A DNA stretch of 37,742 bases, taken from a virus. The position numbers were made by a program, and so were the translations under genes. Below the pieces are notes generated by a model. The model had not been told where the DNA came from and did not search any database. It saw only the letters and a list, made by a program, of their open reading frames with translations. The DNA lies in the IMG/VR virus record IMGVR_UViG_3300045741_000353, positions 1 to 37,742 of that record. One strand, given 5' to 3'. Positions within the stretch are counted from its first letter, which is position 1. Every line of letters begins with the position of its first letter. This document shows positions 1-37,742 of the stretch, piece after piece.

Positions 1-127
1 TCGCCAGTTTCAATTAACGAAAATCCACCTGACTCTGGCGCTGTCTCTTGAAACATGCTCTTAAATTCTGACATATTATCCCCTCTCTTTTTTTTGTTTT
101 AAAATCAAATTATCAAGTCGCTTAAAT
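1..127. repeat. Terminal direct repeat, copy 1 (identical to 37616..37742); circular or assembly overlap
   Basis: Bases 1-127 match 37616-37742 by direct reading. The repeat cuts through genes: 1..74 (-) duplicates the 5' end of the 212-aa SSB-like gene, and 76..127 duplicates the 3' end of the 74-aa gene. Confidence 0.9.
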
Positions 128-300
128 GCACCTGAGAAAATCTCAGCGTGCTTGCTCGCTAAAATCGCGTCCTTTGCCAATTCAGTCAAATCTTTTAAAT
201 GCTTTTCAGTTTGTGTTAATTTTCTCATAGCTGACGAGTATTCAAGAGCTAAATTTTTATGCTCATTTATTAAAGCCCTATCAAAATTGTCCACCAGCAC
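76..300 (-). CDS. Hypothetical early protein, 74 aa, helical
   Basis: ORF track. Its stop lies 1 nt before the ATG of the SSB-like gene (across the circular junction), so the two sit in the same leftward operon. Confidence 0.6.
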   Translation of the reverse strand: MLVDNFDRALINEHKNLALEYSSAMRKLTQTEKHLKDLTELAKDAILASKHAEIFSGAFKRLDNLILKQKKERG

Positions 301-318
301 CTCTATTTTTTATTGTTT

Positions 319-663
319 TTAAACTTTGCGATATGGGTTTAACTTTTTCAACTGAAAAAAACCCTCAAACTCTGGATTTTTAAAAATGACAAGTCTTGTA
401 AAAAGAGCAATAAAATCATTGCTCAACTTAAAATCATTTCCGGTTGTCTCAATTGTTGTGTACCATCTAATACGATTAGCAATCATCCAACCAGAGAATC
501 TTTTACGTCCAGATTTTTTTGCCTCTAAAGAATATTTTAAAAACAAATCATAAACTTGTGGGTTCTCATTATTCCAGTCTTTAAAAAGCTTTAAAAGTAC
601 GGGCGAGCAATCAGAAAATATTTTATCAAATCTCGCTTTTCTCTCTTGTGGCGTCTCATCCAT
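319..663 (-). CDS. Conserved phage early protein of unknown function, 114 aa
   Basis: ORF track. It overlaps the upstream ATPase gene by 8 nt (coupled) and lies in the recombination module. Confidence 0.6.
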   Translation of the reverse strand: MDETPQERKARFDKIFSDCSPVLLKLFKDWNNENPQVYDLFLKYSLEAKKSGRKRFSGWMIANRIRWYTTIETTGNDFKLSNDFIALFTRLVIFKNPEFEGFFQLKKLNPYRKV

Positions 664-1438
664 TTGGTCTTTGCTTTGCTTTTTTAAGCGTTGGCGGGGG
701 AGCTATGTCAGCTTGCTTTGCACTTGTTGGGTCCTTTTGAAAAGCAAGCTGGAGTTGAGTCAAGAGCTCCTCGTAATCAATGGCCATCACTGGTGGCAGA
801 TGCCCGGTTCTATCTTTGGCATTAACGTTTGGCGTTGCCTTTGTTTGCATCATTCTTTTGTGCTCATTGTCCTGGTAACAATAGAAAATAAAATCAACTA
901 ACCCATTCACATAGCTCTTTGGCTGGTTGCTTAGGCTTGAATCAATATACATTCTCTTTACGCCCTTTGATTCTCGCTCACCTTGTTTCTCATGACTAAT
1001 AAAAACTAAACCAATGCCATAGTTGGCAACGTAATTGATTACCTTAGTAAATTCTCGCTTGATAATGTTCCAACCCTTACCAAACCCCTCATCTGACTCA
1101 TGCTCAATTTCTCTTAATTGCAAAGTGTGAATCGCGCAAAACTCAAATGCGTTGTCAATTGTGTCAATGATGATGGTTTTAAATTGATGTTTCTCAGTAC
1201 ATAAAAGTCTAATTGCTTGGCAAAATTCAGTCCAGTTTTTTACAATTTTAGGATTACCATCATCATCTGTGATTTGATTTACCTCTAGATAATTTAGTCC
1301 AGGCTCTGTTGGGATGAAAATTGCGTCAGGAAATTTAGACGCTAGAGTTGATTTTCCAGAACCAGGGTCACCGTAAATTAGAAATTTGTATTTTGATAAA
1401 TCTGTGCATCTAGGCTTTGGCTTGTCTGGTAATTTCAT
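656..1438 (-). CDS. Sak4-like RecA-fold ATPase (AAA_24-type), recombination or ssDNA annealing
   Basis: N-terminal Walker A in the context FLIYGDPGSGKSTLASKFPDAIFIPTEPG is typical of phage Sak4/AAA_24 proteins. A hydrophobic strand ending in D (IIIDTID) serves as Walker B. Confidence 0.75.
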   Translation of the reverse strand: MKLPDKPKPRCTDLSKYKFLIYGDPGSGKSTLASKFPDAIFIPTEPGLNYLEVNQITDDDGNPKIVKNWTEFCQAIRLLCTEKHQFKTIIIDTIDNAFEFCAIHTLQLREIEHESDEGFGKGWNIIKREFTKVINYVANYGIGLVFISHEKQGERESKGVKRMYIDSSLSNQPKSYVNGLVDFIFYCYQDNEHKRMMQTKATPNVNAKDRTGHLPPVMAIDYEELLTQLQLAFQKDPTSAKQADIAPPPTLKKAKQRPNG

Positions 1439-1812
1439 TCTTGTCCCTCTGCATATGTTTTACATGACTTAAATTGATTTTGAGTAAGTCTGTCAATCAC
1501 ATCCTCTGTCAAAAGCTTGAGCCCTTTTTTGTCAGGCTTAGTTTTTTCACATTGGTTAAATCCATCCAAAAGTCCAAATCGGTAAGATTGTTTTGCCGTC
1601 CAGTGTTGAGTGTACCAATCATGGTATTGCGCAATCCTTTGAATTGATTTTGAGAATGTTTCTATTTCATTCTGATGCTCCATAAATCCCTCGTTTAGGA
1701 TTTCAGCCAGACGCTCATCAGTCATTTTGTCTATGACTAGACCTAATCTAGATTGCCTGTCACCAAACCTTACCCCTAAGGTAAAGACATGGAGTGCTTT
1801 GATTAAATTCAT
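1435..1812 (-). CDS. Hypothetical protein, 125 aa; first gene of the leftward operon
   Basis: ORF track. A 4-nt overlap (ATGA-type) couples it to the downstream ATPase gene. Confidence 0.55.
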   Translation of the reverse strand: MNLIKALHVFTLGVRFGDRQSRLGLVIDKMTDERLAEILNEGFMEHQNEIETFSKSIQRIAQYHDWYTQHWTAKQSYRFGLLDGFNQCEKTKPDKKGLKLLTEDVIDRLTQNQFKSCKTYAEGQE

Positions 1813-1879
1813 TTTTTTGAACCACGCTTTTTGTAATCTGGAGGCACTCTAATTCTGAATTTACAGGTTTAGCAAATAC

Positions 1880-1912
1880 AAAAAAAAATGGCCAGGTGCG
1901 TGACGCCTGGCC
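1880..1912 (-). terminator. Terminator-like hairpin plus T9 on the minus strand, in the divergent control region
   Basis: GGCCAGG (1890-1896) pairs with CCTGGCC (1906-1912), with a 9-nt loop. The A9 run at 1880-1888 reads as T9 on the minus strand, immediately 3' of the hairpin. Confidence 0.45.
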
Positions 1913-2035
1913 AGGAAATTGAGCCTTGTGGGTGACACAAGGTTTAAGACTTTGCGTGAGCTTGAACTGTATTGTTTTTTAAATTTTACTGCAAGCTCAA
2001 AACAGCGTGTTTTGCACATTTTAAAGGGGGGATTT

Positions 2036-3268
2036 TTGACGATATCAGAAAAGGACCTGAGGTCCTTGCAACAGAATCGCATTTCTATAATTAAAAGAGA
2101 CATATCAGATAAATGGGATACAAAATCAACATATGAGCCATTTGCTTTTCTGTTTGAAAATTTTCTAAATGATATCAGGAAAGATTTTTTAACAGGTGTT
2201 GCATATTACAAAGATGCTTTTGGCAAACAAGTGCCAGTTGAGAATGAAATTGAAAATTTAAAATCAATCGCTTTTTCTTGTGGTTTATCTGATTCAAAAA
2301 CACAAATGCATCTAATGCGATATTTGAAACTTTTGCCACCAACATGGTTGGTGGATATCCCCAAATGGGATTTTACAGATAGATTGCGCACACTTTGTTT
2401 TAGTACAAAAGTTTTAAACTTGTCTCAGGAGTGTTTTTATCAGCATTTACTCGCGTGGGGTGCGGGTATTTTTGCTAGAGCTAATGACAATTACAAACAA
2501 AATCATGTGTTGATTTTAAGAGGCAATCAAGGGATTGGAAAAGATTTTTTTATTAAGGTTTTACTTAAAGGTCTTGGACCATATTATGGAGTATGGACTA
2601 ATTCTCGTGATGAAAAAGAAATCATTATGCTCATGGAGCGCTCTTTGGTTTTGAATATCCCTGAGTTTGATAATACTCATCAAAATGAAATTGCAATGCT
2701 CAAAGGTTTAATTACAAAATATCAAGCAACTTTTAGATCACCCTATGCACGTAAAGCAGGCACAGTTTCTTTGCGTTCAAGTTTTGTTTCCTCCGCAAAT
2801 TGCGAATATCTTTTGCGCGATGGTACTGGCAATAGACGATATTTAATTTTTGTTTTGGAGAGTTTTGATTTACTTGAAAAATTTGATGAATTTGATAGTT
2901 CACAAATTTTAGCTCAATTTAAATGGGCATATGAGACCAAGTTTAAAGCAGAGCCTGAGTATAAATTGGCCTCTGATCAGTACATTCAAACTCAAACTCC
3001 AGAACCAATTGAGGATGAAATTTTTAATTTTTGGAACGCAGAGGTTAAAGACTATATGCGTCTAACAAATAACCGTCAAGGTGAGTGGCTGCCCGCTCAT
3101 TCTTTAATGCACATCTTTGCCAAGATCAAAAAAGAGTTTGGCTATGGACGCAATCATGTTGGTGTAATTTTGCAAAACAGGGACTGTAAAACCAGAAAAA
3201 CTGGTGGTGTGTTTTATCGCTGCAACCCGTCACTTTATGTCGCACCAAGTCCACAATTAGGACTTTGA
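2036..3268 (+). CDS. VirE/VapE-family P-loop helicase-like replication protein
   Basis: Walker A LRGNQGIGKDF and the VirE-type motif LLRDGTGNRRYLIF. The ORF is open from TTG 1919, but the in-frame TTG at 2036 follows GGGGGGATTT, the same SD and spacing used by other genes here. The start is therefore uncertain (1919 or 2036). Confidence 0.75.
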   Translation: MTISEKDLRSLQQNRISIIKRDISDKWDTKSTYEPFAFLFENFLNDIRKDFLTGVAYYKDAFGKQVPVENEIENLKSIAFSCGLSDSKTQMHLMRYLKLLPPTWLVDIPKWDFTDRLRTLCFSTKVLNLSQECFYQHLLAWGAGIFARANDNYKQNHVLILRGNQGIGKDFFIKVLLKGLGPYYGVWTNSRDEKEIIMLMERSLVLNIPEFDNTHQNEIAMLKGLITKYQATFRSPYARKAGTVSLRSSFVSSANCEYLLRDGTGNRRYLIFVLESFDLLEKFDEFDSSQILAQFKWAYETKFKAEPEYKLASDQYIQTQTPEPIEDEIFNFWNAEVKDYMRLTNNRQGEWLPAHSLMHIFAKIKKEFGYGRNHVGVILQNRDCKTRKTGGVFYRCNPSLYVAPSPQLGL

Positions 3269-3281
3269 AAAAAAGTAAATG

Positions 3282-3432
3282 CTACATTTATGTAGGTTTT
3301 TTTTTAAAAAAATACATACTTTTGTTTAATTAAATCAAATATTTATTAATAAAATGTAGGTTATGTAGGCTTAATATAAAAGACCCTCTAACGAAATATT
3401 ATATAAAGGGGAATGTAGGTTAAATCCTACAT
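3282..3432. promoter_or_regulatory. Cluster of ATGTAGG motifs (4 direct, 2 inverted) around an AT-rich core; candidate origin or operator
   Basis: ATGTAGG at 3290, 3354, 3363 and 3413. CTACAT at 3282 forms a palindrome with the 3290 copy. CCTACAT at 3426 forms a 7-bp inverted repeat with the 3413 copy (6-nt spacer). Confidence 0.5.
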
Positions 3433-3457
3433 CATTTGTTAACTTTAAGGATGCAGT

Positions 3458-3814
3458 GTGACAAAAAATCAATTAAAAAACCGTCTAATGCGCGTAAAGG
3501 GCCTTAGGCTCCAAGACCCTTGGGGAGACACCTGTATCCTTGGCTGGATGAGGGGGGATGAGGTCTGGGTTTATTATCCAGGGCTTGATATCCCCTTTAA
3601 GCGAGACCTTGATCAGCTGGTTGACGCTGCAAATGGCATTTTCCTTGCCGACAAGTCTCCGCAGTTTGAAAAACGCATGATTCTAGCCTCTGGCATTGAG
3701 GTGGTGCTCCAGTATGAGCCATATTGGCATCCAACTGTGCCTAAGCCTCAAAAACCTGTCCTGGCTCATTCTGGAGCATTTAAACGTAAGACCAAAAGAC
3801 CGATTTATTGGTAA
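3458..3814 (+). CDS. Hypothetical protein, 118 aa (GTG start)
   Basis: ORF track. AAGGA lies upstream of the GTG. GC is higher than in the flanking backbone. Confidence 0.5.
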   Translation: MTKNQLKNRLMRVKGLRLQDPWGDTCILGWMRGDEVWVYYPGLDIPFKRDLDQLVDAANGIFLADKSPQFEKRMILASGIEVVLQYEPYWHPTVPKPQKPVLAHSGAFKRKTKRPIYW

Positions 3815-3876
3815 ATTACAATGCGTTGTGTTATATTTAGGTTGTAACGAGATTTCTATTTTCTGGAGGTCATTTG

Positions 3877-4011
3877 ATGGCTCACAAAATCTACAACCTA
3901 CAATTGCTGCAAATTCATTTCAGGTCCATTGGCTGTTGGCATATGGCTGATTTAATTGGTCGTATGATTGCCGGCCAAATGTCTGTTGAGTCAAAGGTGG
4001 TGACTAAATGA
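3877..4011 (+). CDS. Small hypothetical protein, 44 aa (below the ORF-track cutoff)
   Basis: ATG is preceded by a canonical GGAGG with about 7-nt spacing (ctGGAGGtcatttgATG). Translation: MAHKIYNLQLLQIHFRSIGCWHMADLIGRMIAGQMSVESKVVTK. Confidence 0.45.
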   Translation: MAHKIYNLQLLQIHFRSIGCWHMADLIGRMIAGQMSVESKVVTK

Positions 4012-4079
4012 TTTTTGTTGTGTCTTTGGTTTCAATCTGGGCAACAATTTTATTTATTGCTGTTTATGGGACATTTTAA
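4008..4079 (+). CDS. 23-aa hydrophobic micro-protein (single TM-like helix)
   Basis: ATGA overlap with the preceding 44-aa ORF. Translation: MIFVVSLVSIWATILFIAVYGTF. Confidence 0.35.
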   Translation: MIFVVSLVSIWATILFIAVYGTF

Positions 4080-4080
4080 T

Positions 4081-4317
4081 TTAACGCTTTTCAATCCATC
4101 CCTCAATGTGACTAAGCCTTGAATCAATTTTTTCTAGTTTTGTCAGAGCTTGTTTTAACAATTCTTTTGTGTTTTGCAGGTCTATTTGTGCAGCACTTGC
4201 CTTGGCGTCAATGTTAGTTAACCATATCAAGCCACCAACTAAAATCGGGATACATCCAATCACCGCATAGAGTGAAATCTGTGTTTTATCATCAATCGTT
4301 ACACTCTTTGGTGCCAT
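4081..4317 (-). CDS. Small membrane protein, 78 aa (TM helix plus C-terminal coiled coil), antisense to the surrounding operon
   Basis: ORF track. TM segment ISLYAVIGCIPILVGGLIWL is followed by a heptad-like helix. No clear SD. Confidence 0.45.
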   Translation of the reverse strand: MAPKSVTIDDKTQISLYAVIGCIPILVGGLIWLTNIDAKASAAQIDLQNTKELLKQALTKLEKIDSRLSHIEGWIEKR

Positions 4318-4420
4318 AGCTGAATGGTGACAGCGCTATTTTTTTTTATCAACAAAAATTGAGGCAAAGGGTTAGAAAAAGTCCAGTTGGTATTGCGCCA
4401 AATCATGTTTAGCTTGACCA

Positions 4421-5143
4421 TTGGCTGTGGCGATAAATCGGCATCAACGCCTTTTGGTGTTTCCAGACCTGCACTGTCCATATCAACATCCAGATGCTGT
4501 TGATTTTCTTGGTGCGCTCAAAAAGAAACATAGACCCACTCGGGTCATAGGCCTAGGGGATGAATCTGATGGCCATGATATTTCTTACCATGAGTCAAAC
4601 CCAGATTTGATGTCAGCTGGATATGAGTTGCGTGCAGCAATCAGGGCTCTTGAGCCGATTTATCGCCTGTTTCCAGAGGTTGATATGATGTGGTCCAATC
4701 ATGGCTCACTCGTTTTTAGAAAAGGCCTAAGTGCAGGCCTCCCCGCTGACGTATTCAAAAGTTATAATGAGATTTATCACGCTCCAAAAGGTTGGGTCTG
4801 GCATCAGGACCTAACTCTTGAATTGCCAAATGGACAATCAGTTTATTTTTGTCATGGTCGCCAAGCCAACGCACTTGGGATGTCTCAAAAACTTGGGATG
4901 TGTACAGTCAATGGTCATTACCACACCCAATTTTCAATCCAAAAATGGTCAACTCCACTCGCCACCAACTGGGCAATGGTCTGTGGTTGCTTGATTGACC
5001 CAAGGTCCAGTGCCTATGCCTATAACCACCTCCAGGTCCTGCGACCAATTCTTGGCGCTGGCGTGATTTTAGATTCACAACCTAGACTTGAATTGATGTT
5101 GCTTGACAAAAGAGGTCGGTGGACAGGCAAACTCTATGGTTAA
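4421..5143 (+). CDS. Calcineurin-like metallophosphoesterase
   Basis: Motifs in order: FPDLHCP (DxH), GLGDESDG (GDxxD), SNHG (GNH[E/D]-like), GHYH. TTG start 4421; GTG 4427 is an alternative. Confidence 0.7.
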   Translation: MAVAINRHQRLLVFPDLHCPYQHPDAVDFLGALKKKHRPTRVIGLGDESDGHDISYHESNPDLMSAGYELRAAIRALEPIYRLFPEVDMMWSNHGSLVFRKGLSAGLPADVFKSYNEIYHAPKGWVWHQDLTLELPNGQSVYFCHGRQANALGMSQKLGMCTVNGHYHTQFSIQKWSTPLATNWAMVCGCLIDPRSSAYAYNHLQVLRPILGAGVILDSQPRLELMLLDKRGRWTGKLYG

Positions 5144-5201
5144 ATGCCTGGACTGGCATATTTTCTGATTTAATGTCATGCTTTTAAATCAAAGGTCACC
5201 G

Positions 5202-5432
5202 ATGCCCAGTAAATCCAACTATGTTAGAACCTTGGAGCATCGCTTAAAATATTTAAAAGAGATTGTACTGCCACAGATGTTGTCAAATGGTGTAAATGTT
5301 AAACCCAACAAAATCCACTGGGTCAAAGCTGATATCGCAGCGCTTGAGTGGGCCATACCGATTTTGAAATTAAAAGTTTTAGGGGATAGGGATTTTTATG
5401 GCAAAAATGGGGCGACCAACCTGCTTAAATAA
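5202..5432 (+). CDS. Hypothetical protein, 76 aa
   Basis: The ORF is open from 5178, but ATG 5202 has AAAGG about 6 nt upstream. It lies directly upstream of the terminase genes. Confidence 0.5.
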   Translation: MPSKSNYVRTLEHRLKYLKEIVLPQMLSNGVNVKPNKIHWVKADIAALEWAIPILKLKVLGDRDFYGKNGATNLLK

Positions 5433-5838
5433 ACAGCTAAAAGAGATTGCAGTTGGCCTAGCCAGAGAAAAAGGTGCAACAATTCGCTCTATTGCTGCCA
5501 AACTTGGAATTGGTAAGTCTACGCTTTATCTGTATTTACAAAAGGATAAAGACTTTTTGGACAATTTAGAAAAGGGCCTTGCTATGGCTGATGATTTAGT
5601 TGAGTTGTCTCTTTTTCGCAGAGCCATAGGTTACACGCATGGTGAGGAAAAAATCTTTTATGACTCTGTCAGAGGCAAAACTGTAAGAGAAAAAACAATC
5701 AGACATTATCCACCATCAGAGGCAGCAATGGCCATGTGGTTAAAGTGTCGCAGGCGTGCTGATTGGGGAGATAAAGCAAACGAGGATGAAACAAAAGACA
5801 TCCCAATTGTGATTGCAAAAGATGAGCAAAATCTTTAA
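5398..5838 (+). CDS. terS: Terminase small subunit (HTH-containing)
   Basis: N-terminal HTH (IRSIAAKLGIGKSTLYLYL). It lies immediately upstream of, and overlaps, the large terminase gene. SD is GGGGATAGGGAT. Confidence 0.65.
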   Translation: MAKMGRPTCLNKQLKEIAVGLAREKGATIRSIAAKLGIGKSTLYLYLQKDKDFLDNLEKGLAMADDLVELSLFRRAIGYTHGEEKIFYDSVRGKTVREKTIRHYPPSEAAMAMWLKCRRRADWGDKANEDETKDIPIVIAKDEQNL

Positions 5839-7096
5839 CCGCACAGAAAAACAAAAACAGCAAACTACAATGCTGTCTGGTCCTCATCGCCACGCGATGT
5901 CTTACGGTGGTTCTAGGTCTGGCAAAACTTTTGGTATTTGCAGAGCCATGATCATTAGAGCAATGAAATGCAAAAGCCGCCACGCAGCTTTACGTTTTAA
6001 ATTCAATCACGCCAAAACATCCCTTTGGTATGAGACATTTCCAAAAGTGTTTGACGTTTGTTTCCCTGGTCTAAAAGTTAATGCAAACAAATCAGATTGG
6101 TTTTATCAGTTGCCAAATGGGTCTGAAATTTGGATTGGTGGCCTTGATGAAAAAGAGCGAGTTGAGAAAATTTTAGGCAAAGAATATTCTACGTTGTTTT
6201 TTAACGAGTGTTCGCAATTGCCATATGGCTCTGTGCAAATTGCGCTCACTCGTTTGGCAGAGCAAAATATTTTAAAAAAACGCGCTTGGTATGATGAAAA
6301 TCCACCGACTAAGCGTCACTGGTCTTACCCTCTTTTTATCAAAGGTCTTGACCCAGATACTTGGGAGCCGCGCAAAGATGCTGATCAATTTACCTCAATG
6401 CTAATGAACCCAGCTGACAACTTAGACAACATTGATTCTGATTATGTCTCTGGTGTGCTTGATAATTTATCAGAGCGTGACAGAAAACGATTTAGGGATG
6501 GTGAGTTTGGTGAGGATGCGAGCGGAAATATTTATCATGCCTTTGATAGAAACATTCACGTTACAAGCTTTGAGCGCGCAAACGTACCTCTCATTTTAGG
6601 CATGGATTTTAACGTCAATCCACTTACTTACACAATTTGTCAAATTGTGGAGGATGAGCTTTGGGTTTTAGATGAGGGATATTTGCAAAACAGTCACACA
6701 GCTGCGGCAGCGGAGGACATCATAAAAAGATATCCTGGACGTTGGACCATCATCCCTGACTCAACTGGTAAAGCTAGAAAAACATCAGCCTCTGGAAAAA
6801 CAGACCATCAGATTTTGCGAGACGCTGGATTTAACGTGCCTTTTGTCCAAAATCCTTTTCGCATGGACCGATACAATGAGGTAAATGCGCTCTTAGAAAA
6901 GAAACGCCTTAAAATTCATCCTCGTTGCGTTAAAACAATCAGAGACCTTGAGCAAGTGAGCTATGCAGAGGGCTCAAACTTACCAGATGAAAAAGACCCG
7001 ATGTTAGTCCATATCTCTGATGCGCTTGGTTATCTGGTTCACTATGCTTTTCCTTTGGTCAAAATTGAGAGTGGTGTTTACATGGTTAACCGATGA
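5822..7096 (+). CDS. terL: Terminase large subunit
   Basis: Walker A GGSRSGKT and Walker B-like LFFNEC. The C-terminal nuclease region has GMDFN. The ORF is open from TTG 5813, but ATG 5822 is preferred. Confidence 0.85.
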   Translation: MSKIFNRTEKQKQQTTMLSGPHRHAMSYGGSRSGKTFGICRAMIIRAMKCKSRHAALRFKFNHAKTSLWYETFPKVFDVCFPGLKVNANKSDWFYQLPNGSEIWIGGLDEKERVEKILGKEYSTLFFNECSQLPYGSVQIALTRLAEQNILKKRAWYDENPPTKRHWSYPLFIKGLDPDTWEPRKDADQFTSMLMNPADNLDNIDSDYVSGVLDNLSERDRKRFRDGEFGEDASGNIYHAFDRNIHVTSFERANVPLILGMDFNVNPLTYTICQIVEDELWVLDEGYLQNSHTAAAAEDIIKRYPGRWTIIPDSTGKARKTSASGKTDHQILRDAGFNVPFVQNPFRMDRYNEVNALLEKKRLKIHPRCVKTIRDLEQVSYAEGSNLPDEKDPMLVHISDALGYLVHYAFPLVKIESGVYMVNR

Positions 7097-7106
7097 GAAT
7101 TAAAGG

Positions 7107-7280
7107 ATGGGACGCTTTATAAAAATAAAAAGGAAAAACCAATGTCGCAAGCACAGATTTAGAAATATCTTTGAGGCGAGACGACAAGCTGACAAACATG
7201 GGATGCGAGCATATCCATGTAATTTGTGCGGTGGCTATCATTTAACGAGTCAAATTTTTAAAAAAGGGGATGTAATTTGA
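7107..7280 (+). CDS. Small basic zinc-finger-like phage protein, 57 aa (below the ORF-track cutoff)
   Basis: Translation: MGRFIKIKRKNQCRKHRFRNIFEARRQADKHGMRAYPCNLCGGYHLTSQIFKKGDVI. The C..H...C..C-GGYHLTS pattern recurs in small phage proteins near packaging genes. The stop overlaps the portal TTG start. Confidence 0.55.
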   Translation: MGRFIKIKRKNQCRKHRFRNIFEARRQADKHGMRAYPCNLCGGYHLTSQIFKKGDVI

Positions 7281-8923
7281 GCAATCCAAATATTCTTGAT
7301 GAGGCAGTTAGAAAAAAAATCATTGATGAGATAGGTGGCTCTGAGAATTTAAGCCGCAAACGATATGAGCAACGTAAATTTGACATTTACAGAAATCGTC
7401 AAGCGGCATATGTGCTTGAGCGTCTATCAGATGAGTTTAGCTCAGACACAGTCCAGAGAATGCGTAAAGTTTTGAGTATCAACCCTTGCAAACGAATCAT
7501 TGATCAATTGGGTTCTATTTATGCTCAAGAGCCAGAGCGACATTTTTCTGGCACAGATGATGGTCCTGAAACTCAAGCTGATGAGAGTATGGAAAAAAAA
7601 CTAGAGGATTTTTATCACTGCAATGGTGTTGACCCTCAGATGAGGCTTGCAAATAGGTATTATAAGCTCTGTGATCAAGCGGCACTTTACATTGTGCCAA
7701 AGCTTGGCAAAATCCAACCAAGGGCTTTGACGCCTAAGGATTATGATGTAATCCCAGATTTCAATGACCCAGAGCAAGCGTTTTGTTATATATTAAATGT
7801 GTTTGATGTGAATCTTTATGGTGTTAGAAACATCCCAGTAAAAGAAAATACAAACAGATACAATCAAAATTCAAGAGTGCCTCAGGATGTTTCAAACGAC
7901 TCGGATAGAGCAAAATTGTTACAACGTTTTGTTTGGTGGACTGATGAGGTCCATTTCACGACTAATGGCTATGGCACTCTGACAGAGGCTGAGGGCATTG
8001 TACCTAATCCAATTAAGCGTTTGCCATTTATTGATATTGCAAATGAAAAGGATTTCCAATTTTTTGTTAGACGTGGAAACAATATTGCTGAGTTTACAAT
8101 TGATTTACTTGTGCAGCTTTGTGACTTGGCTGAGATTTCACGATTGCAAGGATATTCTCAGGCCATCATTTACTCTATTGATGAGCCTAAATCGTTAACG
8201 GTTGGTCCAAATAGGTGCATGTGGATAAAGCAACCAGCTGATGCTCAGGCCTCACAACCTAAATTTGCTTTTGAATCACCAAGTCCAGACCTGGCTAATG
8301 CACTTGAAATTATCAATGTGCAATTAAAAATGTTTTTGTCTAGCAATGGCCTTGATTCATCGGTGGTTAGTGGTGACACGCCAAAGCGTGCATTTACATC
8401 TGGCATTGACCATTTGCTTGCTAACATTGATAAATTTCAAGCAAGCCAAGAGGATGTGGACCTTTTTAGACGTGTTGAAACTGATCTATTTGATATTATG
8501 AGGCTTTGGTCAAATGAATATCAGACAGTGACTGGTGATGACGCCCTTAATGAGGATTTACAGATTGGTATCATCCCAGACACTGTTGAGCTTGAGGTTT
8601 GTTACCCTGAGCCATCTGTGGTTGAAACTAAAAAGGACAAAGAGGATTCGACCATTAAACGTTGGGACAATGATTTATTAACGACTAAGGATGCACTTAA
8701 AGAGCTTTATGAGTTTGATGACATAAAGGCTGATGAATATTTGCTTGAGCTTGCGGCTGACAAAGTTGCAAACCCACGCCCTGCAACTCCAGGTCTTGGT
8801 CAACCAGGTGCAGAGACGCCAATGCAAGCTAATCAGCCACCTCCAGTCAATGGTGCTGACAACAATCCTATGCCTCCAAAGAAACAAGCGCCAAAGGTTA
8901 AACCCGCTCAAGGTGTGCAGTAA
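7277..8923 (+). CDS. Portal protein
   Basis: 548 aa, immediately downstream of terL. TTG start with AAAGGGGAT as SD. The call rests on size and position. Confidence 0.7.
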   Translation: MSNPNILDEAVRKKIIDEIGGSENLSRKRYEQRKFDIYRNRQAAYVLERLSDEFSSDTVQRMRKVLSINPCKRIIDQLGSIYAQEPERHFSGTDDGPETQADESMEKKLEDFYHCNGVDPQMRLANRYYKLCDQAALYIVPKLGKIQPRALTPKDYDVIPDFNDPEQAFCYILNVFDVNLYGVRNIPVKENTNRYNQNSRVPQDVSNDSDRAKLLQRFVWWTDEVHFTTNGYGTLTEAEGIVPNPIKRLPFIDIANEKDFQFFVRRGNNIAEFTIDLLVQLCDLAEISRLQGYSQAIIYSIDEPKSLTVGPNRCMWIKQPADAQASQPKFAFESPSPDLANALEIINVQLKMFLSSNGLDSSVVSGDTPKRAFTSGIDHLLANIDKFQASQEDVDLFRRVETDLFDIMRLWSNEYQTVTGDDALNEDLQIGIIPDTVELEVCYPEPSVVETKKDKEDSTIKRWDNDLLTTKDALKELYEFDDIKADEYLLELAADKVANPRPATPGLGQPGAETPMQANQPPPVNGADNNPMPPKKQAPKVKPAQGVQ

Positions 8924-8927
8924 TTAG

Positions 8928-9521
8928 ATGAAAAGTCCAAAGGTGACCAAGAAAATCATTGAACAAGAGATTGATCTTGGTGAGATTTTTGGGATTGATG
9001 CGACTGACAGCCCAGCGCTAAAAGAGGCGCTGGGTCAAGCTATCATTGACAGGATTACTCAAAGGACAGAGGCTGGTAAGGGACTTAAATTTACCAGTGG
9101 TGGCAATGCTAGTGAAATCAAACTCAAAAGCCCTTACTCTCAAGCCTATGTTAAATCCAGAGAGTTCAAAGCCGCTGGTAAAAAGGCGAGTGAGATTACA
9201 ATGGAGCTAACTGGAGATATGCTGGCAGCTGTTGACGTCGTCTCAACCTCTGGCAACAAGATCAAGGTCGCAATCACAGATGAGTTGCAGGTTTTAAAAG
9301 CATTCAATCACATCACGGGGGATACTGTCCCAGAGCGACCTTGGTTTGGGATTAGTAAGGATGAATTAAAAGACATTGGAATTAAATTTAAAAGTGATTT
9401 AGATGCGCTCCAGACCAAAGATTTGGTCACACCTAGACAGCAAAGGCTTTTGGATTTACTTGATACAATCAGAGGCAGCGCAGGTAAAGGCGTTGTTACA
9501 GTTGATGAAACAACAGAGTGA
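8928..9521 (+). CDS. Putative virion morphogenesis or minor head protein, 197 aa
   Basis: Lies downstream of portal. The motifs LTGDML and PERPWFGIS resemble the Mu gpG/P2 gpS-type pattern (LTG..L ... P.RPFlG). Confidence 0.35.
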   Translation: MKSPKVTKKIIEQEIDLGEIFGIDATDSPALKEALGQAIIDRITQRTEAGKGLKFTSGGNASEIKLKSPYSQAYVKSREFKAAGKKASEITMELTGDMLAAVDVVSTSGNKIKVAITDELQVLKAFNHITGDTVPERPWFGISKDELKDIGIKFKSDLDALQTKDLVTPRQQRLLDLLDTIRGSAGKGVVTVDETTE

Positions 9522-9681
9522 TAAAAAAATTGATGATGATTATATTTGTTATATTTGCAACAAGCCAAGCCAGGCTCAAGTGTTAGGTGATGATGATTGC
9601 AGGTATGAGCTAATTGAATGCAAAAAATGTAACACTAAATGGACCAGACTTGTTAAAAAGGTAAAGAGCGATGCCTATTGA
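9505..9681 (+). CDS. Small zinc-ribbon protein, 58 aa
   Basis: Internal ATG of ORF 9403..9681. CxxC (CYIC) and CxxC (CKKC) pairs. Weak SD, so the call is uncertain. Confidence 0.35.
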   Translation: MKQQSDKKIDDDYICYICNKPSQAQVLGDDDCRYELIECKKCNTKWTRLVKKVKSDAY

Positions 9682-10243
9682 AATCAAGATTGATTCAGCG
9701 CAATTTACTAAGGTCGAGTCACAGTTGCGTGAGGCGGCGACTGATATTTTGTCAGGCTCTGCGCTAAAAAAAGAGGTTGGCGATTTTGCAGTTGAGCGTT
9801 TGAAATTTCAAGCCAGGACTGGCAAACCATTTAATGACAGAAAAGAATTTCCATTGCTGCATGACTCGACCATAGACAAGAGAATTTATTTAGCAAAATA
9901 CAACAAGACCCATCCTACATATGAGGATGGTTTTTCAAACGTGACATTGACTGGTGAGTTTTTAGATTCTCTTGGCTGGCGTGACGAGGGAGGCAGTGGT
10001 GCTTTTTTGTCGCTTGCATTTACTGGTATGCACAAATTTTATGTTGGTGCTAAAGGCCAGAGGATTTCAAAGCCTTTAGGAAATGATACGCTTGCCAAAT
10101 ATTTGGCAGCAAAGGGATTTAAGGTATTTGACGACTCGTTACAAACCAACAAACAATTCATTGGTCGAATCAAAACTATTTGCATGAGATATATTAGACG
10201 GGGGTTGCGTATCCGCAATGCTGTTGAGGATTACGAGGCCTGA
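9671..10243 (+). CDS. Putative head morphogenesis or minor structural protein, 190 aa
   Basis: Lies in the head module. It shares the LTGEFL motif with the 8928 gene. Confidence 0.4.
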   Translation: MPIEIKIDSAQFTKVESQLREAATDILSGSALKKEVGDFAVERLKFQARTGKPFNDRKEFPLLHDSTIDKRIYLAKYNKTHPTYEDGFSNVTLTGEFLDSLGWRDEGGSGAFLSLAFTGMHKFYVGAKGQRISKPLGNDTLAKYLAAKGFKVFDDSLQTNKQFIGRIKTICMRYIRRGLRIRNAVEDYEA

Positions 10244-10299
10244 CTTTTGGCTTGTCAAAATATTTTTGCTTGCGACCAATAAAAAAAGGGGAGATGATT

Positions 10300-10929
10300 A
10301 TGGCTGACGATAAGACAAAAGGTGCCAGTGGCACTGACGATAAAGGCAGCGCCGATATCGACAACGACGACCAGACCTTGGACACCAGTGGTGATAAAGG
10401 TAAAAACAGTGTCGCGTATGAGACTTACCAAAAGACATTAAAAGAGGCAAAGGCAGCAAAGGCCAGGCTCAAAGAGCTAGAGGATAAACTAGCTGCTAGC
10501 GAGAATGACAAGCTGTCTGCTGAGGGCAAAAAAGATGAGTTGATTGCCAAGCTCAGAAAAGATCACGAGACTTTGAGCAAAACGCACAAAGACACGCTCA
10601 ATTCTTTTGTTTTTTCTAGCCTCGACGCACAGGTTAAAGAAAAGGCAGCAAGCCTTGGATGTATTGACTTGGACGCTGTCAGTAAGTTGGTTGATTTGTC
10701 AGACATTGAGGTGGACACAAAGACCTTTAAGGCTGACGAAAAAGCTCTTGTGAGTTTGATTGATGGTTTGAAAAAATCAAAACCATACTTATTTAGTAAG
10801 GTTGGACCAAAGATCAATACTAAGATGCCAAATGGAAAAGCGATTGAGGTCCCGTCTGGAAAAAAATTATCAGAGTTGACTAGGGATGAAATTTGGGCAG
10901 AATTAAGATCGTTAGAACAAAAACAATAG
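10300..10929 (+). CDS. Scaffolding protein (putative)
   Basis: Acidic, coiled-coil-rich protein (KEAKAAKARLKELEDKLAASEND...) lying upstream of the capsid gene, separated from it by the 161-aa gene. The ORF is open from 10252, but ATG 10300 follows GGGGAG. Confidence 0.55.
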   Translation: MADDKTKGASGTDDKGSADIDNDDQTLDTSGDKGKNSVAYETYQKTLKEAKAAKARLKELEDKLAASENDKLSAEGKKDELIAKLRKDHETLSKTHKDTLNSFVFSSLDAQVKEKAASLGCIDLDAVSKLVDLSDIEVDTKTFKADEKALVSLIDGLKKSKPYLFSKVGPKINTKMPNGKAIEVPSGKKLSELTRDEIWAELRSLEQKQ

Positions 10930-10940
10930 GGGGATTTGAA

Positions 10941-11426
10941 ATGAGTAAGTTTTTTATGACATTCACAGCACTGCTTTTGTCGTTTGGCATGAGTCAGGCT
11001 TTTGCAACTCCAAGCACAACCACGGTTGAGAAATCAACTCGTGTGCTGGACCATGGACAAAAGGTTTTGATTTATAAGATTGCATGGACCGCAAGCTCTG
11101 TTGATGGCTCTGTCATCAATTCGACCTTGCCTGGTGTGCATGGGTTTTTGATGAAATCAATTACCAATCCTGGTGCTGTGGCACCAACTGCACTTTATGA
11201 TATTGCAATCAATGATGCTGACGATTCAACTTTGGATGCATCAGCTGGTGTGCTTTCAAATCGTAGCGCAACTGTCACTGAGGCTGTTTATCCAGTTGGT
11301 GCAACTGGCGCTGCACCTCTTTGGTTTCAGCCAGGCAATTACGTTTTGACCATAGCTAACAACTCGGTTAATTCGGCAACTGGTGTGATTTGGCTTTATT
11401 TCTTGGATGATGCCAGCCGTTTCTAA
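10941..11426 (+). CDS. Signal-peptide-bearing protein, 161 aa, between the scaffold and capsid genes (decoration-like position)
   Basis: SD TAGGGGGATTTGAAATG. N-terminus MSKFFMTFTALLLSFGMSQAFA/TPS has n-h-c regions and an A-x-A site. Confidence 0.6.
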   Translation: MSKFFMTFTALLLSFGMSQAFATPSTTTVEKSTRVLDHGQKVLIYKIAWTASSVDGSVINSTLPGVHGFLMKSITNPGAVAPTALYDIAINDADDSTLDASAGVLSNRSATVTEAVYPVGATGAAPLWFQPGNYVLTIANNSVNSATGVIWLYFLDDASRF

Positions 11427-11495
11427 GCGGTTGGTTTAGGGGATTAGTTTTTGTTTTGGTTTTGAGATTTAAAAACTTTTTAAGGGGGATTTAAA

Positions 11496-12350
11496 ATGGC
11501 TGATGCCGGTATAACAAGTAACGCACAATTGACCGCAACTAAAAATGATCTAATCGTAGAGCTTGTGCAGCGCGAGCTAATCTCGCAAGCTGTGCTTGCT
11601 CCAACGGTAATGGACGTAAGTCGCTTTGCCAAAAAAGGTGCGCAAAGCATTGCTTTTCCAAAAGCTGGTAGCTTTATGGTTGAAAATCGCGCCTCTGGTG
11701 TCGCGAGCGTTAAACAGACTTTGTCTTTTGATAAAGACAAAATGGATTTGAGTTTCCGCGCAACTGTTTCTTGGTTGATTGATTCAATGGATGAGATTGA
11801 GTCTATTGTTGACGTAGAGGGTGAGTATGCAGTAAGAGCCGCTCGCGCTCATGCAGTTTATCTTGAGCAACAAATTATTGCTGAGTTGGCAAATGTTGCA
11901 TACAAGATCACTGCCGCCACTGGTGACATCAGTGATGATGCTATTTTAGCAATGCGCAAAACGCTCTTGAACCACAAAGCAAACCGCAATCAGTTGGCAC
12001 TTGCAATCAGTGCTGATCAAGAGGCTGTAATGCTTGGGATTGAGAAATTTGTCTCGGCATTTCAGTATGGCAACAGCCGTATCCCAGAGGGTTCTTTGGG
12101 TCTCATTTACGGGATGCCCGTTTATGTGTCCACTGAGCTTGGAGCTCAAGAGTTTTACGCCTACGAAAAAGAGGGTATTGCGATTGGTTTCCAGCGCGGA
12201 CCCGCTCTTGATGAGCGTAAAGCGCCTGAGTACGGCGCCGGTTCTATGCTCAAGGTGCTTGACCAGAAATTTGGTGTCAAAGGCTTGGCTATTGCTCAAC
12301 AGGGCATGGCAGCTGGCATCAGTGCGCTTGTTGTCTCTGACAACAACTAA
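11496..12350 (+). CDS. Major capsid protein (HK97-fold type)
   Basis: 284 aa after the scaffold gene. Strong SD TAAGGGGGAT, followed by a hairpin. The N-terminal region resembles phage major capsid proteins. Confidence 0.75.
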   Translation: MADAGITSNAQLTATKNDLIVELVQRELISQAVLAPTVMDVSRFAKKGAQSIAFPKAGSFMVENRASGVASVKQTLSFDKDKMDLSFRATVSWLIDSMDEIESIVDVEGEYAVRAARAHAVYLEQQIIAELANVAYKITAATGDISDDAILAMRKTLLNHKANRNQLALAISADQEAVMLGIEKFVSAFQYGNSRIPEGSLGLIYGMPVYVSTELGAQEFYAYEKEGIAIGFQRGPALDERKAPEYGAGSMLKVLDQKFGVKGLAIAQQGMAAGISALVVSDNN

Positions 12351-12364
12351 TCTATTTTTAAAAA

Positions 12365-12406
12365 CCACCAGACTGAGAAATTGGTCTGGTGGACCTGCCA
12401 CTTTTT
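12365..12406 (+). terminator. Hairpin after the capsid gene (possible partial terminator)
   Basis: CCACCAGAC (12365-12373) pairs with GTCTGGTGG (12384-12392), with a 10-nt loop. The T5 run starts only about 10 nt downstream. Confidence 0.35.
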
Positions 12407-12421
12407 ACCTGGAGATAAATT

Positions 12422-12709
12422 ATGCGCATAATTATGTTTGTCTGTGTTTTGCTTGCCTCAATAACAGCATATGCAGCATTTAGGGTTGAGGTGACTGGTA
12501 TTGCTGGATTTCCAGCTGGCGGGTTGACTGGCCAGGTTTTGACTAAAAACTCAGGCACTGATTTTGATTCTAGTTGGACTAATCCTAAATTTGTAATGCT
12601 TGCTGCTGACCCCGGCGCTCCAGCTGAGGGCCAATTTTATTACAACACAGTGGCTCATGTTTTGAAATTTTGGAACGGTACTGCATGGAAAACTGTAACG
12701 ACTAATTAA
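12422..12709 (+). CDS. Small fibre-related protein, 95 aa, with a signal-peptide-like N-terminus
   Basis: MRIIMFVCVLLASITAYA/AF, then the GQVLTK...W..P motif shared with the next gene. The C-terminal GQFYYNT..LKFWNGTAW motif is common in phage fibre proteins. Confidence 0.6.
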   Translation: MRIIMFVCVLLASITAYAAFRVEVTGIAGFPAGGLTGQVLTKNSGTDFDSSWTNPKFVMLAADPGAPAEGQFYYNTVAHVLKFWNGTAWKTVTTN

Positions 12710-14445
12710 TGAGGTTTGATGTGGTTAAATTATTTTTATTGATTTGTTTGATTGTTAGCCAATCTGCATTTGCCACATTTCAAGTTAACCTGATTGGTGG
12801 CGCTCCAGCTGGAGGCACAACTGGTCAAGTACTGACTAAACAGAGCAATACGACTTATGATTACATCTGGGCAACTCCAAGCGGTGGAGGTGGTGGAGTT
12901 AACTGGTCAACTCCAGTAAATGCGAACATTGTCCCAGACGGTGATGCCACTCGAAATATAGGCTCACCGACCTTTAATTTTCTAGATGCAAATGTTCAAA
13001 ATGTTAAAAGTAACGCTTCAATTCATTTAGAGGCCCCGAATTCTCATATTCTATTATTATCTACTGGCGATCAGATTTATTTAAGACCAAAAGATAAAGT
13101 TGAAATTGCTGCGCAGAATGGAACAGTAGGTTCTATTTTTAATTTGTATGATTCAACGCAAGCTAATTCAGTTGGATTTAAATCGCCTGACACATTGGCT
13201 GGCTCTGTTTTATGGACCTTACCGCCAACAGATGGCACTCCAGGGCAAGTTTTATCCACCAATAGCCTTGGAGTTTTATCTTGGGTTAACGCTGGTTCAC
13301 CATCTAATAATCTATCTTTTGGATTTACTGCCACTGGTGGAGCAATAACAGCATCTGGTAATGGGTCAATGGCTCATGGTGATGCTCAAAACAATGCAAC
13401 TATTTTCAGTAGTGGTAATGGGACGTCTGTCCATGGATTAGCCAATAATAGTGGACATATTCAAAGTGGTGATCAGGGTGATTTTGTTTTTGGTATTGCT
13501 GATGGTGGAACTTTAGGTACTGACTCAGGTGCTGTTTTTGTATTTGGACAGGCCAACTCAGGTGGGATTATTGAGGGAGATAATACCGGCTCTGCAACAT
13601 GGGGCATTGTTTCAAATAATGCACAGATTGCATCCAACACAGTTGGCTCTTTAACATTTGGTGTTGCTGATGGAACTGGTACGTTTCTTGGCGCCTCTGG
13701 TGCTGGTGAGGGAGTTTTACAGCATGGGAGTATTGTTGGTGGAGGTTTAATAAATGGAGTTGGGAGTGGTTCATCAGTTTTTGGACGCGCAGAAGGTACA
13801 GGTTCATCCATATCAACAAATGGTCAAGGTGCTTTGGCTCATGGTTGGTCTAGTGAGGGGTTTGCCATAAATGCTGGTGGTAATGGCTCATACATTGGAG
13901 GCATTGCAAGCATAGGACCTCATACCACAACCGGGTTGTCATCTTTTAGTCATGGTGATTCAAACGTTTCAACATCAAGTTTAGGCACAACGTTTGGACT
14001 TTGGAATGTTAATAATACATTTTTGACAACTGTTGTTGGCAGATACGCTAAAACTCCAGCGGCTGGCAATGAGTCGGCGTGGGTTGATACAGACCCTTTA
14101 TTTGTTGTTGGAAATGGGTCTAGCGATGGGGATAGAAAAAGTGCATTTACTGTGATCAAGAATGGTCATGTTGAGCATGGTGGCAACTCGCCAACCCTAA
14201 CCGCGTGTGGGACTGGTGCCACAGTTGTTGGTAATGACGTAGCAGGAAACGTAACCATTGGCGCGGCATACACTGGAAACTGCATTGTGACCTTTAATTC
14301 AGCATGGACTAATCCACCTGTTTGCACGGCTGTTGATAATGTCTCTGGAAATCCTCTCACGGTCATATCGACAACGTCTTTAATTACTATTGATAGCTCT
14401 GGGTCTGCGACATCAATCAATTACCATTGTGTCGGATATCAATAA
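12709..14445 (+). CDS. Fibre or adhesin-like protein, 578 aa, with YadA-head-like (Hep_Hag-type) Gly/Asn/Ser repeats
   Basis: TAATG coupling. Signal-like N-terminus MRFDVVKLFLLICLIVSQSAFA/TF. Degenerate repeats (GNGSMAHGDAQN, GNGTSVHGLANN...). The motif FVVGNGSSDGDRKSAFTVIKNG is typical of trimeric-adhesin heads. Confidence 0.6.
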   Translation: MRFDVVKLFLLICLIVSQSAFATFQVNLIGGAPAGGTTGQVLTKQSNTTYDYIWATPSGGGGGVNWSTPVNANIVPDGDATRNIGSPTFNFLDANVQNVKSNASIHLEAPNSHILLLSTGDQIYLRPKDKVEIAAQNGTVGSIFNLYDSTQANSVGFKSPDTLAGSVLWTLPPTDGTPGQVLSTNSLGVLSWVNAGSPSNNLSFGFTATGGAITASGNGSMAHGDAQNNATIFSSGNGTSVHGLANNSGHIQSGDQGDFVFGIADGGTLGTDSGAVFVFGQANSGGIIEGDNTGSATWGIVSNNAQIASNTVGSLTFGVADGTGTFLGASGAGEGVLQHGSIVGGGLINGVGSGSSVFGRAEGTGSSISTNGQGALAHGWSSEGFAINAGGNGSYIGGIASIGPHTTTGLSSFSHGDSNVSTSSLGTTFGLWNVNNTFLTTVVGRYAKTPAAGNESAWVDTDPLFVVGNGSSDGDRKSAFTVIKNGHVEHGGNSPTLTACGTGATVVGNDVAGNVTIGAAYTGNCIVTFNSAWTNPPVCTAVDNVSGNPLTVISTTSLITIDSSGSATSINYHCVGYQ

Positions 14446-14454
14446 AGGATATTT

Positions 14455-15171
14455 ATGATATGCGGAGTTCTTGAAATTGAAAATACAGTGCAAGTTGGTG
14501 ACAAGACCAGACTTGATGCTGGAAAATCCTTTGTCACAAAGGGCGAGTTGCCTGTTGTAAAGGTTGAGATTTGTCCAGACTTTGCTAATGACCCAACCTT
14601 TATTGATGTGACTGGTGTTGATTTTAGGGACTGGTATTTAGACTGGGTTTACTCTGGAGCGACCAGAGTTGTTACTGTGAAACTTAAAATTCACATAGTT
14701 TTAGATGTGACTTTTTCAATTTTTGATAAAACTCTGCAAATAAATACAGCGGCTGACGATATGCTTTTCTCAAATGACAAAGATTTGACAGCCATTGAGC
14801 CTGATATTTTGAAATGGGTTTCTGATGGCAGGTCATCTTGGCTAAATGTGCATAGATCAGCACAAGAAAAAATCATTGATTGGCTAAACAAATCTGGGAT
14901 TGAGGATGCAGCTGGTAAGGCTTTGACAAAGGTTGATGTAAAAGACGTTGATGAGGTTAGGTTTTGGTCTAGGGATTTGACTTTGGCGCTAATTTTTAAA
15001 AGCATTCAAAATGCTGTTGGCGATGTATTTTCTGAAAAAGCAAAATTCTATTTTGGTGAGGCTGACAAATCAACTCATAGAGCAAAATTGCGACTCGACT
15101 TAAATCATGATGGAACAATTAGTAAATCTGAGGGCGTAGGACTGACATCAGCCGCGCTAATCAGGATATGA
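14455..15171 (+). CDS. Putative head-tail connector or adaptor protein, 238 aa
   Basis: Lies between the capsid/fibre genes and the tail genes. Contains the EF-hand-like loop DLNHDGTISKSE near the C-terminus. Confidence 0.4.
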   Translation: MICGVLEIENTVQVGDKTRLDAGKSFVTKGELPVVKVEICPDFANDPTFIDVTGVDFRDWYLDWVYSGATRVVTVKLKIHIVLDVTFSIFDKTLQINTAADDMLFSNDKDLTAIEPDILKWVSDGRSSWLNVHRSAQEKIIDWLNKSGIEDAAGKALTKVDVKDVDEVRFWSRDLTLALIFKSIQNAVGDVFSEKAKFYFGEADKSTHRAKLRLDLNHDGTISKSEGVGLTSAALIRI

Positions 15172-15599
15172 CGTTAGGCCAGGTAAGAGGTTTTTTTAGA
15201 GGCGTAATGAATGGTCTAAAATATAGGGAGTGGGCTGACGGTTTTAACATAGCAAACATCCCAGCAACCATACTTGACGGGTCCTATCATTTAGATGTTG
15301 GCCACATAAAAATATCACCAACCATGGGAGCTCAGGCAAGGGCGTTTGAATTTAGTTATCCTGTAACTTTAAAAGTTTTGTCAAAAGGGTTTAAAAATCC
15401 AGGTCTAGCAATTGACCGCGCTCTTGACAACGCGCAAGGTATTTTAGAGGTGTTGATGCCTCAAGCTAATGCTCTTACGCAAGTTGGTATCAAGAATGTC
15501 AGTCCAACTGGACTTGACACTCAGCCATTGCAAGTGAGCAATGACAATGCTGTAATCTTGGTCATGACTTTTGATATGTATTTGATCTTGGCTTTTTAA
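15168..15599 (+). CDS. Putative head-tail joining or tail completion protein, 143 aa
   Basis: ATGA-coupled to the previous gene and lies upstream of the major tail gene. Confidence 0.4.
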   Translation: MTLGQVRGFFRGVMNGLKYREWADGFNIANIPATILDGSYHLDVGHIKISPTMGAQARAFEFSYPVTLKVLSKGFKNPGLAIDRALDNAQGILEVLMPQANALTQVGIKNVSPTGLDTQPLQVSNDNAVILVMTFDMYLILAF

Positions 15600-15622
15600 A
15601 TTTAATTTTAGGGGGATTTAAT

Positions 15623-16531
15623 ATGCAAAATTTATCGTCGCCAAATTTTATCAGAGTCAATCCGGTAAATGTACTTTGGCAAATTGAGGCCATGGAAAAA
15701 CTTGATTTCTCAGGTGCCATTGCATCATCGACAAATAACAAATGGATACAACTCTGGCTCGCATCTGGTGCTGGTCACTATTTCTGGGCAAATTACAATT
15801 CAACTGGAGTTGACCCAGTTCAAGCTGGTACAGGACATGCTGTTGTGGTTGGCATTGGTGATGCTGATACTGTGATTGCGGAGAGTTTTAAGACATCTAT
15901 CAATGCCACGGCTGGATTTACAGCTGTTAGGTCTGGGACAGTTGTCACAGTAACTCGCACAATTGGAACTGGAGTTGGTGAGGTCACGGACCCAACAACT
16001 AATTTTCAAAGCTCCAATTTGACCATGACTCAAGTTAGACGCGGTAAGGATTTTAACCTTGGCTTGCTCAAGGGCGATGTGGACCCAAAGTTTAGCCCAT
16101 CTAATTTGACAGTCCATGCTCACCAGTTTGGTAAAACTCCATTGCTGACATTAAATCAAGGATTTGACAAAATTGAGGTTTCAACCAAATTGCTTGAGAC
16201 TGACAACGCCAAATTAAAAGCCATGCATAAACTTTATGGTGGCTCTGTTATTGGTGGCTCATCTGAGGTGTTTGGTGCTGGCACATTTGTGCTTGGTAAA
16301 AACATTTTGATTGATGCTGCACGCTTGATTTTCAAGCCAGTCAACGCGGTTGATAATTCTGGAAATATGCAAATAGCTTTGGCTATCCCTGTCCCTGGCT
16401 CACTAATTTTCTCTGGAGAAAATCCTAATGAGCTTGAGGTTTCTTGGATGGGGTTTGCTGACTTGTTGATGAATTCTAAAATCAACGTAATCAGCTTTGG
16501 CGATATCAGTCAGAGTGGTTTGACAGCTTAA
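15623..16531 (+). CDS. Major tail (tube) protein
   Basis: Strong SD TAGGGGGAT. It lies directly upstream of the chaperone pair and tape measure gene and is followed by a good terminator. Confidence 0.6.
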   Translation: MQNLSSPNFIRVNPVNVLWQIEAMEKLDFSGAIASSTNNKWIQLWLASGAGHYFWANYNSTGVDPVQAGTGHAVVVGIGDADTVIAESFKTSINATAGFTAVRSGTVVTVTRTIGTGVGEVTDPTTNFQSSNLTMTQVRRGKDFNLGLLKGDVDPKFSPSNLTVHAHQFGKTPLLTLNQGFDKIEVSTKLLETDNAKLKAMHKLYGGSVIGGSSEVFGAGTFVLGKNILIDAARLIFKPVNAVDNSGNMQIALAIPVPGSLIFSGENPNELEVSWMGFADLLMNSKINVISFGDISQSGLTA

Positions 16532-16545
16532 TTTGTGATTTTTTT

Positions 16546-16579
16546 AAGTCATCAGGGCTCATCCTGGTGACTTTTTGTT
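16546..16579 (+). terminator. Rho-independent terminator after the major tail gene
   Basis: AAGTCATCAGG (16546-16556) pairs with CCTGGTGACTT (16563-16573): 11 bp including one G-U pair, with a 6-nt loop, followed by a T-rich tract (TTTGTT). Confidence 0.65.
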
Positions 16580-16592
16580 GGAGTGAATATTT

Positions 16593-16838
16593 ATGCAAGA
16601 GCTTGATTTAGGTGATGATGTCCAACTCAAGGTAAAATTTAAGGGCAAAGAGTACATATTGCGCGAACCCTCGGTTGATGAGGTTGAGTTTTTGCGCGGA
16701 GTTGAGGGGGATAAAATGGACGTCCCTGCATTTCTGGCCAGACTTGGGATGCCTCTTGATGTTGTAAAGGGCATGGGATTATCAAAAGCCAAAGCTCTTG
16801 TTGAGGGTTTGCTTGATCTTGTCACTAAAAAAAAATAG
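16593..16838 (+). CDS. Tail assembly chaperone (gpG-like), 81 aa
   Basis: Lies immediately upstream of the tape measure gene. The ORF ends in an A9 run (ACT AAA AAA AAA TAG). Confidence 0.65.
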   Translation: MQELDLGDDVQLKVKFKGKEYILREPSVDEVEFLRGVEGDKMDVPAFLARLGMPLDVVKGMGLSKAKALVEGLLDLVTKKK

Positions 16839-17134
16839 ATCAGGCGTTTTTAGATAAAAGTTTTGTCTGTCATTTTTATGGATGGCCTCCAGAGGTGGTT
16901 AAAAAAATGCCAGCTGGCGATTACATCAGATTTTTAAAAAGCGCTCGCATGATATTTGCCGAAACTCAAATGGTGGATATCCAATCTGCGTCTTTTCACA
17001 CTTACAAAGAGTCAGACAGGTCTAAAATCATCAGAGAATTAAAGTCCTCTGCTAAAAGATTTTTATTTGAGCCATTGCTTGATTTTCAAACAGTGGCGAT
17101 GAATTTAGCTAAGAGGTTAAAAGCAAATGGCTGA
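16593..17134 (+). CDS. Tail assembly chaperone frameshift fusion (gpGT-like; -1 shift at 16829-16835)
   Basis: ORF 16895..17134 is in the -1 frame relative to 16593..16838, and that frame is uninterrupted from 16829. This is the classic G/GT arrangement upstream of a tape measure gene. Confidence 0.5.
16827..16835 (+). promoter_or_regulatory. Slippery A9 tract for a -1 programmed ribosomal frameshift
   Basis: A AAA AAA heptamer in the zero frame. The -1 frame has its last stop (TAA 16826-16828) at the start of the run and is then open through to 17134. Confidence 0.55.
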
Positions 17135-18959
17135 TGATTTAAATGAAATTAGAATTAGCATTACGCTTGATGACGGCTCTGTAAGAGAGGGTTTTGCTAG
17201 AATTAAAAAATCAGGTGAAGAGGCTGGAGATGGTTTATCTCATGCGTTTGCCCATGTAAGAAATGAGATTTTAGCCATTGTTGGTGCATATCTTAGTTTT
17301 GAATTTGGAAAAGAAATAATTGAGAAATCAATTGAGGCAGCTGGTGGATATGAAAAAGCTTTAAACAATATGAATAAAGCTTTGTCCTCATCTGGCAGTT
17401 ATAGTGCTGAGGCATCAGCTAGTTTTTTAGAATTGGCTGAGAATATTGAAAAAACCACAACTTTAAGTGCAACTCAGGCTTTAGGTCTTGAGGCTTTGGC
17501 TAGAAATTATGCTAGAAACAATGAGCAAGCAAAAGCTTTGACATCAGCTGCGATTGATTTAGCGGCAGCAACTGGAAAATCAGCTGATGCAGCTTTGCAG
17601 CAACTTGGTGGCACGCTAGATGGGACATCAGGGCGGCTTGGTAAGTTGATACCTCAGATTAGGTCATTGACTGAGTTTCAGTTGAGGGCTGGTGAAGCAA
17701 TCGCAATTGTTGGCGCTAGATTTAAAGATGCCGCCTCTGGCGATGTTGATACATTTGAGGGTTCAATCACAAGACTAAAAAACTCATTTGAAAAGTTAGG
17801 CATTGCTTTTGGTCAAGCATTTACTGGCAATGATACAGTTAGGGCTGTAATTAAATTTATTACAGGTGAAATTGATCATTTAGCAGAATCAATGCAGCAC
17901 ACATTTGGAGATCAAAATTATCTGAAACAATTTGCACTTGATTCAATCACGGTTGGAAAAGCTTTAAATGATTTTATTATTTATCCTCTAGAGCTAGTGG
18001 CAAACACAGCTGCACTTGTATTTAACGCTGTTGGCGCGACAATTGTTGATTTCATTGGTGGCATTGTAGACATTGGAAACAAACTTGTAAATTTCTTTGC
18101 TCCAAATTCTGCCATTGCAAAATCATTAAAAGATTTTGTTGATAACGCAAAAGAATTAATGAATGACTTAGACGCCAAGGCATCAAAGAATTTAGAAAAT
18201 ATTGGAAACTCTGATTTCTCAACATCCATTGAAAATGGTCTAAATAGGTTGACTGGAGTTGTAAACAACGCAAAACCATTTGATAGAATGCGTGAGCATG
18301 TAAATGGTGTAAAAGATGATTTACTTGGTTTATCTGGAGGGCTTGAGAGCGCAGCAAGCTCTTTTACTTTACTCCAGCAAGGTGCATCTAATGGTTTTGA
18401 ATTGATGGCTCATAATGCACAAAAAGCATTTCAGGATATTGGTGCAGCAACATCTAAAACCTTAGTTGGTGGATTTTCAAATGCTATGGTGCAACTTGGA
18501 CGAGCTCTAGTTCAAGGTAAGGATTTATTTAAAGCCTTTGCTGGTGCGATTTTGTCAGCCATGGGACAAGCTGCAATTCAGATGGGTTCATTTTATATTT
18601 TAGAGGGGATTGCCAGAGGTTTTAGCTCATATGGTTTTGATGCCACAGCATATGGCCTAATATCGGCTGGCTCTGCATTGACTGTCCTTGGTGGTGTACT
18701 TGGTGCAGTTGGTGAGGGAGTATCTGGTGGAGGCAGTAACGCTGGTGGAGTTGGCTCTGGAGTAACTGGAGGTTTTAGCGGTGACAGTGGAGGTGGTGGA
18801 GCTCCAAATCCAGCCACGGCTGTGCAGCAAAAAGAGCAACAGACTGTGACTGTAAATATCAATGGCTCTGTATTTGACACGCATGAGACAGGGCTTAGGA
18901 TTGTTGAGTTAGTCAATAGTGCATTTAACACTCAAGGTGCGCAGGTATTGGTCAAATGA
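17127..18959 (+). CDS. Tail tape measure protein, 610 aa
   Basis: Long Ala/Leu-rich helical protein downstream of the chaperone pair. Gly-rich hydrophobic C-terminal segments are typical of tape measure proteins. Confidence 0.8.
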   Translation: MADDLNEIRISITLDDGSVREGFARIKKSGEEAGDGLSHAFAHVRNEILAIVGAYLSFEFGKEIIEKSIEAAGGYEKALNNMNKALSSSGSYSAEASASFLELAENIEKTTTLSATQALGLEALARNYARNNEQAKALTSAAIDLAAATGKSADAALQQLGGTLDGTSGRLGKLIPQIRSLTEFQLRAGEAIAIVGARFKDAASGDVDTFEGSITRLKNSFEKLGIAFGQAFTGNDTVRAVIKFITGEIDHLAESMQHTFGDQNYLKQFALDSITVGKALNDFIIYPLELVANTAALVFNAVGATIVDFIGGIVDIGNKLVNFFAPNSAIAKSLKDFVDNAKELMNDLDAKASKNLENIGNSDFSTSIENGLNRLTGVVNNAKPFDRMREHVNGVKDDLLGLSGGLESAASSFTLLQQGASNGFELMAHNAQKAFQDIGAATSKTLVGGFSNAMVQLGRALVQGKDLFKAFAGAILSAMGQAAIQMGSFYILEGIARGFSSYGFDATAYGLISAGSALTVLGGVLGAVGEGVSGGGSNAGGVGSGVTGGFSGDSGGGGAPNPATAVQQKEQQTVTVNINGSVFDTHETGLRIVELVNSAFNTQGAQVLVK

Positions 18960-19729
18960 TAAACACATGGTCTAAATTCATTTTTGGCACAACCATTACA
19001 GCAAACAACGCAGATGCTGATTTTAAAGAGGGCATCACATCTTTGTTAGCAACTTTGACTTTAAAATCTAGAACTCTTGGCGAAATAATTGATGATCTTG
19101 AGGCTGAGTTAAATTTAAACAGTTTAAACAACTATGTTGTCACTCTCAATCGCTCAACTGGTAAGGTCACGGTTTCAGGCACATCAAATTTTACAATACC
19201 TCTTTTAACAGGTGCCAATATTGGGACATCCATTTGGCCTCTACTTGGATTTACCTCTGGCATTGATTTAACAGGTGCCAATAGTTATACAGGGACATCA
19301 AGGGCTGGTGTACTTTATTACCCTCAATTTTTACTCCAAAGCTATGTTGGTCCAGATGATTATCAAGTGTCTTATGACCCTATGGTTAACCGCACAGCAA
19401 GCGGTCGCACTGAATTGATTAGATTTGGTGTTGATAAAATGATTGAGTTTGATTTAAAATTCATTACTAATTTGCAAATGGATGGTGTGGTAATAAAAAA
19501 CAACCCATCTGGAGTGCAGTTGGCTCAATCTTTTTTACAAGACATTACGTCTAAATCTAGATTTGAATTTGTACCAGACATTGATAATCCAGCCACATTT
19601 TACAAAGTTGTTTGCGATTCAGTGCCATCTAGCAAGGATGGGACAGGATATCATTTAAAAGAATTGTTTAACCAAGACCTGCCAGGGATTTTTGAGACTG
19701 GCATAATTACGTTGAGAGTGGTGAGCTAA
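18956..19729 (+). CDS. Distal tail or baseplate protein (putative), 257 aa
   Basis: ATGA-coupled to the tape measure gene. The call rests on position. Confidence 0.45.
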   Translation: MINTWSKFIFGTTITANNADADFKEGITSLLATLTLKSRTLGEIIDDLEAELNLNSLNNYVVTLNRSTGKVTVSGTSNFTIPLLTGANIGTSIWPLLGFTSGIDLTGANSYTGTSRAGVLYYPQFLLQSYVGPDDYQVSYDPMVNRTASGRTELIRFGVDKMIEFDLKFITNLQMDGVVIKNNPSGVQLAQSFLQDITSKSRFEFVPDIDNPATFYKVVCDSVPSSKDGTGYHLKELFNQDLPGIFETGIITLRVVS

Positions 19730-20157
19730 TGGCAATTGCTGATGGTCAAAAGGCTAATGCTACAAATTTTAATGCTGCATTTGCTGACAAGAATTTTCAA
19801 ACTCTAGCGGCTGGGACGAATTTCACCATTGCAAACAATGTTTCTAATCAGCCAGTCACTGGTCTTATTTTCAATAAATTAGCCTATCGGTCTGTAAGGA
19901 TTGAGTGGCAGATTTATAGAAAATCAACAGGTGGTGGAGCGCAATTGCGTGTGCAGCGTGGTTGCTTTTTTGTTTGGCATGACGACACCAATTGGACTTT
20001 AACTCAAGATATCTCGTCAGCCACAGATGCTGGCGTTACATTTGATATTGATGCGACAACTGGTCAAATAACTTACACATCTGATAATCAAACTGGCACT
20101 TACAGCCCATCAACTAGCGTTTTAAGTTACCAAATTGTTCACACAATGAGGCTTTAA
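19729..20157 (+). CDS. Tail-associated protein, 142 aa
   Basis: TAATG coupling on both sides. The N-terminus ADGQKANATNFNAAF resembles N-termini of phage fibre or baseplate proteins. Confidence 0.45.
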   Translation: MAIADGQKANATNFNAAFADKNFQTLAAGTNFTIANNVSNQPVTGLIFNKLAYRSVRIEWQIYRKSTGGGAQLRVQRGCFFVWHDDTNWTLTQDISSATDAGVTFDIDATTGQITYTSDNQTGTYSPSTSVLSYQIVHTMRL

Positions 20158-22787
20158 TGAAAAAAATCATTTTAATTTTCTCAATAATTTTTGGTGCCGC
20201 TGTATTTGCAACAATAGACACTCCGACTTTGCCAAATTTAAAATTAAAAAATTTGACAGCAAGTCAAATTACAGCAACTGACGCTAACAAAACTTTTCAA
20301 TCAGTGGCTGTGTCTCCAACTGAATTGCTAAATGTTGCTGGAGTGACATCAAGTTTGTGCGGGATTTCTCAAAGTTGCACTTTAACAAATAAAACTATGA
20401 GCGGAGCTGCAAATACATTTACTAATATCTCACTAACATCATCTGTGACTGGTATTTTACCAGTTGCAAATGGTGGTACAAATTTATCATCTGGCATTAG
20501 TGGTGGTATTTTAGGATTTTCTGCACCTGGAGTTTTAGCGTCTAGTGCATTGCTTGGGACTAATCAAATTGTGCTTGGTGGTGGAGCTGGCGCAACTCCA
20601 ACATCGCTCCCGTCATTAGGTACAGCAACAACATTACTCCATGGTAACGCAGCTGGAGCACCTAGTTTTTCATCTGTATCTTTAACAGCTGATGTAAGTG
20701 GCACTCTGCCGATTGCAAGTGGTGGTACAAATTCAGCCACAGCGCTCAATAACAATAGAGTAATGGTTTCCAGTGCTGGTTCTATTTCTGAGGCCCTGGC
20801 TATTACTGGAAATAAAGCCTTGGCATCAAATGCCTCTGGTATCCCTGTTGCCTCTGCTACAACAGACACTGAATTAGGATTTGTCTCTGGCGTGACATCT
20901 GCGATTCAAACTCAACTCAATGGCAAGCAAGCAACTGGTAATTACATTACAAATCTCACTGGTGATGTCACAGCAACTGGTCCTGGCTCTGTTGCTGCGA
21001 CTTTAGCCAACACAGCTGTAACGCCTGGCTCTTACACTCTTGGGAGTTTTACTGTTGATGCAAAAGGACGGCTAACATCTGCATCAAATGGTACGGCTGT
21101 TACAAGCGTGTCTGCCACAGTGCCTGCATTCCTGTCCATATCTGGAAGCCCCATTACAACTTCTGGGACACTCGCTATAGGGCTTAGTGGCACAGCCTTG
21201 CCTGTTGCTAACGGTGGCACGGGATTAACGGCTGGCACATCTGGAGGCATTCTAGGATACACAGCCACAGGCACTTTGGCCTCAAGTGCTGTTTTGACAG
21301 CTAATCGAATAGTTTTAGGCGGTGGCGCTGGTGCAACGCCTGGTGTTTTAGGTTCACTTGGAACGACTACAACAGTTTTACATGGTAATGCCGCTGGTGC
21401 GCCAACTTTTGGTGCAGTTAGTTTGACTGGTGACGTGAGTGGTACTTTGCCGGTGGCTAACGGTGGCACAAATGTTACATCAGTTACAACAGCGCCAACT
21501 GCCACATCATTTGCTGGATGGGATGCAAACAAAAATTTATCAGCAAATAATTTTATCGCTGGTTACACGACAACAGCAACATCTGGTGGCACAACAACTT
21601 TAACAGCGTCCAGCACATATCAGCAATTTTTTACAGGGACACTAGCTCAAACTGTTGTTTTGCCGGTCACAAGCACACTTGTTTTAGGCGAATCATTTTT
21701 AGTTGCAAACAATAGCACTCAAAATATTACAGTTCAAAGCTCTGGTTTAAACACGATTGCAACTATAGCTAGTGGTGATCAAGGTATTTTCACAGTAATT
21801 TTAACATCTGGTACAACCGCTGCATCATGGGCAAATGATGTTGGCGGTGGTGGCGGCAGTGGTACTGTTACAAGTGTCGCAATGACTGTCCCATCATTTT
21901 TATCAATTGCTGGCAGTCCGATTACAACAGCTGGTACTTTGGCTTTGACTTTAAGCGGGACAGCTTTGCCTGTCACGAGTGGTGGCACTGGTTTGGTGTC
22001 TGGCACAAGTGGAGCAATACCTTACTTTGCTGGAGGCACAACAATTGCCTCATCATCTGTACTTACTCAAAATGCTGTGATGGTTGGTGGTGGAATTGGT
22101 GCTGCGCCAATTACTTTAGCAAGCACTGGCACAGCTGGACAGGTTTTAACAAGCAATGGTTCATCGGCACCATCTTTTCAACAGACTGCCACTGGCGGTG
22201 GTTCATCATTTTTAACATCTGGCACCACTTACACAACTCCAGCAAACATTACCACATCAACTAGATTTAAATTTAAGTTGATTGGAGGTGGTGGTGGAGG
22301 TTCATCAGGTGCAATAAATAGCTATGCAGCTGGTGGCGGCGCTGGTGGTATGATTGATGTTTATTTAACTGGTTTAAATCCTAGCACTAGTTACACAATG
22401 GCAATCGGTGCGGCTGGTGCTGGTGGTGCAGTTGGTTTCTCTGGAGGAAATGGTGGTAATACAACCATTACCATCAACGCAACAACTTACACAGCTGGTG
22501 GCGGCGCTGGCTCTGTTTCCGGTACTCCAGGAACTGGTGGTACAGCAACCGGAGGTACGATAAATGTTGTTGGACAAGCTGGCTCTGGAAACTTTTTTTC
22601 AAATGGTGGAGGCATTGGAGGGAGCACTATATATGGTCCAGGTGGACCATCAAGAGGCACATCTGGAGTTGGGACTAACGCAACTGGGTTTGGTGGTGGA
22701 GGCGGTGGAGGCGTTGGCTCTGGTTCAACAGCTTTTGCTGGAGGCAATGGCACTCAAGGTGCGATATTAGTTGAATATCAAAACTAA
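20157..22787 (+). CDS. Tail fibre protein, 876 aa, with triplicated LPVANGGTG modules and a C-terminal glycine-rich domain
   Basis: Signal-like N-terminus MKKIILIFSIIFGAAVFA/TI. Repeated modules at 20448-20726, 21096-21470 and 21867-22181. The Gly-rich C-terminal domain starts at about 22212. Confidence 0.75.
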   Translation: MKKIILIFSIIFGAAVFATIDTPTLPNLKLKNLTASQITATDANKTFQSVAVSPTELLNVAGVTSSLCGISQSCTLTNKTMSGAANTFTNISLTSSVTGILPVANGGTNLSSGISGGILGFSAPGVLASSALLGTNQIVLGGGAGATPTSLPSLGTATTLLHGNAAGAPSFSSVSLTADVSGTLPIASGGTNSATALNNNRVMVSSAGSISEALAITGNKALASNASGIPVASATTDTELGFVSGVTSAIQTQLNGKQATGNYITNLTGDVTATGPGSVAATLANTAVTPGSYTLGSFTVDAKGRLTSASNGTAVTSVSATVPAFLSISGSPITTSGTLAIGLSGTALPVANGGTGLTAGTSGGILGYTATGTLASSAVLTANRIVLGGGAGATPGVLGSLGTTTTVLHGNAAGAPTFGAVSLTGDVSGTLPVANGGTNVTSVTTAPTATSFAGWDANKNLSANNFIAGYTTTATSGGTTTLTASSTYQQFFTGTLAQTVVLPVTSTLVLGESFLVANNSTQNITVQSSGLNTIATIASGDQGIFTVILTSGTTAASWANDVGGGGGSGTVTSVAMTVPSFLSIAGSPITTAGTLALTLSGTALPVTSGGTGLVSGTSGAIPYFAGGTTIASSSVLTQNAVMVGGGIGAAPITLASTGTAGQVLTSNGSSAPSFQQTATGGGSSFLTSGTTYTTPANITTSTRFKFKLIGGGGGGSSGAINSYAAGGGAGGMIDVYLTGLNPSTSYTMAIGAAGAGGAVGFSGGNGGNTTITINATTYTAGGGAGSVSGTPGTGGTATGGTINVVGQAGSGNFFSNGGGIGGSTIYGPGGPSRGTSGVGTNATGFGGGGGGGVGSGSTAFAGGNGTQGAILVEYQN

Positions 22788-22811
22788 ATTACTTTAACAA
22801 AGGGGTAAAAA

Positions 22812-23027
22812 ATGGATTTAGTGAAACAAAAATTAGGACCTGAAATTGACTTGTCAATAACAGTCAATGGAGGTGTTTTAGAATTTAAGTTTGAGCGCAA
22901 CAGTCCTAGCGGCACAGAGTCGTTTATTGTGACTGAATCACTCAAATATTTTATCGACAAAGAAAAAGCCAAGCTGCCACCTTGGATGCAAGGTTTGGTA
23001 AATGTGCTTGAGGGAGCTTTGCCCTAA
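22812..23027 (+). CDS. Hypothetical protein, 71 aa
   Basis: ORF track. SD AAAGGGG. TAATG-coupled to the next gene. Confidence 0.5.
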   Translation: MDLVKQKLGPEIDLSITVNGGVLEFKFERNSPSGTESFIVTESLKYFIDKEKAKLPPWMQGLVNVLEGALP

Positions 23028-23401
23028 TGGATAAATCAATTGTCCCAATTGACATTACTGACGTGGTTGAAAAGGCCAGAGCCAGTTTTGTCATTTGGGG
23101 GATTGGTGCTTTAATGTCCTATGCATCAACAGTATCTGGGCTTGGTTGGATATCATGGCCAGTCATTGGTCCTGTTGCTAAATATATTTTGAATGCCATT
23201 TTGACATTTTTATCAAAACAAGCTGTTTTAGAGGCGTTCATTTTAAACACAGCAATCAGAAAATCAGTTCAAGCATCTGATTTTTTGCGTGCTGTTGATT
23301 ATAAAAACTCTTTACCTGAGAATGCGAGCGATGAGGTTTATGACAAAGCAGAGCGCGATGAAATCGAGGCTTTTGTGGCTTTTGCCTCTATTTCTAATTA
23401 A
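23027..23401 (+). CDS. Membrane protein, 124 aa; holin or i-spanin candidate
   Basis: Hydrophobic stretch FVIWGIGALMSYASTVSGLGWISWPVIGPVAKYILNAILTFL (1-2 TM helices), then a charged helical tail. It lies upstream of the endolysin gene. Confidence 0.45.
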   Translation: MDKSIVPIDITDVVEKARASFVIWGIGALMSYASTVSGLGWISWPVIGPVAKYILNAILTFLSKQAVLEAFILNTAIRKSVQASDFLRAVDYKNSLPENASDEVYDKAERDEIEAFVAFASISN

Positions 23402-23792
23402 TTGCACAACAACACCACCTGACATTGCTGTATTTAGATCACTTACACAAAGGCTCAGTCATGACCCATTAAATGGTCATTTGATTTTGACTCCAGACCC
23501 AGTGTGCGAAAAAGAAATAAAAGAAATAGAGTGCGGCTTTGGTGTTTACATAATTAGCAAACGTCGAGTTTTTGTTGGCGAGCAAAAAGAGCATTGGTTT
23601 AAAGGCAAGCCATGGTCACAATTAAAAAAAGAATCGATATTGCTCCCCGCTGTTGAATCATATGCTCCATTATCAAAATACATCATAGATTCTTGTAAAG
23701 AGTTGGGTTGTAATGACCAAGTTGATAGATTTAAAGTGCAGCTTGACCAGTTAAATAATATTGAACCTAATTTAAATCCTAAGGGGGAGTGA
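23358..23792 (+). CDS. Putative lipoprotein, 144 aa, overlapping the 3' end of the membrane-protein gene (o-spanin-like arrangement)
   Basis: MKSRLLWLLPLFLINC is signal-like with a Cys, but Asn at -1 makes the lipobox atypical. The ORF is open from 23289, so the start is ambiguous (23322, 23331, 23340 or 23358). ATGA-type coupling to the endolysin gene. Confidence 0.4.
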   Translation: MKSRLLWLLPLFLINCTTTPPDIAVFRSLTQRLSHDPLNGHLILTPDPVCEKEIKEIECGFGVYIISKRRVFVGEQKEHWFKGKPWSQLKKESILLPAVESYAPLSKYIIDSCKELGCNDQVDRFKVQLDQLNNIEPNLNPKGE

Positions 23793-24439
23793 TGAGAGTT
23801 GTTTGTCCGGCAGGACCTGTAATAAAAGGTATTGATATTTATCAGGGAAATATGATTTCAGACATCAACCTTTTGAAATCAAGTGGGATTGTTTACGCAT
23901 TTCACAAAGCTTTTGAATATAGACAAGACCCTAAATTTAAAAGTAGATGGGATAATTTTAAAAGGGTTGGGATTGCTAGAGGTGCATATGATTTTTTTCA
24001 TCCAGGTAAGGATGTGGCAACCCAAGCAAGTAATTTTTTAGGTATTGTTGGCCAATTAGAGCCAACAGATATGGGATGTGTACTTGATTGGGAGGTCATG
24101 GATGGTCTGTCACCTGGTCCAAACAAAGAGCACGCTTTGAAATGGCTTGATATTGTTGAGCGAGCCACAAAAAAAACACCTGGCATCTATGGCTCATCCT
24201 CAATATTAGCTGGCCTTGGACTTGATCAAAGATTTAAAAAATATTGGCTATGGATTGCAAACTATGGTGTCCCTTGTCCTCACGTACCTCCACCTTGGGA
24301 CACTTGGACCTTTTGGCAAACTGATGACACCAAGCATGTGCCAGGTATTGCTGGAGCGTGTGATAGGGACCTTTTTAATGGGTCTATTGATCAATTTCAC
24401 AACTTTATCAAAACAACTAATTTAGGGGGGATGAAATGA
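23789..24439 (+). CDS. Endolysin, glycoside hydrolase family 25 muramidase
   Basis: GH25 pattern: GIDIYQGN..., GAYDFFHP, VLDWE, LWIANYG, WTFWQ, and GIAGACDRDLFNG at the C-terminus. No signal peptide. Confidence 0.85.
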   Translation: MMRVVCPAGPVIKGIDIYQGNMISDINLLKSSGIVYAFHKAFEYRQDPKFKSRWDNFKRVGIARGAYDFFHPGKDVATQASNFLGIVGQLEPTDMGCVLDWEVMDGLSPGPNKEHALKWLDIVERATKKTPGIYGSSSILAGLGLDQRFKKYWLWIANYGVPCPHVPPPWDTWTFWQTDDTKHVPGIAGACDRDLFNGSIDQFHNFIKTTNLGGMK

Positions 24440-24807
24440 AAAATGTATTTTTGGTAACCATGATGGCCTCTGTTTTAACAGCTTGCCCTGGTTCTAATCC
24501 AGTTTGCGAGACTGGAAAAATTTTAGCCAAGCCTTTGTCGGTGGCTATGGCTCAGATTGCAGATTGCAAGGTGCCATCTGAGCTTGAATCTTGGATGACA
24601 GAACAGCTTGTTATTTTAAAAGTTTGCTCACCTCCAACTGGTATTGGTGCCAATGGTTACATTGGTGATATTGTTTGCCCTCTTGTGGTGGACAGAATCA
24701 TTGGCGTTGGTATTTCTAAATTACCAGCCAAGGCTCAATGCTCTGGTGGTAAGATTGCAGATGGTGCAAAAGAAAAGCTAATGGCAGTTTGTAAAGGTGC
24801 AATTTAA
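24436..24807 (+). CDS. Cys-rich lipoprotein, 123 aa
   Basis: MKNVFLVTMMASVLTAC has the lipobox L-T-A-C. The full protein has 8 Cys (7 remain after cleavage at the lipobox Cys). SD TAGGGGGGAT. ATGA-coupled to the endolysin gene. Confidence 0.6.
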   Translation: MKNVFLVTMMASVLTACPGSNPVCETGKILAKPLSVAMAQIADCKVPSELESWMTEQLVILKVCSPPTGIGANGYIGDIVCPLVVDRIIGVGISKLPAKAQCSGGKIADGAKEKLMAVCKGAI

Positions 24808-27054
24808 ATGACTTTACCCCTCTCTCAAAGAGCACAATTGGTTGTTGGTTCTAATGTAAAAGAGCCAAATATTGTGCTTGAGATTGAGGGGATTAGCACT
24901 TTGTATGGTGCGATAATAATAAAAACTGATGTAAAAGTTGGTGATATTGATCTTGAGGTTGGAGACCCAGTTTCAAATCCAAATGCTTTTTACGTTGGTG
25001 ATTTGAGAGAGGTTTCAGACCAAGATAATGCAATATCAATGAGTGGCACCAGTCAATCAATTAGACAAATGCTCCAGATTGACATTGGTCAAGGCTCATC
25101 AATTTCTAATATGTCAATTGCTCTAATTGATAGTGGTGACATCACAAAACTCATTACTCCAGGTCAATTGATTGATGATATTTTGCAAGCCAGATGCAAA
25201 GTTTATCTTGGTTTCTCAGATGTATCGTGGCCTAAGGATTACGTTGTAATTTTTAGAGGAATAGTTACTGATGTTACCAGTGATGCTGGAAAAATAATTT
25301 TGATGCTAAATCATCCAGATGACAAAAAACAGGGTTCAATATTTAAGAGTGTTAAACCAAAGCTGGTTGGAAATATTAATTCAGTAACAACAACAATAAA
25401 TCTTGATTCTGTAAATGATTTACTTGTGCCAGTGCTTGGTCCTGATGGCACATATGACCCATCTTTTCAGGCCTATGTATTAATTGACAGTGAGGCGATT
25501 GGATACACTGGAGTTTCTGGTTTAACCTTGACTGGTGTGACAAGGGGAGGATTGCTGTCAATACCAGCCAGCCATAGCGATGGCACAGCGGCTGAGACGA
25601 TTTATCAATTGACTGGAAACTGCATTGATTTGGCTTTAAAAATCATGTGCTCAAATGGTGTTGGTGGATTTTACGCCTCACAACTTGATATGACATCATT
25701 TAACAATATCGATACTGGCATTGTCCAAAATGCAATTTACTTTAATAAAACTAATTTAGTTGATAAATACAATGTTGCAGTTGGCGATTTTATTACAACT
25801 ATTGGTGCATCAAATGGAGCTAACAACGTCTCTTTACAGCCTATCATTGACATCATCGATACTCCAGAGGGTCAATATTTAGTCATTGGAGGGACTGCTT
25901 TTTTTGTGACTGAAACAGGCACCTCGGCATTACTTTTCATTAGGTCACAATACGACACTTTGCCTGATGGGTTGGCTTTAACTAATGATGAGGTTGATTT
26001 AGATGAGCATTTACATTTACAAGACATTTTCCTTGGCGGATTTTCTTATGATTTTAGGCTTAAAGAAACAATTGATGACGCAAGAAAATTTTTAGAAACT
26101 GAAATTTACTCACCAGTCGCTGCCTTTTCTTTGCCAAGAAAATCAAGATGCTCTGTTGGATATCACATTGGTCCGATACCAGGACAATATATTAAGACAT
26201 TTGATGCATCGAATATTAAAAACCCATCAAAGCAAAAGCTTGTTAGGTCAACTAATAGAAATTTCTATAATGAAATTGTTTATGAGTTTGACCAATCATT
26301 TGTGACTGGAGAGTTTATTTCTGGTCTGATTACAATTTCTGAAACATCAAAGGCTCAGATAAAAGGATACAATAAAACTCTAACAATTAAATCAAAGGGC
26401 TTGAGGTCATCTACTGGCGCGGCAAGTATTGCTCATTCGCAAAGCAACAGGCGTTTAAGTAGATATCAATTTGCGGCTGAAATGCTGTCTTTTGGTACAT
26501 CATTTTCTGATGGTTTTAACGTCGAAATTGGTGACATTGTTTGGATTGATGGCTCGCAACTTAAAATGCCTGACATAAAAACAGCATTAAAAGGTATGGC
26601 TGGCAGATATTTCTTTGTGCAAAATAAAACTTTGAATTTTAAAGGTGACATTCAATTTGATTTTCTTGATACAAACTTTTTAGGTACTGGGAGATATGGA
26701 TTACAATCACCATCTAGCCAGGTGCTGTCCGGCACATCTACAACTGAATTTACGATAGGTCAGAGTTATTCTCATAAATTTGGAGTTGCAGAGCACAAGA
26801 AATGGTCTCAATTGGTTGGAGCTAAAGTAATTGTTAGGTCACCAAATTATAGTGTATCGGCTGAAACTATAATTCAGGATGCTTCAACAAACGTGATTCA
26901 AGTTTTACCAGCCTTGCCTTTTGTGCCAGCAACTGGATATGTAATGGAGTTTGTTATTTATCCAGATCAGGTTTTAGAATTAGCTGATTTGATTTATGTG
27001 GCTATGAGTAATGTTGATTTTATTGATGGTAAAAAACAATTTGTGCAATTGTAA
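24808..27054 (+). CDS. Large tail tip or host-specificity-like structural protein, 748 aa
   Basis: The call rests on size and on the adjacent Gly-rich tail protein gene. No catalytic motif recognised. Confidence 0.4.
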   Translation: MTLPLSQRAQLVVGSNVKEPNIVLEIEGISTLYGAIIIKTDVKVGDIDLEVGDPVSNPNAFYVGDLREVSDQDNAISMSGTSQSIRQMLQIDIGQGSSISNMSIALIDSGDITKLITPGQLIDDILQARCKVYLGFSDVSWPKDYVVIFRGIVTDVTSDAGKIILMLNHPDDKKQGSIFKSVKPKLVGNINSVTTTINLDSVNDLLVPVLGPDGTYDPSFQAYVLIDSEAIGYTGVSGLTLTGVTRGGLLSIPASHSDGTAAETIYQLTGNCIDLALKIMCSNGVGGFYASQLDMTSFNNIDTGIVQNAIYFNKTNLVDKYNVAVGDFITTIGASNGANNVSLQPIIDIIDTPEGQYLVIGGTAFFVTETGTSALLFIRSQYDTLPDGLALTNDEVDLDEHLHLQDIFLGGFSYDFRLKETIDDARKFLETEIYSPVAAFSLPRKSRCSVGYHIGPIPGQYIKTFDASNIKNPSKQKLVRSTNRNFYNEIVYEFDQSFVTGEFISGLITISETSKAQIKGYNKTLTIKSKGLRSSTGAASIAHSQSNRRLSRYQFAAEMLSFGTSFSDGFNVEIGDIVWIDGSQLKMPDIKTALKGMAGRYFFVQNKTLNFKGDIQFDFLDTNFLGTGRYGLQSPSSQVLSGTSTTEFTIGQSYSHKFGVAEHKKWSQLVGAKVIVRSPNYSVSAETIIQDASTNVIQVLPALPFVPATGYVMEFVIYPDQVLELADLIYVAMSNVDFIDGKKQFVQL

Positions 27055-27075
27055 ATTTAAAAATAAGGGGGATTT

Positions 27076-27888
27076 GTGCCAGATATTGCAAGTGCTTTAA
27101 TTAAAATGAATGACTCTGAAATAGGCTCTGACAAACCAGTGTCAGAGGCGTTAATGACAAAGCTTGGTGCAAGCATAAATGCTTTGATTGATTTAGCACC
27201 ATCATTTCAGGCTTTTAATTCTAATGGGTCTTTTACTGCGCCACCAAATGTAACTCGTGTATTTTTATTTGGATGGGGAGGTGGAGGTGGAGGTGGAGGT
27301 GGTGCTGGTGCTGCAACAAATGGTGGTAATGGAGCTAATGGCACAAGTACATCATTTGGTACAACTCTTTTTATTGGTGGAGTTGGTGGAGTTGGTGGAG
27401 TTGGTACTGGTAACCCATCATCTGGTGGAGTTAGTACAGGTGTTGCAAGTGGTGGAAATGGTGGCATAGCCAGTCCAACTCTTATTTTTCCAACAAATGG
27501 ATTTTCAAGCTTCAATTTTCCAGGTGGTAACGCTGGCAGTAATAACAATGGCTTAGGTGGCGGTGGAGGTGGCGGTGGCGCTGCGAGCTCTGGCGGTGCT
27601 GGCGGCGCTGGCGGATCACCCGGTAATGGTGGCAATGGCTCTGGTGGTGCTTTTAATACAGGTGCCGGTGGTGGTGGTGGTGGTGGGTGTGGTGTTGCTG
27701 GTCATCAAGGCGGTGGTGGTGGCGGGAGTGGCTCACCAGGCAATCTTATTGGATTAGGCGTTACACCTGGAGCGACTTATACAATAACCATAGGTAACGG
27801 TGGCTCACCTGGCAGCGCTGGAACAGGTGTAAACACTGGAGGGTTAGGTGGCTCTGGTGGCTCTGGTGGCTTAGTTGTTTTTTGGTAA
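27076..27888 (+). CDS. Glycine-rich domain protein, 270 aa; paralogous to the C-terminus of the 876-aa fibre
   Basis: GTG start after TAAGGGGGAT. FTAPPNVTRVFLFGWGGGGGGGG ... TPGATYTITIGNGG ... GLVVFW parallels TTPANITTSTRFKFKLIGGGGGG ... TSYTMAIGAAG ... AILVEYQN in the fibre. Confidence 0.65.
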   Translation: MPDIASALIKMNDSEIGSDKPVSEALMTKLGASINALIDLAPSFQAFNSNGSFTAPPNVTRVFLFGWGGGGGGGGGAGAATNGGNGANGTSTSFGTTLFIGGVGGVGGVGTGNPSSGGVSTGVASGGNGGIASPTLIFPTNGFSSFNFPGGNAGSNNNGLGGGGGGGGAASSGGAGGAGGSPGNGGNGSGGAFNTGAGGGGGGGCGVAGHQGGGGGGSGSPGNLIGLGVTPGATYTITIGNGGSPGSAGTGVNTGGLGGSGGSGGLVVFW

Positions 27889-27891
27889 TAA

Positions 27892-28407
27892 ATGGGTTTA
27901 GACAGCACTCGTGAGGCCTTGATGCGACAGCAATCGCGTGAGGCCAAACGCTCAGTTAGGCGTCCTAGGCATAATAAAAAGCCAGAGTTTGAATTTAAAA
28001 AAATAGCTGTCAACTGGCTTGCTGATAATGATTTTAAAATGAACGTGGTTGAGTCAAAAGCTGTCTATAATTATGCAGCTGGCAGATATGATCATGGACA
28101 AACAGAGGCTGGATTTTCTGACTTAGTTGGTGTGACACCTTACTTTGGCGTTGCTTGCTATATTGAGCTAAAAGCACCTGGTAAACGCTCAACTTTAGAA
28201 ATTCATCAACGTGATTTCTTGATTGATAAAATAAAGGTTGGTGCTTTTTGTTGCTGCATCGATTCAGTTGACATTTTAAATGAGATTTATTTAGGTTGGT
28301 TAAATTTGAGAAAAACTCAAAGATTCTCTGTGTCTAAAGAATGGCTCATTAATTGGTTACCAAAGGTCAAAGAATTGACAGACAATTTGGCTGATATTAC
28401 AGGATGA
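27892..28407 (+). CDS. VRR-NUC domain nuclease
   Basis: GFSDLVGV...ACYIELKAPGKRSTLEIHQRDFL fits the D...ExK...Q VRR-NUC core. Confidence 0.6.
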   Translation: MGLDSTREALMRQQSREAKRSVRRPRHNKKPEFEFKKIAVNWLADNDFKMNVVESKAVYNYAAGRYDHGQTEAGFSDLVGVTPYFGVACYIELKAPGKRSTLEIHQRDFLIDKIKVGAFCCCIDSVDILNEIYLGWLNLRKTQRFSVSKEWLINWLPKVKELTDNLADITG

Positions 28408-28520
28408 TTAGCGCCAATTTGCGGCCATTGTTTAAATCTTAGTCTTTTAAATCAAATACATTATGATTTAAGGTTGCATAGTGATTGCATTTGTATTCAG
28501 TCACTCCAATTAGAACGCAG

Positions 28521-28570
28521 CAACCAGAGTTACTTGATTCTAGGGGATAAAGTGGCTCTGGTTGTTTTTT
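28521..28570 (+). terminator. Hairpin plus T6 at the convergence point of the two arms
   Basis: CAACCAGAG (28521-28529) pairs with CTCTGGTTG (28556-28564), followed by TTTTTT. The 26-nt loop is long for a canonical terminator. Confidence 0.45.
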
Positions 28571-29246
28571 AAAGTATTGTGAATTCAGTCCCGAACGGGT
28601 TAACCGTGATTGGTCCCGTGAAATACATATTATTTAAAAGACTGATCATTGAGTTAGCCCTGCCAACGCTTTTCTGCCACTCATCTCTTGTGTCTGGGTC
28701 ATGTGGGTAAATAAGTGTTTCGCGCCTGACTTCCATGAACTTCTTAAGCCATGTCTTTTCATCTGACACCGGGCCTGATCTTTTAATCAATCCACCCAAG
28801 CTATCATGATCATCCCCGTCGCCATGTTGAATGATAGCCTCATAGATCGCGACCTTGGTCAGATCATACTGAAAACCATGTCTATCTGCGTGAACCATAG
28901 CCGGGTAATAATAGAGTTTGTCGCTGACAAAATCCTGGGCGTCCTTGAAAATTTGATTAAGGCAGGCATGTTTCCATGCAGCAGGTAACCCACCCAAAAA
29001 GTGAGTACTGCCACTTTTGTACTTAGCCAAATTTCTGAGCGTCGGTAATAGTTTTTTAAAGTCCACTGGGAATCTCTCCACAACCTCAAGCAAGTCCCCC
29101 TCAGCCGTACAAAACCCAGCACGTCCAGCCGTGTACCCTCTGCCATCGTGCAGGTTATCGATATAGCCGTACTGGAGTTCAAGCGTCTCGTTCTCAAAGA
29201 CGCTTATTAATTGATCGGCTCTACGTTTTTGAAATGGGGTTAGCAT
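28569..29246 (-). CDS. Glycoside hydrolase family 46 chitosanase
   Basis: ISVFENETLELQYGYIDNLHDGRGYTAGRAGFCTAEGDLLEVVE aligns by eye with the Streptomyces N174 chitosanase region SSAENSSLDW..QYKYIEDIGDGRGYTGGIIGFCSGTGDMLELVQ (catalytic Glu and Asp contexts). No signal peptide. Confidence 0.85.
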   Translation of the reverse strand: MLTPFQKRRADQLISVFENETLELQYGYIDNLHDGRGYTAGRAGFCTAEGDLLEVVERFPVDFKKLLPTLRNLAKYKSGSTHFLGGLPAAWKHACLNQIFKDAQDFVSDKLYYYPAMVHADRHGFQYDLTKVAIYEAIIQHGDGDDHDSLGGLIKRSGPVSDEKTWLKKFMEVRRETLIYPHDPDTRDEWQKSVGRANSMISLLNNMYFTGPITVNPFGTEFTIL

Positions 29247-29404
29247 TAACCGGAACCGTAACCGGAACCGTAACCGGAACCGTAACCGGAACCGTCACCG
29301 TCACCGTAACCGTCACCGTAACCGTAACCGGAACCGGAACCGTCACCGTCACCGTAACCGTAACCGGAACCGTCACCGGAACCGTAACCGTCTACTGTTT
29401 CCAT
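29246..29404 (-). CDS. 52-aa (Gly-X)24 repeat peptide, X = Tyr/Ser/Asp (below the ORF-track cutoff)
   Basis: ATG 29404, with GAGGCGG about 7 nt upstream. Translation: METVDGYGSGDGSGYGYGDGDGSGSGYGYGDGYGDGDGSGYGSGYGSGYGSG. The TAA stop overlaps the chitosanase ATG (TAATG), and the start overlaps the end of the upstream gene. Confidence 0.5.
   Translation of the reverse strand: METVDGYGSGDGSGYGYGDGDGSGSGYGYGDGYGDGDGSGYGSGYGSGYGSG
29249..29392. repeat. Tandem hexanucleotide array: 24 units of ACCGGA, ACCGTA or ACCGTC
   Basis: Read directly: 8 ACCGGA, 9 ACCGTA and 7 ACCGTC units with no interruption. Confidence 0.95.
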
Positions 29405-29682
29405 ATTTCTACCGCCTCAATAATTTTAGACGCCACGTCAGTCACATTAAGTACTTCAATAATTTCACTGACTTCAATTTCATCAACCGGGGTAGGAAAT
29501 TTACATTCTTTTGGACATTGAGGGCCGTCTACTGCCAATTGACTAAGGCTTGAGGCACCTTTCCAATACCATAGGCGGCGGGCATTCTTTAATATGCCTC
29601 GCTTACCATCGACTGATCTATTTTCAATATCTCCCGGAATGTAAAATACTCCCGCTGAATATGTTCTAACTATCTTTGCCAT
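29392..29682 (-). CDS. Conserved phage protein, 96 aa (RTYSAGV...ARRLWYWKGA..LS.LA motif family)
   Basis: ORF track. The motif pattern recalls a widespread phage family of unknown function (DUF6948-like, from memory and unverified). Confidence 0.55.
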   Translation of the reverse strand: MAKIVRTYSAGVFYIPGDIENRSVDGKRGILKNARRLWYWKGASSLSQLAVDGPQCPKECKFPTPVDEIEVSEIIEVLNVTDVASKIIEAVEIWKQ

Positions 29683-29701
29683 TCAACTTCTCCTTTATTG
29701 G

Positions 29702-29986
29702 TTATTCAATTTCCTTCAAACATTCCCTCGCCTTCGAACCCATCCGATCAGCATAATGCCTGAGCGCGACCTTGGCCTTTTCGAGTTTGGCTTGGCATTC
29801 CTGCATTCTTTGCTCATGCAGGAATAGGCTGATGCATTCTTTGTTTAGCCGCTCGATCTCTGCGCGGGCTTCGGTGAGTTGATCGCTAAATCTTTCAACC
29901 TCAGAATTAGCTACATCGATGTCAGCCTGCGCCGCCTTCAAATTCTCCATCACTCGCTCACAATTGTTGCAGTACTTTTCTCTCAT
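29702..29986 (-). CDS. Coiled-coil protein, 94 aa
   Basis: The ORF is open from 30031, but ATG 29986 forms an ATGA overlap with the stop of the upstream gene. Heptad-rich sequence. Confidence 0.5.
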   Translation of the reverse strand: MREKYCNNCERVMENLKAAQADIDVANSEVERFSDQLTEARAEIERLNKECISLFLHEQRMQECQAKLEKAKVALRHYADRMGSKARECLKEIE

Positions 29987-30216
29987 TCGCTTACTCCTAA
30001 ACGCCAAATGTCCCCGTTTGACAGTACCCATTTTGTCGGCTCATCGGGAGACCGTTTGCAACAACATGACCAACCTTGGAAAGGATCAACCATTATAGCG
30101 TCACCATTTAATTCATCCCCACCCACAAGCCGTCCGCAACGCTTACAATTGTCCACCCCATAACCCCTGATCAAAGACCAAAATAATCTGAAGATTCTCC
30201 AGCGCCGCGAGGTCAT
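29983..30216 (-). CDS. Cys-rich small protein, 77 aa (possible zinc ribbon)
   Basis: CKRCG ... SCCCKR. ATGA overlaps at both ends. Confidence 0.45.
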   Translation of the reverse strand: MTSRRWRIFRLFWSLIRGYGVDNCKRCGRLVGGDELNGDAIMVDPFQGWSCCCKRSPDEPTKWVLSNGDIWRLGVSE

Positions 30217-30380
30217 TTCTTATCCCAGGCTTGGAGGGCTGCGTCCGCAACTTCCCAGTAATTTGGCATTGAGTAATAGGTAAGAGAGCTATCACTATTA
30301 ATTTTCGTAAGCGCCTCAACCAACCCCAATACCTCATTGGATTTAAGCGCCGCACGGCTCAAACGCTCGGGGTAGGTCAT
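30213..30380 (-). CDS. Hypothetical protein, 55 aa (below the ORF-track cutoff)
   Basis: ATGA overlap with the methyltransferase stop and with the next start. Translation: MTYPERLSRAALKSNEVLGLVEALTKINSDSSLTYYSMPNYWEVADAALQAWDKK. It replaces the competing 70-aa ORF 30143..30355. Confidence 0.45.
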   Translation of the reverse strand: MTYPERLSRAALKSNEVLGLVEALTKINSDSSLTYYSMPNYWEVADAALQAWDKK

Positions 30381-30826
30381 TTGCGCCTCCTAAGTTGAAC
30401 CCAATAAGTTGTGGACGCTCGCATTGTGCGTACTGACGTTTTATGTCCAAACAGCGGCTCCCAGTAATCGGCCATCAAAGCAAGCGCCGACTTTAAACTT
30501 AAATCATGGTCATTCCATTTGAAGGCCATGAGTGCATTCGGTTTGCAGATTCGATGGGCCTCCTTCGCTGTCCCTCGAATGATTTCTTTTATTTCTTTGG
30601 CCGTGTGGTGGCCGTAGTTTTTTGACATGTTTCCGTTTTTGCCGAAGTTAGCATGGGGCGGGTCAAATACGGCCAGGTCGAAGTGCGCGTCTGCTAAGTG
30701 CGTATTACGAGAATCAAGAACAAACGTTGGTTCAACTTCAGGTCGGATATCCAAGAAAACAGCGCCAGGATATTTCTTGTTAAACCATACGGCGCGTGTC
30801 CCAGCAGTTAAGTCTACAATTCTCAC
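30377..30826 (-). CDS. Small SAM-dependent methyltransferase (DPPH motif; probably DNA N6A/N4C type)
   Basis: Motif I-like VDLTAGTR, motif IV FDPPH, and a post-motif ...RICKPNALMAFKW. GTG start overlaps the upstream stop (GTGA). Confidence 0.5.
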   Translation of the reverse strand: MRIVDLTAGTRAVWFNKKYPGAVFLDIRPEVEPTFVLDSRNTHLADAHFDLAVFDPPHANFGKNGNMSKNYGHHTAKEIKEIIRGTAKEAHRICKPNALMAFKWNDHDLSLKSALALMADYWEPLFGHKTSVRTMRASTTYWVQLRRRK

Positions 30827-31092
30827 ATCCCCTCCAAAGTTTTCTCAAGGGCTGAGAGGGCTTCGCGCATAGTATCGCAATCCTTGTGATCTAAAAAATG
30901 GCCAAGGTGCGAATGCTCTCCACACTTGTCCGGTATTGTCGGCATGTTTTCGACAAACTCAATCAGGGCGCTTAGGATGGGCTGGAGGCAAATATGCGCT
31001 CGCTGTCGTCCGCGTTCAAAATCAAAGTCGTTGCCCTCGACGTTTTTAAACTCACACGCCTTGCGTAGACGGTCGAGGAGAGTGATGGTCAT
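30823..31092 (-). CDS. Hypothetical protein, 89 aa
   Basis: ORF track. ATGA overlap with the subtilase stop. Confidence 0.5.
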   Translation of the reverse strand: MTITLLDRLRKACEFKNVEGNDFDFERGRQRAHICLQPILSALIEFVENMPTIPDKCGEHSHLGHFLDHKDCDTMREALSALEKTLEGM

Positions 31093-32399
31093 TTTACTGT
31101 CTCACCAATGTCATATTGTCCCATGCCTTGCTGGTCTTGGGTTAAACCAAGATTTACAAATCCTGTCAATGATTTTCCTTTAGCCAACATAATCGCAAAT
31201 GTTGCAGCTGCCGCTGGAGTTGCCATTGATGTACCATTTAGAATTTTTACAGGTCCACCAAGAGGGATTGGCCAGGTGGATGGGATATTTGAGCCTGGAG
31301 CAATACCCATCTTACCACCTATTTTTACACCTCGACTTGAGAAAAAAGACATATGCATTGATTCATCCATTGAGGTCACAGTCCATACGTTTGGTTTATT
31401 ACCTGGAAATCCAATAGGTCCTCCAGAACTATTTCCAGCCGCTGCCACAAAAATACCACCTTGAGCAACATAGGCATCAATCTGTGCTCCAATGTAAGGG
31501 TCTGAGCCTTGGTCCATACCCCAACTAGCTGATACAATTTGAGCATGGCTTTGAGCCGCATCATTTATGCATCCACCAAGAGATAATGAATCTCCAGAGC
31601 CTTGATTGTTTAACCCTTTACATGGCTTGATTTTAACATGCGCATGACCAAACCGAGTGCTCCCAATGATGCCAGCTGTGTGACTGCCATGGCCTGAGCC
31701 GTCAATATTCACTGGCTGTCCAGCAACTCGACTCACTCCAGGCACAAGCATACCAGCTGGAAATTGGTCCATAATTGATTGGTCAAGACCAGTGTCAATA
31801 TCCTCAATCAAGATATTACTCGCATCAATCCCTTGGCTCACATGCATGGCCTTTTGACCCCACGTTGTTTCTTGAATTGGACTTGGGTTAGGTGTTGGCG
31901 TTGGCACTGGATTAGGCGTTGGTGGTGGAGTGGGAGTTGGTACAGGTTGCGGGGGAGATTGGCAATTGCTGTCAACTGGAGTTAGCCTGTAAAGCGTCTC
32001 ATAAACATGGTAATATTGAACCTTTTGAATGGTCCAATTTTCATCAGAATGCTTTGAAAAATCCTCACCATGTTTTGCAACAAAACTAAATCCATTTATG
32101 CCATCAATAGGTTCAACTTGGTCGGCATTAAGTGTTGCCATTTGAAAATATTTTGCCTCAATCGTTTTATCACCTTTTTGCTTTTTAAATTTATGCTTGT
32201 GAAACGCAATCCATTTATCAGTCTTTGGCTCATCAATCTGATATTTGGCAAATTCTTGAGGTTTTGATTTAGGTAATGATCTGTAAGGATGATAATAAAA
32301 TGCGAGCATTGTTAAACCAGTGATTATAAATAAGATCAAAGGTACAATTTTTAACCACTTGGACCAAAAATCAACCATGTCTTTTTGCTCATTATCCAT
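31089..32399 (-). CDS. Membrane-anchored subtilisin-like serine protease (S8)
   Basis: N-terminal TM helix IVPLILFIITGLTMLAFYY and a Pro/Thr linker PPQPVPTPTPPPTPNPVPTPTPNPSP. Catalytic motifs in D-H-S order: DIDTG, HGSHTAG, AAAGN, GTSMATP. Confidence 0.85.
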   Translation of the reverse strand: MDNEQKDMVDFWSKWLKIVPLILFIITGLTMLAFYYHPYRSLPKSKPQEFAKYQIDEPKTDKWIAFHKHKFKKQKGDKTIEAKYFQMATLNADQVEPIDGINGFSFVAKHGEDFSKHSDENWTIQKVQYYHVYETLYRLTPVDSNCQSPPQPVPTPTPPPTPNPVPTPTPNPSPIQETTWGQKAMHVSQGIDASNILIEDIDTGLDQSIMDQFPAGMLVPGVSRVAGQPVNIDGSGHGSHTAGIIGSTRFGHAHVKIKPCKGLNNQGSGDSLSLGGCINDAAQSHAQIVSASWGMDQGSDPYIGAQIDAYVAQGGIFVAAAGNSSGGPIGFPGNKPNVWTVTSMDESMHMSFFSSRGVKIGGKMGIAPGSNIPSTWPIPLGGPVKILNGTSMATPAAAATFAIMLAKGKSLTGFVNLGLTQDQQGMGQYDIGETVK

Positions 32400-32426
32400 T
32401 TCTAATCCCCTTTTTTTTGTTTTTAA

Positions 32427-33170
32427 TTAGACAAAAATTTTGCGACCTATCTTGTTTAACTCTGGGCAAATAAATTCAGCTGGACAAAATTGACACCAAT
32501 CCCCTTGATTGAGCGGAGGATTTATCTCATCAGATGCCTTTATTGCTGCCCTAGCTTTGTTACCAAAATCAATTAATTCTTGAACGGTGAATTTAGCCGA
32601 TCTGTTTGGACCATGTTTGTGCTGTGCTCTTGGTTGCATAATATGAGCCGTGATTGGCTTTGTGAAATCGACATTATTTTTAAAACGAGTCAATGCTCCA
32701 AGAGCATAGCTCATCATCTGAGTATTTTTTTCTGGCTCAACAATCCATAAACCATATTTTAAATCAAAAATATGTAATGATTGAGATTTGGTCAATTGTG
32801 CCACATCACATGAGCCAAACCACCTTGGGTCAACTTTTTCCATTGTGAATCTTTGCTCAATATGGATTGAACCACCGTTTGCATCCATATGGCTGTTAAC
32901 GTAATCAACAGACTTTTGCACATTCTTTGCCATCATAGTTGGACATTTATTACCGCTTGGTAATTTAACGCCAATAAAATTTATTGCAGGTACATTTTTT
33001 TTTAAAGACATTTCCAAAACCCAGTGAGCATCAGTGCCCTCAATGGCCTCAGGTGTGTCTTTTTGAGGTGGAGATTTTTCAGATAATTTAATTGAGCCGG
33101 GACAATTGAGCCATCTTTTACTAGCGCTTGGAGCAAAGATTGAATGCTTGCGCTCAATCAATGTGCTCAT
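32427..33170 (-). CDS. PD-(D/E)XK exonuclease, Cas4-like/DUF2800-type with a Cys cluster
   Basis: N-terminal SASKRWLNCPGS and C-terminal CQFCPAEFIC (C...CxxCx5C pattern), with a D..K core (FDLKYG). Confidence 0.6.
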   Translation of the reverse strand: MSTLIERKHSIFAPSASKRWLNCPGSIKLSEKSPPQKDTPEAIEGTDAHWVLEMSLKKNVPAINFIGVKLPSGNKCPTMMAKNVQKSVDYVNSHMDANGGSIHIEQRFTMEKVDPRWFGSCDVAQLTKSQSLHIFDLKYGLWIVEPEKNTQMMSYALGALTRFKNNVDFTKPITAHIMQPRAQHKHGPNRSAKFTVQELIDFGNKARAAIKASDEINPPLNQGDWCQFCPAEFICPELNKIGRKIFV

Positions 33171-33256
33171 TTTGGTCTATGATTCAAAATCAAATTAATT
33201 ACAGTGAGAATGACTAAGATCAAAATCACCGTTTCAATTGTGTCTCTTGATATCAT
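33167..33256 (-). CDS. 29-aa hydrophobic micro-protein
   Basis: SD AAAGGGGTAAT before the ATG. Translation: MISRDTIETVILILVILTVINLILNHRPK. The stop overlaps the nuclease ATG (ATGA). Confidence 0.45.
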   Translation of the reverse strand: MISRDTIETVILILVILTVINLILNHRPK

Positions 33257-33265
33257 ATTACCCCT

Positions 33266-33523
33266 TTAGTTGATTTTAATTTCACACCTAACTGGTATGG
33301 TTTTATCAACATCATCCCTTAATTGACTCGCAAATTTAACAATCCTAAGATTTATCAATTTTGTCAATGGTATGCCGAGTAATTTTGCAACACTCTTGAA
33401 CCTATTTGGAGGCAAATCAACTTTGCCAGATTCAATTCTGCACCAAAAACCATGATTTATTTTTAGTTTTTGAGCCGCTTGAGATTGAGTTAGGCCTGAC
33501 TTTTCTCTTAATTGCTTGATCAT
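33266..33523 (-). CDS. XRE-family helix-turn-helix transcriptional regulator, 85 aa
   Basis: LREKSGLTQSQAAQKLKINHGFWCRIESGK is a typical HTH_3 pattern. Confidence 0.7.
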   Translation of the reverse strand: MIKQLREKSGLTQSQAAQKLKINHGFWCRIESGKVDLPPNRFKSVAKLLGIPLTKLINLRIVKFASQLRDDVDKTIPVRCEIKIN

Positions 33524-33557
33524 TAAAACCTCAAATGTAAATCATTAGATTAGCCAA

Positions 33558-33995
33558 TTATGGCTGTATCAAATAAAATGCAAGCCACCAATAAAAATAC
33601 CACCAATGCGAGCCATTTCTAATCATATCTTTAATGGCATCCCAAACTGGCATCCCCTTTTTTATGTTGTATGCAGCACATACTAGCCCAGTCCTGTCCT
33701 TACCAGTTTTGCAATGCACATAAATTGGCTGATATTTAGTCATTAATTCAACTGCATCATCTAGCTCATGCTTTGTTGGTGGCAATATCGCACCAAGAGG
33801 ATGGCACCAACCAATCATATTGCATTGATCAGCAATTAGTTGATTCTCAAGTGGTGAGCCGTCCATTAGCCAATGTGCTCCAGTCTCAAGGTCCAGCACA
33901 TGACTAATCTCAAGAGCAATTAATTGTTTCCAATCATCTGGATTTTGAGGCTCAGGACCACGCCAAATTTTAGCGTCAACTTGTTTTATTTCCAT
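33558..33995 (-). CDS. Cys-based protein tyrosine/dual-specificity phosphatase-like enzyme
   Basis: Active-site loop VHCKTGKDRTG (HCx5R[S/T]). Confidence 0.7.
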   Translation of the reverse strand: MEIKQVDAKIWRGPEPQNPDDWKQLIALEISHVLDLETGAHWLMDGSPLENQLIADQCNMIGWCHPLGAILPPTKHELDDAVELMTKYQPIYVHCKTGKDRTGLVCAAYNIKKGMPVWDAIKDMIRNGSHWWYFYWWLAFYLIQP

Positions 33996-34344
33996 ACGTT
34001 TCTCGCTCTAAATTTTCTTTGTATTGTTGATAAACTTTATCAAGATTTACTCGCTTTGGCAAAGAGCTGGTCAATGTCACAGACCAATTAATAACAGCCG
34101 CCAAACTCTCAAATCGCTTGAGCTCATGATTGTTTTGCATATGCTCTAAGGTAATACCAAATGTTTTTTCTAATGCTTTTCTAACCTTAAAATCAGCCAT
34201 GTACAAATCAACACTTGCCCAGCTTGCTCTAGAGCATATTTTTTTATTAAATATCATCCCATTGCTCAAGACGCCAACACATTGAAATCTGCCGGGGGTA
34301 TCGCAGATGCTGACAAAATAAATCTTGAGACTTGATTTTCTCAC
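33976..34344 (-). CDS. Hypothetical protein, 122 aa
   Basis: ORF track. GTG start overlaps the upstream stop (GTGA). Confidence 0.45.
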   Translation of the reverse strand: MRKSSLKIYFVSICDTPGRFQCVGVLSNGMIFNKKICSRASWASVDLYMADFKVRKALEKTFGITLEHMQNNHELKRFESLAAVINWSVTLTSSLPKRVNLDKVYQQYKENLERETYGNKTS

Positions 34345-35363
34345 AAAGAAATATCATCCTCTTGTCTAGCACTAAAATAGGCTCTGATTTGGTCGCGCAT
34401 TCTAATTTGACGTTCATCCCACGTTTCAAGTTGAATCAAGCCTTGAGAATCAATCTTGATGTCTGTGGTTGGGTCATATTGGTTGTTGATAAAAATATTC
34501 TCTCTGGTGTTGTACCCTCGGTTTATTTTTTTACCATGCCAATCATCAAGCACTAGACCTTTGACGTATCCAACATCCCTCTTTATCCAACGCTCACAAA
34601 GAGCCTGTTGCCTGAGCCAACTGTTGCGGTAACCATCTGTGTATCTACTTAAAACAGGGAGCATGAGACCATCTGTCAACATGTGTGCTAGATACCAATC
34701 TCCAGCACCAAGAATGGCTTGCTGTGGTAATCCACCAATTTTATCAAGAGCATCCCTGTTTGCAGCCCACGCTAGGCCAGGTGAACCCCAACGTTTTGGA
34801 CCATCACCATAGCCATAATCAAGCTTTTCCTGTTCAATTATGCCTGGCGGATATGCTTTGCCATATTTCACATAGTTAGCCATAAAACTAGGTCCAGGCA
34901 CATCAACAGGATTGTCAAAGTAATCTAAACTTAAAAGATTTTCCCACATTTGGACAAACTCATAGTGCTGGAGCGCGTGCCAAGTGTCCTCAAACCATTC
35001 TCTTGGTGGACGCGCTGGTCTGCAATCAGCATCAATCCAAGCGACCTCTCTGACATTTTCTGAGCCAAACATAGCAACTGCATGTTGAATACCAAGATTT
35101 AGCATATTTTCTTTGTGCCATAAAACCTCAACAGTCCTTACCTGCAAATGGTAAGGATAATTGTGTTTAGTTAACATAAAGTGCCTATGACCAAAGGCTT
35201 GCTCAACCACAATTAAATTCACTCCAGAGGCTTTGCACATTTCCTCAAAGCGCCAAAAAAGCTCAAATCGCCTGCGATATTTCATCGGATTTGAAACACA
35301 AGTAATGACCCAAAATTTGCTTAAATCAGCCTTTGTTTTTGTTGGCTTAAATTGCTCATCCAT
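34341..35363 (-). CDS. Putative GT-A-like nucleotide-sugar transferase, 340 aa
   Basis: VITCVSNP... start, a DxD-like WIDADC, and later GAGDW. This resembles a widespread phage/giant-virus transferase-like family, from memory only. Confidence 0.35.
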   Translation of the reverse strand: MDEQFKPTKTKADLSKFWVITCVSNPMKYRRRFELFWRFEEMCKASGVNLIVVEQAFGHRHFMLTKHNYPYHLQVRTVEVLWHKENMLNLGIQHAVAMFGSENVREVAWIDADCRPARPPREWFEDTWHALQHYEFVQMWENLLSLDYFDNPVDVPGPSFMANYVKYGKAYPPGIIEQEKLDYGYGDGPKRWGSPGLAWAANRDALDKIGGLPQQAILGAGDWYLAHMLTDGLMLPVLSRYTDGYRNSWLRQQALCERWIKRDVGYVKGLVLDDWHGKKINRGYNTRENIFINNQYDPTTDIKIDSQGLIQLETWDERQIRMRDQIRAYFSARQEDDISL

Positions 35364-35379
35364 TTTTTATCCTCTAAAT

Positions 35380-35646
35380 TTAGTCTGGTCGATTGTACTC
35401 AGAAATTGGTAACCACACCATACTAGGCATCCTGATGAAATGTGTCCATTGTTTCTCAAAAAGCCTAAAACCAACCCACTCAAACTGATGTGGCGTCCCA
35501 AGTGTCCAACCATCATCCCTCATAAATCCAACAACAGGCGCATCCCTGCCATTTTGAATTACCTTGAGCATAGTCCAGGTCTCACCATGCTCATTGATTA
35601 TGACCCGAGAGAACCCCTTAAAAGGATGGGTTAGTGCTTGCTGCAT
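35380..35646 (-). CDS. Hypothetical protein, 88 aa
   Basis: The ORF is open from 35706, but ATG 35646 has GAGG 6 nt upstream and avoids overlapping the previous gene. Confidence 0.5.
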   Translation of the reverse strand: MQQALTHPFKGFSRVIINEHGETWTMLKVIQNGRDAPVVGFMRDDGWTLGTPHQFEWVGFRLFEKQWTHFIRMPSMVWLPISEYNRPD

Positions 35647-35653
35647 GTTTACC

Positions 35654-35884
35654 TCATAGCTCTTGATGTCTTCTGCAATTGCTGCACAATCTATTTTGCA
35701 CACCATGGGACATAAACTTGTGACAGCATTTGAGACAAGTCCTTAGTCCAGGTTTTATTTCTGTCAACTTGAGCGATGTCCTAAACTCATTAGCCTCAGC
35801 CAAAGTGCTTGGATGATAAATATCATATGCAAAAATATTCTCAATTTTTAGATGAGCTTGATATCTACGTTGTCTTGATGGCAT
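35654..35884 (-). CDS. Zinc-ribbon protein, 76 aa
   Basis: CLKC-x13-CSNC four-Cys pattern, possibly TraR/DksA-like. Confidence 0.45.
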   Translation of the reverse strand: MPSRQRRYQAHLKIENIFAYDIYHPSTLAEANEFRTSLKLTEIKPGLRTCLKCCHKFMSHGVQNRLCSNCRRHQEL

Positions 35885-35887
35885 TTT

Positions 35888-36022
35888 TTATTTCTTTTTT
35901 CGAGCCATGCCAGCTTTACTATATGCAATAGCAACCGCTTGCTTTTGCGGTTTACCAGATTTCATTTCAGTCTTAATGTTGCTTGCGATTGTTTTTTTAG
36001 ATGACCCTTTTTTTAGCGGCAT
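35888..36022 (-). CDS. Small basic conserved protein, 44 aa (below the ORF-track cutoff)
   Basis: SD GGGGGGATTT before the ATG. Translation: [44 protein letters not shown]. It resembles a widespread small phage/bacterial family, from memory. Confidence 0.55.
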
Positions 36023-36044
36023 AAATCCCCCCGATGCCTTTTTG

Positions 36045-36617
36045 TTATTTGTCCCTATGCTCATAAATAAGTTTTAGTTTTTGATCTTTTGTTGAATTGT
36101 AGAAATCATCAGGCGTCACAGTTGGCTCGCCAAATGTTTCTCTCAGTGTGAATGTCTCAGAGAATTTTTTTGATGTCATTTGCAAATAAAAATAAACCAA
36201 TCTAGAGCAATAGAATGCACGCTGTGCTCCCCAATCAAACTCATAATCATAATTTGAGCCAATTGCTGATGTTGCTCTGTTAAATGCTAGTGTTGCATCT
36301 TTATCATCAAATCTAATCACGCACCAATTGTGCTTTTTTAAAACCCAGTCAAAAAAATTTACCTCTTGGACAGATGGTGCCACACTCTCAATCACTTTTC
36401 CATAGCCATAAATTGCGGCATGTGACCAGTAACCAGGGATAAATAAATTGGTAAAATGCCAGGCCTCTCTTGAGAGCAAAATATCACCTTGCCTCATCCT
36501 TTGCAGAGCAAAGTTGGCCTCACTAAACGTAGTCTGTGGCTCTGGAGGATGCATTTTCTGCATGATCTTTTGAATTGGGATTGAGAGGTGGAGCAACCAA
36601 TATCTAATTTTTTTCAT
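36045..36617 (-). CDS. YiiX/YaeF-like permuted papain-fold (C92/NlpC-P60-related) amidase
   Basis: The pattern GDILLSRE...YWSHAAIY...VIES...GSNYDYEF...FYCSRLVY matches the permuted His...Cys arrangement of that family. Confidence 0.55.
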
Positions 36618-36808
36618 TCAATGCGTTTAACTTCAATGCCATTATCTTGAGGTGTTAAAATCCAAACCATTTTGCCATCACTAATTGCTTTTTGTTTAGT
36701 AGTCTTAGGCTTTGGCCCGATAAAAACAAACCAAGGCACTAACAATGATTTTCCAACTTGCAGTGCCTTTATCCTTGATTGATATCTCATTAATGCTTCA
36801 CTGATCAT
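36614..36808 (-). CDS. Hypothetical protein, 64 aa
   Basis: ORF track. A 4-nt overlap with the downstream gene. Confidence 0.45.
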   Translation of the reverse strand: MISEALMRYQSRIKALQVGKSLLVPWFVFIGPKPKTTKQKAISDGKMVWILTPQDNGIEVKRIE

Positions 36809-37051
36809 TCAATCCTCTAATTTTGTTTTGCTCTGGATTTCAATATCACGCAAAATGCGTTTTGCAATTGTCACCAGTCCAACAGAATTGGTCTGTGGAA
36901 AAACTTGAGGATTAGATGCTAGAGCGCAACAAATTTCAACCAATTCTTTTTGTTGCTGAAATCCTAAGGATGAGGCCATTTCACTGGCCTCGTGCATACC
37001 TAAATTAGGATTTTCTGCCCTAATTCTTTTAGAGTCAGTTGATTTAGCCAT
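36809..37051 (-). CDS. Hypothetical protein, 80 aa
   Basis: ORF track. TAATG overlap with the SSB-like gene stop. Confidence 0.5.
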   Translation of the reverse strand: MAKSTDSKRIRAENPNLGMHEASEMASSLGFQQQKELVEICCALASNPQVFPQTNSVGLVTIAKRILRDIEIQSKTKLED

Positions 37052-37689
37052 TAAAAAGGTACGTCCATGTCATCGGGGATTGGTTTAGATTCACGCCTCG
37101 GTTTGCCTGTTTTTGTTGGCGCATAATTCTTTGGAGCCTTTCGCATAGTATGATCGCGCGTCTCTCCCGGAGGCTCTGGAAAATCATCCTTAGAGGTTGG
37201 CTTTGCTGCGGTTGGCTTTGCTGCGGTTGGCTTTGCGGTTTGTCTTGGTGGTTGTGCAGTGGCTGGTTTGCTGACTGTCTTGTCAAGCGCAGCTGGCCTA
37301 TCAATCAATTCATTCAAATAAACATTGTTGTACATTTTGCCTTGCCATTCTTTTTGTGCAACATAGATTATAACTGGCATTGGCATATTGTCCCATATTA
37401 GTGTTGCAATATCTTCAGGGCTGCCAACCTGAGAATAATCAAGACCAAGTGTGCTTAAATCTTTTTTTAAAAAACCAATCCCACGTCCCTCAAGCTGGTA
37501 ATTACCAAAAAGCTTGCGTCCCTCATTAACTCCCTCAGTAATTTGATATATGCAACTGAGCCTCACTGGCTCTTTTGTCAAATCCACCTGGCAATCAATG
37601 AGCTCAGCCTCATATTCGCCAGTTTCAATTAACGAAAATCCACCTGACTCTGGCGCTGTCTCTTGAAACATGCTCTTAAATTCTGACAT
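37051..37689 (-). CDS. DUF669-like single-stranded DNA-binding protein with an SSB-type acidic C-terminal tip
   Basis: N-terminal OB-like region typical of the DUF669 partners of Sak4. Pro/Ala/Lys linker with AKPTA tandem repeats. The C-terminus DDMDVPF mimics the bacterial SSB tip DDDIPF. SD GAGGGGAT. Confidence 0.55.
   Translation of the reverse strand: MSEFKSMFQETAPESGGFSLIETGEYEAELIDCQVDLTKEPVRLSCIYQITEGVNEGRKLFGNYQLEGRGIGFLKKDLSTLGLDYSQVGSPEDIATLIWDNMPMPVIIYVAQKEWQGKMYNNVYLNELIDRPAALDKTVSKPATAQPPRQTAKPTAAKPTAAKPTSKDDFPEPPGETRDHTMRKAPKNYAPTKTGKPRRESKPIPDDMDVPF
37196..37240. repeat. 15-nt tandem repeat (GGTTGGCTTTGCTGC, 2 full copies plus a partial one) encoding the AKPTA linker repeats
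   Basis: Read directly. It lies inside the SSB-like gene linker. Confidence 0.85.
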
Positions 37690-37742
37690 ATTATCCCCTC
37701 TCTTTTTTTTGTTTTAAAATCAAATTATCAAGTCGCTTAAAT
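37616..37742. repeat. Terminal direct repeat, copy 2 (identical to 1..127)
   Basis: Same 127-nt string as the window start. The unique genome length is therefore 37,615 bp. Confidence 0.9.

Follow-up and report, generated by a model that had tools for sequence, protein, structure and literature searches.

Four signal-bearing genes among the late genes of an uncultured phage

The window analyzed here (37,742 nucleotides in all) holds the complete, siphovirus-like 37.6-kb genome of an uncultured tailed phage, and within its tightly packed late genes are four whose products begin with predicted signal peptides (Table 1). In each of these the n-region is net positive, with one or two K/R within the first 7 residues, the hydrophobic core has a mean Kyte-Doolittle hydropathy (KD) in the range 2.0-2.8, and the 18, 18, 22 or 22 residues of the predicted signal end in a site that follows the A-x-A rule (AFA/T, AYA/A, AFA/T and VFA/T), with no Pro at +1. 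The lipobox L-x-x-C is absent from all four, none has a Cys at the cut, and the RR of the Tat twin-arginine motif is likewise absent from the four N-termini.

Table 1. Signal-bearing genes of the window, their predicted signal peptides and the neighboring features
Feature	Position	Strand	Description
Scaffold protein gene	10252..10929	+	Stop 12 nt before the 161-aa gene
161-aa protein	10941..11426	+	Signal residues 1-22, remainder a beta-sandwich (jelly-roll); between scaffold and major capsid genes
Signal peptide, 161-aa protein	10941-11006	+	MSKFFMTFTALLLSFGMSQAFA/TP; cut AFA/TP
Major capsid protein gene	11496..12350	+	284 aa; PHROG major head protein, E = 1e-15
Hairpin	12365..12392	+	Just 3' of the capsid gene, upstream of the 95-aa gene
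95-aa protein	12422..12709	+	Signal residues 1-18, then motifs GGxTGQVLTK..D..W and GQFYYNT..LKFWNGTAW (short, fiber-type)
Signal peptide, 95-aa protein	12422-12475	+	MRIIMFVCVLLASITAYA/AF; cut AYA/AF
578-aa fiber-like protein	12709..14445	+	Signal residues 1-22; ATG overlaps the 95-aa gene's stop codon
Signal peptide, 578-aa protein	12709-12774	+	MRFDVVKLFLLICLIVSQSAFA/TF; cut AFA/TF
Conserved 142-aa protein	19729..20157	+	Upstream of the 876-aa gene, overlapping; weak tail-fiber PHROG match; no signal peptide
876-aa fiber protein	20157..22787	+	Signal residues 1-18; ATG overlaps the 142-aa gene's stop codon
Signal peptide, 876-aa protein	20157-20210	+	MKKIILIFSIIFGAAVFA/TI; cut VFA/TI
Lysis cassette	23027..24807	+	Between the fiber gene and the remaining tail genes
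Holin-like protein, two TMD	23027-23401	+	Lysis cassette
Lipobox protein, LFLIN/C	about 23340-23792	+	Overlaps the holin-like gene
GH25 muramidase	23789-24439	+	Lysis cassette
Second lipobox protein, VLTA/C	24436-24807	+	Lysis cassette
Signal-less tail proteins	24808..27888	+	748 aa and 270 aa
748-aa tail protein	24808-27054	+	PHROG tail-fiber match; no signal
270-aa Gly-rich protein	27076-27888	+	No signal

The in-house rule-based scan behind these calls required net positive charge in the n-region, 9 or more uncharged core residues averaging a KD of at least 1.9, and small residues at -3/-1 of a cleavage site lying within residues 13-36. Over 53 greedily called genes of the window it returned the above four proteins, the two lipobox proteins of the lysis cassette and the endolysin, its one false positive there. 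A control scan of loci from phages of a sister clade, chosen by capsid similarity only, flagged 2 of 133 plus-strand genes, neither being a structural protein with a type I site. The starts of the four genes are identical in the independent gene calls of public assemblies; three of them have a Shine-Dalgarno-like GGGGGA, GGAG or GAGG 5-8 nt before the ATG, and in the fourth (12709) the start and the stop codon ahead of it overlap in TAATG.

The signal-bearing genes are translationally coupled to or tightly packed with the scaffold, capsid and tail genes, being separated from their neighbors by gaps of 12, 70 or 72 nt where they do not overlap. No promoter or terminator pattern setting them apart was found, and the promoter-like count (55, against 43 +/- 6.5 in shuffles) was rated as not above shuffles. 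A strong hairpin 3' of the capsid gene (dG -19.5 kcal/mol, z = -3.8; none of 200 shuffles folds as well) may act as a partial terminator that reduces downstream expression. In the gene calls of an identical Logan contig, a 209-aa protein inside the scaffold ORF matches Pfam Phage_scaffold, and the capsid protein, which is 58-63% identical to its relatives, has a weak match to Phage_capsid_4. The 270-aa tail protein matched no Pfam or PHROG family; by eye it looks like a short tip or fiber protein, and its BLASTP comparison with the 876-aa protein is uninformative because of composition.

A prior sequence-only reading had described cleavable Sec-type signals on four virion-module proteins. Translation reproduces these N-termini exactly, all of them have the canonical n, h and c regions, and the virion-module label is borne out by the Pfam and PHROG assignments of the scaffold and capsid neighbors, by the PHROG fiber matches and by a Pam3-type tip.

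A beta-sandwich protein and three fiber-like proteins

The AlphaFold2 model of the 161-aa protein (pLDDT 93) has a helix at residues 2-14 followed by 8 strands. Its best fold overlaps in the PDB, all weak, are with a small chain (126 residues) in the capsid structure of phage KHP30 (7dn2_1; TM 0.45/0.54, E = 7e-3) and with carbohydrate-binding modules (CBMs), and its matches in BFVD are to uncharacterized phage proteins only. It belongs to a large beta-sandwich family (831 cluster representatives) from uncultured phages, whose genes vary in position: in some phages they are head-proximal, in phage L029 tail-distal.

The other three are related to tail fibers. The 95-aa protein matches PHROG families annotated as tail fiber or virion structural protein, its N-terminal 56 residues, signal included, are 45% identical to the product of the next gene, the 578-aa protein, and its orthologue in the related phage L018 is a 162-aa protein that keeps the signal (PSFA/AFKVEVIG). 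After its signal the 578-aa protein has a GQVLTK motif and Gly-rich repeats such as occur in homologues bearing YadA-head-type domains; its C-terminal domain contains 4 Cys. The 876-aa protein combines a Cys68-x5-Cys74 loop and repeated 'LPVANGGT' units with a C-terminal Gly_rich_2 tip domain (PF21722, E = 1.1e-8, better than the curated cut-off); it matches PHROG tail-fiber families, and its C-terminal domain (residues ~689-875) matches the tail fiber of the cyanophage Pam3, solved in the virion (7ypx/7yfw, E = 2e-4). It shares this domain with the Pam3 fiber and differs from it, a protein of 280-289 aa, in adding a signal and ~670 aa of repeats. We found no recognizable virion-docking N-terminal domain after the cut in the 876-aa and 578-aa proteins. 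Some homologues of the window's fiber proteins carry an S74 chaperone domain. The mature parts of the 161-, 95-, 578- and 876-aa proteins contain 0, 0, 4 and 2 Cys, respectively.

The signal is conserved in close relatives and labile across families

The closest relatives (L010/L011 and L018) have a signal in each of these slots, including those whose mature protein has been exchanged for another. Thus L018 has, in place of the 876-aa gene, one for a 1027-aa fiber with the signal VVFA/VAP, downstream of a 142-aa counterpart that is 65% identical to that of the window, the fibers that follow being different. In the sister-clade phages the same slots are empty or filled by unrelated signal-less genes. 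Among nine orthologues of the 161-aa protein, identity is 26% in the signal region versus 61% in the mature part; all nine have one K/R and a core whose KD is 2.2 or more, Ala never varies at either -3 or -1, and their signals, at 18-26 residues, are of typical length.

Across 244 members of the 161-aa family, a signal is present in 147, lacking in 82 and ambiguous in 15. Signal-less forms begin with (M)AGTVT exactly at the predicted cleavage site of the others, 72 of the 82 starting with M-A/P-G/S/N-T/S, and in 133 of the 147 signal-bearing members the -3/-1 site is immediately followed by the same motif, [A]G[TS]. As the site abuts the motif with which signal-less forms start, the two routes would produce the same mature N-terminus; the mature lengths, 132 residues in signal-bearing and 134 in signal-less members, were rated equal. 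Family-wide the predicted cut falls at residue 20.8 +/- 3.3, -1 being occupied by Ala in 84 members and by Gly in 22, and -3 by Ala in 65 and by Val in 15. On a family tree (a UPGMA approximation) at least 37 gains or losses of the signal are inferred, and the most similar two members of which one has a signal and the other has none share 78% identity. Such a wide and evolutionarily labile occurrence across uncultured phages had not been foreseen in the sequence-only reading.

One explanation offered in that reading was that the hydrophobic N-termini remain uncleaved, as anchors tethering fibers and decoration proteins to the inner membrane for assembly or sequestration. An h-region by itself does not separate a signal from an anchor, and the modeled N-terminal helix of the 161-aa protein counts in favor of an anchor; yet the Ala residues at -3/-1 stay invariant while the core drifts, the signals have typical lengths, and signal-less homologues begin precisely at the predicted cut. 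Moreover, an anchor facing the periplasm would still put the protein outside the cytoplasm. We therefore regard uncleaved anchors as very unlikely.

The cysteines differ with the signal as well. Paired cysteines accumulate only in signal-bearing forms of the 161-aa family: among members that contain Cys, the count is even in 43 and odd in 33 of the signal-bearing but even in 8 and odd in 43 of the signal-less ones (Fisher p = 3e-6, in tests that ignore phylogenetic non-independence). The recurring pairs are (90,134), (68-71,126) and (26/27,49), the last being in exact cross-strand register in a modeled hairpin, and the fiber family has the same parity trend (17/9 versus 27/42 for signal-bearing versus signal-less members). 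DsbA-type oxidation is periplasmic, and the pairing fits folding of the signal-bearing forms in an oxidizing periplasm.

The signals might also owe their appearance to mis-called starts or to functionless hydrophobic N-termini, given that they were called by a rule-based scan that also picked out the endolysin. Against this stand the same starts in independent public gene calls, the low control rate, the conservation slot by slot in relatives, and the junction coincidence and cysteine parity across hundreds of homologues. Together the comparative data effectively refute such an origin, which we consider hardly credible, and the earlier view that a fourfold repetition argues against chance is upheld, as is, by the close relatives, the retention of the signal that it had proposed to check.

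In unrelated phages we found the signal prefixed onto conserved fiber N-termini, the fiber N-terminal motifs, which begin at residues 3-5 in signal-less homologues, following straight after the cut; these signal-bearing fibers sit inside baseplate or neck modules. The prefixing occurs in phages with GC contents of 0.40 to 0.58 and differing architectures and is, therefore, not tied to one host. This weighs against another explanation from the sequence-only reading, decoration in an unusual host compartment outside the cytoplasm. Such a host might have an enlarged periplasm, or live as a predator or inside other cells. The unusual accessory genes of the phage (a GH46 chitosanase, an S8 subtilase and a dual-specificity phosphatase) could be taken to hint at such a host; the lysis cassette resembles that of an ordinary diderm, and its lipobox proteins suggest one. 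We regard an unusual cell plan as very unlikely. Hence, because of the combined evidence from relatives, junctions, cysteine parity and fiber prefixing, export and cleavage are well supported, and the four N-termini are very probably signals for both.

Possible destinations of the four proteins

A destination that we favor slightly, if tentatively and at somewhat under an even chance, is late docking on the virion. The four proteins, synthesized late from the structural operon, would be exported unfolded by the Sec pathway, cut by signal peptidase I at A/V-x-A, and folded in the periplasm, where disulfide bonds could form. They would then be periplasm-routed peripheral virion modules, namely a beta-sandwich decoration-type protein and trimeric fibers, of the same kinds that other phages make in the cytoplasm; being so routed, they would act at an extracytoplasmic site once lysis has started. 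A virion role is also suggested by the tip of the 876-aa protein, given its homology to a fiber resolved on a phage particle. Before the spanin step, canonical holins open very large lesions in the inner membrane. Once the holin opens the inner membrane, the exported proteins could meet otherwise complete, cytoplasmically assembled particles and dock on their heads and tails as the last step, before or as the outer membrane fails. Export, thus, need not exclude a virion role, since a breach of the inner membrane would let peripheral proteins join the particle afterwards, a point that the sequence-only reading did not anticipate.

There is precedent for such a last step: the long tail fibers of T4, its Hoc/Soc and lambda gpD attach, in vitro as well and with no other factor needed, to particles that are already complete, and docking after export would require just this. 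These proteins are cytoplasmic and signal-less, and we know of no description of compartment separation for them. Filamentous phages do have virion proteins with cleavable Sec signals (g3p and g8p) that are assembled outside the cytoplasm; they are non-tailed, membrane-assembled and extruded, unlike the present phage with its HK97-type capsid, tape-measure tail and lysis cassette. Docking after the compartments mix would be less efficient than cytoplasmic assembly, which counts against it, as do the variable cargo slots, the lack of a recognizable docking domain in the 876-aa and 578-aa proteins, and the signal-less 748-aa and 270-aa tail proteins, by which alone the phage might adsorb.

It is also quite possible, if short of probable, that export and cleavage do occur but the proteins never join the virion, as the sequence-only reading had suggested too; they would act instead as periplasmic, envelope-bound or released fiber-like and CBM-like proteins. 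As such they could mask or bind receptors (superinfection exclusion), prevent the loss of progeny on debris, or serve as adhesins or decoys. Besides the cargo slots filled differently in sister phages, the undetected docking domains and the signal-less tail proteins already mentioned, this is favored by the 876-aa gene directly adjoining the lysis cassette, by the seven consecutive signal-bearing genes that follow the tail-tip genes in L029, and by the signals or lipoboxes on cellular proteins of Bacteroidota and Spirochaetota that are related to the 578-aa protein. Precedents encoded beside tail genes are lambda Lom and Bor, Cor of phi80, N15 and HK022, and T5 Llp, which are exported proteins or lipoproteins acting on the envelope; all are small and, as outer-membrane proteins or lipoproteins, have no relation to virion parts, and they are often morons with their own promoter, expressed from prophages. 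The window's proteins resemble them in being phage-encoded, with a Sec-type or lipoprotein signal, in or by the tail and host-recognition module; they differ in being large, of fiber and decoration type, and coupled to late structural genes in a phage without an integrase.

Two further systems involve fiber-type proteins on bacterial surfaces. PblA and PblB of the Streptococcus mitis phage SM1 are tail-fiber-type proteins that also work there; like the window's proteins they are of phage tail-fiber type, but they have no signal peptide and reach the surface of their monoderm host by phage lysis and re-binding. The MAT proteins of Bdellovibrio bacteriovorus, chromosomally encoded by this predatory bacterium and displayed on its surface, have a signal peptide, a shared conserved beta-rich N-terminal domain of ~130 aa after it, and a trimeric phage-tail-fiber-like fiber with swappable C-terminal tips (PMC10769870). 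They share with the window's proteins the signal and the trimeric fiber, and show that such fibers can fold after Sec export; their surface display counts in favor of a non-virion role. The window's proteins are products of phage late genes. A PDB sequence search with the 876-aa and 578-aa proteins returned no MAT entry, only the Pam3 fiber being matched.

Several observations speak against a purely non-virion role. The genes are translationally coupled late genes lacking moron-like signals and do not fit morons or lysogenic-conversion genes, which are marked by their own promoter and terminator, a compositional break and expression from a prophage, though their variable slots do give them the cargo-like aspect of a moron. 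No integrase was found among the genes of this phage, which makes lysogenic conversion unlikely. Other signal-bearing fibers keep their fiber N-terminal motifs, inside baseplate modules, and there is no evident way for a periplasmic trimeric fiber to reach outer-surface receptors before lysis. The frequent switching with an identical mature N-terminus, between proteins up to 78% identical, implies one shared function by either route. The comparison of hundreds of relatives indicates that phages have repeatedly moved outer-virion proteins of this type from a cytoplasmic to a periplasmic route or back, something for which the textbook picture of tailed-phage assembly has no place.

Genome organization and accessory genes

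An identical 127-nt direct repeat at both ends of the window indicates that the genome is complete, at 37,615 bp, and is circularly closed or else terminally redundant; the same contig is recorded by JGI and in a Logan assembly (SRR35487356). Family matches assign the scaffold, capsid, terminase, 876-aa fibre, GH25 muramidase and 748-aa tail protein, and the remaining late-gene roles are suggested by gene size and order. The lysis cassette sits within the tail module, between the 876-aa fibre and 748-aa tail protein genes; one of its lipobox protein genes (~23340-23792) overlaps the 3' end of the holin-like gene, and no clear i-spanin was recognised in it.

Features of the phage genome, with the basis of each assignment
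Feature	Coordinates	Strand	Basis or remark
Direct repeat	1-127; 37616-37742		identical copies
Terminase large subunit	5813-7096	+	family match
Portal-sized gene	7277-8923	+	gene size and order
Scaffold	10252-10929	+	family match
161-aa protein	10941-11426	+	predicted signal cut AFA/TP
Major capsid protein	11496-12350	+	family match
Hairpin	12365-12392		directly after capsid gene
95-aa protein	12422-12709	+	predicted signal cut AYA/AF
578-aa protein	12709-14445	+	predicted signal cut AFA/TF
Two conserved connector-sized genes		+	size and order; after 578-aa gene
302-aa gene, tail-tube position, then two small genes		+	size and order
610-aa gene, tape-measure position		+	size and order
257-aa gene, distal-tail position		+	size and order
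Conserved 142-aa gene		+	followed by 876-aa fibre gene
876-aa fibre	20157-22787	+	family match; predicted signal cut VFA/TI
Lysis cassette	23027-24807	+	holin-like protein, two lipobox proteins, GH25 muramidase (family match)
748-aa tail protein, then 270-aa Gly-rich protein		+	downstream of lysis cassette; 748-aa by family match
GH46 chitosanase	28569-29246	-	Pfam E = 4e-45
TAACCG hexamer array	29247-29391		~24 copies, between GH46 and DUF6948 genes
52-codon ORF containing the array	29246-29404	-	would encode a Gly/Tyr-rich repeat
S8 subtilase	31089-32399	-	N-terminal TM segment, Pro/Thr-rich linker
Dual-specificity protein phosphatase	33558-33995	-
C92 (YiiX-type) amidase	36045-36617	-

The early region, on the minus strand, codes for an AAA_24 ATPase, a VapE-like primase/helicase and a DUF2800 nuclease; there is no integrase among the window ORFs tested, and no tRNA gene in the window. 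The subtilase, phosphatase and C92 amidase are unusual accessory genes for a 37-kb phage. Besides the GH25 endolysin the phage encodes a GH46 chitosanase lacking a signal peptide, an unusual phage enzyme that may hint at a host with a de-N-acetylated wall glycan. The adjacent hexamer array may be a contingency-type or low-complexity coding repeat.

Megablast with 15 kb of the window matched no cultured phage. In tblastn searches against cultured phages, the 161-aa protein and P0165, a signal-less member of its family, were without match, and the 876-aa fibre and its signal-bearing homologue P0033 gave short repeat matches only. The terminase matches those of Vibrio phages at ~30% identity. A capsid-profile scan of GTDB genomes found no prophage relatives, and the Dit-like protein had no matches in the viral or metagenome collections scanned.

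Four late proteins with predicted cleavable signals

The sequence-only reading had proposed that four virion-module proteins carry cleavable Sec-type signal peptides, and translation reproduces the four N-termini exactly. Three of the starts are preceded at 5-8 nt by a Shine-Dalgarno-like purine run, the fourth overlaps the preceding stop codon, and independent gene calls of public assemblies use the same starts. All signal calls here are heuristic, made by a rule-based scan that accepts an N-terminus only if its n-region is positive, if an uncharged core spans 9 residues or more at a mean hydropathy no lower than 1.9, and if small residues occupy -3 and -1. Among the 53 window genes the scan flagged these four, the two lysis-cassette lipobox proteins and one false positive. 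Since hydrophobic composition survives shuffling, a shuffled-N-terminus null is a poor control and was dropped; in its place we used sister-clade loci chosen by capsid similarity only, where 2 of 133 plus-strand genes were flagged, neither of them having a type I site on a structural protein. Chance is excluded as the cause of the four signals, as had been argued before. None of the four N-termini has a lipobox or twin-arginine motif. The mature N-termini predicted from cuts at residues 22, 18, 22 and 18 are TPSTTTVEK (161-aa), AFR (95-aa), TFQVNLIGGAPAGGTTGQVLTK (578-aa) and TIDTPTLPNLK (876-aa), and the first 56 residues, signal included, are common to the 95-aa and 578-aa proteins. These four proteins are very probably exported and cleaved.

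We rejected the idea that these are independent moron genes, for they lie 12, 70 or 72 nt from their neighbours or overlap them; promoter-like sites are no commoner than in shuffled sequence, and a promoter/terminator scan sets none of the four apart. The one notable signal is the strong hairpin directly after the capsid gene (dG -19.5 kcal/mol, z = -3.8), followed 9 nt on by a short T run. Attenuation usually takes place at such a position, behind the gene of the most abundant structural protein, and the hairpin probably acts as a partial terminator by which the ratio of capsid to accessory expression is set. The four genes nevertheless occupy variable slots: in three relatives with capsid proteins 59-63% identical (L001, L004, L005) the scaffold-capsid interval is empty of genes and the genes after the capsid gene are unrelated and signal-less. 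More distant relatives (36-60% identity) have no signals near the capsid gene.

The sequence-only reading had also asked whether related phages keep the signal, and they do so within the phage's own sub-clade of ~37-kb genomes. Two of these (L010, L011) encode an orthologue of the 161-aa protein that is 52% identical and has the signal SSQAFA/VA, and in their post-capsid slot is a different gene, of 122 aa, likewise beginning with a signal (LSLA/LS). In L018, a 163-aa orthologue (70% identical; FAFA/TA) is accompanied by a 162-aa post-capsid protein (PSFA/AFKVEVIG..GGTTGQ), and the fibre slot is taken by a different, 1027-aa fibre with the N-terminus MNKLFLFLYILFFSAVVFA/VAP. Across nine orthologues of the 161-aa protein, identity is 26% in the signal region and 61% in the mature part; each carries one basic residue and a core whose hydropathy is 2.2 or higher, and Ala never varies at -3 or -1. 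A signal that drifts around such invariant features points to selection for the function of a cleaved signal, rather than for a particular sequence or a membrane anchor.

A beta-sandwich family that probably switches export route

An exhaustive HMMER search for the 161-aa family recovered 831 cluster representatives; the family samples below all consist of such representatives. The AlphaFold2 model (133 family sequences; pLDDT 93) has an N-terminal helix at residues 2-14 followed by an eight-stranded beta-sandwich. Its nearest solved structures are carbohydrate-binding modules and a small 126-residue chain of the Helicobacter phage KHP30 capsid structure (7dn2_1; TM 0.45/0.54), and a viral predicted-structure library yielded only uncharacterised proteins of uncultured phages.

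The 244 full-length members comprise 147 with a signal, 82 without and 15 ambiguous ones. Signal-less members begin with MAGT or MAGS (72 of the 82 fit M-A/P-G/S/N-T/S), and in 133 of the 147 signal-bearing members the -3/-1 site stands directly before the same [A]G[TS]VT motif. Met-1 is removed before Ala; hence, Met-1 removal in one form and signal peptidase cleavage in the other would produce the same mature N-terminus, and the mature lengths of the two forms are the same (134 and 132 residues). The earlier reading offered, as one explanation, that the hydrophobic N-termini serve as assembly anchors; uncleaved anchors do not agree with the invariant A-x-A site or with the coincidence of the predicted cut with the signal-less starts. 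On a distance tree of the mature domain the signal has to be gained or lost at least 37 times, as against 67 +/- 3 with random labels, and one pair in opposite states is 78% identical.

Searching GTDB genomes with a degenerate DNA pattern for the sandwich motif located three signal-less members in Dehalococcoidia, Actinomycetes and Solibacteraceae MAGs. Signal-less members adjoin capsid and connector genes in the prophage-like regions of those MAGs and in a podovirus-like contig, and the siphovirus L029 has a signal-bearing member downstream of its tail-tip genes. The 4677-aa protein P0298 contains 23 matches to the sandwich domain and starts with an apparent signal, a hydrophobic stretch ending LFAQE that the scan did not flag; the domain is thus probably also found in cellular surface proteins.

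Signal-bearing fibres in structural settings

The repeats of the 876-aa protein draw in more than 3,400 homologues, most of which lie on phage-sized contigs, and signal-like N-termini occur in 28 of the best 119. In five of these the signal is prefixed onto a conserved fibre N-terminal motif, 'kIs.LPa...l.G.e..P.vq.g.t.k', which in seven signal-less homologues begins at residues 3-5; the same prefixing affects a second N-terminal type, 'VTVNGS..tIPq..e..WG', in three loci (L012, L021, L022). The settings of signal-bearing homologues are unmistakably structural: P0033 belongs to an E217-like myovirus, where it is flanked by the sheath-initiator and wedge genes and where two further genes bear signals, one of them for a protein with a Phage Tail Collar domain, and P0037 lies between an Mtd_N gene and a sheath gene, with a lipoprotein next. 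For the 578-aa protein, the closest homologues have no signal, and its cellular relatives (Bacteroidota, Spirochaetota) have signals or lipoboxes. BLASTP similarity between the 876-aa tip and the 270-aa Gly-rich protein is dominated by composition.

Genes with signal-peptide-like N-termini also cluster elsewhere. In L029, an unrelated siphovirus (IMGVR_UViG_3300035131_000031), seven of them stand in a row (9917-15020; 155, 71, 675, 163, 271, 120 and 233 aa) immediately after the tape-measure and tail-tip genes; runs of four occur in L033 and L036, and smaller clusters in L035, L037 and L040. In L012 (5001-8204) and L021 (9702-11887) a signal-less sandwich protein has a signal-bearing fibre gene immediately downstream, and such mixed states indicate that the export route is set gene by gene and not genome by genome.

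Cysteine parity

Signal-bearing and signal-less members of the sandwich family do not differ in mean cysteine content (Mann-Whitney p = 0.62), only in the parity and pairing of their cysteines. Cysteine-containing members with a signal divide into 43 even (each with exactly two) and 33 odd, those without into 8 even and 43 odd (Fisher p = 3e-6). The fibre family has the same trend: 17 even and 9 odd against 27 and 42. Both comparisons are phylogenetically uncorrected and ignore shared ancestry. Pairs that recur at given alignment positions, found only in signal-bearing forms, comprise seven at (90,134), eight at (68-71,126) and five at (26/27,49); in the model, positions 27 and 49 stand in exact register across the two strands of the 26-35/41-50 hairpin. 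Several distinct pair positions point to repeated evolution of disulfides, which is expected only in an oxidising compartment. Cysteine parity thus appears to offer independent evidence for folding of the signal-bearing forms in a compartment other than the cytoplasm. In the window itself, the mature proteins contain 0 (161-aa), 0 (95-aa), 4 (578-aa, all C-terminal) and 2 (876-aa, Cys68 and Cys74) cysteines.

Where the exported proteins may act

Textbook tailed-phage morphogenesis is wholly cytoplasmic. Sec signals are familiar on secreted and SAR endolysins, antiholins, exclusion lipoproteins and filamentous-phage coats; within the one literature library covered, full-text searching turned up no account of a tailed phage whose fibre- or decoration-type proteins bear cleavable signals, or of a family that toggles between export routes, although this does not prove that there is none. 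Frequent, near-neutral switching of route with an unchanged mature protein suggests that these proteins act where both routes deliver, namely outside the cytoplasm once lysis starts. Holins make very large inner-membrane lesions before the outer membrane fails, and in model phages fibres and decoration proteins bind finished particles unaided; hence, periplasmic accessories could meet particles at high local concentration. We favour such late docking on the virion, to which we give a little under an even chance, because conserved fibre N-termini are retained after the cut, because signal-bearing genes are placed inside baseplate and neck modules, and because the 876-aa tip domain is homologous to a fibre seen in a virion.

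The same genes might instead specify envelope-bound or released proteins that mask receptors or act as decoys or adhesins. The signal-bearing genes are located in cargo slots, the window's own two large proteins have no recognisable docking domain, the 876-aa fibre gene adjoins the lysis cassette and signal-less tail proteins are also encoded; Lom, Cor, Llp and the Bdellovibrio MAT fibres (PMC10769870) provide precedents. The features that favour docking weigh on the other side, and we regard a non-virion role as a serious possibility that falls short of being probable.

If late docking is correct, virion assembly could extend over two compartments in some tailed phages. Heads and tails would be built in the cytoplasm, peripheral fibres and decoration proteins would undergo Sec export, cleavage and oxidative folding in the periplasm, and the two would join only when the holin merges both compartments. 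Lineages would often switch single accessory proteins between routes, with at least 37 switches in the sandwich family alone, and would thereby gain disulfide-stabilised extracellular parts. We put this complete scheme forward tentatively, as rather less likely than not to hold in full.

Were exported accessories to reach particles, the lysis pathway would double as a final assembly step and periplasmic chemistry (disulfides, perhaps glycosylation) would be open to virions, with consequences for structural-gene annotation, recombinant expression of receptor-binding proteins and phage engineering. Were they not virion-borne, late-gene capacity would commonly be spent on large exported fibre-like proteins with an envelope role, a new class of phage-host interface factor. 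The question is directly testable either way, as the 161-aa family is a natural experiment in which an unchanged mature protein may or may not be preceded by a signal and paired cysteines are confined to the signal-bearing forms; it also provides a simple marker for metagenome mining.

Follow-up and report, generated by a model that had tools for sequence, protein, structure and literature searches.

Does the GC-rich distal end of a phage early operon represent one cassette imported from another genome, or did its genes come together separately? The window analysed here (the whole stretch of 37 742 nucleotides) is a complete, circular 37.6-kb phage genome, in which a leftward early operon carries the replication and recombination genes and ends distally in the region 28569–31092. 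An earlier note on this DNA had described that region as a high-GC island, acquired from a higher-GC genome and expressed as one unit, and its eight ORFs are indeed found on the minus strand at exactly the coordinates claimed. The early operon more probably ends here in a mosaic accessory tail, in which at least two separate gene gains surround a resident conserved pair, than in a single imported cassette.

Base composition and codon usage

The compositional shift is real. The GC content of the island is 47.3%, compared with 40.4% in the rest of the genome, and is the maximum among all 2.5-kb windows, but the shift is smaller than first thought: the 60-nucleotide lines, reported by hand count as 50–58% GC within the island and 27–42% in the backbone, in fact lie within 35–60% and 28–53% (5th–95th percentile), respectively. 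GC content, codon usage and k-mer composition all deviate from the rest of the genome. The pooled third-position GC content (GC3) is 0.48 in the island and 0.32 elsewhere, with per-gene medians of 0.48 and 0.33 (Mann–Whitney p = 6.5e-5), and in 4-mer distance the island as a whole lies above each of the 351 genome windows. A similar 4-mer deviation is seen in a stretch near 20.2–21.3 kb.

The deviation is not continuous across the region. The gene upstream of the island, on the minus strand at 31089..32399, encodes an S8 protease and is the last with backbone composition (GC3 of 0.29 for the whole gene, 0.17–0.40 in 40-codon windows). At the border with the next gene, p89, GC3 jumps abruptly from this range to 0.55–0.60; at the cc94/DUF6948 border, it drops from 0.47–0.60 to 0.23–0.35, and it rises again to 0.40–0.57 in the chitosanase gene. 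The whole-gene values follow the same course (p89, 0.58; p55, 0.54; cc94, 0.56; DUF6948, 0.32; chitosanase, 0.48), so that the DUF6948 gene is backbone-like and two deviant patches can be delineated. Patch A (29702–31092) consists of five minus-strand genes, namely p89 (89 amino acids, 30823..31092), a DNA methyltransferase (149 amino acids, 30377..30826), p55 (55 amino acids, 30213..30380), p77 (77 amino acids, 29983..30216) and cc94 (94 amino acids, 29702..29986). Patch B is the gene for a GH46 chitosanase (28569..29246, minus strand), the last of the operon. The two are separated by a minus-strand pair, the gene for the DUF6948 protein (96 amino acids, 29392..29682) followed by that for a (Gly-X)n or GY peptide (52 amino acids, 29246..29404). 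The codon-usage distance of patch A reaches 0.449, a value seen in 0 of 2000 resamples (null of 0.219 ± 0.033), and that of the chitosanase gene 0.438 (null of 0.306 ± 0.041; p about 0.0015). The choice of arginine and alanine codons also differs between patch A and the chitosanase gene, with small counts.

A GC shift could, in principle, stem from amino acid composition or local selection (products rich in Gly, Pro or Ala, or the repeat) rather than from foreign origin. Such an explanation fits the GY gene, where the high GC derives from GGT glycine codons (GC1 and GC2 both 0.62), the S8 gene, which includes a 44–48% GC stretch yet has a GC3 of only 0.29, and a Gly-rich gene at 27076–27888 that reaches 53% GC with a GC3 of 0.21. 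The excess in patch A and the chitosanase gene, in contrast, is in the third position (GC3 of 0.46–0.58 compared with the backbone median of 0.33), and the choice of synonymous codons differs as well. For these genes, the explanation is refuted by the GC3 and codon-usage tests and holds solely for the GY gene; as an account of the island, it is extremely improbable.

Because codon usage and GC3 of patch A and of the chitosanase gene differ sharply from the genome, a foreign, probably GC-richer origin is plausible for both 29702–31092 and the chitosanase gene. This part of the proposed acquisition from a higher-GC genome is supported, whereas the single unit is not. The closest homologues (60% identity for the methyltransferase and about 50% for the chitosanase) are too distant to name donors, and the high GC3 is only partly accounted for, because amelioration at that divergence should have erased the signature of the donor.

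Junctions and translation signals

The overlapping codons described for the island are all present: ATGA at 31089–31092, 30377–30380, 30213–30216 and 29983–29986, GTGA at 30823–30826 and TAATG at 29244–29248, with a 19-nucleotide gap at 29683–29701. The first of these joins the stop codon of the S8 protease gene to the start of p89, and five consecutive 4-nucleotide overlaps run through the first part of the island. One more overlap, absent from the original list, is the 13 nucleotides (29392–29404) shared by the DUF6948 and GY genes. As a hallmark of the island, stop/start overlap does not hold, since such overlaps, including those of 4 nucleotides, are common throughout the genome (7 of the 8 island junctions compared with about 24 of the 46 outside it; Fisher p = 0.07).

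The Shine–Dalgarno (SD) signals do not set the island apart either. It had been noted that the island genes lack the GGGGGAT-type SD of the remaining genome, but GGGGAT or GGGGGA precedes just 10 of the 57 genes; the S8 gene has GGGGAT upstream. GGAGG-type sites lie ahead of five of the eight island genes (the methyltransferase, p55, cc94, DUF6948 and GY genes): the p55 site is strong (TAGGAGG, anti-SD ΔG of -10.2 kcal/mol), and TAGGAG precedes the ATG of cc94 at 29986. The methyltransferase gene, which has a GTG start, even has GGAGGGGAT upstream. The mean anti-SD ΔG is -6.8 kcal/mol in the island compared with -4.5 kcal/mol in the backbone. With strong SDs in five of eight genes and overlaps as in the backbone, the notion of a distinct translation-signal style turns out to be wrong: the island is translated like the rest of the genome, via ordinary GGAGG-type SDs located inside the upstream genes together with stop/start overlap.

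Transcription and ends of the region

A consensus scan inside the island yields 10 promoter-like sites (11.8 in shuffled sequence) and 7 terminator-like sites (5.4 in shuffled sequence), with the proviso that the consensus may not be that of the host. In the convergent intergenic region just beyond the stop codon of the chitosanase gene lies a hairpin at 28521..28564, an inverted repeat (I3) with 18-nucleotide arms that are 83% complementary, followed by a T-run on the plus strand (GTTTTTTAAAG, read from the sequence); the segment 28405–28575 folds at -33.7 kcal/mol (z = -2.4). The hairpin is probably the terminator where the two arms of the genome meet. Since promoter- and terminator-like sites are not enriched inside the island and a hairpin lies beyond its final gene, co-transcription of the region as the tail of one operon appears plausible. 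All island genes would then be transcribed by read-through from upstream early promoters, with transcription ending at the hairpin.

Signs of an integration event were sought at the borders. The only flanking direct repeats are short ones of the size expected by chance, the search for tRNA genes found none, and profile searches gave no integrase-type match in or adjoining the island.

The methyltransferase and its small neighbors

The identification of a small methyltransferase with a DPPH motif is borne out by profile matches to phrog_954 ‘DNA methyltransferase' (4e-27) and to the PADLOC MTase_II (4.6e-22) and orphan methyltransferase (1.1e-15) models; no match was found in Pfam or NCBIfam, nor any solved relative. 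The translation contains amino-type methyltransferase motifs, ‘VDLTAGTRA' (AdoMet motif I) near the N-terminus and then ‘FDPPH' (motif IV). The orphan methyltransferases of PHROG 954, such as those of Enterococcus phages phiFL2A (gp24) and EFC-1, share with it a length of about 150 amino acids, the AdoMet motif followed by DPPH, location in the early region and the lack of a partner nuclease, and are about 35% identical to it along 95% of the length. At that level of identity, members of the family occur in 249 phages in GenBank, which infect many hosts. Homologues with 50–60% identity are present on 16 IMG/VR contigs, where 10 of the 16 loci have at least 56% GC; none of these loci contains any of the island neighbors, even with permissive phmmer searches, and the neighboring genes are unrelated.

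A type II restriction–modification system was considered and rejected, the methyltransferase being without a cognate restriction endonuclease nearby: the neighboring proteins (55–94 amino acids) match no nuclease or defence profile, and the methyltransferase is the sole real match to PADLOC defence components in the island. It would protect phage DNA from host restriction by modifying it.

The only hit for p89 among 5.8 billion proteins is to itself, and its single-sequence AlphaFold2 model is helical and of low confidence (pLDDT 63.5). No significant family match was detected for p55 in Pfam, PHROG, PADLOC and further profile searches. Exhaustive phmmer comparison of p77 with 1.84 billion representatives returned p77 itself and two short, spurious matches; this protein has a CxxC … CCC cysteine pattern, its gene has a weak SD and a GC2 exceeding GC1, which is atypical of coding sequence, and of all genes called in the region it is the least certain and might not be real. 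The cc94 protein is a predicted coiled coil, with weak, coiled-coil-type family matches (coiled-coil noise in PADLOC), and its gene has an alternative upstream start (ATG at 30031) that would yield 109 amino acids. All four would be typical early accessory proteins. The upstream S8 product is a membrane-anchored subtilisin-like protease (Pfam Peptidase_S8, 5e-27), with an N-terminal hydrophobic segment, a Pro-rich linker and D/H/S motifs in its translation, and a weak match to the PADLOC subtilase profile (3.5e-7).

These genes could be seen as separately gained parts of a co-selected anti-defence or host-takeover operon, in which the methyltransferase together with p89, p55, p77 and cc94 would counter immunity and coupling would set the stoichiometry. 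Anti-defence genes often encode small early proteins that have no homologues, the methyltransferase fits both type II and orphan profiles and has no partner nuclease, and the early-operon position and the five consecutive 4-nucleotide overlaps agree with such a role. However, the four small proteins show no homology to any known family, the neighbors of the methyltransferase elsewhere are unrelated, and 4-nucleotide overlaps are also frequent in the backbone, which makes this scenario unlikely.

The GH46 chitosanase

The last gene of the operon encodes, as the earlier note had it, a GH46 chitosanase (Pfam Glyco_hydro_46, PF01374, 4.4e-45; 154 bits compared with a cut-off of 27, covering residues 12–198). 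Residues 4–216 match the Bacillus subtilis chitosanase (PDB 7C6C) with an E-value of 3e-60 and about 50% identity over the whole mature domain, and the catalytic Glu and Asp are retained: E18, which does not vary, corresponds to the residue that is E in 7C6C and A in the variant 7C6D, and at least 90% of the sequences share D34, part of DGRGYT. The alignment begins at the mature N-terminus. The homologues are proteins of 250–300 amino acids with an N-terminal leader and, unlike these secreted bacterial enzymes, the phage protein lacks a signal peptide. The nearest relatives are chromosomal bacterial chitosanases in DNA of about 62% GC, located beside the ZapA, MgsA and YkuD genes. Thus, the phage enzyme looks like a bacterial exo-enzyme that was captured and lost its signal peptide.

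GH46 is very rare in phages. Relatives are found on two IMG/VR contigs, of which the one examined (L195) encodes a signal peptide, looks cellular and has the chitosanase gene adjoining one that reads like a biotin-dependent carboxylase; among GenBank phages, only 19 Streptomyces phages match, at 25–32% identity. Viral chitosanases on record include the chlorovirus GH46 enzymes and the soil-virus V-Csn (PMC9485262). The latter is, like the phage enzyme, a virus-borne chitosan hydrolase and a possible auxiliary gene, but it belongs to GH75, whereas the enzyme of the window represents GH46, an unusual family for a phage.

Because the secretion signal has been lost, the chitosanase would build up in the cytoplasm and leave the cell at lysis, which is presumably driven by a GH25 endolysin. 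The latter is encoded apart from the island, at 23789–24439. Once released, the chitosanase would attack glucosamine-containing polymers of the envelope, the matrix or the surroundings.

The conserved DUF6948 and Gly-X pair

The 96-amino acid protein between the patches, described as a conserved phage protein, is just that: it matches Pfam PF22253 (DUF6948; 1.1e-23, 83.6 bits compared with a cut-off of 27), and its 4726 homologues, up to 81% identical, occur in otherwise unrelated phages. Judging by the 81% identity in an otherwise unrelated phage, the gene is mobile, and ‘resident' refers here only to its native-like codon usage. The searchable literature mentions neither the name DUF6948 nor the accession PF22253. 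The AlphaFold2 model has a pLDDT of 97.3, and every PDB entry in the Foldseek list is either an Sm/LSm protein or a construct based on one, with a TM of about 0.5, a probability of 0.99, an E-value of about 0.04 and sequence identities of 6–18%. With Sm/LSm proteins, such as PDB 3BY7 and the archaeal SmAP, being the sole fold class among the matches listed, an Sm/LSm-like fold can be assigned with moderate confidence.

The second gene of the pair encodes a Gly-X repeat peptide in which X is mostly Tyr, Ser or Asp, and its coding DNA is a tandem repeat at 29247–29391 with a period of 6 nucleotides and 24 copies. In all 42 loci, the window counted, a Gly-X repeat follows DUF6948 or is fused to it: a separate ORF is present in 39, and the remaining 3 are two contigs that end just inside the Gly-X ORF and one in-frame fusion. 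Of the 39 loci in which Gly-X is a separate ORF, complete or longer, 31 show an overlap of exactly 13 nucleotides between the two genes. The other island proteins are absent from the vicinity of the pair in all 41 other loci examined; in one of these (L140), the pair directly ends its arm, with convergent genes next and no GH46. The practical effect of the Gly-X repeat is broken metagenome assemblies at DUF6948 loci: 9 of the 36 IMG/VR contigs with DUF6948 stop inside the repeat, and two Logan contigs likewise end within it.

Some eukaryotic Sm proteins bear low-complexity tails, and the Gly-rich partner of DUF6948 recalls these; unlike the Sm protein tails, however, the Gly-X peptide is acidic, Tyr-rich and not RG-rich, and is normally encoded by a separate, overlapping gene. 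The Sm-like protein and its partner would act jointly on nucleic acid. There is an even chance that the DUF6948 gene and the overlapping Gly-X gene constitute an undescribed, widespread phage module that is the sole conserved core of the region, its products acting as a nucleic acid-binding ring and an acidic, Tyr-rich, disordered partner, with the methyltransferase block and the chitosanase being lineage-specific add-ons.

One cassette or a mosaic

Could all eight genes, nevertheless, have arrived together from one genome of higher GC content and work as a single unit? They lie side by side with little space between them, no other 2.5-kb window deviates as much, the island contains no excess of promoter- or terminator-like sites, and the relatives of the chitosanase and most of those of the methyltransferase reside in GC-rich DNA. 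These features are outweighed by the central position of the DUF6948 gene with its GC3 of 0.32, whose pair is maintained in 41 other loci without the other island genes, by the occurrence of the methyltransferase and the chitosanase each without the other, and by the different arginine and alanine codons in patch A and the chitosanase gene. Furthermore, among 197 loci, none shares at least two of p89, the methyltransferase, p55, p77, cc94 and the chitosanase, and two non-pair genes occur together in no locus of any collection searched. Within the reach of the databases, the same gene block is found nowhere. With the patches split by the backbone-like pair and the parts found separately elsewhere, the single cassette proposed in the earlier note is very unlikely.

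The mosaic tail is thus the preferred reading. Because no close sister phage was found in IMG/VR and the JGI metagenomes, searched with the S8 protease and the exonuclease as anchors, for an empty-site comparison, the order of the gains is derived from composition alone. Morons, or mosaic accessory clusters at operon ends, are a concept of lambdoid phage genomics; a classic moron is flanked by a promoter and a terminator of its own. The tail resembles these in that conserved modules are interspersed with or followed by atypical, non-essential-looking genes that vary among related phages, methyltransferases and small genes lacking homologues among them. It differs in that no promoters or terminators of its own stand out and overlapping codons link its genes to the resident operon.

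Implications

As a cassette, the region matters little: it is another mosaic accessory tail, ordinary for phage early operons, and no new system emerges from its gene set. The captured, leaderless GH46 chitosanase raises the question of which glucosamine polymer the phage must cut. The most interesting result is a by-product of the analysis, the pairing of the Sm-like DUF6948 protein with a Gly-X peptide, which recurs across very diverse phages.

Composition of the island

The eight genes at 28569-31092 (-), p89, a methyltransferase, p55, p77, cc94, DUF6948, a GY-repeat (Gly-X)n peptide and a GH46 chitosanase, occupy the final 2.5 kb of the leftward early operon and had been interpreted in the earlier note as a single imported high-GC cassette. 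The ORFs and all the stop/start overlaps quoted there lie exactly at the positions given, and the 19-nt gap is as described. The island is the most GC-rich 2.5-kb window of the genome (47.3% compared with 40.4% for the rest), but the contrast of 50–58% against 27–42% was overstated: 60-nt lines range from 35 to 60% GC within the island and from 28 to 53% in the backbone. The compositional shift is genuine at synonymous sites, with the pooled GC at third codon positions (GC3) of 0.48 in the island compared with 0.32 (Mann-Whitney p = 6.5e-5). The codon-usage distance is 0.449 for 29702-31092, compared with 0.219 ± 0.033 in random backbone stretches (0 of 2000), and 0.438 compared with 0.306 ± 0.041 for the GH46 gene (p ~0.0015). 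The 4-mer composition agrees, so that the island deviates by GC, codon usage and 4-mers alike and the compositional observation holds; a region near 20.2-21.3 kb, within the 876-aa tail-fibre gene, deviates comparably. The stretch at approximately 20200-21500 (+) of that gene (GC 46–50%) is among the most deviant 4-mer windows, suggestive of a mosaic receptor-binding region.

Along the genes from the upstream S8 protease to GH46, the in-frame GC3 (40-codon windows) changes in sharp steps: 0.17–0.40 in the protease, 0.55–0.60 in p89, 0.47–0.60 in cc94, 0.23–0.35 in DUF6948 and 0.40–0.57 in GH46. The high GC of the GY gene is due to GGT codons (GC1 = GC2 = 0.62). The island therefore resolves into two deviant patches, A (29702-31092) and B (28569-29246), with the DUF6948/GY pair, which has native-like codon usage, standing between them. 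The choice of Arg and Ala codons differs between the two patches, on small counts. Flanking repeats were considered as marks of insertion and rejected, none being found above the chance level.

Translation signals and termination

The island genes are not devoid of Shine-Dalgarno (SD) sites: the methyltransferase, p55, cc94, DUF6948 and the GY peptide all have GGAGG-type sites upstream, and the pairing predicted with the anti-SD sequence is at least as strong in the island (-6.8 kcal/mol) as in the backbone (-4.5 kcal/mol). GGAGGGGAT stands ahead of the methyltransferase, and GGGGAT or GGGGGA is found upstream of just 10 of the 57 genes. Overlapping stop and start codons, which had been taken as distinctive, are a genome-wide habit (~24 of 46 backbone junctions compared with seven of eight in the island; p = 0.07). 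Between the convergent arms of the genome lies a hairpin (28521-28564, 18-bp arms), with a T-run on the + strand abutting the GH46 stop codon, which is likely to be the shared terminator of both arms. The island would be expressed by read-through of the operon ending at this hairpin.

Genome context

An exact 127-nt direct repeat at the termini (1-127 and 37616-37742) implies that the window was assembled as a circle and represents a complete phage genome of ~37.6 kb (about 37,615 bp). The rightward arm (1919-28407, +) encodes the helicase/primase, terminase, head and tail proteins, a GH25 endolysin and tail fibres, and the leftward arm (from 1812 to 76 and then from 37689 to 28569, -) encodes recombination and replication proteins, including an AAA_24/Sak4-like protein, a DUF2800 PD-(D/E)XK exonuclease and phosphatases, among others. 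Directly upstream of p89 in the early operon is the gene for the S8 subtilisin-like protease (31089-32399, -), with native codon usage. The protease has a transmembrane segment at its N-terminus and a linker rich in Pro and Thr, encoded by tandem repeats at 31877-31943; its D/H/S triad is intact, and it weakly matches the PADLOC ‘subtilase’ profile. Two further genes of the early arm are an unusual cargo for this class: 33558-33995 (-) encodes a protein resembling dual-specificity/tyrosine phosphatases, and 36045-36617 (-) a Peptidase_C92 protein (permuted papain-like amidase). In the other arm, downstream of the tail-fibre genes, an extremely Gly-rich protein of 270 aa (27076-27888, +) is encoded by a gene with several short tandem repeats, a local GC of 53% and a GC3 of just 0.21. 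At the N-terminus, this Gly-rich protein shares 48% identity with one from the Logan contig L135.

The phage is isolated in the databases. Its proteins are singletons in a collection of 5.8 billion proteins, and megablast detects no DNA-level match to the region among GenBank phages. No close relatives were found through the S8 protease and the exonuclease in IMG/VR or the JGI metagenomes, or through GH46 in IMG/VR, so that there is no sister genome and no empty-site comparison. In IMG/VR, relatives identified through TerL, with identities of 61% or less, have the structural module in common with this phage but not the early arm. Among GTDB genomes, TerL matches reach a full-length identity of at most 34% and are spread over many phyla, and so point to no particular host.

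The DUF6948/(Gly-X)n module

The DUF6948 gene product matches PF22253 and has 4,726 homologues. The set of loci anchored on this gene comprises 36 from IMG/VR, the TerL relative L030, four ENA/Logan/NCBI contigs and the GenBank phage MW202898; 42 loci were scored, including the window itself (29246-29682, -), and MW202898 was checked separately. The loci cited for the pair, besides the window, are L030, L097-L132, L135-L141 and L197. In all 42 loci and in MW202898, a (Gly-X)n repeat lies immediately downstream of DUF6948 or is fused to it. A separate Gly-X ORF is present in 39 of the 42, and in 31 of these it overlaps DUF6948 by exactly 13 nt; two more contigs end a few codons into the ORF, and one carries an in-frame fusion. 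The peptides are 28–255 aa long; X is Ser, Asp or Tyr in most positions, and the repeats contain ~40% Gly, 16% Ser, 11% Asp and 10% Tyr. Conservation is confined to the Gly-X frame, since the remaining frames vary between loci. DUF6948 and the overlapping (Gly-X)n gene are a conserved two-gene module.

The fusion, in contig L110 (5875-6441, +), places DUF6948 and the repeat in one continuous frame (…VPVWASIVDGSGSGYGSG…) and, unless it is an assembly indel, supports a functional link between the two. The 13-nt overlap prompted the consideration of programmed -1 frameshifting from DUF6948 into Gly-X, which is disfavoured, as the overlap sequence of the window, UGGAAAC, is not a canonical slippery heptamer. 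The alignment-based AlphaFold2 model of DUF6948 is very confident (pLDDT 97.3), and its only matches in the PDB are Sm/LSm-fold proteins, with moderate scores (TM ~0.5, probability 0.99, E ~0.04), so that an Sm/LSm-like fold is predicted. The searchable literature contains no mention of DUF6948 or PF22253.

None of the other six island genes (methyltransferase, GH46, p89, p55, p77 and cc94) occurs in any of these loci apart from the window. In one such locus (L140), the pair ends an arm, with convergent genes right behind, which is the architecture of the window without GH46. DUF6948 is up to 81% identical between this phage and others with which it has almost nothing else in common, which implies that the pair itself is mobile. 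In L114 and L120, a globular C-terminal part without a Pfam match follows the repeat in-frame, and in L124 the next gene encodes a DUF4326 domain. Eleven contigs end in the Gly-X repeat or just past its start (L097-L099, L102, L104, L105, L111, L117 and L122 from IMG/VR; L135 and L141 from Logan), so this 6-nt tandem repeat seems to break metagenome assemblies repeatedly.

Methyltransferase and small genes of patch A

The methyltransferase (149 aa) matches PHROG 954, ‘DNA methyltransferase’ (4e-27), as well as the PADLOC profiles for type II and orphan methyltransferases. It contains DPPH together with a motif of the AdoMet type and has no nuclease partner. Homologues with 50–60% identity are found in 16 IMG/VR contigs; none of the contigs encodes another protein of the island, and permissive phmmer comparison of the neighbouring ORFs does not reveal one either. 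In addition, the family is present in 249 GenBank phages from many different hosts. In the 16 loci, the GC3 of the gene tracks that of its contig (0.34–0.78), and 10 of these loci have a GC content of at least 56%. For p89 and p77, neither word-indexed search nor exhaustive HMMER comparison with 1.84 billion representatives detects any homologue; p55 and cc94 have no matches apart from coiled-coil noise. The single-sequence AlphaFold2 model of p89 (pLDDT 63.5) is too poor for a fold search. The p77 stretch contains no Rfam family and no tRNA, so that the idea of hidden RNA genes there was rejected, and a PADLOC profile search led to the rejection of the island as a restriction-modification or defence system.

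The GH46 chitosanase

The GH46 protein aligns with the Bacillus subtilis chitosanase 7C6C (3e-60), retains the catalytic residues E18 and D34 and is, to judge from its sequence, a bona fide chitosanase domain. The alignment starts at the mature N-terminus, and the N-terminal leader of the aligned cellular homologues (250–300 aa) is missing from the phage protein. The nearest relatives (~50%) reside in ordinary chromosomal neighbourhoods of GC-rich bacteria (loci of 61–63% GC, gene GC3 ~0.77), one of them in an Elusimicrobia MAG next to ZapA, MgsA and YkuD genes. Among GenBank phages, GH46 matches are limited to 19 Streptomyces phages (25–32% identity). Profile searching across 2.9 million IMG/VR contigs yields two relatives, and the one examined looks cellular, given that it has a signal peptide and that its neighbour, when translated, resembles a biotin-dependent carboxylase. 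A search for contigs with the exact sequence of the GH46 gene returned no record. Phage chitosanases are known as auxiliary genes, namely GH75 in soil phages and GH46 in chloroviruses (PMC9485262).

As the main endolysin, GH46 was rejected in favour of the GH25 muramidase, encoded at 23789-24439 (+) in the late arm among tail and tail-fibre genes; GH46 may still have an accessory lytic role. Small ORFs at 22812-23792 precede the GH25 gene and could be holins.

Origin of the island

As far as the databases reach, the genes occur only independently, which the earlier note had named as a refuting condition, and by that condition the interpretation as one cassette fails. The island is best read as a mosaic accessory tail belonging to the early operon, in which a resident or mobile DUF6948/Gly-X pair lies between two separately derived additions. 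The persistence of the compositional signature, though the nearest relatives are only 50–60% identical, is not fully explained, and no donor can be named. Within such a tail, the methyltransferase would plausibly protect the phage DNA, and the chitosanase, lacking a signal peptide, would not leave the cell before lysis, presumably driven by the GH25 enzyme. Features like the island are ordinary in phage genomes; two of its components are noteworthy, the signal-less GH46 chitosanase, which is rare, and the conserved module of the predicted Sm-like protein and the Gly-X peptide.

Follow-up and report, generated by a model that had tools for sequence, protein, structure and literature searches.

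Sm, LSm and Hfq proteins with low-complexity C-terminal tails are among the closest described systems, i.e., SmD1 with (Gly-Arg)n, SmD3/SmB with RG repeats, LSm4, and Hfq of Acinetobacter with a Gly-rich C-terminal domain. FUS/hnRNP-type low-complexity domains contain [G/S]Y[G/S] motifs, and the fibroin heavy chain of Bombyx mori is built of (Gly-X)n repeats. The single-strand DNA-binding proteins E. coli SSB (linker and tip), T7 gp2.5 and T4 gp32 carry acidic, Gly-rich disordered tails, which occupy their own binding clefts. Among phages, GoF, MotB.1 and Frd.2 of T4 are small early proteins of unknown function with a predicted LSm-like fold (PMC12152347), and no Gly-X partner gene is described for them. 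In Iodobacter phage phiPLPE, a GC-rich repeat, (KMGCCG)35, was described as non-coding DNA and a possible attachment site (PMC3391216, Table 3).

The window, i.e., the whole stretch of 37,742 nt that was analysed, contains a small ORF of Gly-X dipeptides between two minus-strand genes. The following features were assigned.

29392..29682, minus strand: DUF6948 gene (96 aa), first cistron of a conserved pair, a small β-barrel with a predicted Sm/LSm-like fold; its C-terminal Trp codon carries the start of the next gene
29415..29418, minus strand: SD-like GAGG, 10 nt upstream of the repeat gene ATG, inside the DUF6948 coding sequence (Glu-Ala codons)
29401..29404, minus strand: start junction A+TGG, where the repeat gene ATG is built on the conserved Trp codon of DUF6948 (13-nt overlap, -1 frame)
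29246..29404, minus strand: Gly-X repeat micro-gene (52 aa, METVD and 23.5 Gly-[Tyr/Ser/Asp] dipeptides), second cistron of the pair
29249..29389, minus strand: hexamer array (GGT-KMC)n encoding (Gly-X)n, a length-variable tract that tends to break assemblies
29244..29248, minus strand: TAATG stop/start overlap with the downstream gene, specific to this window
28569..29246, minus strand: GH46-family gene (225 aa), last gene of the minus-strand early operon, a neighbour and not a conserved partner

The earlier note had recognized this ORF in an apparent gap between two genes, and the observation was confirmed. The product (METVDGYGSGDGSGYGYGDGDGSGSGYGYGDGYGDGDGSGYGSGYGSGYGSG) contains 24 Gly, 9 Tyr, 8 Ser and 7 Asp, with a pI of 4.05 and a net charge of about -8.5. 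TRF reported a period of 6 with 24.2 copies and a score of 192 at 29247-29391. In codon register, the array is 23.5 units of GGT-TAC (9), GGT-TCC (8) and GGT-GAC (6). These are the plus-strand hexamers ACCGTA, ACCGGA and ACCGTC of the note in a shifted register. The ATG (29404-29402) lies 13 nt inside the upstream ORF, and the TAA stop shares one base (29246) with the ATG of the GH46 gene. The ORF was not called on this JGI contig. The exact peptide and two alternative-frame ORFs were absent from a collection of 15 billion proteins, whereas the two neighbouring genes were present.

An open frame is not evidence of coding here, because four of the six frames are open across the repeat in the window and five of six are mostly open across 142 related arrays. 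The note had proposed to check whether the frame stays open in relatives, and this criterion was uninformative. The comparison with relatives was therefore based on codon-set variation, the start codon and in-frame flanking domains, and it came out in favour of coding.

In about 160 related loci, a Gly-X repeat ORF follows a DUF6948-superfamily gene. In 37 loci, 883 of 1,023 X residues are Ser, Tyr or Asp, although lineages use GGT, GGC, GGG or GGA for Gly, TCC, TCT, TCA, TCG or AGC for Ser, TAC or TAT for Tyr, and GAC or GAT for Asp. The other sense frames read T/V/P, T/A/P or M/A/L depending on lineage. The start codon sits on the conserved C-terminal Trp codon of DUF6948, and the base before TGG is A in 124, G in 18, T in 2 and C in 2 of 146 loci. 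The starts are ATG in 130, GTG in 23 and TTG in 2, i.e., ATG or GTG in 153 of 158 pairs. The overlap is exactly 13 nt in 115 of 158 pairs, the repeat is in the -1 frame in 131 of 158, and an SD-like 4-mer is present at -18..-4 in 101 of 146 loci. This arrangement fits an overlapping gene pair with a conserved start, and the coupling of translation is inferred from it.

The association was found in both directions. DUF6948 is followed by the repeat in 36 of 36 IMG/VR loci and in 62 of 72 genome loci with room downstream, and 8 of the 9 exceptions inspected are degenerate Gly-rich ORFs in the same frame. Starting from the repeat, 61 of 120 loci found by pattern have a DUF6948 HMM hit immediately upstream. 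Most of the remaining true G-[YSD] ORFs follow remote DUF6948 relatives (hhalign probabilities of 87%, 87.5% and 98%).

In a family of 4,415 proteins, the repeat lies in frame between a conserved leader (MTLDEKIKAFLSV) and a conserved C-terminal domain of about 155 aa. All 120 listed members carry the tract, with 4-43 dipeptides. Two of these proteins, P0123 and P0125, are identical except for a 9-dipeptide duplication. Leader-tract-domain architecture was found in about 20 of 122 complete loci (about 16%). At least three unrelated C-terminal domains are attached to such tracts, i.e., at loci of the L024 type, at locus L018 and at loci L068/L166. The domain fused in about 16% of loci gave no function: there was no Pfam, PHROG, NCBIfam or PDB sequence hit, and the Foldseek TM was only about 0.2. 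Two loci encode barrel and tail as one polypeptide. In locus L077, the fusion is genuine and has a different junction. In locus L014, it arises through one extra G and could be a single-base sequencing error.

The ORF is intact with the 13-nt overlap in complete chromosomes and in cultured phages, i.e., Ralstonia phage NK-7, Pectobacterium phage Ymer, Iodobacter phage phiPLPE and Chlorobiaceae phage CV-1-33. The NK-7 homolog was named "fibroin heavy chain-like protein" in GenBank. The phiPLPE repeat is the same element as that of the window. It lies at positions 46,046-46,255 of NC_011142, directly after gp84, a DUF6948-like gene, as an unannotated (Gly-[Y/S/D])n ORF that starts inside gp84 and is followed by a terminator-like hairpin.

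The upstream gene was recognized by Pfam as DUF6948 (PF22253, E=1.1e-23). It has 4,711 homologs, and every source-given name is "hypothetical protein". The AF2 model (pLDDT 97.3) was searched with Foldseek, and the top 50 PDB hits were almost all Sm/LSm, but the similarity was weak (E 0.01-0.2, TM 0.5-0.6). The model lacks the N-terminal helix of the Sm fold and has a helix inserted between strands. No Sm1/Sm2 sequence motifs and no LSM Pfam hit were found, one homolog gave a marginal, sub-threshold SM-ATX hit (E=0.034), and a PDB sequence search gave nothing meaningful. BFVD returned only DUF6948 or uncharacterised proteins, and no OB-fold or SSB match was found. Ring formation and RNA or DNA binding of this protein would be inferences by analogy only.

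For the repeat peptide, direct homology search found nothing; of 4,757 candidates none was scored, probably owing to the composition correction of HMMER. Pfam gave only a sub-threshold hit, i.e., TrAA12 at 19-23 bits against a cut-off of 30.9, and PHROGs, NCBIfam and PADLOC gave nothing. A distant blastn of the region against deposited phages was also without hits. At the X positions about 32% of residues are aromatic (Tyr, sometimes Phe), about 25% are acidic (Asp), about 42% are small (Ser, less often Ala, Thr or Asn), and essentially none are basic. Only 1 of 146 arrays lacks an aromatic residue and only 1 lacks an acidic one. Phe outnumbers Tyr in 9 arrays, and one has Phe only. Net charge per residue averages -0.115. 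The Gly-X tract is the only segment with pLDDT below 50 in the model of a leader-tract-domain protein, and the repeat is predicted to be disordered.

Compared with Sm-type proteins, a small barrel with a predicted Sm-like fold is likewise combined with a disordered tail of Gly-containing dipeptides. However, this tail is acidic and aromatic rather than Arg-rich, and it is normally a separate polypeptide whose coupled translation is inferred. With FUS-type domains the peptide shares dense G-Y-G and S-G-Y-G motifs (9 Tyr in 48 residues), predicted disorder and an aromatic residue as the conserved "sticker". It differs by a strict period of 2, about 25% Asp, no Gln or Asn enrichment, a size of only 22-150 aa and its encoding by bacterial viruses. 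Tyr and Asp are spaced only marginally more evenly than random (mean z -0.14), which gives no clear support to a sticker-spacer design. With the single-strand DNA-binding proteins, the pair shares a β-barrel plus an acidic and aromatic disordered tail in an early DNA-metabolism context, but here the tail is a dipeptide repeat and a separate gene.

The downstream gene was assigned to GH46 (PF01374, E=4.4e-45) and is named chitosanase by JGI. No GH46 homolog occurs in any of 249 related loci, and GH46-anchored searches of viral and metagenome contigs found no relatives. Only 3 of 73 loci have a same-strand gene within 5 nt downstream, and several show a terminator-like hairpin directly after the stop. 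Identifiable downstream neighbours are AAA_24, RecT, Gp157, PD-(D/E)XK, Dam, helicase, integrase and HNH. In the window, the pair lies in the minus-strand operon with Sak4, exonuclease and methyltransferase genes.

The interpretation of the note is partly supported. Its reading of a real coding micro-gene rather than a spacer holds, as do its reading of translational coupling (inferred here), its prediction that repeat number changes in multiples of 6 nt without breaking the frame, its description of the product as acidic, Tyr-rich and presumably disordered, and its remark that no function is described. Its framing around the chitosanase is not supported, and the idea of a polyanion binding chitosan or PNAG has no comparative support. 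The conserved partner is DUF6948, which the note treated only as the upstream gene. Its argument from boundary precision is right for the 5' boundary and incidental for the 3' boundary.

From these comparisons, the analysis establishes, with very high confidence, that the 159-nt ORF is a genuine protein-coding gene and the second cistron of a deeply conserved phage and prophage cassette. The first cistron is a DUF6948-superfamily protein of about 95 aa, and the second is a variable-length polypeptide almost wholly of Gly-X dipeptides, which grows and shrinks in 6-nt steps and starts on the Trp codon. This rests on sequence comparison, without direct evidence of translation for any member. The rest is inference. 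From the geometry, the second cistron would be translated by coupling to DUF6948, i.e., by reinitiation after termination or by the embedded SD, so that the two products are made together. It is more likely than not that they act together physically, although this is inferred only from coupling, co-occurrence and the two fusions. More tentatively, the Gly-X polypeptide would be a detachable, disordered, acidic and aromatic low-complexity tail of the barrel protein, normally a separate chain and occasionally fused. Through many weak aromatic contacts, kept soluble by Asp, it would either mediate multivalent self-association or binding, or tether extra C-terminal domains to the barrel protein, in the early DNA/RNA-metabolism phase of infection. 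In this view, the tight junction with GH46 is incidental operon packing.

A further extension is possible but unlikely on present evidence. Phages across most bacterial phyla would carry a module in which the Sm-like barrel protein and the separately translated, FUS-like polypeptide together build a multivalent nucleic-acid-associated assembly early in infection. It could be a condensate or a replication/RNA "factory", or a single-strand nucleic-acid mimic that hijacks host RNA- or DNA-binding proteins, and hexamer slippage would tune its valency. This would be a prokaryotic-virus counterpart of the eukaryotic Sm/LSm-plus-low-complexity-tail granule proteins, hidden because the repeat breaks assemblies and is skipped or mis-framed by gene callers.

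Of the alternatives, a passive variable-length linker survives best, but it is considered unlikely. The tract would be only a flexible spacer, i.e., an entropic tether, between a leader and a C-terminal effector domain, and in this window the domain would have been lost, leaving a functionless or nearly neutral remnant. The leader-tract-domain architecture, its highly variable tract length, the predicted disorder and the variety of attached domains agree with this reading, and the spacer position in about 16% of loci fits it equally well as the tail model. However, about 84% of complete loci have no C-terminal domain yet keep the ORF, the start codon and the composition, and domain-less versions are intact in complete chromosomes and cultured phages. 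A simple linker needs only Gly and Ser, but 145 of 146 arrays keep aromatic residues, 145 of 146 keep acidic ones, and essentially no basic residues occur.

A nucleic-acid mimic or decoy is about as doubtful. An extended Gly-X chain would present rings and carboxylates about one dipeptide apart, roughly the spacing of single-stranded nucleic acid, and would occupy the nucleic-acid-binding surface of DUF6948 or of host proteins, as the tails of gp2.5, gp32 and SSB do for their own clefts. The strongly acidic, aromatic-rich composition, free of basic residues, agrees with this. Phe can replace Tyr, so the ring rather than the hydroxyl is the constant feature. The partner, with a predicted Sm-like fold, has invariant Arg, Lys, Trp and Phe residues, and the pair sits in the early DNA-metabolism module. 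However, the reading is entirely inferential, the charge density (about 1 per 8 residues) is far below that of nucleic acid or of DNA mimics such as Ocr, and no PADLOC or anti-defence hit was found.

A silk-like or amyloid-like structural polymer, which would form β-sheet fibrils with an all-Gly and an all-X face by strict Gly-X alternation as in fibroin (GAGAGS/GAGAGY), is improbable. The strict Gly-X alternation with Ser and Tyr, the GenBank name of the NK-7 homolog and locus L035, which is (G-A/G-Y/G-D)n and very close to fibroin motifs, are in its favour. However, Ala is only 18 of 1,023 X residues, about 25% Asp on the X face should oppose sheet stacking, and AF2 gives no strand confidence. 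The products are small (22-150 aa) and cytoplasmic, have no signal peptide and are encoded in early rather than structural modules.

A non-coding element, i.e., a microsatellite, iteron array or attachment site, is very unlikely and largely refuted. The open frames and the lack of annotation by JGI and RefSeq left room for it. However, the DNA unit differs between lineages while the residues stay the same, the start codon and frame are conserved, the tract lies in frame in thousands of proteins, natural fusion to DUF6948 exists, and length changes are always whole codon pairs. The RNA of the repeat is not unusually structured (z = -1.64), and no Rfam or tRNA hits were found. A chitosanase accessory peptide, suggested by the TAATG junction and the acidity, is contradicted by the missing GH46 homologs, the diverse downstream genes or hairpin and the lack of a signal peptide.

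Other classes were also compared. The repeat does not fit the RTX or DxDxDG calcium-binding repeats, because its period is 2 aa and not 9 aa, there is no hydrophobic U position, DGDGDG strings occur only sporadically, and no Pfam hit passes threshold. It is not collagen-like, because Gly is at every second residue. A RiPP precursor does not agree with the context, because the conserved neighbour is DUF6948 only, the others are DNA-metabolism genes, the S8 protease of the window was not among the downstream-neighbour families detected, and Phe replaces Tyr in some lineages. Programmed -1 frameshifting to fuse DUF6948 with the repeat was considered, but there is no slippery heptamer at the junction, and a conserved ATG or GTG explains the data more simply.

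The pair is very widespread, i.e., more than 4,700 DUF6948 clusters and more than 4,400 proteins of the domain-bearing form. They come from genomes and MAGs assigned to Proteobacteria, Firmicutes, Spirochaetes, Acidobacteria, Cyanobacteria, CPR, Planctomycetes, Chlamydiae and others. The second member is an extreme low-complexity protein that no curated family covers, and literature searches on DUF6948, the repeat motifs and fibroin-like, silk-like or Gly-Tyr phage proteins found nothing relevant. What was previously known is the phiPLPE repeat as DNA, and the record is corrected here, because this attachment-site-like repeat is an unannotated ORF and the CV-1-33 record annotates the wrong frame. 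The cultured Pectobacterium, Ralstonia and Iodobacter phages make a tractable system for what a minimal aromatic and acidic Gly-X polymer does in a bacterial cell, with condensate formation, nucleic-acid mimicry or tethering as candidate roles, and the pair gives a first functional handle on DUF6948.

The repeat also explains a recurrent assembly breakpoint in phage contigs, and so a systematic blind spot. Short-read assemblies of the repeat are unreliable, so the reported lengths are approximate, and length varies between otherwise identical proteins. Of 158 contigs, 33 end inside the repeat ORF. The Logan contigs of close relatives also break inside the repeat, before the region downstream.

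An ORF in the - strand encodes a Gly-X repeat peptide, and it is placed between two other genes as follows.
29392..29682 (-), upstream ORF, DUF6948 (PF22253, E=1e-23)
29246..29404 (-), repeat ORF, ATG to TAA, 52 codons
28569..29246 (-), downstream ORF, GH46 (PF01374, E=4e-45)

The repeat ORF, which was described in the earlier note, was confirmed. It encodes METVD followed by 23.5 Gly-X dipeptides, i.e., G24, Y9, S8, and D7, with a pI of 4.05 and a net charge of about -8.5. Tandem Repeats Finder reported a period-6 array of 24.2 copies (score 192) at 29247-29391. Only three unit types were found, i.e., GGT-TAC (9), GGT-TCC (8), and GGT-GAC (6). The ATG lies 13 nt inside the upstream ORF, and a GAGG sits 10 nt upstream of the ATG. 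The TAA shares one base with the ATG of the downstream ORF. The repeat ORF was uncalled on this contig. The exact peptide and both alternative-frame ORFs were absent from a collection of 15 billion proteins, whereas both neighbours of this 37,742-bp JGI contig were present. Four of the six frames are open over the repeat, so an open frame alone proves nothing.

Comparative evidence shows that the ORF is a protein-coding gene. By searching IMG/VR with the DUF6948 protein, 36 loci were found, and all 36 carry a Gly-X repeat that begins at the end of the DUF6948 gene. Across 37 loci, including the window, 883 of 1,023 X residues are Ser (400), Tyr (259), or Asp (224). Each lineage writes the same peptide with its own codons, i.e., GGT, GGC, GGG, or GGA for Gly, TCC, TCT, TCA, TCG, or AGC for Ser, TAC or TAT for Tyr, and GAC or GAT for Asp. 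The other sense frames read T/V/P, T/A/P, T/G/P, or M/A/L depending on lineage, and only the Gly-X reading is conserved. In one locus (L034), a 1-nt deletion inside the array switches the reading from G-[YSD] to T/P-G, which is either a pseudogene or a sequencing error.

In 158 non-redundant pairs of DUF6948 and repeat ORF, the repeat ORF is in the -1 frame relative to DUF6948 in 131, and the overlap is exactly 13 nt in 115. The start codon is ATG in 130, GTG in 23, and TTG in 2. The start is built on the conserved C-terminal Trp codon of DUF6948. The base before TGG is A in 124 loci, G in 18, T in 2, and C in 2. That base is the third position of a variable codon, so this is direct evidence of selection for a start codon.

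Comparative evidence also indicates that the tract is translated through. In about 20 of 122 complete loci (e.g., L024, L060, L062, L069, L087, L097, L108, L109, L127, and L149), the Gly-X tract continues in frame into a conserved domain of about 155 aa with the motifs IDgvPTII, FAHGET, and WHHxLTGSCxxGR, of which FAHG and WHHxLTGSCxxGR are invariant. By profile search, 4,415 such proteins were found. All 120 listed members (P0121-P0240) carry a conserved N-terminal leader (MTLDEKIKAFLSV), then 4-43 Gly-X dipeptides, and then the domain. Two of these proteins, P0123 and P0125, have identical leaders and domains and differ only by a 9-dipeptide duplication within the tract. Conserved protein sequence on both sides of a tract whose length always changes by whole codon pairs cannot be explained by a non-coding repeat. 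The domain showed no Pfam, PHROG, NCBIfam, or PDB match and no Foldseek match (TM about 0.2), so it may be a new fold. One nr record calls a member 'colicin E3'. Two further, unrelated C-terminal domains are fused behind Gly-X tracts, i.e., 111 aa in locus L018 and about 60 aa in loci L068 and L166, so the tract acts as a modular N-terminal element for several different domains. Tandem duplications of the repeat gene were found in three loci (L103 at 1720-2643, L012 at 4268-4667, and L025 from about 4530 onward), with two or more consecutive Gly-X ORFs that each have their own short leader, for example MGLKAFLKFGDGSG... In locus L175, the Gly-rich ORF runs after the tract into sequence that resembles the C-terminus of a UMP kinase (…ADVILMAKKGTDGIYDSDPNKNP…), which could be a prophage/host junction or a chimeric contig.

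The association of DUF6948 and the repeat is specific in both directions. In bacterial and archaeal genome assemblies, 62 of 72 DUF6948 loci with room downstream have a strict Gly-X run. Of nine exceptions inspected, eight encode degenerate Gly-rich peptides in the same frame, starting on the same Trp codon, and one (L249) has only the C-terminal domain. Six DUF6948 loci from this search (L203, L209, L217, L219, L228, and L229) were on contigs binned into archaeal MAGs (Woesearchaeota, Methanobacteriaceae, and Bathyarchaeota), which could be archaeal viruses or binning contamination. In the other direction, IMG/VR was scanned for (GGNKMY)12, and 120 loci were found. Of these, 61 have a DUF6948 HMM hit immediately upstream, 19 have no room upstream, 12 have no strict G-X run, and 28 have no DUF6948 hit. 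Roughly 10 of the 28 are plain (GS)n, (GD)n, or (GF)n runs. The remaining true G-[YSD] ORFs mostly follow genes of 90-110 aa with the same design and a terminal Trp.

These upstream genes are remote DUF6948 relatives. Some are recognised by Pfam, and hhalign between classes gave probabilities of 87% for A1-A2 (E=4e-6), 87.5% for A1-A3, and 98% for A2-A3. The genes of class A2 (L070, L072, L151, L163, L140, and L144) and class A3 (L075, L092, L100, L111, and L137) were missed by the Pfam DUF6948 model, so the superfamily is broader than this model. In locus L077, a DUF6948-like domain and the repeat are encoded as a single polypeptide with a different junction, and locus L014 does so through one extra G.

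The gene is present, and mishandled, in cultured phages. In Ralstonia phage NK-7, a DUF6948-like gene is followed by a 137-aa (G-[SYD])n protein annotated as 'fibroin heavy chain-like protein'. In Pectobacterium phage Ymer and its relatives, a 73-aa version is annotated as hypothetical, and the genus paper does not discuss it. In Chlorobiaceae phage CV-1-33 (MT192033.1, locus L046), gene_25 is annotated in the wrong frame (MAMAMALAMA..., locus 3274-3519). The conserved G-[YSD/E/N/K] frame is open there (3258-3515), from an ATG that overlaps gene_26 (DUF6948) by the canonical 13 nt. In Iodobacter phage phiPLPE (NC_011142.1, locus L049, about 1173-1410, between gp84 and gp83), an unannotated (G-[YSD])n ORF starts inside gp84, and a terminator-like hairpin follows it. 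This stretch was listed as a DNA repeat, (KMGCCG)35, and a possible attachment site (PMC3391216). The reverse complement of that unit is GGC-KMC, which encodes Gly followed by Tyr, Ser, Asp, or Ala. In complete chromosomes, the ORF is intact, 87-138 aa long, with the 13-nt overlap.

The repeat is a systematic assembly breakpoint (e.g., contigs of loci L001-L036, L037, and L250-L254). The repeat ORF runs off the contig end in 33 of 158 pairs, and every Logan contig of the closest relatives of the window breaks 30-50 nt into the repeat. The gene and whatever follows it are therefore under-represented in metagenomic phage catalogues. Contigs that encode the identical DUF6948 protein (P0007) carry a 37-aa version or a version of at least 92 aa, although the long one may be an assembly artefact.

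The interpretation in the earlier note was partly supported, i.e., the coding gene was upheld, but its tie to the adjacent chitosanase is incidental. No GH46 homolog was found in the six-frame translation of any of 249 fetched loci, or in the GH46-anchored scans of viral and metagenome contigs. Only 3 of 73 loci have a same-strand ORF within 5 nt of the stop of the repeat ORF, and the median gap is 97 nt. Several loci show a terminator-like hairpin right after the stop. Where downstream genes could be identified, they were AAA_24, RecT, Gp157, PD-(D/E)XK, Dam, helicase, integrase, and HNH.

DUF6948 gave a very confident AF2 model (pLDDT 97.3), predicted as a small beta-barrel with two helices. 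The best PDB matches were almost exclusively Sm/LSm proteins, including 6ppn_H and the Sm-like GOS protein 3by7, but the scores were weak (E 0.01-0.2, TM 0.5-0.6). In BFVD, only uncharacterised DUF6948 proteins were returned. No Sm sequence motif was detected, and one homolog showed a marginal SM-ATX hit. In the AF2 model of a leader-tract-domain protein, the Gly-X tract is the only segment with pLDDT below 50.

Composition at the X positions is tightly held across 146 arrays, i.e., aromatic 32±12%, acidic 25±11%, small 42±14%, and basic 0.2%. Only one array lacks an aromatic residue and only one lacks an acidic residue. Phe outnumbers Tyr in 9 arrays and fully replaces it in L025. The aromatic ring, not the Tyr hydroxyl, is therefore the constant feature. 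This argues against Tyr-specific chemistry such as phosphorylation, cross-linking, or cofactor biogenesis.

The analysis establishes a real gene, the second cistron of a conserved DUF6948/Gly-X cassette, with a selected start codon on the Trp codon, an acidic-aromatic product of variable length that is predicted to be disordered, and an early DNA-metabolism context. It is an inference that coupled translation gives co-production and that the two proteins act together, and this is supported by coupling as read from the gene geometry, near-obligate co-occurrence, and natural fusions. The most likely mechanism, which is only tentative, is that the polypeptide serves as a detachable low-complexity tail of a predicted Sm-like barrel. 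The tail would provide multivalent aromatic contacts, kept soluble by Asp, or tether accessory domains. This would be analogous to the tails of SmD1, LSm4, and Hfq, the FUS low-complexity domains, or the SSB tails. T4 LSm-like early proteins are a precedent (PMC12152347). The rival readings are a passive linker remnant, a nucleic-acid mimic, and a silk-like fibril. A non-coding DNA element and a chitosanase helper are contradicted by the data.

No Pfam, PHROG, NCBIfam, PADLOC, or PDB entry, and no paper in the literature searched, describes the Gly-X protein or its link to DUF6948. The only published mention found treats it as non-coding DNA. Homologs do exist in databases as 'hypothetical protein', 'fibroin heavy chain-like', or (once) 'colicin E3'. 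The recognition of the family and the cassette is new, not the first sighting of the sequence.

The window looks like a whole siphovirus-like genome. Terminase, major head protein, tape measure, and tail fibres are encoded on the plus strand. A minus-strand early operon (37689 to 28569) carries a RecB-like exonuclease, an S8 protease, a DNA methyltransferase, DUF6948, the repeat gene, and GH46. Other features of the window were as follows.
656-1438 (-), Sak4-like gene, on the same strand as the early operon
31089-32399 (-), subtilisin-like S8 protease of the early operon, upstream of the pair, with a Pro/Thr-rich linker (tandem repeats at 31877-31943)
23789-24439 (+), endolysin-like gene in the tail module (PHROG 291, E=1e-30)
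20157-22787, 876-aa tail protein with a Pfam Gly_rich_2 domain
27076-27888 (+), 270-aa extremely Gly-rich protein following the tail-fibre gene

S8 proteases were not among the downstream-neighbour families detected at related loci. The phage has two candidate cell-wall hydrolases, i.e., the endolysin-like gene and the GH46 'chitosanase' at the end of the early operon. The 270-aa protein has poly-Gly and GGxGxG runs, with several short tandem repeats at 27277-27871. It showed no family hit and is a different kind of Gly-rich sequence from the Gly-X repeat.
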